DNA from: Eledone cirrhosa
Taxonomy: Eukaryota
Assembly: GCA_964016885.1 (NCBI GenBank)
Contig: OZ024741.1
Location: 330,460,001-330,524,000 of the forward strand
Direction: 5' to 3'
DNA length: 64,000 nucleotides
Of the stretch, positions 1 through 64,000 are shown piece by piece. The notes beneath the pieces are model-generated. The model was not told where the DNA came from, made no database searches, and was given only the letters and a program-made list of their open reading frames with translations. Position 1 is the first letter of the stretch; each line of letters begins with the position of its first letter. Position numbers and translations under genes: made by a program.

Positions 1-28
1 TAAGACGCTGGTCTGAGACTTTTACTTC

Positions 29-63
29 CCTCCGAAGAAGAGATATTATCTCGAAAATTAAGG
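29..63 (+). ncRNA. Possible minimal hammerhead ribozyme (U4C core variant) in a PLE-type terminal repeat
   Basis: CCT-CCGAAGA-A-GAGAT(ATT)ATCTC-GAAA-AT-TA-AGG, followed by AATAAA at 71-76. Stems I and III are very short. Confidence 0.45.
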
Positions 64-183
64 ACATTTAAATAAATTCAAGGTGAAAGACGAATTCTCA
101 TCAATATCTTTCACTATTGCATTCTTTTTTTTTCTATGTCCATATCTGCATTGTCTTGGCCTTATTACACATATTCTAACGTT

Positions 184-627
<444 letters not shown>

Positions 628-3600
628 TCATCATCATCATCATCATCATTTTACGTCCGCTTTTCCCTGCTTGCAAGGGTGGGACGGGTCTTATTCAGCA
701 CAGCATCTCTCCACTCGTCACGGTCCCTTGTCATCTCCACCGTGAGCTTCAATGATCTGAGGTCTGTTCTCACCACCTCCGCCCATGTTTTTCGTGGTCT
801 ACCTCTACCACGTCTTCCTTCAACTGGCATTTCCTGGCACTTCTTCACCCATCGGTCATCCTCCATGCGCATCACATGTCCATACCACCTCAGTCTCCTC
901 TCCCGTACACTACATTCTATCCCTCTCAGACACAGTTTCTCTCTCAACACATTTATGCTGGGTCGTTCACGCACATTTACACTGCACATCCAACGGAGCA
1001 TGCTTGCCTCATTTCTCTCCAGCCGTCGCATATCTTCTGCGGTAGCTGCCCATGTCTCACTACCATGCAGCATCGCGCTCCTCACACAGGCATCATACAA
1101 CCGGCCTTTCGTACGCAGGGAGAAACCCTTCTTCGTCAACAGAGGAAGCAGCTCCCTAAACTTCTTCCAACCCGTCCTTATTCTAGATACTATGGCCTCG
1201 GAACACCCTCCTCCCATGCTAATCTGATCTCCTAGGTACCGGAAGCTATCCACCACTTCTATAGCGCCCTCTCGCATTTGAAAAATGTGTCTATCAGTGC
1301 GACTTCTACTGTCTAATTTCCCTGTACATCTACTGCATACATATTTCTCCCTACCTGTTAGTTTGCCTGCTATCCCGCTACATCTCTTGTGTACCCAGGA
1401 CCTACATTGTGTGCATTTTATAGAATTTATGCCAGTTCCTTTTCTGCATATCGAACATGGCCATTTCCCTGACGGAATCAGGGTTTTGTCCTCTTTTCTA
1501 CTCATCAACACTTTTGTCTTAGCTAGATTTACTCTCAGTCCTCTTGCTTCCAACTGCTGTTTCCATAGCCGGAATTTATTCTCTAGCTCCTCTACTGATT
1601 CTGCCATAAGAGCCAGATCGTCAGCATAGAGAAGTTCCCATCGACAGCCAGTCTTAAACTCCTCTGTTATGGCTTGGAGGACTATAATGAACAAGAGCGG
1701 GCTGAGGACCGAACCCTGATGTACTCCTACTTGTATCTGGAATTCCTCACTAAATTCCATTCCTACCCTGACTTTACTGAGAGTACCTCTGTACAAAGTT
1801 TGCACTGTCCTTACAAGCCATTCCTCAACACCCAGCTTCCTTAGGGACCACCAGATGACAGATCGGGGTACCCTATCAAAGGCCTTCTCTAGGTCAACAA
1901 AGGCTAAGTATAGTGGCTTATTCTTCTCTAAGAACCTCTCTTGCATTTGTCTCACCAAGAAGAGGGCATCTGTTGTACTCTTCCCAGGCACAAAACCAAA
2001 CTGCATCTCATCTAGTTTGACCCTTTCTCTAATTAGTTGTGCTAAAATCCTTTCTGCCACTTTCATAACCTGATCTATCAGTTTTATACCCCTATAATTG
2101 CTCCTCTCCAAAGCATCCCCTTTACCTTTGTAGCAATTTATGAGAATACTGCTGCACCAGTCTTTGGGTATGACACCACCATATATAGCCTGATTGATTA
2201 TGCGTGCAACCAGTTTAGTGCCTACGTCCCCTGATGCCTTCAGCATCTCAGCAACTATTCCCGATGGTCCGGCCGCCTTACCATTTTTCATTTCCCTAAT
2301 CGCCTCTTGGACCCTATATTCGTCAATCTCAATAGCTGGTCCCTCTGTCGGATCTACCAAGGGTAATTTCTCTCTCTCCCATTCGTTCTCCACATTCATC
2401 AGTCTCTCATAATGACATTTCCAGGCCTCCTTTTTCTGGTCATTCGTGACACTAAGTACACCGGCATCATCCCGGACACATTTATCACCAACAACATCCT
2501 GATTTGCATTGACACACTGCCTTGCAATGTGGAACACCGCACGCCTCTGATCTTCCCGTCGCAGAACATTGGCAAACCTCCTACTCTCTGCCTCCCTGCG
2601 TGCTAAGTACACCTGACGTCTAGCTTCTCTCTTAGTGGCTGTATATTCTTCCCTACTCCCACCCTTATTCCAAGCCTTCCATGCTAGTCTTTTGTCTCTA
2701 ATAGCCTTATCTACACTGCTGTTCCACCACCAGGTCACTCTCTGTCTGGTTGGAGCTCTGCTCCAGCCACAGGTTTCATCAGTAGCCTTCAGCAAGTTGT
2801 CACGTAAGAACTTCCAGTTATTATCTATGTCATACGTCTCTAAATCGTCTTCTTTTTCGTCATATACATCTTGAAGGGCTTTCCTAAATTTGAATTTTAG
2901 TGAAAGGTCTTTTAGCTTCCAGACCTTTCTTCTCCACACCTTCCTATATGTCTCATTCCATCTCTTGCTTACTGAGATATCACTAACAACTAACCTATGC
3001 TGTGGGGTACATTCTTCCCCAGGGTATGCCTTGGTATTAGACACTATCTGCCTGTCCCGCTGCCTAACTAGCAGGAAGTCAATCTGGCTTATGTGCTCAC
3101 CAGATTTGTAGGTTATTAGGTGATTGGCAGGTTTCTGGAAGTTTGTGTTGCAAATAGTCAATGTACTTGCATCACAAAATTCAAGAAGTCTCACTCCTTC
3201 TTCATTTCTTGAACCGTAACCGTGCCCACCATGTACCCCAGTGTAACCATCCTGGAGCTGTCCAACATGACCATTGAAGTCTCCTGCTAGCATAACGATG
3301 TCTCCGTCCTCTGTCATTGTGGTTGTTTGCAAAAGTTGCTCATAAAAGCAGTCTTTCTCATCTTTGCCCAGGCCTGCTTGGGGAGCATAGACCGAGATGA
3401 TTGTCAGTAGTCTCCTACCTACAACTAATCTAAGCTTAATTATTCGATTACTAACTCGAACTACCTCTATTGTCTTATTGATCCATTTCTCAGCCAGGAA
3501 AATGCCTACTCCCCCTAACCCATCATCCTTACCTACCCAGAATAGCTTATAGCTAAGACGCTTGCCTACGACTAGTCTCGCAGAGGCACCTCTCCATCTC

Positions 3601-3906
3601 ACCTCTTGCACGCAGCACATCCACCTGCCTTCTCTCCAGCATCTCCGCTATTTCAGCAGATCTACCTCTGAGAGTGCCAACATTAAGTGTTGCAACTCTG
3701 AGATGCGACGTCTTCATATTTTTCTATGGTGTTTTGTTGCTGTGCTGATAAGCTTTTTGGCATTGATACACTGGTTGGATGCCCTTCCTAACACCAGCGC
3801 CACTTTACAGCATGGACTGGGTGCTTTTATTTGTGCCACCAGCACTAGAGAGGATGTCTTACTAGACTCAAGGGCCCTCTCTACCCCTCCATTTTACAGC
3901 ATGGTC

Positions 3907-3912
<6 letters not shown>
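628..3912 (-). mobile_element. Near full-length RTE-clade LINE (family A) with 5'UTR and (GAT)n tail
   Basis: APE endonuclease (VQE, SVYAPQ, GDFNGH, SQIDF) plus RT ([20 protein letters not shown]). Tail reads as (CAT)n at 628-648 on +. Confidence 0.95.
651..3717 (-). CDS. RTE endonuclease-reverse transcriptase ORF, with one frameshift near 3620
   Basis: 989-aa open frame at 651-3620. The upstream frame from ATG 3717 reads [33 protein letters not shown], the expected EN N-terminus. Includes a Cys/His PHD-like insert (CSIC..CTQC..HKRC..CSRC). Confidence 0.9.
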
Positions 3913-3937
<25 letters not shown>

Positions 3938-4090
3938 CTTATTGACACGACTCACACACTAATACTCATGCATACAAACCACAACCACACATACCAACAC
4001 TCATTCATGCATACAATCACACACACATATATATATATACATATATATTACCGACAGTACTGATACAAAATCAAAATCAAAGATATATAT

Positions 4091-4180
<90 letters not shown>

Positions 4181-4203
4181 GCGCACACACATATACATAT
4201 ACA

Positions 4204-4277
<74 letters not shown>

Positions 4278-4577
4278 AATTGAAACAAAATGAAAACGAA
4301 ATTTCATTTCTCACTCTTAGTATGGCACTTACTTAAATGTAAGTATGCATGTATACGTACATACATATATGTATACAGACGTACAGTAGCATGCACACAT
4401 ATATATATATATACATATATACATACATATGCATACAGGTACACATACATATATGCACGTATCAGTTTAGCGGCGCTAACGTCGCTTTGTTCGTTTGTAA
4501 ACAAACTGAACAGCCTGAATTTATGCCATACGGTGTTAAGGCAACCACGTCACCCTTTTGTTCAACACTGACACAGG

Positions 4578-4622
4578 AACGATGTACTAGTTTCAAGCTT
4601 GTTAGCTATCATCAGCACCGTT
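4578..4622 (-). ncRNA. Type I hammerhead ribozyme, R1 copy 1
   Basis: Minus strand AACGGUG-CUGAUGA-U-AGCU(AACA)AGCU-U-GAAA-CUAG-UA-CAUCGUU. Palindromic stem III ACUAGU, GUA site. Confidence 0.9.
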
Positions 4623-4668
4623 TACCCATCTGCCAGATAGTTGAACGTTCGAAAGTATATACTTTCCT

Positions 4669-4704
4669 TATGAAAATTAACGGCTGAGCAGCCTAATTTG
4701 CATA
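4669..4704. promoter_or_regulatory. Inverted octamer pair (ATGAAAAT / ATTTGCAT), repeated in each R1 unit
   Basis: TATGAAAATTA-N14-TAATTTGCATA. The same motif with N13 occurs in family R2 at 14077-14111. Confidence 0.5.
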
Positions 4705-5043
4705 TTGAGTGAGTTAAATCGGTCAGGCATACCGAAAACGATAAATTGAAACAAAATGAAAACGAAATTTCATTTCTCACTCTTAGTATGGCACTTACTT
4801 AAATGTAAGTATGCATGTATACGTACATACATATATGTATACAGACGTACAGTAGCATGCACACATATATATATATATACATATATACATACATATGCAT
4901 ACAGGTACACATACATATATGCACGTATCAGTTTAGCGGCGCTAACGTCGCTTTGTTCGTTTGTAAACAAACTGAACAGCCTGAATTTATGCCATACGGT
5001 GTTAAGGCAACCACGTCACCCTTTTGTTCAACACTGACACAGG

Positions 5044-5088
5044 AACGATGTACTAGTTTCAAGCTTGTTAGCTATCATCAGCACCGTT
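5044..5088 (-). ncRNA. Type I hammerhead ribozyme, R1 copy 2
   Basis: Identical to copy 1, offset +466. Confidence 0.9.
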
Positions 5089-5509
5089 TACCCATCTGCC
5101 AGATAGTTGAACGTTCGAAAGTATATACTTTCCTTATGAAAATTAACGGCTGAGCAGCCTAATTTGCATATTGAGTGAGTTAAATCGGTCAGGCATACCG
5201 AAAACGATAAATTGAAACAAAATGAAAACGAAATTTCATTTCTCACTCTTAGTATGGCACTTACTTAAATGTAAGTATGCATGTATACGTACATACATAT
5301 ATGTATACAGACGTACAGTAGCATGCACACATATATATATATATACATATATACATACATATGCATACAGGTACACATACATATATGCACGTATCAGTTT
5401 AGCGGCGCTAACGTCGCTTTGTTCGTTTGTAAACAAACTGAACAGCCTGAATTTATGCCATACGGTGTTAAGGCAACCACGTCACCCTTTTGTTCAACAC
5501 TAACACAGG

Positions 5510-5554
5510 AACGATGTACTAGTTTCAAGCTTGTTAGCTATCATCAGCACCGTT
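5510..5554 (-). ncRNA. Type I hammerhead ribozyme, R1 copy 3
   Basis: Identical to copy 1, offset +932. Confidence 0.9.
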
Positions 5555-5975
5555 TACCCATCTGCCAGATAGTTGAACGTTCGAAAGTATATACTTTCCT
5601 TATGAAAATTAACGGCTGAGCAGCCTAATTTGCATATTGAGTGAGTTAAATCGGTCAGGCATACCGAAAACGATAAATTGAAACAAAATGAAAACGAAAT
5701 TTCATTTCTCACTCTTAGTATGGCACTTACTTAAATGTAAGTATGCATGTATACGTACATACATATATGTATACAGACGTACAGTAGCATGCACACATAT
5801 ATATATATATACATATATACATACATATGCATACAGGTACACATACATATATGCACGTATCAGTTTAGCGGCGCTAACGTCGCTTTGTTCGTTTGTAAAC
5901 AAACTGAACAGCCTGAATTTATGCCATACGGTGTTAAGGCAACCACGTCACCCTTTTGTTCAACACTGACACAGG

Positions 5976-6020
5976 AACGATGTACTAGTTTCAAGCTTGT
6001 TAGCTATCATCAGCACCGTT
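5976..6020 (-). ncRNA. Type I hammerhead ribozyme, R1 copy 4
   Basis: Identical to copy 1, offset +1398. Confidence 0.9.
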
Positions 6021-6091
6021 TACCCATCTGCCAGATAGTTGAACGTTCGAAAGTATATACTTTCCTTATGAAAATTAACGGCTGAGCAGCC

Positions 6092-8340
<2,249 letters not shown>

Positions 8341-8843
8341 ATGTGTTTTTTTGTTTTTTTGTTTTTTTGTTTTTTTGTGAATGTGTCTGTTGATTTTTGG
8401 CATATAGTTGATTAGTTTAAGAGAAGTTCGAAGATAATAGTAAGATATGCACTCAGTATTTTGAATCTGTCTGCAGAATTCTCTAGACCTTTGTCACTTA
8501 GTAGAACCTTAATGACTTTAGCTTTTAAAGAATCTCCCTTTTCTTTAATTCTATCGACCATGACTGACCCCCCACTGACTTTATAGACATCTGTTAGCTT
8601 AAGAGAAACTTATTGACAAGGAATGGTATGCCATCCGGAACCTGTTTATAGAATTCTGTCTGCCTTTGTTACTCTAAAAACATAAATAAATATAAATAAA
8701 AATAAAAATAAACTATAGCCTTGTAGAATTAGCTTTTAATGAATTCCCTTTTCTATCAACCAATGACCTGCACCCATCCCACTCCCCACCCTCTCCTACC
8801 ACTTGTAGAGACCTATAAATACCATATTTATTTTTTGATACCC

Positions 8844-8894
8844 AGATTCCTGATGATTTCTAATGAATGAAACAGTTCTAGTCCTGTAGAATCT
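8844..8894 (+). ncRNA. Type I hammerhead ribozyme
   Basis: AGATTC-CTGATGA-T-TTC(TAAT)GAA-T-GAAA-CAG(TTCTAGTC)CTG-TA-GAATCT. Perfect 6-bp stem I. Confidence 0.85.
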
Positions 8895-8977
8895 CTTCTA
8901 TATTAAAACTGTTATACTCTGCTATGTATTGAGTACCTTACTTACTGTGGTTACCTCCGATTCAACCCGGAATAACG

Positions 8978-9041
<64 letters not shown>

Positions 9042-9109
9042 TGTATATATATGTATATATATGTATGTATATATATATATATGTATATATATGTATATAT
9101 ATATTTATA

Positions 9110-9194
<85 letters not shown>

Positions 9195-9291
9195 GTATAT
9201 ATATATGTATATATATATATATGTATATATATATGTATATATATATATATGTATATATATATGTATATATATATATATGTATATATATATG

Positions 9292-9322
<31 letters not shown>

Positions 9323-9325
9323 GTG

Positions 9326-9406
<81 letters not shown>

Positions 9407-9410
9407 GTAT

Positions 9411-11491
9411 GTGCTGAGAAGAAAGATGCATGGAAGAGTCATTATGATAGATTACTAAATGAGGAGAATGCATGGGAAGAAGAGACCCTACCCCACGTAG
9501 ACCCTATAGAGGGACCAGCAGTACAAGTCAGCGGCAGCGTAGTAAGTAAGGCAATCAGAGATATGAAGATAGGGAAGGCAACCGGTCCATCGGGTATAGC
9601 TGCCGAGATGCTGAAGGCATCTGGGTCTGTAGGTCACACTATAACCACACGTATCGTTAACCAGGTAATACTAGAGGGGGCCATACCAAAAGATTGGTGC
9701 AGTAGCATCATTGTCAACTGCTACAAAGGTAAAGGCGATGCACTAGATAGAGGAAACTATAGAGGTATAAAGTTGATGGACCAGGTCATGAAAGTAACAG
9801 AAAGAGTTATAGCACAGCTGATTAGGGACCGGGTGAATATAGACGAGATGCAATTTGGGTTTGTTCCAGGGAAAGGCACCACTGATGCGCTCTTCCTTGT
9901 GAGGCAATTACAGGAAAAGTACCTAGCTAAAAGTAAGCCACTCTACTTGGCATTTGTCGACCTTGAGAAAGCCTTTGACAGAGTTCCACGTGCAGTAATC
10001 TGGTGGGCTCTTAGAAAACTAGGAGTAGATGAATGGCTTGTGAAAGCGGTACAAGCCATGTATAGGGGAGCAGTCAGCAAAGTTAGGATTGGCAATGAGT
10101 ATAGCGAGGAATTTAGCGTACAGGTTGGGGTCCACCAGGGCTCTGTTCTTAGCCCTCTCCTGTTCATCATAGTCCTGCAGGCAATAACGGAGGAGTTTAA
10201 GACCGGATGCCCATGGGAACTCCTGTATGCTGATGACCTCGCACTCATAGCTGAATCTATGGTAGAACTAGAGAATAAATTCCAAACCTGGAAGCAGGGA
10301 CTAGAGAGAAAGGGCCTCAAAGTCAACATGACAAAGACTAAGGTCCTTATAAGTAGACGAGAAAACAGAACCCAGATCCCCTCAGGGAAATGGCCTTGCT
10401 CAGTATGTAGGAAAGGTGTAGGTAGGAACTCCATTCTCTGCCCCAAATGCAAACAATGGGTACACAAGAGATGTAGCGGGATCTCAGGAAGCTTAATTAA
10501 GAATGTAGGATTCACATGCAGCAGCTGTGCTGAAACAGCAAGCAAACAGCCACAGGAAACAAGTATCACCAATCTCTGGGAGGGCCCTGTAGAAACAGTA
10601 GACAGCTTCTGCTACCTAGGTGACCGAATTAGCAACGGAGGTGGGTGCTCAGAAAGTACAATAACTAGGGTAAGAACGGGATGGAAGAAGTTTAGGGAAC
10701 TACTACCACTGCTAGCTGCAAAAGGCTTCTCCCTCAGAATGAAAGGCAGACTGTATGATGCGTGTATCCGAACAGCGATGTTGCATGGTAGTGAGACCTG
10801 GGCGCTGAAGGTGGAAGACTTACGTAGATTAGAGAGAAACGAAGCCTGCATGCTCCGATGGATGTGTAACAGTAATATACGTGAACGACAAAGCATAAAT
10901 GAATTGAGAGAGAGACTGAGCATAAGAGGAATCAAATGCTGCGTGCAGGAGAGGCGGTTACGCTGGTATGGACATGTGATGCGTATGAAGGATGACAGCT
11001 GCATAAAAAGGTGCAGAGCACTAGAAGTTGATGGAAACCGCGGAGTGGGGAGACCCAAGATGACTTGGGATGAGGTGATAAAAGCCGACCTTACCCAACT
11101 ACACCTCTCAAAGTCAATGACACACGACCGTGACTTCTGGCGTCACGCAGTAATACAGGGTACCCGACCTCCCATGGGTACATGCTGAAGCATATAAACA
11201 ATATGCCCCCCCCCCCCCCCCACCGCAAGGTGGCCGTGGAGGTGCCACGGCAAAAAAGCACCCAGCCCACACTGTAAAGTGGACGTGTAGGCGCCACGAA
11301 AAAGCACCCAGCACTCACTGTAAATGAGGTTGGTGTTAGGAAGGGCATCCAGCTGTAGAAATCAAGCCAGATCAGTTCCTGTATGAGCAAGGCATGGTCA
11401 GCCGACCAGACACTGCCCACAACAGGACAACCCGTCTAACCCATGCTAGCGTGGAAGAACGGACGTAAAACGGTGATGATGATGATGATGA
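9411..11491 (+). mobile_element. 5'-truncated RTE LINE (family B) with open RT frame to 11188 and a 300-bp 3'UTR
   Basis: [16 protein letters not shown] and YADD motifs; (GAT)n tail. The ORF N-terminus in the track is microsatellite read-through. Confidence 0.95.
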
Positions 11492-11537
11492 TATATGTAT
11501 ATATATATGTATATATATATATATATGTGTATATATA

Positions 11538-12745
<1,208 letters not shown>

Positions 12746-12940
12746 TATATATAATTAATACAATAACAGAGATAGTTTAAAGCTAATCTCTGACTGGTAA
12801 CCATATCACTCAACAAACATTAGGTTATATTTTAATATAAACCCAATTTAAGTGTTTGGGGTGCTAACAATATGTATTATGTGGAAAAGCCAGTTGTATT
12901 ATTTTATGAGATATAAATAAAGTTAAAATATATCTCTCTT

Positions 12941-13063
12941 TCCAAACAATTGTTTCATTATAAGTTTTCTACAAATTCGGAGAATATTTCCAGTTTATGT
13001 AGAAGCCTAATATACATTCATGTAAGAATATATTTAGGTGGGCGCTTATAAATCATCAGTGGA
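12941..13063 (-). ncRNA. Hammerhead ribozyme with a large branched stem II insert
   Basis: Minus strand UCCA-CUGAUGA-U-UUAUAAG..(~79 nt)..CUUAUAA-U-GAAA-CAAUUG-UU-UGGA. Confidence 0.75.
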
Positions 13064-13260
13064 TGCCCATTAAACCTTGATATAAGAAAAACATTTCTTA
13101 CCACGGTTAAAAATCATGTCCGTTAAGTTGCTCCTTCCCGCATCGAATGACCGGCAAATTTGAAATTCCAGCAGTTTTTGACTGAGGAAGTGTTATAGCG
13201 TCACTAAGCTGGAAGGGGAGACAACTACGATCCACAAAAGGAGGAAAAAAAATAATAATA

Positions 13261-13603
13261 TACACGCGGGTTAATTAGTTTATTGGAAAACATTATCAAT
13301 CCAACGTGTTAAGAACTCAATTGAAATTAAAAAAATAAATATATGCGTGTATAAATTACACATGCATATAGATATTTTCTTAGGCTAAAATCAGAGGTTG
13401 TACCTGAATAAGAAACCGCATGTCGTAACCATAGTAAATACGGAAAGTTATGCTTAGAAGGGCAAATAGGAATGTAAATCTCCGGCCGAATTAAGAGTAA
13501 AATATAAAACACACGCGGGTTAATTAGTTATTTCAAAACTAATATCAATTCCTCGTGTAAAGAACTCAATTAATTTTAAAAAATAAATGTATGCATGTAA
13601 TTA
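13261..13603. repeat. Degenerate direct repeat, period about 250 bp
   Basis: ACACGCGGGTTAATTAGTT...AAGAACTCAATT...AAAAAATAAAT at about 13262 and 13511. Confidence 0.75.
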
Positions 13604-13619
13604 TATACATATATATTTA

Positions 13620-13678
<59 letters not shown>

Positions 13679-13745
13679 TATATCATCATCATACATATAC
13701 ATACATAAATATATATATACATATATATATATATGTATATATATA

Positions 13746-14417
13746 TAAACAATTAAGTTAAAAATGTACATCTACATATGCATACTGAAATACTAGTGTG
13801 TATATGAATACACACACGTATACATATGTAGGTGTACCAAGTCTTTCACTGGTCGCTTTGCAGTGAGCGGCCAGCTATTCTGTATGTAAACACACAGACA
13901 AACCGGTTTTTAGAGTCATACTGGTTTTTCGGGGGAACACCTTCCCCCTATTCTCCAGAAAGCCAGACAAGGAATATTGAACTAGTTTCGTTGTTGTTAC
14001 AACTCATCAGCAATATTTACCTATCTACCGGCCTTTCTGGAGAATTGTAAAAGCACATATCGTTATATGCTTTTTCTATGAAAATTAGTAGTGGGCAGAC
14101 TAATTTGCATAGAGTGTGAGTACGCACCGGTTCAGCGGAGACGATAAAAACAAATAACGAAACGAAATTAAATTTTGTTTCGTTTGTAACTCACTTTTGT
14201 ATGACTGACGCTTAAACAATTAAGTTAAAAATGTACATCTACATATGCATACTGAAATACTAGTGTGTATATGAATACACACACGTATACATATGTAGGT
14301 GTACCAAGTCTTTCACTGGTCGCTTTGCAGTGAGCGGCCAGCTATTCTGTATGTAAACACACAGACAAACCGGTTTTTAGAGTCATAATTAGAAATTTAA
14401 TTTCGTTTCGTTATTTG

Positions 14418-14424
<7 letters not shown>
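13746..14424 (-). mobile_element. 467-bp unit (1.4 tandem copies) with hammerhead: retrozyme-like family R2, with short inverted 5' piece
   Basis: The unit restarts at 14213 and runs to 14387. Positions 14393-14424 are an inverted copy of about 14143-14174. Confidence 0.85.
13973..14017 (-). ncRNA. Type I hammerhead ribozyme, R2
   Basis: AAUAUUG-CUGAUGA-GUUGU(AACA)ACAAC-GAAA-CUAG-UU-CAAUAUU. The outer stem TTCTCCAGAAAG/CTTTCTGGAGAA extends helix I. Confidence 0.9.
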
Positions 14425-14460
<36 letters not shown>

Positions 14461-14494
14461 TATATCATCATCATACATACATATACATACATAA

Positions 14495-14568
<74 letters not shown>

Positions 14569-14627
14569 CATCATCATCATCATCATCATCATCATACATA
14601 CATACATACATACATATACATACATAA

Positions 14628-15068
<441 letters not shown>

Positions 15069-15108
15069 TCATCATACATACATATACATACATAAATATA
15101 TATATATG

Positions 15109-15139
<31 letters not shown>

Positions 15140-15208
15140 TATGAAGAGAGAAGAAACATTTAGATATAATTAGTAATAAAATGTATCATACCTAAACTGC
15201 TCCTAGAT

Positions 15209-15298
15209 TCCTCGACTACGTAGTTTCGTGGCATAAACAAAAACAATACATCATAAAGATATAGAGTCCTTGCGAGGTCTGCCGACTTATCAAGAGGA
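15209..15298 (-). ncRNA. Hammerhead ribozyme, U3-A8 core variant
   Basis: UCCUC-UUGAUAA-GUCGGCA...UGCCAC-GAAA-CUACGUAG-UC-GAGGA. Palindromic stem III, GUC site. Confidence 0.75.
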
Positions 15299-15467
15299 TA
15301 CCTCATTTTACTAGTCTCAAGAACGCGTCTATACGACGTGAGAAAGAATCCCAAAAGGCGGAGGGGGAGATAGTCACGCGATATAACGGTCGAGAAACAG
15401 AGCTATATATATATATATATCATCATCATACATACATATACATACATAAATATATAAATACATATAT

Positions 15468-15813
15468 CATTTCATTTCATTTCATTTCATTTTACGTCCG
15501 CTTTTCCCTGCTTGCAAGGGTGGCACGGGGAACTGATTCTGGCTTGATTTGTACAGCTGGATGCCCTTCCTAACACCAACCTCATTTACAGTGAGTGCTG
15601 GGTGCTTTTTTGCCGTGGCACCTCCACGACCACTTTGCAGTGGAATGATATGGACCCCAGTCCCTATCATCTCATTTCTACAGCTGAGTAAACTGGAGCA
15701 ATGTGAAATAAAGTGTCTTGCTCAAGGAAACAACACATCACCCGGTCTGAGAATTGAACTCATAACCTTTCGATTGCAAGGCCAATATTCTAACCATTAA
15801 GCCATGTGCCTCC
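15468..15813 (-). mobile_element. tRNA-derived CORE-like SINE with RTE family-A tail
   Basis: Head GGAGGCACATGGCTTAATGG (A box)..GTTCAATTC (B box); core CCTTGAGCAAGACACTT; tail CCACCCTTGCAAGCAGGGAAAAGCGGACGTAAAATG matches the family-A 3' end. Confidence 0.9.
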
Positions 15814-15957
15814 ACATATATATATGTATATATATGTATATATATATGTATATGTATATATCTATATGTATATACATATATGTATATATATATATGTATA
15901 TATATATATGTATATATCTATATGTTATACATATATGTATATATATATGTATATGTG

Positions 15958-15991
<34 letters not shown>

Positions 15992-16023
15992 TATATGTAT
16001 ATATATATATATATGTATATGTG

Positions 16024-16054
<31 letters not shown>

Positions 16055-16055
<1 letters not shown>

Positions 16056-19000
16056 AGTCAGAGGCCCATACTATCGCTTAACTGGTTGCTTTTCGATATG
16101 ATGGATGGACTACGGAATTCTGGAGAGTTGAAGAGAGAAAAATGTGGACGCTCAGCGACAATGCCAAAGATAAAGCCAAATTCACCTCGTGGACGAGAAT
16201 GCAAGCACTCCTCCTTGTTTCGGCCCAGGATGGCTAACATAACCCCCCCCCCCCCCCGCGCCCCACCGCTCCCACCCTCCAAACGCAATCCAAAACTTCA
16301 GAGTTGGCACCATGAATGTAGGCACCTTAAAGGGTCGCTCTAACGAGGTTGTAGAAATGCTTGAACGTAAGGAGGTCGATGTTTGTTGTATTCAAGAGAC
16401 CAGGTCGAGGGGAGGGTCGGCTAGATTCATCGTGGGTAAAGAACGATGCTATAAGCTTTTCTGGGTGGGAAATGACAATGGGTTGGGTGGGGTAGGAATC
16501 ATGGTAGCAGAAAAGTGGGCAGATAAGATAATAGACGTAAATAGAGTGAACGACAGAATAATTAAAATAAGACTTGTCCTCAATAAAACTACGGTGACAG
16601 TAATATCTGCGTACGCACCCCAATCCGGACTGCCCCGCGCTATAAAAGACAGATTCTACGAGACACTGATGCTCGCTACCTCCCAAATAACCGACAGTGA
16701 CTATATAGTTATTGCAGGCGACCTAAATGGTCACGTTGGACAACATTGTGACGGCTATGACGGAATCCATGGAGGCTATGGGTTCGGTACTAGAAATGAG
16801 GAAGGCTCCAGAATCCTGGAATTCTGCGACGCAAATAACTTAACTATCTGTAACACTAACTTCAAAAAACGAGACAATCACTTGATCACCTATAGATCGG
16901 GGGAACACACAAGCCAGGTAGATTATATCCTTACCAGAAGACGGGACAGAGTGTCTGTTGTTAACACTAAATCCCACCCCCATGAAGAATTCACCTCCCA
17001 ACATAGACTGATAATTAGCGACCTCATAGTCAGGACGAGACGTACTAGACAGCGGAAGAGGACTATCCTCAGGAGAAAAATATGGAAGCTAAAGGACCCC
17101 ATAGCCAGAAATAAATTTCAAAGCATATTACTTGACGCTTTCGACAGTAAGGAAGAGCAATTAGAGTCGTATAATATAGAGGAACAGTGGGAATTCCTGA
17201 GAGCAAACCTGCTGACGGCGGCAGACGAAGTCTGTGGCTGGAGCAGGCCTGTAGGTAGGAGGAGAGTAACATGGTGGTGGAACAGTAAGGTGGAGGAGTC
17301 AATTAAGGCCAAAAAGCAGGCTTGGAAAGTATGGCGGGATGGGGGAAGTAGAGAAGACTATCAAGTGGCCAGGAGGGAAGCTAGGAGACAAGTGTACTTC
17401 GCAAGAAGGGAAGCAGAGGAAAGAAAGTTCAAGCATGTTCTACAACGTGAGGACCAAAAACGTGAGGTGTTCAGGATTGCCAGGCAATGTGTCAAGGAAA
17501 ACCGTGATATTGTCGGGGAGAAGTGTGTACTTAACGATGATGGCATACTTGCCTTCACCGACGCTGATAAGAAGGTAGCTTGGAAGTGTCACTACGAAAG
17601 GCTTCTAAATGAGGAGAACGAGAACAAATGGGAGAAAGACAGTCTCCCCCAGATCGATCCAATAGAGGGACCAGCAGTGTTAGTTGAAGGTAGTATAATA
17701 AGTAAGGCAATCAAAGATATGAAGACGGGTAAGGCGGCTGGGCCTTCGGAAATAGTTGCTGAGATGCTGAAGGCATCTGGTTCGGTGGGACACACCATGG
17801 TCACCCGGATAGTTAACCAAGTCGTACAGAATGGGGTTGTTCCGAAGGAATGGCGTAGCAGCATCATCGTTAACTGCTATAAGGGAAAAGGAGATGCCCT
17901 AGATAGGAGTAACTATAGAGGCATTAAATTAATCGACCAGGTCATGAAGGTCACGGAAAAAGTAATAGCGCAACTAATCAGAGAGAGAATTGATCTAGAT
18001 GAAATGCAGTTCGGGTTTGTGTCAGGCAAAAGTACCACAGACGCTCTTTTCATTGTACGACAACTACAAGAGAAGTACCTAGCTAAAAGTAAACCCCTAT
18101 ACTTAGCTTTCGTCGACTTGGAGAAAGCCTTCGACAGAGTCCCCCGTTCCATTATCTGGTGGTCTCTTAGAAAACTAGGTGTTGACGAATGGCTTGTGAG
18201 AGCTATACAAGCCATGTATAAAGAAACAGTCAGTAAGGTTAGAATTAACAACGAATATAGTGAAGAGTTTAGCGTAAAAGTTGGTGTCCATCAGGGCTCT
18301 GTTCTTAGCCCCCTACTATTTATTATTGCCCTTCAGGCTATAACAGAGGAGTTCAAGACCGGCTGCCCATGGGAACTCCTATACGCAGATGATCTAACGC
18401 TCATAGCTGAATCAATGGCCGAACTAGAGAAGAAATTCCAAACGTGGAAGCACGGCCTAGAATCAAAAGGCCTTAAAATTAACCTGGCTAAGACTAAAGT
18501 TCTAGTTTGTAGGAAAGAAAATAAGGCGGCGGTCCCATCGGGGAAATGGCCATGCTCAGTGTGTAGGAAAGGCGTAGGTAGAAACTCCATTTTATGTCCC
18601 AAATGCAAAGTATGGGTGCATAAAAGATGTAGTGGGATCACAGGTAAGCTAACTAAGAACATAGATTTTACATGTGGCCGGTGCTCTGGTGCAATAAGTA
18701 GCAGCAAGTGCCCACAAAATACTAGCTCCTTCAACTGCGCAAAGGGTTCTATAGAAATAGTGGCCAGCTTCCGTTATCTGGGTGACAAAATCAGCAGTGG
18801 GGGAGGGTGCTCTGAAAGTACAGTAGCTAGAGTCAGAACTGGATGGAAAAAGTTCAGAGAGCTTATACCACTATTAGCGCTAGAGGGTTCTCCCTAAAAT
18901 GAAAGGCAGGTTATACGATGCCTGCATATGAACAGCAATGCTGCATGGCAGTGAGACCTGGGCATTGTGGTGCAGAGGATATACGCAGACTAGAGAGGAA

Positions 19001-19733
19001 CGAAGCTTGCATGCTCCGCTGGATGTGCAATAGTAATATACGTGAACGGCAAAGCGTAAACGAACTAAGGAAAAAATTAGAAATAAGAGGGATCAGATGT
19101 TGTTTACTCGAGAGAAGGCTACGTTGGTACGGTCACGTGATGCGCATGAAAGACGACAGCTGTATAACAAAGTGCAGGGCAATAAAGATAGACGGTAGCC
19201 ACGGAGTAGGCAGACCCAGAAAAACATGGGACGAGCTGATAAATTCCGACCTCACACGCTTACACCTCTCCAAGACAATGTCACTGGACCGAGACCTTTG
19301 CGGTACTCAGTAATAGAGAAGACCCGCCTTACCTAAATACAAAGTAAAAACCTACTACAGTCAGTAGCATCTCTATCAAAACACACCCCCATCCCACCAC
19401 CTCCACCCCACCCACACCGCCCCTTTCAATGTAAAGTTATGTTGGTCCCACAACATCCAGGCCGAAACAAATGAGATCGTGTAGGTGTCACGACAAAAAA
19501 CACACAGTCCACGCTGTAATGTGGCCGTGTAGGCAACACGGTAAAAACCTCCCAGCCCCACACTGTAAATGTGGTTGGTGTTAGGAAGGGCATCCAACTG
19601 TAGAAAACCCGCCAGACAGTCCTATGCGAGCAAGACAACCACTCTTGCCTCAAGTGGGAAAACCCCCGTCCAAACCCATGCAAGCGTGGAACACGGACGC
19701 TAAACCTGATGATGATGATGATGATGATGATGA
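16055..19733 (+). mobile_element. Near full-length RTE LINE (family C), pseudogenised
   Basis: EN+RT ORF at 16312-18897. Probable frameshift in the poly-C tract near 16250, frameshift and stop near 18890-18930, long 3'UTR, (GAT)n tail. Confidence 0.95.
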
Positions 19734-19819
19734 TATATATATATATATATATGTATATATATGTATATGTATATGTATATATATGTATATATATATGTAT
19801 ATATGTATATGTATATATT

Positions 19820-21359
19820 CTAGGGCGGGTAAAATTCCTGAGATCCATGGACATGTTCTCTCCAGCGGTCTCTGTCCCTCATTATCGCTGCCATGTCCTG
19901 CGTCTCCAACAAACCAGTGTCTGTCCATAGGGCATCAATATACGTTAACCTTGTTCTTCTTCTTCCAGTATGTCCATGTAGGGGCTCCCACAGGAGCACT
20001 GAGTGCAATGTCAACTCTGGATGCTGGTGAGCATGTCCAGCTAACCTCAGTCTCCTCTGTGTCACTTTTGAGATGACTTTTTGGAGGCTCCCATACAGCT
20101 CTGAGTTTTTCATCCTCAGTGTATACTGATTAATGTTCAGAGCCATCCTCAGCATTCTCGTGTAGCACTCATCCACTATCTGAGTGAGTTTCTTGGTCAG
20201 TGTCCAATTCTCAGACCCGTACAGCAACACAGACTTCACTACAGCAATGAAGAGGCGGATTTTCAGGTCTTTACGAAGATCCGACTTCCACACCGATCTC
20301 AAGCTGTGGCACGCCGCCCAGGCCTTGCTCTTCCTCTCAACCACATCATCTTCCGTATTCCCAATCTTTGCTCCCAAATACAGGAAGTCCTCAACCAATT
20401 CTAGCAGCTTCCTGCTTACATTAGTGATCCCCTCTGGCTTCTCAACATTCTCTACCAGATATTTTGTTTTAGTCTCATTCATTCTCAGCCCCACACTCAT
20501 CGAGACAGTCTCAACCTTCTGCATCAAATCCTGTGCCTCCTTCTCTGTATTTGTCACCAAAACTATGTCGTCGGCAAATTCAGCATCCGATATCTTTTTT
20601 GCCTTAACTCTCCTGCTCTGAGCCGGTGCTACAGTAAAGCCAAAGTCCTGGTGTTTTTCCAGTGCAAGGCGCATATAATAGTCCACTATGATGATAAAAA
20701 GGTAGGGAGCCAATATATCTCCCTGGAGTACTCCAGCCAGTATCTCAAAGAACTTTGTCATCCCATTAGGTGTAATGACTTGGGCTTTGGTGTTGGTGTA
20801 GAGCAGTGATATCAGGTCCACTATCTTCTTGGGGATTCGATAAGCCTGTAAGATCTTCATCAAGCAGTGAAAGTCCACAGAATCAAAGGCCTTCCTAAAG
20901 TCAATGAAAACCATGACCGCAGGAAGGCACTTTGCTCTAGCTCCCTCTTAATATCCTCCTCAGCATCAGGATGTGACTGGTGGTTGATCTTCCAACTCTG
21001 AAGCCATTCTAGTTGTCCCTGAGCTTCTTCTCCATCTCAGGCTGGATCCTGTTAAGAATCATCCTGTTGAGGGTATTTGCCACAGGTGACATCAGTGAGA
21101 TCCCCCTGTAGTTTTTGGTGTTAGAGAGATCTCCCTCTTTGGCACTGGGTCGATGTTACTGATCCTCCACGGATTCGGGGCAACTCCTTTCTCCAGTGCC
21201 TGGTTACAGAACCCCAGGATGATATCATCAACATCACACCTCTTCATCACCTCTGATGCCACTCCATCTTCTCCATGAGCCTTGCCCTCCTTGATCTTCT
21301 TTTTGGCTCTCTGAAGCTCCTCTCTGGTGAAGGGCTCTGTCTTAATATCCAGTTCTCAA
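19820..21359 (-). mobile_element. 5'-truncated RTE LINE (family D), RT region
   Basis: FIDFRKAFDSV, GVLQGD.LAP, FADD and LLYGSE motifs; ends EFYPP-stop. Confidence 0.92.
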
Positions 21360-21464
21360 TATATACATATATATGTATATATATGTATATATATATATAT
21401 GTATATGTATATATATGTAGATGTGTATATATATATTATATGTATATGTATATATATGTAGATG

Positions 21465-21495
<31 letters not shown>

Positions 21496-21497
<2 letters not shown>

Positions 21498-21603
21498 GAC
21501 GAAGGACCGTGACAAGTGGAGAGATGCTGTGCTGAATAGGACCCGTCCAACCCCTGCAAGCATGGAAAAGTGGACGTACAATGATGATGATGATGATGAT
21601 GAT
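21496..21603 (+). mobile_element. RTE family-A-like 3' tail fragment
   Basis: Encodes [15 protein letters not shown], then (GAT)n. Confidence 0.85.
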
Positions 21604-21743
21604 ATATGTATGTATATGTATAAATATGTATATGTATATATATGCATATGTATATATAGATATGTATATATATATATATATATGTATATATATAAACAAG
21701 AAGTGTAAGTCAACAGGGTAAAATTAACTTCGTTTATTCATAT

Positions 21744-21803
21744 TTGCTGATATATATATTTCAGAGAAAGCCATCATAAAACAGTAATGACCTCATCGGG
21801 CAA
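21744..21803 (-). ncRNA. Degenerate hammerhead-like motif (U4C core)
   Basis: UUGC-CCGAUGA-..-GAAA-UAUAUAUA-UC-AGCAA followed by AAUAAA. Stem II is weak. Confidence 0.5.
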
Positions 21804-22077
21804 TAAGAACTTGAACAGAGAAAGCAGGAAAACACGAGGTATTAGATTTTACCTTGTTAATTCATTTAAAAGCCCAGCTCAAGGGTGTGTTGTTAGTCCT
21901 CTAAGGAACTGAAAGCATATATGCTTTCAGTTATATATATGTATATACACACACACACTTATATATATATATATATGTATATATATGTATATATATATAT
22001 ATGTGTGTGTATATATATTTATATGTATATATATATGTATATATATATATATGTGTATATCGATATATATAAGTTAT

Positions 22078-22196
22078 AAGAATCAAAGTTCTGTTCAAAT
22101 CATTTATATGCTTACAATTGTTTCCTCCAAACCGAGGTTTGGATTCTTAGGAGCAATTGTATATGCATAACCATAAATAGTATCCTTAATACTATA
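22078..22196 (-). repeat. Fragment of the CCGAAGA-hammerhead repeat family with a mutated core (CCUAAGA)
   Basis: Aligns by eye to 39171-39250 and 47740-47820. Confidence 0.8.
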
Positions 22197-22510
22197 TCAT
22201 CATTTCATTTTACGTCCGCTTTTCCCTGCTTGCAAGGGTGGGACGGGAACTGATTCTGGCTTGATTTCTACAGCTGGATGCCCTTCCTAACACCAACCTC
22301 ATTTACAGTGAGTGCTGGGTGCTTTTTTTCCGTGGCACTTTCACGACCATTTTGCAGTCCTTATCATCTCATTTCTACAGCTGAGTAAACTGGAGCAATG
22401 TGAAATAAAGTGTCTTACTCAAGGAAACAACACATCACCCGGTCTGAGAATTGAACTCACAACCTTTCGATTGCAAGGCCAATGCTCTAACCACTAAGCC
22501 ATGTGCCTCC
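22197..22510 (-). mobile_element. tRNA-derived SINE with RTE family-A tail
   Basis: Same head, core and tail as 15468-15813. Confidence 0.9.
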
Positions 22511-22559
22511 ATACATATATATGTATATGTATATATATATACATGTATACATGTATACA

Positions 22560-22998
22560 TCTTAAGAGTCAATCGCCATCCAAAATCACCGGGAGAGATC
22601 ACCCCATTAGCCTTTGTCAAGGCAGAATTCTAGGAGAAGGAAAACTCTGATATAACACCTGCAGCCCTGATGGTATCCAATGATGTTGACTTGTTCTTCT
22701 TTTTGGTAAATATCATCTTGGTTAAGAGAGTGGGACTGGCTTTGTGCAGTGCCTTTGCTCACTATAAAAGCTTCACGGCACAGGCATTGCTTTATATCTG
22801 GAGATCTCTCTGCACTTGTCGTCACATGGTACCATGGGCCCAGCACTATGTGTCAATAATTGTCACAAGTGTAGTGTTTGTACCAGAGTTTCCAAGTCGC
22901 TGGCTGGACTAAAATGTCACACTTGTTTAGCGCATCGGTAGGGGTTCTCTTACATGCATATAAAGTAGTGGCCGTACTCGAAAACGAGTTGGCAGCCA
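22560..22998 (+). mobile_element. RTE-type 5'UTR fragment (same family as 63607-64000)
   Basis: Near identical to 63779-64000. Contains CTAGGAGAAGGAAAACTCTGA, a motif I recall from RTE 5'UTRs. Confidence 0.65.
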
Positions 22999-23021
22999 CC
23001 ATATATATATATAGATAGATG

Positions 23022-23070
<49 letters not shown>

Positions 23071-23075
23071 GTGTA

Positions 23076-23174
<99 letters not shown>

Positions 23175-23230
23175 TATATATATATATATAGTGTATATAT
23201 ATATATATGTGTATATATATATATATAGTG

Positions 23231-23269
<39 letters not shown>

Positions 23270-23350
23270 GTGTATATATATATATATATATGTGTATATA
23301 TATATATGTGTATATATATATATGTGTATATATATATATATGTGTATATG

Positions 23351-23381
<31 letters not shown>

Positions 23382-23452
23382 GTGTATATATGTGTATATA
23401 TATAAATATATATGTGTATATATGTTTATATATATATATATATATATGTGTA

Positions 23453-23483
<31 letters not shown>

Positions 23484-23488
23484 GTGTA

Positions 23489-23547
<59 letters not shown>

Positions 23548-23559
23548 ATATACGTGTAT

Positions 23560-24172
23560 ATCATCATCATCATCATCATCATCAGCGTTTAACGTCCGTG
23601 TTCCACGCTTGCATGGGTTTGGACGGGGGTAGTCCCACTTGAGGCAAGAGTGATTGTCTTGCTCGCATAGGACTGTCTGGCAGGTTTTCTACAGTTGGAT
23701 GCCCTTCCTAACACCAACCACATTTACAGTGTGGGTCTGGGAGGTTTTTACCGTGTTGCCTACACGGCCACATTACAGCGTGGACTGTGTGTTTTTTTGT
23801 CGTGACACCTACACGATCTCATTTGTTTCGGCCTCGATGGCGCGGCACCAACATAACTTTACATAGAACGGGGTGGTGTGGATCGGGTGGGGGTGGTGGT
23901 GGTGGGACGGGGTGTATTTTGTTAGAGATGCCTACTGGCTGGAGTAGGTTTTACTATATATTTAGGTAAGGCGGGTCTTCTCTGTTACTGAGTACCGCCA
24001 AAGGTCTCGGTCCAGTGACATTGTCTTGGAGAGGTGTAAGTGTGTGATGTCGGAGTTTATCAGCTCGTCCCAGGTTTTTCTAGGTCTGCCTATTCCGTGA
24101 CTACCGTCTATCTTTATTGCCCTGCACTTTGATATATATATATATAATTGTGTATATATATATATATATATA

Positions 24173-24245
<73 letters not shown>

Positions 24246-24368
24246 ATATATATGTGTATATATATGTATATATATATGTGTATATATATGTATATATATA
24301 TATGTGTATATATATGTATATATATATATGTGTATATATATGTATATATATATATGTGTATATATATG

Positions 24369-24429
<61 letters not shown>

Positions 24430-25850
24430 TAGAAAACTAGGTGTTGACGAATGGCTTGTCAGAGCTATACAAGCCATGTATAAAGAAACAGTCAGCAAGG
24501 TTAGAATTAACAACGAATATAGTGAAGAGTTTAGCGTAAAAGTTGGTGTCCATCAGGGCTCTGTTCTTAGCCCCCTCCTATTTATTATTGCCCTTCAGGC
24601 TATAACAGAGGAGTTCAAGACCGGCTGCCCATGGGAACTCCTATACGCAGATGATCTAACGCTCATAGCTGAATCAATGGCCGAGCTAGAGAAGAAATTC
24701 CAAACATGGAAGCACGGCCTAGAATCAAAATGGAGTTTCTACCTACGCCTTTCCTACACACTGAGCATGGCCATTTCCCGGAAAGGACCGGCGCCTTATT
24801 TTCTTTCCTACAAACTAGAACTTTAGTCTTAGCCAGGTTAATTTTAAGGTTTTTTTATTCTAGGCCGTGCTTCCATGTATACGACTCTAATTGCTCTTCC
24901 TTACTGTCAAAAGCATCAAGTAATATGCTTTTAAATTTACTTCTGGCTGTGGGGTCCTTTAGCTTCCATATTTTTCTCCTGAGGATAGTCCTCTTCTGCT
25001 GTCTAGTACGTCTCGTCCTGACTATGAGGTCGCTAATTATCAGTCTATGTTGGGAAGTGCATTCTTCATGGGGGAGGGATTTAGTGTTTACAACAGTCAC
25101 TCTGTCACGTCTTCTGGTAAGGATATAATCTACCTGGCTGGTATGTTCCCCTGATCTGTAGGTGATCAAGTGATTGTCTCGTTTTTTGAAGTTAGTGTTA
25201 CAGATAGTTAGGTTATTTGCATCACAGAATTCCAGGATTGTGGAGCCTTCCTCGTTTCTAGTACCAAACTCATAGCCTCCGTGGATTCCGTCATAGCCGT
25301 CACAATGTTGTCCAACGTGACCATTTAGGTCGCCAGCAATAATTATGTAGTCACTGTCGGCTATTTGAGAGGTAGTGAGCATCAGTGTCTCATAGAATCT
25401 GTCTTTTATAGCGCCAGGCAGTCCGGATTGGGGCGCGTATGCAGATATTACTGTCACAGTAGTTCTATTTAGAACAAGTCTTATTTTAATTATTCTGTCA
25501 TTCACTCTATTTACGTCTATTATCTTATCCACCCATTTTTCTGCTAACATGATTCCTACCCCACCCAGCCCATTGTCATTTCCCACCCAGAAAAGCTTAT
25601 AGCATCGTTTTTTACAATGAATCTAGCAGACCCTCCCCTCCACCTGGTCTCTTGAATACAACAAATATCGACCTCCTTACGTTCAAGCATTTCTACAACC
25701 TCGTTTGAGCGGCCTTTTAAAGTCCCTACATTCATGGTACCAACTCTGAAGTTTTGGATTGCGTTTGGTGGGTGCGGTGCAGGGAGGGTTGAGGTTGATG
25801 GGGTTGGGGTTATGTTGGCCATCCGCGGCCGCAACAAAGAGGGTGGGGCT
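23560..25850 (-). mobile_element. Rearranged RTE family-C copy (deletions, internal inversion, TA insertion)
   Basis: EN on - (24877-25850), RT piece on - (24731-24875), RT piece on + (24427-24730), 3' end and tail on - (23560-24130). Confidence 0.9.
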
Positions 25851-25974
25851 TTGATATATATATGTGTTTATATATGTATATATATATGTATATATATATG
25901 TATATATATATATGTGTATATATATGTATATATATATATGTGTATATATATATATATATGTGTATATATATATG

Positions 25975-26038
<64 letters not shown>

Positions 26039-26056
26039 AAATAAAATAATTAATAA

Positions 26057-26107
26057 TGCTATATCTATTTCGGTGACAGCCACCATTGGCTGTGACCTCT
26101 TCAGGCA
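26057..26107 (-). ncRNA. Hammerhead ribozyme
   Basis: UGC-CUGAAGA-GGUCACAGCC(AAUGGU)GGCUGUCACC-GAAA-UAGAUA-UA-GCA. Confidence 0.8.
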
Positions 26108-26641
26108 GTCCGAATTGGTGTGGGAAGGACAGGTACACATGTTGTTGAAGTGTGTTTTACTCCGTCAATACATCGATATGTCCAGCTCCTGGTAGTGTTG
26201 TTATTTCTCTTAGGATGTATATATATATATATATATGGTCATATTTATATATATGTATATATATAAATGTATATATATGTATATATATTTATATATATGT
26301 ATATATATAAATGCATATATATATATATATATTAATAAGGTAATGAATTCTTTTACAATGAATTACAATGAATTTTTTTACATCTTAAAGTCTAAACTTA
26401 TCTACGGAACAGGTTTGATTTTGAAATTTAAATGTGTCTAAACATCACGGCCTTTTGCCAATACAGTTCGTCTCCGTTGATTTATTATTTTAAATCGATA
26501 TGGACAAACTGTAGTATAATAATTAGTATACTTCAATCTAGCTAAATTTTTCTTTTGCAATATATATACAGATGTGTTGGTGTCTGTGTTTCATCACTTA
26601 CATATTAATTTATATATATATATATATGTATATATATATAA

Positions 26642-27260
26642 ATGTTCCCAGCACATAAATATAGTAACATTTTTAATAGAAATACCATTAAAATTTCTTA
26701 CTCTACGACTCCTAACCTTGCACATAACATCACAGCTTCAAATTTAATTAAATTACCGAGCTGTAGGAACACGTGCAACCCTGTAGCTAGTACTAACTGT
26801 AATCGTAGGAATCGGGTTGACTGCCCCCTATCCGGGAAATGCCTTTCTAGTAACATTGTCTACAAATGTAAGGTTGAAACACCCATGTCCCGTATTGCCT
26901 ACATAGGGTTAACCGCCAATAGATTCAAGCAGCGTCTGTCTTTACATGCATACCCATTCTTTTCTTAACCCTTTAAGAAGGAATATGACGTCACTTTCAG
27001 CTTATATCTGGAGTCTAAAAGACAACCACACCCAATATAAGTTACACTGGGAGATCCTAGCTAAGGCTAGATCGTATAACGGAAATAAAAGACCATGTGA
27101 CCTCTGCGCCGCTGTGGCCCTGGAAATACTCTACGCCAAAGACCACATCTTAAACAAAAAATCTGAGGCAATTTTGGCTTGTAAACATAAATTGCACAAA
27201 CTTTCCCGTATTACAGCCCCACATTATACCCTAACGGATAGTACGAACAATACGTCTTGA
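26642..27260 (+). pseudogene. Naiad-type PLE GIY-YIG endonuclease fragment, frameshifted
   Basis: IFNRNTIKISYSTTPN, CPLSGKC, IVYKC..YIG..FKQR, CDLC..LNKK..CKH. Confidence 0.85.
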
Positions 27261-27409
27261 TATGGTAGCTAAGTATTTGTTATGTTTATACCATTACTTA
27301 TTTGTATAGGTAAGTATATATTACCTGTATGTTTTGTGAAGGTATGTATACTTTCTCGTACGTATATTTGCTTGTATATGTTATGGCATATATATATTAT
27401 ATATACTGG

Positions 27410-29634
27410 TACATGATTGCTTCAAGCTCCGTGGTTAGTTTGACACTATGGGGTGACCACAACTGGGAGCAGTAGTCCAGGTGGCTTAGGACAAATGTTC
27501 TCCATAGTGTCAACATTGTGTCTCGGTCTCTTGTCCGGAAAGTCATCAAGATCCAGCCAGCGAGTCGTCTGCACATTGTCGCCACTTTCATGATGTGTGA
27601 GGAAAAAGATGCATCATCGCTCATGTCTATGCCTAGACCTCGTATCGATTTTGACACGGGGATATCGGTCCCTCCTGGTCCTGTGTAGTTGTGTTGTACT
27701 ATATTTGTGTTTGCAGGTTTGTTTGGAGGTTTGTATTGTAGGGCTTGGAATTTGCCAGCATTAAACTGCATGTTGTTGTCTTCCGCCCATTTGTATATGG
27801 CATCCAGATCTTGTTGTAAAAGGGCAGCGTCAGCCGGGTTTTTGATTGCCTGTGCTACCTTAGTGTCATCAGCATAGCTAGTGAGGGATGTTGTATGTAC
27901 TACAGTGGGCATGTCTGAGAGAGCCACCAAAAACAGTAGTGGTCCCAGGACTGTGCCTTGGGGCACCCAACTTGTTATTGATGTTTCCTTTGAGAGGGCC
28001 CCGTTTGCTGCGACTGTGTAGTTTGTGACATGTCATTCTGTGGTTGACCTTGTCAATGGCCTTCACAAAGTCAAGATATATCACGTCCACATGTGCGCTG
28101 TCTAGCAGTTGTTTCAGTACCCAGTCATAGTGATGTAGCAGCTGTGTAAGGCAGCTTCTTCCTGGCCGAAAGCCATGCTGCGTGCTAGTCAGGCGGTCAT
28201 TTTCCTCAAGGAAAGTGATCAGTTTCTTTCTAATGATTCACTCCATGACCTTACTGATATGTGATGTTAGGGAGACTGGCCTATAGTTTTTGGCCTCCGC
28301 TCTGCTACCTCCTTTATGGATAGGGCATATTGTGCCTTCTTTCAGTTCCCCGAGTAGTCTACCGCTAGCCAAGGAGCTTCTGAAGAGCATCTTCAGTGGA
28401 GTTGCTAAGGCCCGCTTACATGTTTTTAAGAGGACTGCTGGGAATCCATCAGGTGCAGCAGCTGAGTCTGTTCTAATTTCACCTATGGCGTATACCACAT
28501 CCTCCTCCGCTATGTCTATGTGGTTGATGGTCGCCATTTCTTCATGTAGTGTTGTGGCATCAAAGAACTCCTCTGGCTTTGTTATTTGCATGTGTCTCAG
28601 TGGACATGTGAACACACTTTTGTATTCATTCAGTATTTCACATATCTCTTCGGGATTCTCGGTTAATGAACCGTCTGTATGGAAGAGTGGCCCAATCTTG
28701 CAGTGTACAGAGGCAGTTTCTTTTGCAAATTTAAAGAACGCCTTAGGGTTTGTTTTAATATTTTCTATGGCCCTGCTTTCTTTCTTTGCCCTCTCATTTT
28801 CATGGGAAAGTTTGAGTGCAATATCGATGTCAAGTAGTGCATGTTTCAAATAGGATTCCTTCTTGTTTTTGTTTTCTTGTGCATTCAACTGGTTTGAGAG
28901 TTTAGTTCTACGTCTCATAAGGATTTTCCTATCTCTGGGAATAAGATTTTTGTGTCTGTTTGCCTTTTTCTCCGGGACAAACTTTTGGCATATAGTTTGT
29001 ATCGTTGTCAGGAAGTTTTGAAAGTGTGTGTTGGTATCTTGTGTGGCGATGTTGTCGCTCCATATTTGCTTCCGGATTTCTCGCTTGATCTTTTTCCAGT
29101 TAGCCTCGTAGAAGTTAATGCTGGATAAGGTCCCGGTACTTCTTGATGGTTGTGTCTCTGTTGGTTTTCTTGGATCACATATCTTTTGTTCTACTAAGCT
29201 ATGATCTAAGAAAATTGTTGGTGTCACCTTTACATTGTGGATGAGCACTGCATTGTTTGTAAAACAGAGATCTAGGACATTCTCGCCTCTTCTTGGGAGG
29301 AGTACTGCTTGTTCCATGTGTGTGAAGGCCAGCAGGGATTCCGTCTGTCTCTGTTCTAGTGATGTCATTCCAGGGAGGAGGTGGCCCTCCGGCCATTTGA
29401 CCTTTGGCAGGTTGAAGTCTCTCAGCAGCAGAAAGTTGAGACCCTGGTCCAGTTTGTCAAGGAGCTCTTCTATCCTACTGAGGCTATCTTCAAATTTACC
29501 CTCATGACTGGGGGCATCGGGTGGTCGATATGTGACACATATTACTGTCTTTAGTTGCTTCATATGTACTATCAGTGTCTCACAGACTAAGTTTGAATGT
29601 GTCAACAGTACAATTGGTGCGACATTTTTACAGA
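27410..29634 (-). mobile_element. Degenerate CR1/L2-group LINE (EN plus RT)
   Basis: [36 protein letters not shown] and LDYCSQLWSP motifs; several frameshifts. Confidence 0.9.
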
Positions 29635-29635
29635 T

Positions 29636-29826
29636 ATCATCATCATCATCATTTTACGTCCGCTTTTCCTTGCTTGCAAGGGTGGGACTGGTCTTATTCA
29701 GCACAGCATCTCTCCACTTGTCACGGTCCTTCGTCATCTCCACCGTGAGCTTCAGCTATCTGAGGTCTGTTCTCACCACCTCCGCCCATGTTTTTCGTGG
29801 TCTACCTCTACCACGTCTTCCTTCAA
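29636..29826 (-). mobile_element. RTE family-A 3' fragment
   Basis: Matches 628-823 closely. Confidence 0.9.
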
Positions 29827-30405
29827 TATATATATACACATACATATATGTATGTGTAATATTGCGATAATATTTCTTTTTTGCTGAACTCCTTACATTT
29901 GTAGAGTTTTTTCGGAATGTTTTTTGACTGCTGTTTCGTGTAAACAGTCCTTCGTCTCATTCTGACGTCGCCAGCCATGTTCCCCATGTGCGTTTATTTT
30001 CATAATTACGCATGATGTGAACTAGCCTGCTTTTAAATTCCCTTTTGGCATATTATAACAGTGACTAGGGTCTTTCAGCTCTGCTGATGATCGACTCCAG
30101 CCGTGACCATCCTCACTGAAAGTTTCGTGAAATAGTATTTTTAAGACTATACAGAGCATTTGTAGTTTTTCCAAATTGAAGGATGAGTATTTAAACTTTA
30201 TTGTATTCTGAGTTAAGGCTCTATGATTTTTCCCTGGATTTCACAAAATTCTGTGGATAAATCTATGTCTTGATTTTTTTTTAATTGAGTTTGAATTATT
30301 TCCCCACATCTTACGTTAACTATTTTTCCATTTTGACTTTATAGTCACTTATATATTATGAAATACTGTTGGCTTCACGCTCACAATAATTTCTATACTT
30401 TTCAT

Positions 30406-30458
<53 letters not shown>

Positions 30459-30569
30459 CACATATACAAACTCATACATATATACATACATACACTCACA
30501 CGTGTGTACAAACATATACATACACATATACATATACACACATACATACACACATATACCTATATATAT

Positions 30570-30945
30570 ATCATCATCATCATCATCATCATCACCGTTT
30601 TACGTCCATTCTTCCACGCTAGCATGGGTTAGATGGGTTGTCCTGTTGTGGGCAGTGTCCAGTCGGCTGATCTTGTCTTGCTCATACGGGAACTGATTCT
30701 GGCTTGATTTCTACAGCTGGATGCCCTTCCTAACACCAACCTCATTTACAGTGAGTGCTGGGTGGTTTTTTGCCGTGGCACCTCCACGACCACTTTGCAG
30801 TGGAATGATAGGGACCTGAGTCCTATCATCTCATTTCTACAGCTGAGTAAACTGGAGCAATGTGAAAATAAAGTGTCTTGTTTAAGGAAATAACACATCA
30901 CCCTGTCTGAGAATTGAACTCACAACCTTTCGATTGCAAGCCCAA
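30570..30945 (-). mobile_element. 5'-truncated SINE carrying the RTE family-B tail
   Basis: SINE B box and core as at 15468, but the tail is CCCATGCTAGCGTGGAAGAA.GGACGTAAAACGGTGATG. Confidence 0.85.
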
Positions 30946-30949
30946 TATA

Positions 30950-31069
30950 TAAAACCCGCCAGACAGTCCTATGCGAGCAAGACAACCACTCTTGCCTCAA
31001 GTGGGAAAACTCCCGTCCAAACCCATGCAAGCGTGGAATATGGACGTTAAACGATGATGATGATGATGA
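30950..31069 (+). mobile_element. RTE family-C 3' tail fragment
   Basis: Matches 19604-19730. Confidence 0.88.
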
Positions 31070-31259
31070 CACATACATATGTATATACACTCACACATAC
31101 ACACATGTATAACATACTTCAATACCTATATATATCTATATATACATGTGGAAAAAGCAGATTGGTAAGAAGTACTTACATAACCATAGTGCCATGAGGC
31201 GGGTTGGGGTAGGAGGGATGGAGGTGGAGGGGATATTTTGTCAAGTGGGGTTTTTTTCT

Positions 31260-32470
31260 TTTTTCTTTTTAGTCATCTGGCTTCAACACTGGCTTAAGAT
31301 ATTTGAAAGTTGCAAAGCTTTTGTGCATGCAATTCGGGCAGTGTTCAGAGAGTTTGTTCAGTATCGGACCCTTGGCAAATAGTATTTTGTAGCTCTCTGA
31401 AATACAAAGGTCACGGCACTTGTATCCTCCCTTATATGAGCGCGCTTTCTGGAATATTTTCCATTTGAGCGTGAAAGGAGTGGAGTTCCTCTTGAGGTCA
31501 CAGACATAGGAGGCGAGTGTTGTCTGATTGGATTTGTCCGGTCTTCTGTAAGAGTGAGTATAGGCATATCACCGGGTCTTAAAATTGTTGGAAGTCATTC
31601 GATATAAGTTTTTTTGTTGTTGTCATCAGTGCCTGAGATGACATCACATTTATATACAACGTCATTTGTTAGGCATTTGATTTCAAGTGGGCAGGCTTCC
31701 TTATTTTGGCAGTTGTACAAAGCTCCCGCCCGGGGATTGGTTTCGGAAGTAGTAGGCTTATTTAATTTTGTAGTGTTGAGATTGGCTATATTCCTAGCTA
31801 GATTAGGTGTAGTGGAGTAGGAGAGTCTTACTGTATTCCTATTAAAGATAGTGTAGTACCTATGTTGTGTGGGGAAGTGTATTTTCAGCAATTTGAAGAA
31901 AGTACTAGCTATAGGTGTAGAAACCTCTCTATTGTATCAACTAATCTGCCTATGCCCATTTCTCCTAGGTAGTCTTGGGGTGGTTTCTAGATAAGTAATC
32001 TTTTCTTTAAATCCTCTGCGGGCAAGGGTGTCGCTGTAGTAAGAGGCAGAGGCGCTGAAGATATCTTCATTGGCCAAAAGACCGGAAATTCTGAGTGAAA
32101 TGCTTTTAATTAAGTTATCTGTGATATTTTGGGGTTGGTTCGAATTAATATTTATATATCTGAGGGACTCGTTAGGTTTGTGGTACGGGTAATAGAGGGA
32201 AGTATCTAAGTCGAGAGTGACATCTAAAAAGTTGGTTCTAGTCATATTTGATTCTATGGTTATTCTAAATCCTAGATTATGGAAGAACGAGCTTAAGTTT
32301 CCCTGAAACACATCAGGGTTTCTGAGGTTTACTTTGTGCAAGGCGAAAAGGGCCATCATCTTGGTATAATCCTCCAGTTAGGCCCGTGAAGAGGTTCTTC
32401 AGGTGGTATAAGATGTACAGGCCCACAAGGTCGCTAACTTCATCCGAGTCAGTTGCCCGCATGCTGACGT
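31260..32470 (-). pseudogene. Degenerate Naiad-type PLE (RT C-terminal part plus GIY-YIG)
   Basis: [51 protein letters not shown]. Confidence 0.85.
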
Positions 32471-32478
32471 CATATATA

Positions 32479-32511
<33 letters not shown>

Positions 32512-32548
32512 GTATATATATATATATGTATATATATATAAATATATG

Positions 32549-32616
<68 letters not shown>

Positions 32617-32627
32617 TGTAATTTTAA

Positions 32628-32742
32628 ACAGTTTTTCTGATGATTTGGTTAAGCATACATCATATTTAAAATTGTGTGACCCAACTTCAAGTGATTAGCA
32701 ATTTTAAGACAACTTAACCAATGAAACAATTGTTAATACTGT
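32628..32742 (+). ncRNA. Hammerhead ribozyme with a long stem II loop
   Basis: ACAGTTTTT-CTGATGA-T-TTGGTTAAG..(~59 nt)..CTTAACCAA-T-GAAA-CAATTG-TT-AATACTGT, followed by AATAAA. Confidence 0.72.
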
Positions 32743-32968
32743 AAATAAAACCCTTTTTGTAGTGTTGATCATGTTATTCTTCACTCTTTCACTATTATTA
32801 CTCCAAGATTAACTTACATAGGAATTCCCGAGAACTCACAAACTCGCTACCTGAGGAAACCTCTTGTTGAGTCAAACAACGCCATATGCTAAAGCTATCC
32901 ACAATACGGAGTATTCACAACCTCTAATTGGATTACCTATAACGATAACTTGTTATCCCTTATATATG

Positions 32969-33082
<114 letters not shown>

Positions 33083-33269
33083 TACTTGGGGTGGGTCATA
33101 TTGTTGTAATAATATTGCCAGAATTAATAACAGAACACACTCACTGTTTGGTTGGTTTTCGTTTCTGTATCTTTTATATCAGTAATTAATTCGGTCCTCA
33201 ATGTTACCATTGACTGACCAACGGTAAAAAATACAGATATAATATAGACACAAACACATATATATAGTC

Positions 33270-34473
33270 TAACAAAGTTCTTTCGTTGCACATCTGCAAC
33301 ATCGTCAGTGGTGCTATTATGTTTCCCCCTGTTGTATTGTATGTCTACGCCATCTTTATTTAATCTGTTTATTTATTTATTTATTTATTTTTGTCTTCTT
33401 CTCTGCGCATGCGTTTGTGTGTGTGTATAGTGTTTGATGTGTGTTCGCGTTTGGGTGACTGTGTTTTGGTTATTGTATTCTATCTTAGTTTATTAGTGTG
33501 TGTTTATGTATTTGTTGTTATTGTGCTTGTGTATATATTTATTTATTTATATTTCTCTTAGGTCAGTATTGTTTGTTTGGGTGTTGTTGTTATTCCATTC
33601 ATTTTTTCTGTTTAGCTTTGGCCTTCTAAGTTCTATTTCACTGGCCTCTCTGATTTGCTTATCTGCTGGGTTATTTCTATGTTTAGATATTATTTTAATT
33701 TCTATGTTGTCTATGTTACCGTCATGTTGTTGTCTGGCATGTTCGTATAGTACTGAACCGTTTTTTCGTCCTTTTAGTTCCCCCCAGTGTTGGTCTATCC
33801 TTTCACCTATGCTACGAGCTGTCTCGCCTATGTATGTTGTTGTCATGTTTCTGCAAGTACCATCTGTACATCTTATGCTATAGACTACGTTTCTAGTTTT
33901 ACAGTTTATCCGGGGATTTACTTTACATATAATACATTTCCTATTGGTACAGTGGGTTTTCTTAAAAGGGTAGGTTTTGCTGATCAGGGATTTTATGGTG
34001 GTTCCTGGCTTTTCTACTACCTTAAACTTTAGGTGGGTCTTTCTCGGCCTTTCTACACTGGTTAGCTAATTTCCCTCCAGGGGTAGCGTCCACGAACATG
34101 ACACTCGGGTATCTCTGGTTGTCGAAGCATGAGGTGGCTTTCCCTATCTTATGTTTAGTCCTATCTAAGCTATTCCATGATTTGCTCCTGTATAATGGGC
34201 AAATTCCTTTCATGTCCAGTTCTATGAGGGTCTTATACTTCTCCGTGGCTCCTTCATATACTCTGATTCTGTCTCTTTGGTTGTAGACAGAGAACTGCAT
34301 GCGATTGATGAAGTGTTGGATGTGTCTTTCCATTTCTGTTGGGTTGCACATGCGGGACACGTTCTTCATCACTCGTACCAAGTCTGCGATCAGAATATTA
34401 AACTTAGCACTACTGGACATTGCTGAGTTTTTGAGTATCAGGTATTTGGAGGCCATGAGTTTAGCGTAGTCAT
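33270..34473 (-). mobile_element. 5'-truncated PLE (GIY-YIG, Nematis/Neptune-like) with a degenerate hammerhead in the 3' repeat
   Basis: VVYSIRC..YIGETARSIGER..H..QIREA..LNRKNEW. CUGACGA-U-GUUGCA(GAUG)UGCAAC-GAAA at 33281-33308 on -. Confidence 0.75.
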
Positions 34474-34498
34474 CATATATGTATATATATATATACAG

Positions 34499-34562
<64 letters not shown>

Positions 34563-34705
34563 GTATATCTGTTAGACACGCAGTGACTAACAACAGAATG
34601 TTTTAAGTCTGCGTGTCTGACATATGCGTAGCTTGTGAATAGAATATTCAAGGGGTGTTGCTGGCTGCGGTGATGATCGCTGCCAAACATGTTTTGTAAA
34701 ATATC

Positions 34706-34928
34706 GTCTTATTGGCTAATTTCGTTGTCTTATTGGCTAATCAACCAACGAGAGTAATTGTTGCTCAAAAGCATCCGCCATTTTGTTTGCACGTTTATTT
34801 ATCGTTTCGCTTTCGAATCTTCCTCCTGTATTTCGTCGTTTATCATCAAAATATTTTTCTCATTTTGGTAAGTTATATTGTTAATTTATATATGATTTTT
34901 TAAATTTATATTAACTATTTTTTTTCAG
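34706..34928 (+). promoter_or_regulatory. Possible Pol II promoter, first exon and short intron
   Basis: Duplicated CTTATTGGCTAAT (reverse CCAAT at 34711 and 34732), YY1-like CCGCCATTTT at 34775, GTAAGT at 34868 to T-tract-CAG at 34928. Confidence 0.4.
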
Positions 34929-35258
34929 TTCGTTATAACATGCTTATAATATTGGTTGTATCATATTTACTTGTATATTTGTCCATATTATTGTTCGTTT
35001 TATGTTAGATTATTTTATTATTATTATGTTAGACTATTTGTATGTAATAATTAATTTTTATTAATTCAACTATAACAATTATTATGTAAAATATATTTAT
35101 TTAATATTGATTGTTTTTTGTAGTTGTTTATATTAAAAGTCTGAAAATATTTTTATACATCTTACAATAATATTTATAAGATCATATAAATATATATATA
35201 TGTATATATACATGTATATATGTATATATATATATGTATATATACATGTATATATGTA

Positions 35259-35309
<51 letters not shown>

Positions 35310-35556
35310 ATATATATATGTATATATGTAGGAGGTGAGTTTTATTGTAGTACAATAAAGGAATGCAGATATCGGATAATAAGCACTCTACAGTTTGTAG
35401 GACAGGAGTATACATAATATATAAGAACAAAAGATGGTTAAAAGAGTTCCATGTATTTTCCCAATATCACACATCAATCTAAAACTACTTCTCATATGTT
35501 GTTTTAAAACTGAACTATCCACAAGTGTTTTTTAACCTTCATATCATGTCTTCATG

Positions 35557-35623
35557 TTTTATCTGATGAAAACACAAATATTATTGCATGATGATATTTG
35601 TTTTTGAAATGCGCATAATAAAA
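35557..35623 (+). ncRNA. Hammerhead ribozyme within a short repeat bounded by 50-bp inverted repeats (35410-35459 / 35620-35669)
   Basis: TTTTAT-CTGATGA-AAACACAAATATT..GATATTTGTTTTT-GAAA-TGCGCA-TA-ATAAAA. Confidence 0.85.
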
Positions 35624-35823
35624 TACATGGAACTCTTTTAACCATCTTTTGTTCTTATATATTATGTATATATGTATATATGTAAATATACATGTATATA
35701 TGTATATATATGTGTATGTACATGTATATATGTGTATATATGTATATATATATATGTATATATGTATATATATATATATGTATATATGTATATATATATA
35801 TATGTATATATGTATATATATAT

Positions 35824-36202
35824 ATAAAATATTAAACAAATAATGAATAAACAATTCCTTATATTAAACAAAAAAAGTTCATTATTTAACAATCGTTTCT
35901 AGGATATATATGTGTTAGAATTGGTATGCATATTCAACAGATCTATGTACAAAATTATACAAAATTATACAAATTATCAAGATTAAATATACATACCAAA
36001 CACATATAAATATTTGTTATATGTGTTTGGTATGTATATTTAATCTTGATAATTTGTATAATTTTGTATAATTTTGTACATAGATCTGTTGAATATGCAT
36101 ACCAATTCTAACACATATATATCCTAGAAACGATTGTTAAATAATGAACTTTTTTTGTTTAATATAAGGAATTGTTTATTCATTATTTGTTTAATATTTT
36201 AT
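35824..36202. repeat. Perfect palindrome, 186-bp arms with a 7-nt loop
   Basis: 35824-36009 is the reverse complement of 36017-36202. Confidence 0.92.
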
Positions 36203-36417
36203 CTTGACTCTGTATACCGTTTATCTTTCACCGAAAGTGGTTTTTCATTTCATCTCTTCTTTCCATGATATCCGGAATACATTGAGTTCTTCATACGGAT
36301 TGGACACTACCGTAAACTCTTGGTAGATTTATCTACATATATATATATATATGTATATATATATATGTATATATATATATATGTATATATATATATGTAT
36401 ATATATATATGTATATA

Positions 36418-38000
36418 CCTAACGCTAGCTCTAGAAACCACCCCCCTCATAAAACTAACGTTATAGTAAGCCCGCGAACGGGCGACAGCGCATTAACACA
36501 CATAAGAGCGATCACTTAGATGGAACCACCCGTAGCAAAAGTACAAGGACACGTAATCGCCACCGTAACGTCCTATGGTTCCCCCCCCCCTACTCTCGAA
36601 GTGTGGCCTCCAACATACCCCGGATATTCTTCGAAGCCTTAGAGAAGAACTTCCCACCCAACCATAGGTATAGAAAAATTCTTAATAGGAACAATATAAA
36701 AATATCCTTCTCTACTACTCCTAACCTAGCAGACATCATAGGAACAATGAACCACAGTAAGATCACCAAGACACAGCACCTCGACGCAGACGCACCTACA
36801 CCTGACAATAACTGTATCGGCCTTAACAACTCCTTGACAGCATCCAATAGTGTTGGCAACGGCATCCGCAGACGCAACCAGAATGACCGCGAAGTGACTG
36901 GGGAGCATGCAAAACATGGCGTGCGGAATAACAATCGCACCATCCCGCGTGCTGTGGGTTGTAATTGTGCTAACGACAGCTGCGGTAGCACAGCTAACAA
37001 CGTAGGCAGCAACAATGATAGCCTTATCGTGGGAAATAGACGGAACAGCGACAGAAATTGCAACTGCCGCGACAGAGGACGGTGCCCCCTTAGAGGATAC
37101 TGCTTGACCGATAGGGTTATATATAGATGCACTATTACTAGCCACAATAGCGTTAAACATTATATAGGGGCCACCTCCGGCCCGTTCAAAATTAGGTTTC
37201 GAACACATCTCCACTCTTTCACAAATAGAAAACTAAGGCACTCCACCTCGCTCGCGGACTACATCACATCACTAAAGGACTTAAACATTAGCTTCTCCAC
37301 GCACTGGGAGATTGTCGACAGGGCTGCACCGTACAACTTCAAGAGGAAATGCGATCTTTGCCTCATGGAGCTCTACCACATCATAACTGCACCCCACGAG
37401 CTCATCAACAGCAGAGCTGAAACAGCGATAAGTTGTACACATCGCTTAAAAATATCCTTCTTTAGATGGGTTAAGAATGGAGAGTGAAATAACACACTGG
37501 ATCTCCCTGCAACAAGTCTTAACACCCCGGCGGGCAGGCGCAGCAAAACAACACCCAGAAAACGATCCCTGCATACCAAAAATTATCCGGGAAAGACTGC
37601 CCTAACACCGGCCAAAGTTACCTCCCTTGACCTGCTGCAAAATCAAAACAAGATATTTTTGCGAGCGATGAATCTTGATGTCGATTTAACCCCCAAATCT
37701 CTTTCCAAACTATATAAGGAACACTTGTGACTGTTTATGCCCTTGAGAAGCCCAACTGGGCGAAACGTACGTAGGTGATATTTTCAATAAACATGTTTTA
37801 ACGGCCTATTCTCCGATTTTTCACTTTCCCACGTGCTTACGCTCTGCTAACTCTCTAGCCCACTAAATATTAACACTTCGAATATTTAATACTGCCGGCA
37901 CTAGTATCGAGCACCTTTGGCATACGCTACTTGGCAAATAACTATATGTATCACCTATCCCTCCATTTTTTCTCTCTTTCTCGATACGTAAATACTATAT
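36418..38000 (+). mobile_element. 5'-truncated Naiad-type PLE copy (GIY-YIG plus 3' repeat)
   Basis: Highly similar to 41432-43283, with an internal deletion. CNCRDRGRCPLRGYC, YIG and CDLC motifs. Confidence 0.92.
37736..37780 (+). ncRNA. Minimal hammerhead, U3-A8 core variant, in the Naiad 3' repeat
   Basis: CC-TTGAGAA-GCCC(AACT)GGGC-GAAA-CGTACG-TA-GG. Stem I is weak; AATAAA follows. Confidence 0.7.
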
Positions 38001-38005
38001 ATATG

Positions 38006-38036
<31 letters not shown>

Positions 38037-38053
38037 GTATATATATATATGTG

Positions 38054-38102
<49 letters not shown>

Positions 38103-38393
38103 GTATATATATGTATATATATATATATATATATTTATTAAAATAACAGATTAAAGTTTAAGCAAAGAATCGCTGCTTTCACCCTTAACGTGATCTTCTG
38201 AAACTATATGTATATATATATATGTATATATGTATATGTATATATTAGAATTGGAGCTCTGAAATAGCAATATATATATGGATGTATATATAATGTATTT
38301 TGCAATACACTTTATGCTTAATTAAAAGCATTTTGAAGACCGTAAGCTATTGTTTTAAAGTAGTGACAAATTCACTCACTTTGATCTCAGCAA

Positions 38394-38464
38394 ACAGGGG
38401 AGATAAGCCGACAAGACTTGTTTCGCTTTGGTTGAAGCTTATCAAGGCCAACTACCCCACCTGT
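38394..38464 (-). ncRNA. Type I hammerhead, U3-A8 variant
   Basis: Reverse complement of 38698-38768. Confidence 0.8.
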
Positions 38465-38697
38465 CTACTGAGATCATTGATGTTATATTCTTATAGAAAT
38501 CTAGTAAATAATCAGGAGCTGATTATGCAGAGCGGTTGTTGGTCAGGCAGAAATTAAAAATTATCCATATATATATTGCTATTTCAGAGCTCCAATTTTA
38601 ATTTTTAATTTCTGCCTGACCAACAACCGCTCTGCATAATCAGCTCCTGATTATTTACCAGATTTCTATAAGAATATAACATCAATGATCTCAGTAG

Positions 38698-38768
38698 ACA
38701 GGTGGGGTAGTTGGCCTTGATAAGCTTCAACCAAAGCGAAACAAGTCTTGTCGGCTTATCTCCCCTGT
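38698..38768 (+). ncRNA. Type I hammerhead, U3-A8 variant, with extended bulged helix I
   Basis: ACAGGTGGGGTAGTTGGCC-TTGATAA-GCTT(CAACCA)AAGC-GAAA-CAAGTCTTG-TC-GGCTTATCTCCCCTGT. Confidence 0.8.
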
Positions 38769-38899
38769 TTGCTGAGATCAAAGTGAGTGAATTTGTCACT
38801 ACTTTAAAACAATAGCTTACGGTCTTCAAAATGCTTTTAATTAAGCATAAAGTGTATTGCAAAATACATTATATATACATATGTATATATATACATATG

Positions 38900-38930
<31 letters not shown>

Positions 38931-39025
38931 GTATATGTATATATATATATATGTATATGTATATATATATATGTATATATACATATATATATATATGTAT
39001 ATGTATATATATATATATGTATATG

Positions 39026-39056
<31 letters not shown>

Positions 39057-39197
39057 GTATATGTATATGTATATATATATATGTATATATATATATATGT
39101 ATATGTATATATATATATATGTATATATATATATGTGTATATATATATATATATGTATAGAGATTACAGTAATCAAAGTTCAGTTTAAGTCATTTAT

Positions 39198-39246
39198 TTG
39201 CTTACAATTGTTTCCTCCAAACCGAGGTTTGGATTCTTCGGAGCAA
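39198..39246 (-). ncRNA. Minimal hammerhead, U4C core, in a dispersed repeat (about 39155-39525)
   Basis: UUGCU-CCGAAGA-A-UCCAAACC(UC)GGUUUGGA-G-GAAA-CAAUUG-UA-AGCAA. Confidence 0.78.
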
Positions 39247-39844
39247 CTATTTATAACATACTTGACCTCCTTTTCAACCCAAGAGACACATAAAACATAT
39301 GCGCATATTGATCAACAGTGGGGTGACATTCATCAAATGATATAGCATGGCAATTTACATATAAAGTGTTACAGGATAAAAATAACATAAAAACAAGAGT
39401 GAAAATAAGAGTGAAAATAAAGATAAACATGAAGCGTTGGCAGTCTATGAAGATAAAGCAAGAGGAAAGCTTAGAGTAGTCAGTGCATGGAACAATCTCC
39501 CGTGCAGCATGCACGCGTGTCTTATCTATACATGATTAGAGTGCGTCAGAATGATGTTTGCAAGGTCAGGCAGTTGAAGCTGGCAATCGATCTTACTATG
39601 TAGGCTGAATTATTAAGTCATTTATTCTCATACATCTGTATGATATACGGTCTCGGATGCGGGGAAACACCAAAATATCAAAAACCATCAACATACTATA
39701 AACCTTATTGTATCGTAGGCAAGGCCGTACCATTGTCCCTGCTCACGCCGCCACTCCCATAATCCATGAGACGCAATATATATATAGAGAATACACGTCT
39801 ATTGTATAATTCGCGGTGGTTCAGCATATAGTCAAGCTATAAAC

Positions 39845-39888
39845 CGTATCCAGTCGGTTCTTAATTAATTAAGAACCGACTGGATACG
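39845..39888. repeat. 44-bp perfect palindrome at the 5' junction of the Naiad element
   Basis: CGTATCCAGTCGGTTCTTAATT-AATTAAGAACCGACTGGATACG. Confidence 0.95.
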
Positions 39889-42800
39889 CTACTTGGCAAA
39901 TAACTATATGTATCACCTATCCCCCCTTTTTTTCTCTTTCTCGATACGTAAATACTATATTACCGTGCTCCTTTTGTAGAGCATCTCACCTTATTTGCCA
40001 TTATGTTGGAGAACCAGCCGTTACCCATGTCTCTCAAGTGTATCCCCTTACCCAGCAGAAAAACCTACCTTAAACTGCTTATAGATGGTACTAATTCTGT
40101 TTATACGGAGAGTCAGATGGAAGGCCTACCACCTGGATAAGAACACCCGTAACCTTCCTGAACCCAAAGAGAAGTATGGCTTCAAAACATACCGAAACCC
40201 ACCTCACAACACCTTACTGGACTCCTTTGAAGAGGACCTGCTGAAAATGATCAAAAACGTTAAGCTCAGAAAGAAACACCAATGCAGCAATCCATTCTTA
40301 ACGTCCCTTGATACACTAATAACTAAGATCAAGAATGACCCGCACCTCTTCGTCACCTCCGACAAAACCAAAAAGCTGTACAAGATGGACGCGAGTGAGT
40401 ATAAAAAATTCAATCTATAAGGAACTACACAAAGACTACAAAAAGACACCCTCTAGTACCCTAAATGACATAAATAGAGTAGGGAAGGATATAGTCACCA
40501 GCTTAGAAATAGAAAAGTACACTAACCCATACGTCCCTCTGACGCCTAAATTCTCTTTTAAGGATCACAAATATGACTTTAATGAAAGCCCCTCTATTAG
40601 ACTAATATGCCCCTCTACATCAGATATAGGTAAGATTAGTAAAGTGATCCTCGACAGAGTACTACTCGAGCTTAATAGAAAGGCTAAAGTCTGCCTCTGG
40701 GGCAACACCGACCAGGTCATAAATTGGTTCACCGAGTTGCCAGATAAAGCCACCCTGAAATTCATCTAGTTTGATATAGATAGCTACTACGCCTCTATCT
40801 CCCCCATACTCTTAAATAAGGCACTTATCTTAGCTAGATCTAACACTAGCCTCACTAAAAAAGAAATAGACATAATTCTAGCGGCACGTAGAACCATTAT
40901 CCAGTTCGAAGACTTCCACTGGACCAGAACCAACCGTCCTGATAACTTCGATGTCACGATGGGGTCTAGTGACTCAGCGCAAGCAACTGACCTGGTCGGG
41001 ATATACCTCCTACATAAGCTTAGGGAAGAAATACCGGCCCTACAAGGAGGTGTATATAGGGACGACGCCCTGTTTACCGTTAGGAACCATAGCCCCCGTA
41101 GGATAGAGAACCTTAACAAACATATACACAGTTTCTTTAAGTCATACGGCCTATCCGTAACTATGGACCTCAACCACAGGGTTGTCAACTTCCTGGACGT
41201 GACCCTGGAGTTGAGTACGGGCTTATACAAGCCATACCATAAGCCTGGAGAGTGCCTCTCTTATATTAATTATGCCTCCAACCACCCTAAGCAGACTCTC
41301 AACTCCATAGTCTATAGTATCTCACATAGAATCTCGAGGCTATCCGCCAATGAGGATATCTTCAACCAAGCGGCTGATTACTACAATAGGGCCCTGATAA
41401 GCGCCGGCTTTAACCGAGGAATTTCCTACATCCCTAACGCTAGCTCTAGAAACCACCCCCCTCATAAAACTAACGTTATAGTAAGCCATACCTATAACCG
41501 ATCACGCGGCGACCTCGTTGAAGTCGGATATAATAGAATAGATAACCGCACCAAAGATCACGCCCCCGGCGACGGTGAACACTGTGGATTACTCAAACTA
41601 TTCCCCTATTACAAAACCAACAAAGGCGACGGCCTACTACCAACGCCTTCCAACCAACATCTTCGTGTACATAAACATGGAAGAAGTAGAAAGAGTGCAC
41701 CCGAGCATAAAGTGAAAGGGGCACCGAACGGGCGACTGCGCATTAACACACATAAGAGCGATCACTTAGATGGAACCACCCGTAGCAAAAGTACAAGGAC
41801 ACGTAATCGCCACCGTAACGTCCTATGGTTCCACCCCCTCTACTCTCGGAGTGAGGCCTCCAACATACCCCGGATGTTCTTCGAAGCCTTAGAGAAGAAC
41901 TTCCCGCCCAACCATAGGTATAGAAAAATTCTTAATAGGAACAATATAAAAATATCCTTCTCTACTACTCCTAACCTAGCAGACATCATAGGAACAACGA
42001 ACCACAGTAAGATCACCAAGACACAGCACCTCGACACAGACGCACCTACACCTGACAATAACTATATCGGCCTTAACAACTCCCTGGCAGCATCCAATAG
42101 TGTTGGCAACGGCATCCGCAGACGCAACCAGAATGACCGCGAAATGACTGGGGAACATGCAGAACATGACGTGCGGAATAACAATCACACCACCCCGCGT
42201 GCTGTTGGTTGTAATTGTGCTAACGACAGCTGTGGTAGCGTAGGTAACAACGTAGGCAGCAACAATGATAGCCTTACCGTGGGAAATAGACGGAACCATG
42301 ACAGAAATTGCAACTGCCGCGACAGAGGACGCTGCCCCCTTAGAGGATACTGCTTGACTGATAGGGTTATATATAGATGCACTATTACTAGCCACAATAG
42401 CGTTAAACATTATATAGGGGCCGCCTCCGGCCCGTTCAAAATTAGGTTTCGAACACATATCCACTCTTTCACAAATAGAAAACTAAGGCACTCCACTTCG
42501 CTCGCGGACTACATCACATCACTAAAGGACTTAAACATCAGCTTCTCCACGCACTGGGAGATTGTCGGCAGGGCTGCACCGTACAACTTCAAGAGGAAAT
42601 GCGATCTTTGCCTCATGGAGCTCTACCACATCATAACTGCACCCCACGAGCTCATCAACAGCAGAGCTGAAACAGCGATAAGTTGTACACATCGCTTAAA
42701 AATATCCTTCTTCAGATGGGTTAAGGATGAAGAGTGAAATAGTACACTGGATCTCCCTGCAACAAGTCTTAACACCCCGGAGGGCAGGCGCTGCAAAATA

Positions 42801-43283
42801 ACACCCAGGAAACAATCCTTGCATACCAGACCCAGCCTCAGACAAACGGATGCGGCAAAAAAAAAAACTTGTCCGGGAAAGACTGCCCTAACACCGGCCA
42901 GAGTTACCTCCCGTGACCTGCTGCAAAATCAAAACAAGATATTTTTGCGAGCAATGAACCTTGATGTGGATTTAACCCCCAAAACTCTTTCCGAGCAATA
43001 TAAGGAACACTTGTGATTATTTATGCCCTTGAGAAGCCCAACTGGGCGAAACGTATGTAGGTGATATTTTAAATAAACATGTTTTAACGGTCTATTATCC
43101 GATTTTTTACTTTCCCACGTGCTTACGCTCTGCTAACTCTCTAGCCCACTAAATATTAACACTTCGAATATTTAATACTGCCGGCACTATATCGAGCACC
43201 TTTGGCATACGCTACTTGGCAAATAACTATATGTATCACCTATCCCCCCTTTTTTTCTCTTTCTCGATACGTAAATACTATAT
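39884..43283 (+). mobile_element. Full-length Naiad-type Penelope-like element with partial direct terminal repeat
   Basis: ORF from ATG 40003 (SLKCIPLPS..FIRRVRWKA) through RT (DIDSYY, MGS, YRDD, NFLDVT) to GIY-YIG ending 42737. Two frameshifts and a TAG at 40767. 39884-39960 is repeated at 43208-43283. Confidence 0.92.
43022..43066 (+). ncRNA. Minimal hammerhead, U3-A8 variant (second Naiad copy)
   Basis: TTGAGAA-GCCC(AACT)GGGC-GAAA-CGTATG-TA-GG. Confidence 0.65.
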
Positions 43284-43286
43284 ATG

Positions 43287-43321
<35 letters not shown>

Positions 43322-43350
43322 GTATATATGTATATATATATGTATATATG

Positions 43351-43425
<75 letters not shown>

Positions 43426-43462
43426 GTATATATATATGTATATATATATATATATGTATATA

Positions 43463-45817
43463 AAGTAGATGAGGCAGCTAAGGCCAAGAGACAGGCATGG
43501 AAAGAATGGAAGAACGGGGGAAGCAGGGTACATTACATAGAGACCAAGAGGGAAGCTAAGCGTCAAGTATACTTACCTAGGAGGGAAGCAGAGGATAGAA
43601 AATTCAAGCATGTTTTGCAACGTGAGGACCAGAAACAGGAGGTGTTCAAGATTGCGAGGCAGTGTGTAAGAGAGAATTGTCATGTCATTAGAGAGAAGTG
43701 TATCCGGAATGATAAAGGTGAGCTTGCCCTCACAAGTGCTGAGAAGAAAGATGCATGGAAGAGCCATTATGATAGATTACTAAATGAGGAGAATGCATAG
43801 GAAGAAGAGACCCTACCCCAAGTAGACCCTATAGAGGGGTCAGCAGTACAAGTCAGCAGCAGCATAGTAAGTAAGGCAATCAAAGGTATGAAGATGGGGA
43901 AGGCAACCGGTCCATCGGGTATAGCTGCCGAGATGCTGAAGGCATCTGGGTCTGTAGGTCACACTATAACCACACGTATTGTTAACCAGGTAATACTAGA
44001 AGGTGTCATACCAAAAGATTGGTGCAGTAGCATCATTGTCAACTGCTACAAAGGTAAAGGTGATGCACTAGATAGAGGAAACTATAGAAGTATAAAGCTG
44101 ATGGACCAGGTCATGAAAGTAACAGAAAGAGTTATAGCACAGTTGATTAGGGATCGGGTGAAACTAGATGAGATGCAATTTGGGTTTGTACCAGGAAGAG
44201 GCACCACTGATGCCCTCTTCCTTGTGAGGCAGTTACAGGAAAAGTACCTAGCTAAAAGTAAGCCAATCTACCAGGCATTCGTCGATCTCGAGAAAGCCTT
44301 TGAAAGAGTTCCACGTGCTATAATCTGGTGGGCTCTTAGAAAACTAGGAGTAGATGAATGGCTTGTGAAAGCGGTACAAGCCATGTATAGGGGAGCAGTC
44401 AGCAAAGTTAGGATTAGCAATGAGTATAGCGAGGAATTTAGCGTACAGGTTGGTGTCCACCAGGGCTCTATTCTTAGCCCTCTCCTGTTCATCATAGTCG
44501 TGCAGGCAATAACGGAGGAGTTTAAGACTGGATGCCCATGGGAACTCCTGTATGCAGATGACCTCGCACTTATAGCTGAATCTATGGTAGAACTAGAGAA
44601 GAAATTCCAAACTTGGAAGCAGGGACTAGAAAGAAAGGGTTTCAAAGTCAACATGACAAAGACTAAGGTCCTTGTAAGTAGACGAGAAAACAGAACCCAG
44701 ATCTCCCCAGGGAAATAGCCTTGCTCAGTATGTAGGAAAGGTGTAGGTAGGAACTCCATTCTCTGCCCCAAAGGCAAACAATGGGTACACAAGAGATGTA
44801 GCGGGATCTCAGGAAGCTTAATTAAGAATGTAGGCTTCACATGTAGCAGCTGTGCTGGGACAGCAAGCAGCAAACAGCCACAGGAAACAAGTACCACCAA
44901 TCTCTGGGAGGGCTCTGTAGAAACAGTAGACAGCTTCTGCTACCTAGGTGACCGAATTAGCAGCGGAGGTGGGTGTTCAGAAAGTACAATAACTAGGGTA
45001 AGAACGGGATGGAAGAAGTTCAGGGAACTACTGCTACTGCTAGCTGCAAAAGGATTCTCCCTCAAAATGAAAGGCAGACTGCATGATGCATGTATCCGAA
45101 CAGTAATGTTACATGGTAGTGAGACCTGGGCGCTGAAGGTGGAAGACTTACGCAGATTAGAAAGAAACGAAGCCTGCATGCTGCGATGGATGTGTAATAG
45201 TAATATACGCGAACGGCAAAGCATAAATGAATTGAGAGAGAGACTGAGCATAAGAGGAATCAAATTCTGTGTGCATCAGTGGCGGTTGCGTTGGTATGGA
45301 CATGTGATGCGTATGAAGGATGACAGCTGCATAAAAAGGTTCAGAGCACTAGAAGTCAATGGAAACCGCGGAGTGGGGAGACCCAAGAAGACCTGGGATG
45401 AGGTGATAAAAGCCGACCTTACCCAATTTCACCTCTCAAAGGCAATGACACATGACCGTGACCTCTGGCTTCATGCAGTAATACAGAGTACCTGACCTCC
45501 CATGGGTACAAGCTGAAGCATATAGACAATATGCCCCCACACCCTCCCACTGCAAAGTGGTAGTGGAGGTGCAACGGCAAAAAAGCACCCAGCCCACACT
45601 GTAAAGTGGACGTGTAGGCACCACGGAAAAAAAGCACCCAGCACTCACTGTAAATGAAGTTGGTGTTAGGAAGGGCATCCAGCTGTAGAAATCAAGTCAA
45701 AATCAGTTCCTGTATGAGCAAGGCATGGTCAGCCGACCAGGCACTGCCCACAACAGGACAACCCGTCTAACCCATGCTAGCATGGAAGAACGGACGTAAA
45801 ACGGTGATGATGATGAT
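43463..45817 (+). mobile_element. 5'-truncated RTE family-B copy with nonsense mutations
   Basis: Colinear with 9411-11491; TGG>TAG stops at about 43798 and 44716; (GAT)n tail. Confidence 0.95.
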
Positions 45818-45823
45818 ATATAT

Positions 45824-46617
45824 AGGAGAGTTAGGGCCAAAAAGGTGTCGGATGCTGAATTTGCCGACGTCATAGTTTTGGTGACAAATACAGTGAAGGA
45901 GGCAGAGGATTTGATGCAGGAGGTTGAGACTGTGTCGATGAGTGTGGGGCTGAGAATGAATGAGACTAAAACAAAATAACTGGTAGAGAATGTTGAGAAG
46001 CCAGAGGGGATAACTAATGTAGGCGGGAAGCCGCTGGAATTGGTTGAGGACTTCCTGTATTTGGGAGCAAAGATTGGGAATACGGAAGATGATGTGGTTG
46101 AGAGGAAGAGCAAGGCCTGGGCGGCGTGCCACAGCTTGAGATCGGTGTGGAAGTCGGACCTTCGTAGAGACCTGAAAGTCCGCCTCTTCATTGCTGTAGT
46201 GGAGTCTGTGCTGCTGTATGGGTCTGAGACTTGGACACTGACCATGAAACTCACTCAGATGGTGGATGGGTGCTACACGAGAATGCTGAGGATGGCTCTG
46301 AACATTAATCAGTATACACTGAAGATGAAAAACTCAGAGCTGTATGGGAGCATCCCAAAAGTCAGCTCAAAAGTGACACAGAGGAGACTGACGTTAGCTG
46401 GACATGCTCACCGACATCCAGAGTTGACATTGCACTCAGTGCTCCTTTGGGAGCCCCTACATGGACACACTAGAAGAGGAAGACCAAGGTTAACGTATGT
46501 TGATGCCCTAAGGACAGACACTGTCTGTTGGAGACGCAGGACATGGCAGCGATAATGAGGGACAGAGACCGCTGGAGAGAACTCGTCCATGGATCTCGGG
46601 AATTTTACCCGCCTTAG
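45824..46617 (+). mobile_element. RTE family-D 3' fragment
   Basis: Reverse complement of 19820-20615 with substitutions. Confidence 0.92.
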
Positions 46618-47440
46618 ATAGATAGATATATATGTATATAATAATATTTATATTTATATTTATATATGATTGATATAAATATGTAGGGTAGTACTAAGTA
46701 CTAGCCAGTTACCGGTATGACAAAAGGCTCAATGCAAATTTTAAATTAAAAAACCTAACGGTTTACCAACAGCTTAATAACGGTTAATACAAACCCTAGA
46801 AAAGATAATTTGCAGATAAAAAATGCATAAGATAATATACCTACAATAACATGGCCAGTAATTCGGAGGAATTTACATTTAACAAACAAACACCTATTGA
46901 CTATAAATAATCCCATGGTTAATAGCTGTGAGTAACAAACAACACATACACATAAATACGAACTACAACACAAAAACACTTAAATGAGAATCACATACCC
47001 AACTCTATCATGTGCTTTACATTACACCTTACATAAAAAATACCTACATTATCACCACATGCCTCTCTAACAAATTGCACACTATCTTAAACATTTATAA
47101 CAAATATAACATGCTTTAACACCCCACACAAAATATGTTTATTTCAACTGCATTATAACTCTTTCCTCATACATGCCTTATTGACTGTATTGACTCCTAC
47201 ATTGTACACCAATTGTCCTTGCTTATAACTTCTTTGCCTGTGTTTTTTTGCTTGTGATTTTTACTTTTACTTACACCTATTACACTTCCAACCAGTTCTG
47301 CCTGTAATTGTGTTATTTCAAGCGGAACATCTTTTTAACTCCTGACTCTCCACATGATGCCTTTGACACTAATAACAATTATGTACCCTAAATGTTCTAA
47401 ATGACTACGATTCTAGTTACACGTTTTCGACATTCCTTAT

Positions 47441-47485
47441 GCTCCGATGATTCCAGACTTCCCTCTGGAAGAAACAATTGTCAGC
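47441..47485 (+). ncRNA. Minimal hammerhead, U4C core
   Basis: GCT-CCGATGA-TTCCAGA(CTTCCC)TCTGGAA-GAAA-CAATTG-TC-AGC. Confidence 0.8.
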
Positions 47486-47766
47486 TGATAAATGTTCTAA
47501 ACTAAAATTTGATCGTTTTAACACTTTGTATATATGTATATATATATGTATATATGTATATATAGTATTAAGGATACTATTTATGGTTATGTATATACTA
47601 AAACCTTTTATAGTTATATATATTTTAAACCCTAAATAGTGAAAGACAGTAATTTATTACTATCTTATTACCAGTAAGATAAATAGCTCAATGTAACAAC
47701 ATCAGTTGTTTTACAGAGCAGTTATATAGAAATTACATGAATCAAAGTTCTGTTTAAATCATTTAT

Positions 47767-47815
47767 TTGCTTACAATTGTTTCTTGCAAACCGAGGTTTG
47801 AAGTCTTCGGAGCAA
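47767..47815 (-). ncRNA. Minimal hammerhead, U4C core
   Basis: UUGCU-CCGAAGA-CUUCAAACC(UC)GGUUUGCAA-GAAA-CAAUUG-UA-AGCAA. Confidence 0.7.
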
Positions 47816-48310
47816 TTATTCAGTGATTTTTTACATACTTGACCTCCTTTTCAATACAAGAGACATATAGAAACATATGTATATATTGACCCACAGTGGG
47901 TTGACATCCATTATAATAATATAGCATGGCAATTTACATACAAAGATTACAGTCATATTAAAGGACAAAATTAAAGTTAAAATTACAATAAAACATTGTT
48001 TTACATGTAACAATCTGCCGCACTATAATCTTGTATAAATAGGACACGCGTGCATGCCTCACGTGTGACTGTTGCATACACTGGCTACTCCAAACTATCC
48101 TCTTGCTTTATCTTCGTAAACTGCCAATGTTTTATTTTAATTTTAATTTTAACTTGAATTTTGTCCTTTAATATGACTGTAATCTTTGTATGTAAATTGC
48201 CATGCTATATTATTATAATGGATGTCAACCCACTGTGGGTCAATATATACATATGTTTCTATATGTCTCTTGTATTGAAAAGGTCAAGTATGTAAAAAAT
48301 CACTGAATAA

Positions 48311-48359
48311 TTGCTCCGAAGACTCCAAACCTCGGTTTGGAAGAAACAATTGTAAGCAA
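48311..48359 (+). ncRNA. Minimal hammerhead, U4C core
   Basis: TTGCT-CCGAAGA-CTCCAAACC(TC)GGTTTGGAA-GAAA-CAATTG-TA-AGCAA. Confidence 0.78.
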
Positions 48360-48479
48360 ATAAATGATTTAAACAGAACTTTGATTCATGTAATTTCTAT
48401 ATGTATATATATATGTATATATGTATATGTATATGTATATATATATATGTATATATATATGTATATATGTATATATATG

Positions 48480-48787
48480 GGAGGCACATGGAGGCACATG
48501 GCTTAGTTGTTAGAGCATTGGTCTTGACATCGAAAGGTTGTGAGTTCAATTCTCAGACCGGGTGATGTGTTGTTTCCAGCTGTAGAAATGAGATGATAGG
48601 TCCCTATCATTCCACTGCAAAGTGGTCGTGTAGGTGCCACAGCAAAAAAGCACCCAGCACACACTGTAAATGAGGTTGGTGTTAGGAAGGGCATCCAGCT
48701 GTAGAAATCAAGCCAGAATCAGTTCCCGTCCCACCCTTGCAAGCAGGGAAAAGCGGACGTAAAATGAAATGATGATGAAATGATGAT
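48480..48787 (+). mobile_element. tRNA-derived SINE with internal deletion and RTE family-A tail
   Basis: Duplicated GGAGGCACAT start, A and B boxes, tail GGAAAAGCGGACGTAAAATGAAATGATG. Confidence 0.9.
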
Positions 48788-48898
48788 ACATGTATATATA
48801 TGTGTACATATATATATATATATATATACATGTGTATATATATATATATATATACCTGTGTATATATATATATATATATATACATGTATATACATGTG

Positions 48899-48930
<32 letters not shown>

Positions 48931-48934
48931 CATG

Positions 48935-49298
48935 TATCATCATCATCATCATCATCACCGTTTTACGTCCGTTCTTCCACGCTAGCATGGGTTAAACGGG
49001 TTGTCCTGTTGTGGGCATATGTATATATATACAGGAACTGATTTGGATTGATTTCTACAGCTGGATGCCCTTCCTAACACCAACCTCATTTACAGTGAGT
49101 GCTGGGTGCTTTTTCGTGGCGCCTACACGTCCACTTTACAGTGGGGGCTGGGTGATTTTTTGCCGTGGCACCTCCACGACCACCTTGCGGTGGGGGGTGT
49201 GGCGGGATATTGTCTTGTACCCATGGGAGGTCGGGTACTCTGTATCACTGCCTTTGAGAGGTGTAATTGGGTAAGGTCGGCTTTTATCACCTCATCCC
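48935..49298 (-). mobile_element. RTE family-B 3' fragments
   Basis: Matches 11068-11490 with deletions. Confidence 0.85.
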
Positions 49299-49318
49299 GT
49301 ATATATATATATATATAC

Positions 49319-49653
49319 ATCATCATTTCATTTTACGTCCGCTTTTTCCCTGCTTGCAAGGGTGGGACGGGAACTGATTCTGGCTTGATTTCTACAGCTG
49401 GATGCCCTTCCTAACAGCAACCTCATTTACAGTGAGTGCTGGGTGCTTTTTTTGCTGTGGCACCTCCACAACCACTTTGCAGTGGAGTGATATGGACCCC
49501 AGTCCCTATCATCTCATTTTTACAGCTGAGTAAACTGGAGCAATGTGAAATAAAGTGTCTTGCTCAAGGAAACAACACATCACCCGGTTTGAGAATAGAA
49601 CTCACAACCTTTCGATTGCAAGGCCAATGCTCTAACCACTAAGCCATGTGCCT

Positions 49654-49655
<2 letters not shown>
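49319..49655 (-). mobile_element. tRNA-derived SINE with RTE family-A tail
   Basis: As 15468-15813. Confidence 0.9.
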
Positions 49656-51750
<2,095 letters not shown>

Positions 51751-51887
51751 GTATACTAGGGAGAGGATCAGGGGTGTATAACACTCCACTTATCCAGCAG
51801 GCAGTATAAGGTTAGCTCGATGTCTGAGGACAGAGCCTTGATATAATAAATAACAAAGAACGCCTATAGCATATGCATATCTTTACT

Positions 51888-51933
51888 TGCTAACATTGTT
51901 TCATCCGCACTATAAGTGGGACTCATCAGAGCA
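51888..51933 (-). ncRNA. Minimal hammerhead ribozyme
   Basis: UGCU-CUGAUGA-GUCCCAC(UUAUA)GUGCGGAU-GAAA-CAAUG-UU-AGCA. Confidence 0.8.
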
Positions 51934-52687
51934 TAAAGGTTAATTACATACCACACAAGCAATAACAAATCCAAGACATTGAAGAATGAAAAATAATAGA
52001 AGATAAAGGATATTAAGGAAGTAAAAGTAAAAATAAAAATAAAAATAAAAATAAAAATAAAAATAAAAATAATAAAATAAACAATGAAAAATAAGGGGTG
52101 CTATCAGTCACAGTTGGGCGGGGTGCTGTCAACATATAGTTACATACAAGCATACACATGGATAAGAGAACAGACAAGAGTAGATAAGATAGATAGGATT
52201 AGGTAAGAGTAGGTAAAAAATAGGTGAAAAACAGACTTATAATATATATAAGAAAATATAAAAAAATATAACAAACATACATATAAAATATAAAATATAC
52301 AGATAATAGTGATACAGGGTAAGGAATGAAATAAAATAATATAAAATTAAAATTAAAATTATATAAAATAGAACATAATATAATATAATCACAAAATAAG
52401 ATAAAATAAGGTTAACTGAAATAAAATAAAATAAAATAATATAAGATAAGATATAATTAAATGTAATATTTTCCTCTTGCCCCCACCGAATATTAAGCTC
52501 TTTCTTCTACTTTAAACCTATTAGCTAGCACTTCCTTATTTCTCCAGTTGGGCTATCTTGTGTAACTGTCTCTGATTGTGTGTAACTGTCTCCTATTGTT
52601 TGTCTTCTATGTATATGAGTCGGTGAGTGTATACGTATGCCTGCGGGAGGATATTGATCTGGATATTGGGGTGTACAGGTGTACACG

Positions 52688-53789
52688 ATGAGTTTCATCG
52701 GGTATTCTTGTTTTTTAAGGAATTTTTTCAGGTCACATAATCTTTTTTCTTGTAGTACGGGGTGTGTTGCTATAGTGCAGATGCGCCTTGCCATGTTGAA
52801 GGGAATGTTCCTTTTCGTATGTGAGGGGTGTGCTGACTATGGAATGTAACGAAAAGGAACTGCCCTTTCTAGATATCCTCATCATTAAAGAAGGGGAAAA
52901 TATCATAACGGACCTATTTTGCAAACCCACTGACACACACCAATACTTAAATTTCCGGTCAGCACACCCCTCACATACGAAAAGGAACATTCCCTTCAAC
53001 ATGGCAAGGCGCATCTGCACTATAGCAACACACCCCGTACTACAAGAAAAAAGATTATGTGACCTGAAAAAATTCCTTAAAAAACAAGAATACCCGATGA
53101 AACTCATCAACGCAGCCATCTCCAAGGCTAAGAACATCCCAATAACAACACTGAGAAAACCAAACCCACAACATAAAAAAGAAAACCCTGCTATCTCTTT
53201 TGTCATCCCTCACAACCCAGGGAACATCAACATTGTGAAAACTGCTAAGCAGTATCTCCCGATTCTACAGCAATCTACCAAAATGAATGCACTCTTAAAA
53301 AACACACAGATAATTTATAGCAGACGCCAAGCACCCAACCTTAAAAAACTAATTACCAAGACAAAATTTACGACCAACATGGAATCAATGCAAGTGACGA
53401 AATGCGGGGACCCTAGATGTGGAACCTGTGAACTCATCGAAGAGGGCAAACAGTTGTCCTTCAAAAACCATGATAATTTCAAGGTCAATGCTAACATGAA
53501 CTGCAAAACGAAAAACCTAATATATTGCGCAACATGTCCACAGTGTAAAGAGTATTACATTGGGGAAACCGGAACGGGATTACATGATAGAGTCCGGGTA
53601 CATAAACAACAGATTAAAGACCCCACAGTCAGAAATACCACATGTAGAGCACACTTTGCATCATGCGGGAAGGGAAAATTCACAATCTTCCCTTTCTTCA
53701 AGATATGGTCGGATAACGAACATTTCCGCAGATATAAAGAAGAATTCTTCATTGAAAAATTTAAACCACTACTGAACACGAAAAAATGA
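52688..53789 (+). mobile_element. 5'-truncated PLE (Neptune-like RT thumb plus GIY-YIG) with an inverted 5' duplication
   Basis: LPFLDI..KPTDTHQYL..SAHP, KCGDPRCGTC, IYCATCPQC..YIGET..R..H..LN. 52688-52837 is the reverse complement of 52958-53108. Confidence 0.9.
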
Positions 53790-53874
53790 ATTAACACTCG
53801 GAGGTAAAATTCCATTTCACTACCCCCCCCCCTCTTCTTATGTATACACATGAATATCTGAATGAACGGTGAGA

Positions 53875-53946
53875 CACACACATATATGTGTGTAGGGATG
53901 TATGGATGTATGTACGTGTGGGTATATATGTATGTGGGTGTGTGTA

Positions 53947-53977
<31 letters not shown>

Positions 53978-54000
53978 GTATGGATGTGTGTATGTTTGTA

Positions 54001-54050
<50 letters not shown>

Positions 54051-54124
54051 TGTATGTGTGTATGTGTGTATATATGTGTATATGTACATGTATGTATGTG
54101 TATGTTTGTATATATATATGTGTG

Positions 54125-54167
<43 letters not shown>

Positions 54168-54464
54168 ATAGATATGTATGTTTATGTGTGTGTGTATGTA
54201 TGTGTATGTACCTATATATATGTGTGTGTGTGTGTATGTATGTGCATATATGTATATATGTGTGTACATATGTGTATGTTTCTGTTTGTGTATATGTATG
54301 TATCTAGATGTATGTGTATATGTATGTATATATATGTATATATATGTGTATGTGTATATGTGTCTTTATGTGCTCGTGAGTACGCACATATATATATATG
54401 TATATATGTATGTGTGTATGTATGTGTGTGTATGTTTATATATATGTATATATATATGTATGTA

Positions 54465-54529
<65 letters not shown>

Positions 54530-54878
54530 ATGTATGTACCTGTATGTGTATGTATGTATGTGTGTATGTGTATGTGTATGTATGTGTATATATATATATA
54601 TATATATGTGTGTATATGTATGTGTATATATGTGTATATGGATATGTATGTATGTGTATATGTATGTGTATGTGTGTATGTGTCTGTATGTGTTTATGTG
54701 TACATATGTGTATGTGTATGTGTATGTATGTGTATATATATATATATATGTATATATATATGTATGTGTGTGTGTGTATGCCTCTCTCTTTATATGTGTA
54801 TATATATATAGATGTATGTGTATATGTGTGTGTGTGTATGCATGTATGTGTGAACGGAGGGGTATATATACGGACATA

Positions 54879-54922
<44 letters not shown>

Positions 54923-55140
54923 CACGTGCGTGTGTGTGTGTGGGGGTGTGTGTATGTGTGCGTGTATGTGTATATATGTATATTTAGTTATGTATCTTTA
55001 TGTGTGTATATGTATGTATATGTATGTATGTATATGTATGTATATATGTATATATATATATATGTGTGTGTGTGTATATATATATGTGTGTGTGTGTATG
55101 TGTGTGTATGTGTATATGTATATATATATATATATATATG
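53875..55140. repeat. (TG)/(TA) low-complexity tract
   Basis: Direct reading. Confidence 0.95.
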
Positions 55141-55269
55141 CACAGTTTTATTTAAATTGTTGGGTTAACAACGAGTAAATATTTATAACTGATATAAAAG
55201 CACTCAACAAGTATTTGGAGTATATTTACGATATTAAATAAATGGAAACTATATTTATAAAACCATATT

Positions 55270-55349
55270 TACTTCATTATATATATTTCAGGGATATCAT
55301 ATTAAAAATATCATATTAAAAATATGTTATGCCTTCTTCAGACAAAATA
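55270..55349 (-). ncRNA. Hammerhead in the sense terminal repeat
   Basis: Reverse complement of 58849-58914, with a short duplication in loop II. Confidence 0.7.
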
Positions 55350-58300
55350 CAATATAAACAGTCTTATAAATAGATAGATTCGACATACCTTTCAACTTCG
55401 ACTTCTATTTGAAAAGTTGATTTGGTAGTGAAAAAAATATTAGGGACAGTTATAAAAAGAAAGAAAGAAAAACGAAGAAAAAGAAGAAATGCATGCAACT
55501 AAATAGAGAGAGATAGATATAGAGAGATATATAGAAAGAAGAAATTCATGTAAAGAAACAGAGAGAGATATATAGAGAGAGGAAAAAAACACAGAGGGAG
55601 ATAGATAGAGAGAGAGAGAGAGAAGAGAGGAGAGAGAGAGAGAGAGATAGAGAGAAAATATAGAGAGATAGATATAGATAGAGATAGAGAGAAAGAAAAT
55701 AGGTAGTTGGGCACCAGTTGAATGACGTATCAATGATATATTTATTTATTTATTTATTTATTTAGCTCTAGTATTAATGTAGAGAGAGATATATGTGGTT
55801 AAGAGAGAAAACAGCCGTTACATAGAGAGAAAAGGAAAAATATCCAGACATAAACGAGGCAGATTTAAAACACTATGTTTCATCAATGTAAAAAATATCA
55901 ATTCGTATAAAACAGGCATTATAATGTAAATATCAGTATTCATGAATGAGACACGTATCAATAATGTGTGAAAAATAATGATCATATGTCTAGTTTAAAA
56001 TTCCTAGGTTTATATTAGAGTTGAGATAAAATAGAAGGTTATCCCAGATTTTATACTATATACATCCATGTGAATTTACGTGATCAGCTCTGCAAATTCC
56101 TATTTCACACGAAAACATTCTCATTGTGCTATAAAAATTCTAGTATACATATATGTGTACATACACACAAATATATATAGAGTCTACATTAATTTTAACA
56201 ATACTATTCATGTCTTTACTCTACATGATTATCGTTCAAGCATAAATAGAGAACAGATATCAATATATCGATAAAAATATCAGAAACAAAAATTAAATAA
56301 AAAACAAAAAATCAAAAAAATCAAAAAAATATTAAAAATAAAATAAAAATATTAAAAATATTAAAAATATTAAAATAAAAATAAAACATAGTATGCCCTG
56401 CAAATCAACCACAGAGATCAACCCTTCAAAGTTAATTGACAATATATTGCCAAGTTCGTTATAAGCATCAGAATCAAAAGCAAACAAAACCAAAAATTAT
56501 TTACCAAATCCTGTCTAGCAGAAAACATTCCAAAAGTTTAGGATACCCATTTGATCTACAGATGGTCTTATATTTAATATAGAGGTTTATCTAGTGTAAA
56601 ATTTATTCGATATATTTGGAGCATCAGCTTTTAGGGTAGTTTAATTATTCATGAAGAATGTTTAAAATAAAAAGGAATCGAAAGATTTATCGGCGAGTTT
56701 CATAAATAATTATAAATCAAATTAAATATACTACATTTTAAATTTATATTTATATTTAAAAGTTGAGTTCAATCTATGTCTGCAGCAACTGAATAAATTT
56801 GTCCGTAAATTAAGGGAATTTTTAGATTTTAGTATAAAGAATATCTCCTCCGCGCAGAGGTCACATGTCTCAGAGGATGAATTAAAAGGAATCCCTCTTG
56901 AGACTATATTCCAAGCCGTTGAATATCCAACGTTATCATGCCTAAGTTGCCAGAGAAAGCCTAATAGTGATGTTGAGGATTTTTTGCTTGGATCTGTGAA
57001 AGAATTCTTGTGGTTATTATAGGGAAGTTTAAATTCTGTCGAGGTGGAACCAACATAGTTAAAAGAATTTAAGTCCGTTTTAACATTACAGTTGTATATT
57101 ATATTTTTAACTAAGCAATTGTTATTTAACGGACATTTAGATGTATCTCTACAGTTACATTTGTTAACTTGGATATTATTTATGCTATTATCGGTATTTT
57201 GGCTAGGTTTTAAATTCCTATTATTTATTCTATTAATATTTTGTGCTAAATTTTTGGTGGATGAGTAGGTTAATTTTATAGTATGTCTATTGAAAATTGA
57301 GTGATACCTATGTGTTCTAGGGAAGCGATTATCAAGAGCATTAAAAAATAGTTTAGCGATGTGGGTTTTGATGTTTAGTGAGAAAGGGGGGGGGGGGGGC
57401 AAACCATATTATATTCCTAGTTCTATTCCTTTTTTGGCTTTTGGAATTATTGTAATGCTTTCTATTATAGTTGTTAAAGTTGTTGCCGTAATTAAATTTG
57501 TTGTTATTTTGGTTAGTTTGTCTATTATTATCTATGTACATAATTTTATCACTATATCCTGCTCTAGCTAACGCTTCATTGTAATACTGGGCTTTTTCGT
57601 CGAAAATCTTTTTATTAGATGAGATTCTAGAGATACGATTTTGAACAGAGTTTACTATAGTATTTTTAACAGATCTGGGGTGGTTAGAGTTAAAGCTGAC
57701 ATAGTTTAAGTTTTCATTCAACTTGTGAAATGGATAGTGAAGACATGTGTTGAGATTTAATGTTACATCTAGGAAATTGACTATTCTATGGTTATTCTCA
57801 ATTTCTATTTTTAGATTAAAGTAATTAAAAAATTGTGTAATTTGTTTTCTTTTTCTATTTAGTTCAGAGTTATTATTTTCAATAAGTAAAAGCATGTCAT
57901 CTCTATATAAACCTCCGGTAGCACCGGGTATTTTCCTATGCAGCGAATTGATTAAAAATAGGCCCACAATGTCAGTTACCTGAGCTGAGTCGGATGATCC
58001 CATAGTAATGTCAAAATTGTTATCTCTATCTGCTCTGGTGCATAGTTGGTCATTAAATTCTATCAATGTTTTCCTAGCCGATAATATAATGTGCATTTCA
58101 TTGCTAGTTAGGTCTGTATGTTTGAATGCGTAATTTAGTGCCTTATTTAGTAGATTAGGGGTAATAGATGAATAAAAGTTAGCGATATCTAGTTGAATAA
58201 ACTTATTATTATTGTTATATTTAATTTCTTTAAACCACTCAACAACCTCTCCAGTTCCCTTCCACAAGCTCAAGTTAGGTACACAATTCAAGTTTTTAAT

Positions 58301-58848
58301 TTGCTGTATCACCCTGTCTAGAATGTTTTTGCTTAGTTTACCCAGGTCCGATTTTGATGGTGCAATCAATCTGACTGGCAGGTCATTTTCAAAATTACTT
58401 TTGTGATCTTTCATATTGATCTTCGGTTTCCTGGGCACGAAAGGTTGTGTTCTGTTCTCAATTTCCAACTCATGCATTATACAAGATGCTTCAACATTCA
58501 TTTTCTCAAGCTCGGCCTTATCTGCTACCTTGTACTTTTTCCTCAGTTCTTTCAGTATGAGGCCATTATACATGTCTTTTTGCACTCGATAGAGGTTGTT
58601 GGTCTTGTCAGATTTCACCAAGATCTTCTCAGTTTTCTCTAAGCTCTCAATATTATCCTTAATGCCTTTCAGATATTCCTGGCCTTTGAAGTTTCTCTTG
58701 AATTTGACTCCTTGTATGATAGAAATTATATCGTTTTCAAAGTCAAATAAAAGTTTGTTGGCGGGTGGATTTCTTTTAGATTTGAAAACTTTGTCTAAGT
58801 CCGAGACATTTTCATTTAGTTCATTTATTTATAAGACTGTTTATATTG

Positions 58849-58914
58849 TATTTTGTCTGAAGAAGGCATAACATATTTTTAATATGATATCCCTGAAATA
58901 TATATAATGAAATA
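58849..58914 (+). ncRNA. Hammerhead in the inverted terminal repeat
   Basis: TATTTTGT-CTGAAGA-AGG..CCT-GAAA-TATATA-TA-ATGAAATA. Confidence 0.75.
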
Positions 58915-59779
58915 AATATGGTTTTATAAATATAGTTTCCATTTATTTAATATCGTATATATATATATATTTATGCATGTATATGTGTATATGTATATGT
59001 ATATGTATATATATATATACCCATGTGGAGGTATGAGTAAATATTCGTGTGTGTACGTATGTGTATGTGTGTTTTTATATGTGTCTCTATATGTTTTTGT
59101 GTATGTATTTGTACATGGGTGTGTGATTGATGGTGTGTGCCTATATATTCCTACATATGCCCTTGTGTGTATGTACGTATATGCGCACATATGTGTCTGT
59201 TGAACAAAGGACTAACTTTGGGATGGACGAAGAAAAATTCTTCAGGAAAAAAAGAAAAAAATAATTATTCACAAACTTGACAGGTGCGATTTGCCTGTGA
59301 CCATTCTCAACACAAAAGCAATACTAAAAGCTTTTTCCCCTGAATAAAGGAATTTTTAGAGAATGACCAGGGCAGGCCGCACTTGTTACATTTCTCCCCA
59401 CCCAACCCTACTCACCGTCTCAACTCATTACTGCTATGAACACTTTTTCAACACACCTACACCCATGCACTTATTAAAGGGGGAGAAAAGAAACCCCTAC
59501 CACACCACAGACATGTTAAATCCCTATATATAGAACAACACACCACATACACATCAGTTTGACAAGCGCACCTCAGCGTGAAAGGTCTTTCTAAAAACGA
59601 AACAATACCTCCTACGTTAACCAAGAACTCCTAAGACCTAACCAACAACCAACAACTTAATTTATAAAATAAATTTTTTTTAAGAAAAATTCTTTTTGAT
59701 TTTGTGAAGAAAATAAATTTGTTGAAAGCACAAGTGAAGCCATTTTTTCTTCCCCGCTGTCTTAATATATATATATATG

Positions 59780-59813
<34 letters not shown>

Positions 59814-59831
59814 TGTATTTACATATATATG

Positions 59832-59865
<34 letters not shown>

Positions 59866-60038
59866 GCGAGGGAAAAGTGGTAAGGAACCAGGTGGACCAT
59901 AACGCACCAAAGTACTCAATACTTAGGGTAGTAGAGTGGGTAATAGGAGTAAGTAAGACCCTGACGGCTGAGCTCAGTACAGAATTAGCCGTCGAAACGG
60001 CTTGAGCTCAGCCGTCGGGGTCTTACTTACTCCTATTA
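59866..60038. repeat. Fold-back copy of the 6637-6772 repeat
   Basis: Minus-strand copy at 59866-59976, then a plus-strand copy at 59983-60038. Confidence 0.85.
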
Positions 60039-61356
<1,318 letters not shown>

Positions 61357-61357
<1 letters not shown>

Positions 61358-63171
61358 GGCACTCTTCAAGACAATGCTAAAACCATGGGTGAGATACTGC
61401 AGAAACAATACTGCTCTGTTTTCAGCAATCCTGATATGGCCGATCTGGGCTGTATCGGCGATGTTACTCCCCATTACACCTTATCGGACATAACGTTTGG
61501 CGCCCCTGATGTCTTGGCGGCAATAAAGGAAATCAAGCATAATTCAGCAGTAGGTCCCGATAGGTTCCCTGCTTGTGTCCTGAAGGCGTGTCAACACCAA
61601 CTTGCTTCTCCTCTTGCCAATCTGTGGCGGAACTCACTGGATGCTGGATATGTGCCAGAAAACCTTCTATCCCAGTCTGTTGTCCCAGTTTTCAAAAAGG
61701 GAAACAAATCCCTTGCCGTGAATTACCGTCCAATCTCACTCACCTCTCATATCATTAAGGTATTTGAGCGAGTGGTGAGATCGCGAATGACCCACTTCCT
61801 TGAGAGTAACAATATGCTGAACTCCAACCAGCATGGATTCCGTAATGGAAGGGATTGCCTGACGCAACTACTGCATCACTTTGATGACATTTTGAGAGCC
61901 TTGGGAGAGGGTTCCAACACTGATGTTATCTACCTTGATTTCAGCAAGGCCTTTGACAGGGTTGATCATAACATTCTACTGAGAAAGCTGTCCAATATTG
62001 GTGTCACTGGAAAGCTGCTGCAGTGGATCAAGAGCTTCCTGTCAAACAGAACCCAACATGTTGTAGTTGAGGGAGTCAAATCAAGCCCAGCCAAAGTCAG
62101 TAGTGGAGTCCCACAAGGCACTGTGTTGGGCCCACTTCTCTTCATCATCTATATTAATGACATCACTGACATCATCAAACACAGCAACATTAAAATTTTC
62201 GCTGATGATTCCAAGCTCCAAAAGGTCATCAATGGCGTGGATGACCGGATAAGCCTTCAGTCAGACCTACTGGCTGTTACCCAATGGGCAGAAAAGAACA
62301 ACATGTTACTGAACGAGGACAAATTCGAACTGATCCACTTTGGAAAAGAGGATGCTCTGAAACTCCCGTACTCCCTTCCCTCCGGGGAAACTCTCGTGGC
62401 ATCTAACAACATCAGAGACTTGGGAGTAACCGTGGACAGCAACATAAGCTGGACCACGCATATAAGCAGCAAAGTTGACATGGCCCGCAGAATGTGTTCC
62501 TGGATCCTCAGAACCTTCCAGTCGAGAGATTCCCGCACCATTATCCTTCTCTTCTCTACTTTCGCCCGACCACACCTTGAATACTGTTGTCCACTGTGGT
62601 CTCCCCACACGAAACAAAGTATCATGAAACTTGAAGCTCCTCAAAGGGCAATCACGAAAAAGATAGATGGCATGTCAGACCTTGACTACTGGGGTCGATT
62701 AGAAAACCTGAAACTTTACTCACTCCAACGTCGCCGTGAGCGTTATATTATCTGCATGATGTGGAAAATGTTCCATCATCACTGCCCAAATGATGTTGGC
62801 ATCGCCTTCAAGATACACCAAAGGCTTGGGCCCCGTGCTATCCGTCCCATTCAAAAATCTAAATCGCAACTCATAACAACAATACGGCACAATTATTTCA
62901 CCTCAATCGGCCCTGCTCTCTTCAACATCACACCAGGACACGTCAAAACAGAAACTGACCACTCAAAATTCAAGAAGTCTTTGGACAAATTCCTCCAAGT
63001 AATCCCGGACAAACCACCCACACCCGGATATGTCTCCGCAAACAGTAATTCTCTTCTCGAATGGGCCATGGTGCCCAAATCCTGAATTGAAAGACTTCGC
63101 CAGGTGGTGCTATTAAGTTAGACATGGCCTGGGCCAATACTGGCCAAAACATTTCAAAGTTATTCAAAGTT
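61357..63171 (+). mobile_element. 5'-truncated CR1/L2-group LINE with uninterrupted RT frame to 63085
   Basis: [30 protein letters not shown] and [10 protein letters not shown] motifs. 3' stem-loop GGCCA(ATAC)TGGCC and a TTCAAAGTTA tandem tail. Confidence 0.95.
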
Positions 63172-63320
63172 ATATATATATGTATATATATATGTATATA
63201 TTTATGAACATATATATGTATATGTATATATATGTATATATATATATATATATATATGTATATGTATATATATGTATATGTATATATATGTATATGTATA
63301 TATATATAGATGTATATGTA

Positions 63321-63351
<31 letters not shown>

Positions 63352-63459
63352 ATATATATATATGTATATATATATGTATATGAATATATATATGTATATA
63401 TATGTATATGAATATATATATGTATATATATGTATATATATATGTATATGTATATATAT

Positions 63460-63520
63460 ATCATCATCATCATCATCACCGTTTTACGTCCGTTCTTCCA
63501 CGCTAGCATGGGTTAGACGG
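63460..63520 (-). mobile_element. RTE family-B tail remnant
   Basis: (CAT)n-CACCGTTTTACGTCCGTTCTTCCACGCTAGCATGGG. Confidence 0.85.
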
Positions 63521-63526
63521 TATATA

Positions 63527-63573
<47 letters not shown>

Positions 63574-63606
63574 ATATATGTATATATATATGTATATGTA
63601 TATATT

Positions 63607-64000
63607 ATGTCAGGTCACCAGTTGGTGCTACTGGTAACATGTATCCCAGTACAACCTGTCTCATGGTCGGGTCGTTGGCGACTAAACTGGCAACCCCACC
63701 AAGGTTTCTTGGTGAGGAGGGTGACTTTGGACATCCCGCAGGACTAAAAACAAAACCTGTCAAAGGGCAAAGGAGCTCTTAAGAGTCAATGGCCATCCAA
63801 AATCACTGGGAGAGATGACCCCTTAGCCTTTGTCAAGGCAGAATTCTAGGAGAAGGAAAACTCTGATATAACACCTGCAACCCTGATGGTATCCAATGAT
63901 GTTGACTTGTTCTTCTTTTTGGTAAATATCATCTTGGTTAAGAGAGTGGGACTGGCTTTGTGCAGTGCCTTTGCTCACTATAAAAGCTTCACGGCACAGG
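63607..64000 (+). mobile_element. 5' end of an RTE-type element, running out of the window
   Basis: Shares 63779-64000 with the 22560 copy; RTE-type 5'UTR motifs. Confidence 0.65.

Follow-up and report, generated by a model that had tools for sequence, protein, structure and literature searches.

R1 and R2, two elements in the 64,000-nucleotide stretch of Eledone cirrhosa DNA that we analysed (the window), are by their sequence related non-LTR retrozymes on the minus strand, additions to a class already known. On the same strand, ahead of the ribozyme, each carries a module of fixed internal spacing that is a fair candidate for an internal promoter. The module can be read as a compact Pol II promoter that would serve the ribozyme-sense strand, start transcription ~47-59 nt before the cut and overlie an RNA hairpin, a candidate reading to which we give somewhat less than an even chance. 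The original prediction had given the units a promoter of their own, of snRNA type; the snRNA type did not survive the analysis, and what stands is the idea that the best-conserved block outside the ribozyme may be an internal promoter, on the minus strand, made of other parts and with fixed internal spacing.

The R1 array (4275-6093, minus strand) consists of 3.9 copies of a 466-bp unit, ~99-100% identical to one another, and R2 (13746-14387, minus strand) of 1.4 copies of a 467-bp unit; both sit within (TA)n, in a window of animal DNA with abundant (TA)n, RTE-type LINEs and Penelope-like fragments. Unit length is nearly constant between the two (466/467) despite numerous internal indels. Type I hammerheads were found at 4567-4629 in R1 (minus strand, cut after 4585, recurring every 466 bp, with a palindromic stem III and a U.U at the base of stem II) and at 13957-14028 in R2 (minus strand, cut after 13980); the core, stems I-III and the helix I loop are all there, indicating that both are canonical type I ribozymes. 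The Rfam HH9 model scored R1 at 18.5 bits (E 0.16), below the gathering score, and R2 at 38.6 bits (E 3.6e-8), short of the gathering score of 52. Searching the window at Rfam gathering thresholds gave 0 matches, and at relaxed thresholds the HH9 hammerhead was the only meaningful family, the microRNA matches being rejected as artefacts of (TA/TG)-hairpins. The hammerhead pattern matched twice in bacterial and archaeal genomes, both times within bacterial ORFs and with no model match, and we attribute these matches to chance.

The units have the features by which non-LTR retrozymes are recognised: one type I hammerhead per unit, tandem non-coding units a few hundred bp long, a GC content under 50% (30-37% in kb bins across R1) and strong self-pairing, with MFE z scores of -6.6 for R1 and -9.5 for R2 (40 shuffles each; the plus strand of R2 gave a similar value, -9.4). 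No ORF of at least 120 aa lies within R1, those that overlap it being (TA)n artefacts at the array edges. Flanking sequence is repeated on both sides over ~26 bp for R1 and ~80 bp or more for R2, but inside microsatellite; a target-site duplication of more than 4 bp, when present, is the criterion for non-LTR retrozymes given in the available text of PMC7229834. The R2 flanks near 14388-14424 repeat (ATC)n/(ATAC)n microsatellite over at least ~80 bp on either side, a possible long target duplication. The metazoan non-LTR retrozymes in the accessible part of PMC7229834 (Cervera and de la Pena 2020) resemble R1 and R2 in being tandem few-hundred-bp repeats of under 50% GC that contain a type I hammerhead and are predicted to form a highly self-paired circle, and Penelope-like elements with hammerheads co-occur with them as they do in this window. 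The U.U in the R1 hammerhead is found there in axolotl HHR_Amex2, and the units of R1 and R2 (466/467 nt) are slightly longer than the 150-450 bp quoted. According to that part of the same paper, circular RNAs of metazoan retrozymes are abundant in every tissue tested.

Alignment of the R1 and R2 units gave 243 identical positions out of 452 (54%), against 44 +/- 3% for shuffled pairs, and by sequence the two are homologues. Because homology at ~54% makes shared runs of 8-10 nt expected, short motifs alone carry little weight. When we simulated chance sharing at 45-65% identity, a shared run of at least 8 nt arose in 35-99.7% of simulations and one of at least 10 nt in 8-90%; two runs of at least 11 nt within 20 nt arose in 0-8% overall (0.4% at 55% identity, 8% at 65%). 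Among the shared motifs, the octamer block only is clearly above chance on this sequence comparison. R1 and R2 also have 13- and 11-mers in common at non-collinear places. One such 13-mer, with a 7/8 octamer match, lies at ~4890-4902 in R1 and 13773-13785 in R2, non-homologous spots in AT-rich hairpins, and is probably compositional.

The inverted octamer pair on which the original prediction was built is real: exact matches lie at 4669-4704, where 14 nt separate the two octamers, and at 14077-14111, where 13 nt do, and it recurs exactly at 5135 and 5601, giving 4 matches in the window against 0 in 100 shuffles, with a solitary left arm at 6067. There were 0 matches to the pair in bacterial and archaeal genomes, and the literature matches listed for the 11-mer included no useful POU reference. 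The downstream motifs named with it are also present in both elements, namely GTGAGT (4709/14116), ACGATAAA (4738/14141) and AAACGAAATT (4760/14160); the claimed CTCACT.TT.GTATG box holds in the 4 copies of R1 and is one base shorter in R2, at 14190-14203. The spacings among these motifs are unequal between R1 and R2 (10/9, 11/25, 24/21 and 31/27).

We folded R1 and R2 as minus-strand circles, and the predicted structures have ~15 helices in the same order, matching one to one. In nine of these helices, with registers anchored by hand in the two sequences, 33 of 55 pairs are unchanged, 19 are changed on both sides, 2 are changed on one side and 1 is broken; the compensated pairs indicate that the fold is under selection. 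The octamers form a hairpin on the minus strand. In R1 (4669-4704) the 5' arm, 4694-4704, bears ATGCAAAT (4696-4703) and pairs with the 3' arm, 4669-4679, with a C.U mismatch; in R2 (14075-14113) the octamer is at 14103-14110. The remaining motifs likewise fall on elements of the predicted minus-strand fold. GTGAGT corresponds to a helix arm (4707-4713) that pairs with 4776-4782, the CTCAC half of the proposed PSE-like box (4776-4793); after a short linker, the GTATG half (4786-4793) pairs with 4990-4997 in a different helix, in which 2/8 pairs are compensated. ACGATAAA, which reads UUUAUCGU on the minus strand (4738-4745), is single-stranded in both predicted folds, and AAACGAAATT lies in a hairpin (4754-4775) that is mostly loop in R1 and a stem arm in R2. 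The corresponding R2 arms span 14116-14206 on the minus strand (14116-14121 with 14189-14194, and 14199-14206 with 13914-13921) and include the downstream motifs. Elsewhere in the fold, a UUUA loop closed by G-C is conserved at 4961-4968 (R1) and 13885-13892 (R2), the rest of that hairpin stem being different.

R1 and R2 agree at 11 of 11 positions of the octamer stem, its mismatch among them, compared with 33/55 in the other helices (Fisher p about 0.007). The GTGAG helix is likewise unchanged (5/5 pairs), and 6/12 pairs of the hammerhead stems next to the module are changed on both sides. An exact octamer arises by chance in ~2% of shuffles per unit. The second octamer is the hairpin partner of the first, but the sequence identity of the octamer arm exceeds what pairing accounts for. 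Either the sequence is read by something, or the identity is a modest fluke of a two-sequence comparison.

R3 (38595-38875, plus strand) is a third element with a hammerhead, and its layout resembles that of R1 and R2: a long stem encloses the ribozyme, and a hairpin follows. Its type I hammerhead (38703-38773, plus strand, cut after 38752; Rfam HH9 24.6 bits, E 4.2e-4) has an intact fold in the Rfam alignment, with the core TTGATAA in place of CTGATGA. U3-A8 is a natural working variant of the hammerhead. The available part of PMC6155905 does not confirm this variant. An inverted, near-identical copy of R3 lies at ~38285-38566 on the minus strand, and 38250-38875 as a whole forms an inverted duplication, near-perfect with 1 difference over 279 aligned bases, plus an extra small fold-back.

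The R3 module (38631-38680, plus strand) comprises a hairpin, 38631-38662, beginning TCTGCA, and a block AAG.ATATA at 38670, 37 bp past TGCA and mostly unpaired. The same two blocks are found on the minus strand of the other elements, where AAG.ATATA lies at 4656-4664 in R1, 38 bp past TGCA and spread over the stem and loop of a small hairpin, and at 14064-14072 in R2, 37 bp past TGCA and in a fully paired hairpin arm. The TGCA-to-AAG.ATATA distance is thereby 38, 37 and 37 bp in R1, R2 and R3, across hairpins that differ, and from module start to cut there are 118, 130 and 120 nt. With a two-block profile built from only the positions common to R1 and R2, and holding no ribozyme information, the R3 site ranked between 1st and 74th of 122,165 positions in 96 settings and 1st in 44; this test was devised after R3 was known, and half of the 96 settings are duplicates. 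A profile of the R1/R2 region gave weak matches (E 0.2) at 38416-38746, which belong to the inverted pair of R3 copies. Nhmmer missed the R3 module at E up to 30, a covariance model put it last of 22 matches (E 8.7), and ungapped R2/R3 identity is 26/48 (P about 0.01). R3 keeps the hairpin through a different sequence, and has neither the exact octamer nor the inverted second octamer. By sequence, a 48-bp module, consisting of a TGCA-led block followed by AAG.ATATA 37-38 bp on, is probably common to R3 and R1/R2, and the case for homology of R3 outside the ribozyme is weak. If R3 is homologous, then the hairpin and its unpaired C persist, the exact octamer and the inverted second octamer do not, and the TATA-like block keeps its distance as pairing varies.

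Since the second block occurs in three pairing states (stem and loop in R1, fully paired in R2, mostly unpaired in R3), pairing does not explain its conservation, and rigid internal spacing together with free pairing suits reading of the module as DNA. The spacing from module to ribozyme is variable (38 in R1 vs 51 in R2). The TATA-like block agrees at 6/8 positions, by hand count, with the TATA consensus, a score that shuffles reach ~22 times per R2 unit, and a CA dinucleotide at +30, +31 and +27 from the block, where a start site would be expected, is too common to weigh. Octamer-to-TATA spacing near 40 bp has precedent; the literature that we searched yielded no paper in support of it.

As a Pol II promoter, the module would place a POU-type site at ~-70, as the exact octamer in R1 and R2 and as a variant in R3, and a TATA-like box at ~-30, the two a fixed 37-38 bp apart. 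Transcription would start near 4631 (R1), 14038 (R2) and 38700 (R3), just 5' of the first arm of the hammerhead, and each copy would be transcribed through its own hammerhead into the next copy; because read-through of its own and the next copy supplies two successive hammerheads, this would be enough for monomer release. At the RNA level, the POU site would be sequestered in the hairpin, which would impose the inverted near-copy. Multimers would self-cleave to 466/467-nt monomers and form circles, as expected from known retrozyme biology, and an autonomous RT, probably Penelope-like, would copy the circles into (TA)n. We infer a Penelope-like partner from the 5' inversions, the (TA)n targets and the Penelope fragments with hammerheads in the window. 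A broader proposal, that a dual-coded 48-bp module common to a group of invertebrate retrozyme families combines POU and TATA-like DNA sites at fixed helical spacing with a hairpin in the RNA circle and starts Pol II just 5' of the hammerhead, is tentative and in our judgement rather unlikely.

An RNA-only signal, the chief alternative, is quite possible, if on balance doubtful. On this account the hairpin with its unpaired C and AAG.AUAUA would be bound on the RNA circle by a protein (the partner RT, a ligase or a stabiliser), the octamer would be incidental, and the copies would owe their transcription to read-through or to a promoter located elsewhere. For R1, R2 and R3 alike, folding predicts the hairpin at P 0.94-0.98 and leaves the same C after UG unpaired, which suits an RNA signal, and R3 retains the stem with a different sequence and without the octamer. 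Rigid spacing is also shown by the hammerhead, which acts at the RNA level, the entire unit is structurally constrained (z -6.6 and -9.5), and the conserved UUUAUCGU at two insertion junctions hints at RNA-level roles. However, an RNA-only signal gives a poor account of the fixed 37-38 bp across differing hairpin shapes and of the three pairing states of the second block, and it leaves to chance an exact octamer that only ~2% of shuffles per unit contain.

That the module has no special function, being a slowly diverged or recently exchanged AT-rich hairpin stretch whose resemblance to R3 is due to chance, is improbable. The comparison involves two or three sequences, the p values are modest and post hoc (0.004-0.01), and paired 11-nt runs appeared in 8% of simulations at 65% local identity; against this, R3 ranks at worst 74th of 122,165, and the heavy compensation of the adjoining hammerhead stems (6/12 pairs on both sides) argues against recent exchange there.

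We also considered an snRNA layout on the minus strand, in which the octamer would act as the distal enhancer of a PSE lying within the next copy, 160-179 bp downstream (R1 4519-4536, R2 13907-13924), so that one copy drives the next. This layout has the correct strand, its sites are the best minus-strand PSE matches per unit (9/12 against the vertebrate consensus), and the octamer would lie near -230 to -250, where 67 of 76 rows in the available human snRNA list are at -178 or beyond (hand count). Nevertheless, 9/12 was attained in 64% and 70% of shuffles, the two PSE sites are 2 nt out of register relative to the shared GTATG, a helix arm, and the distal element of sea urchin U6 is an E-box, with no octamer; we regard this layout as very improbable. 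The PSE consensus used throughout is the vertebrate one in the accessible part of PMC5493778, and PSEs diverge among invertebrates, so it is a coarse yardstick here; the mollusc PSE data in the literature searched included nothing usable. Measured against this consensus, the best PSE sites on any strand score 8-9/12, attained in 64-100% of shuffles, the minus-strand best of 9/12 is at chance level, and 8/12 sites occur ~7 times per unit in shuffles.

Other expected components of an snRNA promoter were similarly lacking above chance. The best STAF/ZNF143 site near the octamer scored 12-13/18, seen in 75-100% of shuffles, and the 3' box had no exact consensus match on any strand of the R1 or R2 unit. 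A self-cleaving RNA might dispense with a 3' box. The 3' arm of the octamer hairpin may resemble the insect PSEA, a candidate that we rejected, its spacing to the TATA-like block being unsuitable. Pol III was considered through its type 2 boxes: the A box had no perfect match on any strand of the R1/R2 units, and the sole 7/7 B box lies on the plus strand of R1 and has no conserved counterpart in R2. Each unit contains 4 T-runs of 4-5, and these runs, without perfect A and B boxes, argue against Pol III.

The plus-strand model of the original prediction, in which the octamer pair and the PSE-like box form an snRNA-type promoter, is scarcely credible: the hammerhead is on the minus strand, so a plus-strand octamer-to-PSE layout would transcribe RNA antisense to the ribozyme, the box matches the vertebrate PSE at a chance-level 8/12 (computed for R2, counted by hand for R1) with a 1-nt internal indel between R1 and R2 and halves that are arms of two separate helices, and the second octamer is better explained as the hairpin partner of the first, not retained in R3. 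With 73/80 nt between octamer and box, the octamer would come to lie near -140 to -155, a range that holds 0 of the 76 rows in the available human list (hand count). In favour of that model, the exact octamer is present in R1 and R2, the box opens with TCAC in both, octamers function in either orientation, and the divergence of invertebrate PSEs makes the vertebrate consensus a weak test.

The insertion junctions bear on a different part of the cycle. Two junctions, the R1 insertion end (4275) and the outer end of the inverted R2 piece (14424), share one base of the single-stranded UUUAUCGU, at its TAT|C, and this is one of the TAT sites predicted to be unpaired (6/28 in R1, 3/15 in R2). These junctions, two only, suggest that UUUAUCGU is a preferred priming site for (TA)n targets and not a promoter element. 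At the 5' end of R2, 14393-14424 (plus strand) is an inverted R2 piece, the reverse complement of 14144-14175, and the 5' inversion at 14388-14424 resembles twin priming or the inverted ends of Penelope type. Long fold-back palindromes also lie beside (TA)n at 35824-36201 (378 bp, 98.7% self-complementary) and ~540-625, and such inversions recur in the window.

Penelope-like RT/GIY-YIG fragments are found at 52687-53789, 56734-58828, 40181-42734, 36459-37484, 31293-32471, 26645-27197 and 33550-34708; at 52800, the fragment carries a C-terminal GIY-YIG domain and is accompanied by an inverted 5' copy, and the best named matches of the Penelope-like protein are bivalve proteins at 57-60% identity. 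Four further hammerhead-like motifs, at 35563 (+), 58857 (+), 55341 (-) and 51929 (-), are of probable Penelope type; those at 35563, 58857 and 55341 have a palindromic stem III, and those at 58857 and 55341 are near-copies of one another. We found no similarity between R1/R2 and the Penelope-type hammerhead regions at 35563 and 51929. RTE-type LINE ORFs at 654-3647, 8933-11185, 16243-18894 and 43801-45492 carry a PHD finger directly after the RT domain (best protein match 53% identical), and the first three of these LINEs have (TGA)n tails running into (TA)n. A SINE-like tail partnership with the RTE LINEs was rejected, their (TGA)n tails being absent from R1 and R2.

Two other hammerhead repeats offer points of comparison. 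Newt satellite 2, reportedly described by Coats, Zhang and Epstein in 1994, is said to have a promoter with a distal octamer and a PSE, and its ovary transcripts are said to begin ~47 nt upstream of the cut. It is a hammerhead tandem repeat like R1 and R2, and that start compares with the 47-59 nt predicted here; in R1 and R2, by contrast, no PSE exceeds chance against the vertebrate consensus and the octamer would lie at ~-70, closer than any of the 76 human snRNA octamers in the part of the list available (nearest -90). According to the accessible text of PMC2220036, two hammerhead repeats have internal promoters, that of the newt being of snRNA-type Pol II and that of the schistosome Pol III. 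The schistosome SM-alpha repeat is comparable to R1 and R2 as an invertebrate repeat with a type I hammerhead and an internal promoter, the latter a candidate one in R1 and R2 (available parts of PMC2220036 and PMC6155905), but its promoter is of Pol III, whereas R1 and R2 have no perfect A/B boxes and several T-runs.

Vertebrate snRNA promoters (DSE plus PSE), in the available parts of PMC5493778, PMC3958870, PMC3499247 and PMC9758055, contain the exact ATTTGCAT octamer found in R1 and R2; unlike them, R1 and R2 are without a PSE, STAF site or 3' box above chance and have another geometry. In the available part of the human octamer list, ATGAAAAT occurs once, at a site marked unoccupied. Penelope-like pseudo-LTRs, in the accessible text of bioRxiv 10.1101/2021.04.23.441226, resemble R1 and R2 in their hammerheads, inverted 5'-truncated copies, (TA)n targeting and internal promoters near the pLTR (a candidate in R1/R2), and R1 and R2 differ from them in encoding no protein, forming head-to-tail repeats and having full canonical hammerheads. 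The word promoter appears twice in the available text of PMC7229834, both times for T7, and that text describes no internal promoter; our search found no promoter study of a mollusc retrozyme in the literature covered, most subscription journals lying outside it.

The module is a testable candidate for how retrozyme repeats become transcribed, with exact start sites and mutation effects predicted. If it is a promoter of the kind proposed, it would add a third type to the promoters of animal hammerhead repeats, besides the newt snRNA-type and schistosome Pol III promoters. Circular-RNA output would then be tied to POU factors, every new insertion would bring a mobile POU-type promoter, and POU-responsive promoters would spread via (TA)n sites. 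If it is instead an RNA signal, the module would be a candidate recognition feature for the partner reverse transcriptase.

What the first reader, a model, noticed from the sequence alone, without database searches (positions are those of the whole stretch)
13746..14424. Second retrozyme family shows compensatory covariation with the first
Seen: R2 (467 bp) is largely unalignable to R1 (466 bp) but keeps the same order of modules. Helix I is AACGGUG/CAUCGUU versus AAUAUUG/CAAUAUU. Helix II is AGCU/AGCU versus GUUGU/ACAAC. Loop II (AACA), the CUAG in stem III and the helix-I bulge (AGAU.GGUAAA...UUCCU) are conserved, while the distal stems differ but remain paired. Inference: selection on RNA structure, including the loop II-helix I tertiary contact, and on unit length. 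This suggests an old, diversified retrozyme lineage that I do not recognise as described for this kind of genome.
Basis: partly seen in the sequence, partly recalled or inferred. Interest (0 to 1): 0.85.

Follow-up and report, generated by a model that had tools for sequence, protein, structure and literature searches.

The report
Hammerhead retrozymes carrying a U6-type promoter
This is one copy of a young, abundant non-coding jumping element with a hammerhead-ribozyme motif, a sister of the neighbouring family, and it carries the same upstream DNA box as the host's own U6-type small-RNA genes, which likely drives its transcription and which it could likely copy only by passing through a circular or tandem RNA.

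Summary
Compensatory changes exceed a substitution-shuffle null in the hammerhead (5-6 vs about 1) and, for R1b vs R2, in the body (8-11 vs 2-3). Equal unit length is not conserved (335-511 bp in relatives). R2 is a young dispersed family whose copies sit in (TA)n, usually as two inverted arms ending at two fixed sites about 70 nt apart: the Penelope-like-element (PLE) 'tail' footprint. This window's copy has one ribozyme only. New here: seven ribozyme families (about 22,500 pattern hits vs 3 control) carry a 12-bp box plus TATA upstream of the ribozyme. The box is in the host's U6, U6atac and RNase MRP promoters and in 0 of 15 U1/U2/U5 promoters. Spacing is 4-6 bp shorter than U6 in most families and the units contain T-runs, so the polymerase is unresolved. 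No homology to the ends of seven sampled PLE families. Verdict: a variant of known animal non-LTR retrozymes; cleavage and expression untested.

The parts
13746..14387 (-). Main arm of the R2 insertion: unit positions 60-467 then 1-234 (numbered from the cleavage site); runs across the cleavage junction and ends in (TA)n at the short fixed end
   Evidence: L004
14393..14424 (+). Inverted second arm, unit positions 272-303, ending in (TA)n at the long fixed end (PLE-type tail end); 5-bp spacer at 14388-14392
13957..14028 (-). Type I hammerhead motif: helix I 14017-14011 with 13979-13973, core 14010-14004, helix II 14003-13990 with loop AACA, palindromic short helix III, predicted cut between 13980 and 13979 (GUU triplet)
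   Evidence: cleavage not tested
14100..14111 (-). 12-bp octamer-containing box matching the upstream box of host U6, U6atac and RNase MRP genes
14063..14069 (-). TATA-like box 41 bp downstream of the box; predicted start near 14039, at the 5' arm of the extended helix I
   Evidence: start site inferred from the host -30 rule
14144..14212 (-). Tail segment between the two fixed ends (unit 235-303), with a hairpin; inferred reverse-transcription start region
   Evidence: PMC11167929
4275..6093 (-). Sister family R1: 3.9 units of 466 bp, four hammerheads, same box and TATA, ends at its long fixed end (unit 310) in (TA)n

Best explanation
R2 is a young non-coding repeat family homologous to R1, with a type I hammerhead motif, two fixed ends in (TA)n and the host's U6-type upstream box, and it is likely a retrozyme transcribed from that box and likely copied in trans by a Penelope-like retrotransposon. 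Model (inferred): in a tandem, the box and TATA of one unit start transcription just before the ribozyme; read-through gives a multimer; two ribozyme cuts release a unit-length RNA that now holds the promoter sequence near its 3' end; the RNA is likely circularised; a PLE protein nicks both strands of a (TA)n target and starts reverse transcription internally, once at each of two fixed sites, running across the junction to give inverted arms and new tandems. Copies with one ribozyme, like this one, would be dead ends.
For: Shown: homology. Compensation beyond a null that moves the observed substitutions at random: hammerhead region 5-6 double changes vs 0.9-1.5 (p<=0.001, 4 of 4 R1/R1b-vs-R2 directions); body 8 and 11 vs 2.0 and 3.0 for R1b/R2 (p<0.0005); a long-range helix outside the ribozyme has two-sided changes at 3 of 8 pairs. 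61 of 67 R2 3' ends fall at 229-234 or 299-304, 54 of 67 flanked by TA; 31 of 37 R1 ends at 245-252 or 292-310, at homologous positions; 23 of 24 two-armed R2 insertions with both ends in the clusters have one of each. This matches the PLE tail and inverted arm (PMC8557442 passages; PMC11167929 main text). RT+GIY-YIG elements are abundant (10,596 candidates, 150 scored), with ORFs of 938 and 1096 aa, a Neptune/Nematis-type cysteine linker in 5 of 7 checked, and their own ends in TA repeats. Box plus spacing plus hammerhead core: 22,499 hits vs 3 control. Box at -76 to -79 with TATA at -30 in 3 U6 promoter types, the best U6atac and the one MRP gene; absent from 15 of 15 distinct U1/U2/U5 promoters (best score 4.3 vs 15.1-19.0 in 7 of 7 retrozyme families). 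No 5' ends at the cleavage site (0 of 67 R2, 0 of 34 R1), as expected of a circular or uncut template.
Against: Cleavage, circles and transcription were not observed. Box-to-TATA spacing is 41-43 bp in R1-R5 against 46-48 in the host genes (only R6 has 47), and the units hold T4-T5 runs (4 each) that should stop Pol III before a full unit. R3 (strongly) and R1 (weakly) also carry the U1/U2-type TCAGT box; R2 does not. The box also lies in a predicted hairpin in R1, R1b, R2 and R4, so an RNA role is not excluded. For R1a vs R2 the body shows no excess of double changes (4 vs 2.1, p 0.14; 2 vs 1.6, p 0.50), only fewer breaks (7 vs 17; 9 vs 13.7, p 0.056); the comparisons share ancestry and hairpins can be homogenised without selection. 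No partner PLE identified: 0 of 35 tail comparisons significant (best p 0.063). In vitro, a PLE used uncut RNA and did not need its ribozyme (PMC11167929). Five of 12 U6 loci and 5 of 6 U6atac loci lacked the box; I read these as disrupted copies or pseudogenes, untested.
Confidence: 0.7

Rival explanations
1. R1 and R2 are detached, tandemly amplified terminal repeats (pLTRs) of autonomous PLEs that I did not sample, as proposed for Xenopus retrozymes; the box is that PLE's promoter.
For: 24 of 57 Xenopus families resemble annotated elements, 21 of the 22 being PLEs (bioRxiv 10.64898/2026.07.22.740005, parts 1-3 of 5 read). Only about 50 GIY-YIG loci of 10,596 candidates were examined.
Against: No homology to seven sampled families; the box was seen downstream of 2 of 49 GIY-YIG loci, both holding R1-type copies; sampled pLTRs show CCAAT/TATA and smaller hammerheads. 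I did not screen the flanks of all R1/R2 loci for ORFs.
Confidence: 0.15
2. Same PLE-driven retrozyme, but the conserved box is an RNA hairpin or a generic POU-factor site for ordinary Pol II transcription, and the likeness to U6 is convergent.
For: The box pairs with a downstream arm in R1/R2; spacing differs from U6 by half a helical turn; internal T-runs. The octamer is a common POU site (recalled).
Against: The 5' arm is invariant while other stems change: 0 two-sided changes in 11 pairs vs 14 of the other 29. The match covers 12 bp and comes with a TATA at similar distance; the motif occurred 6 times in 770 kb of other fetched sequence, both strands.
Confidence: 0.25
3. The repeats spread as DNA (satellite-like recombination) and the ribozyme is a relic.
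For: Long arrays exist; 8 of 9 Xenopus dimers did not cleave in vitro (same preprint).
Against: Dispersed copies with fixed 3' ends, scattered 5' ends and inversions are a reverse-transcription pattern; compensation in the ribozyme.
Confidence: 0.04

Closest known systems
Animal non-LTR retrozymes (Cervera & de la Pena 2020, PMC7229834, passages; Li, Clavereau & Pollet 2026, 10.64898/2026.07.22.740005, parts 1-3 of 5)
   Same: Non-coding low-GC tandem units with one canonical type I hammerhead each, highly self-paired, several families per genome, PLEs co-occurring.
   Different: Unit slightly above the 150-450 bp range of the 2020 paper; no pLTR homology found here; in the passages I saw neither paper describes a promoter or the two-ended tail footprint; 'octopus' and 'cephalopod' occur 0 times in the 2020 main text.
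Penelope-like elements, tail and internal priming (Frangieh 2024, PMC11167929, parts 1-2 of 4; Craig 2021, PMC8557442, passages)
   Same: Two start sites, tail at one end, inverted truncated arm, microsatellite targets.
   Different: No ORF; tail 55-75 nt rather than 30-40; canonical rather than minimal hammerhead.
Newt satellite 2 and schistosome hammerhead SINE-like repeats (seen only as cited in PMC2220036 and PMC6765202; Coats 1994 itself not held)
   Same: Promoter inside the repeat, ahead of the ribozyme, so that one unit transcribes the next; the newt promoter is snRNA-type.
   Different: Newt is Pol II, schistosome Pol III; here the box matches the host's Pol III type-3 genes (U6, U6atac, MRP), with shortened spacing, across seven families.

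Membership tests
Animal non-LTR retrozyme | Canonical type I hammerhead in each unit | tested here: met
Animal non-LTR retrozyme | Short low-GC non-coding units in tandem | tested here: met
   467 bp, GC 0.38, longest ATG ORF 20 aa; arrays elsewhere; this locus has only 1.4 units
Animal non-LTR retrozyme | Self-cleavage and circular RNA in tissue | not testable with these tools
   needs bench work or RNA data
Animal non-LTR retrozyme | Homology to a PLE terminal repeat (Xenopus model) | tested here: inconclusive
   none in 7 sampled families; sampling small
PLE-mobilised element | Two fixed 3' ends (tail), one at each end of the insertion | tested here: met
   61 of 67 ends; 23 of 24 insertions
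PLE-mobilised element | Inverted 5'-truncated arm and microsatellite target | tested here: met
Autonomous PLE | ORF with RT and GIY-YIG | tested here: not met
Type I hammerhead ribozyme | Core bases and helices I-III | tested here: met
   below Rfam gathering score
Type I hammerhead ribozyme | Loop II-helix I tertiary contact | tested here: inconclusive
   loop and UA bulge conserved in R1, R1b, R2, R5, not R3/R4
Host Pol III type-3 (U6-type) promoter | Upstream 12-bp box and TATA | tested here: met
Host Pol III type-3 (U6-type) promoter | Box-to-TATA spacing 46-48 bp | tested here: not met
   41 in R2, 42-43 in R1 and R3-R5, 47 in R6
Host Pol III type-3 (U6-type) promoter | Transcribed region free of T4+ runs | tested here: not met
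   four runs per unit
Host Pol III type-3 (U6-type) promoter | Start 30 nt below TATA, polymerase identity | not testable with these tools
   needs start-site mapping and inhibitor tests

The most novel reading that the evidence does not exclude
These retrozymes descend from a captured host U6-type external promoter rather than from PLE terminal repeats, and the ribozyme-plus-circle exists to let a retroelement copy a promoter that lies outside its own transcript, which ordinary SINEs cannot do; seven families with spacings of 41-47 bp form a natural series for how such promoters choose Pol II or Pol III.
Probability: 0.4. Interest if true: 0.72.

Novelty: new variant of a known kind. Interest (0 to 1): 0.5.

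Why it matters
What transcribes animal retrozymes, what mobilises them and why they keep a ribozyme are open questions. The insertion ends give direct genomic evidence for PLE mobilisation, and the match to the host's own U6/MRP promoter box gives a concrete, mutable cis-element and a second origin beside the pLTR model. It also defines this lineage's two snRNA promoter classes. The covariation itself is ordinary for homologous hammerhead elements.

Tried and rejected
Expression: no RNA holder listed. Unit-length selection: rejected. Partner PLE by tail similarity: 0 of 35 significant. Intermediate family with the same loop and different helix II: 106 hits, the 100 listed nearly all R1/R2 variants. 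Pile-up of 5' ends at the cut site or predicted start: not seen; 9 of 67 R2 ends at 7-27 (about 3 expected, window chosen afterwards) is unexplained. A unifying U1/U2-type box in all families: holds for R3, weak for R1, fails for R2, R4-R6. The looser pattern (832 hits) includes a LINE coding stretch as false positives; 96 of the first 100 listed hits were R1-R5 by eye. Rfam microRNA hits are AT-repeat artefacts. No solved-structure match for the PLE protein. Literature searches for cephalopod retrozymes or U6-type retrozyme promoters listed none; subscription papers, Repbase/Dfam and preprint supplements were not available and may bear on novelty. R-scape and CMfinder were not available.

Full report
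Observation. The minus strand of 13746-14424 holds one type I hammerhead motif, matched by Rfam HH9 at 38.6 bits, E 5.3e-7, below the gathering score. The unit is 467 bp. R2 is, however, homologous to R1 throughout: 306 of 499 columns identical, score 332 vs 142+-13 for shuffles, with all five segments above shuffles and the segment upstream of the ribozyme best conserved (39 of 50). Both units fold far better than shuffles as circles (z -7.8 and -11.0).

Copy structure. The genome is 3.0 Gb; named homologues of one of its PLE proteins are from bivalves, so a mollusc is likely; 'cephalopod' is my inference from recall, not tested. R2 gave 1,346 candidates, the best full-length matches among 40 scored being 99-100% identical; R1 gave 737. 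Mapping 36 R2 and 23 R1 loci, mostly the youngest: 61 of 67 R2 3' ends lie at unit 229-234 or 299-304 and 31 of 37 R1 ends at 245-252 or 292-310, positions that align between families; most abut (TA)n. Of 27 two-armed R2 insertions, 24 have both outer ends in the clusters and 23 of these have one short and one long end. 5' ends are scattered, none at the cleavage site. This is the tail and inversion footprint of PLEs, which Frangieh et al. traced to two internal reverse-transcription starts (PMC11167929). The window's copy is such an insertion, with a 642-bp arm and a 32-bp inverted arm, and cannot yield a full monomer.

Covariation. Taking pairs predicted from one family alone and moving the observed substitutions at random, the hammerhead region shows 5-6 double compensations against about 1 in all four R1/R1b-vs-R2 directions. 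The body shows 8 and 11 against 2-3 for R1b/R2, but no excess for R1a/R2 (p 0.14, 0.50), only fewer broken pairs. R2 subfamilies show 2 against 0.2-0.3 (p 0.016-0.033). On a 10-sequence alignment, 14 of 40 named pairs change on both sides against 0-3 for slid controls; the structure came from that alignment and the rows fall in three clades, so this is support, not a formal test. Unit length is not conserved.

Promoter. A pattern of octamer, 75-100 nt and hammerhead core has 22,499 hits against 3 for the control. They fall into families R1, R1b, R2, R3, R4, R5, with R6; R3 and R4 were first found by a ribozyme scan that ignored the box, R5 and R6 only through it. The same 12-bp box stands at -76 to -79, with TATA at -30, in three U6 promoter types (7 of 12 loci fetched), the best U6atac locus (1 of 6) and the one RNase MRP gene. 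It is absent from 15 distinct U1, U2 and U5 promoters chosen from 40 loci, 13 of which carry a different box at -56 to -59. A matrix from the five host boxes scores the seven families 15.1-19.0 and the Pol II promoters at most 4.3. The -30 rule puts the start at the 5' arm of extended helix I in R1 and R2. Against a plain Pol III reading: spacing is 41-43 in R1-R5 (47 in R6), each unit has four T4-T5 runs, and R3 also has the U1/U2 box. The box also folds into a hairpin, though with no two-sided change among R1, R1b and R2; R4 shows one by eye.

Partner. RT+GIY-YIG elements are abundant, with ORFs up to 938 and 1096 aa and TA-flanked ends. None of seven sampled families shares detectable sequence with R1/R2; the partner is unidentified and a pLTR origin from an unsampled family remains possible.

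Mechanism. Shown: homology, structure-preserving change, PLE-type ends, the shared box. Inferred: transcription from the box, read-through, cleavage, circularisation (by analogy with PMC7229834) and PLE-catalysed two-site priming. A tandem or circular template lets the element regenerate a promoter that lies upstream of its start, as argued for schistosome repeats (PMC6765202 passage).

Distribution. Contigs of runs under three organism labels and three studies hold R2-like pieces of 179-220 nt with 7 differences, and R1-like pieces; run kinds are not on record.

Novelty. The class is known, including in a mussel; 235 hammerhead hits are listed for giant squid (PMC6962438 passage); an snRNA-type promoter is reported for newt satellite 2 (seen only as cited). 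My searches listed no paper on a U6-type box in retrozymes. Earlier notes of this scan describe two-armed ends and a promoter-like motif in other genomes; these are unchecked and not independent. Verdict: new variant of a known kind, interest 0.5.

Noticed in passing
L116, L123, L124 (downstream of the ORF); L125 similar: A PLE family whose terminal hammerhead-like motif has U in place of C3 and A in place of G8 in the three copies read, a possible natural covariation of the 3-8 core pair.
   Followed up: no
window 52800-53786 (+): 5'-truncated PLE fragment with GIY-YIG domain and cysteine linker, with an inverted piece upstream.
   Followed up: partly
window 35563 (+) and 58857 (+): Two further hammerhead motifs with long helix II, also seen in L121, L132, L123; the second resembles the end of the PLE in L126.
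   Followed up: no
window 51899-51929 (-): Another hammerhead-core match at the edge of a TA array, not called by my helix filter.
   Followed up: no
window 651-3647, 9452-11185, 16243-18897, 43801-45495: Several copies of a LINE with endonuclease, RT and a C-terminal PHD-finger match.
   Followed up: no
L168-L195, L253-L259 versus L156-L158, L246, L252: Host snRNA promoters fall into two classes, both with TATA at -30: U1/U2/U5 with a TCAGT box near -57, and U6/U6atac/MRP with the 12-bp box near -77.
   Followed up: yes
G000:C3:12272007-12323206: An array of about 85 listed R1-type units over 51 kb with a variant helix II.
   Followed up: no
L192:181: An R2-type ribozyme and promoter within 1.4 kb upstream of a U1 gene array.
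   Followed up: no
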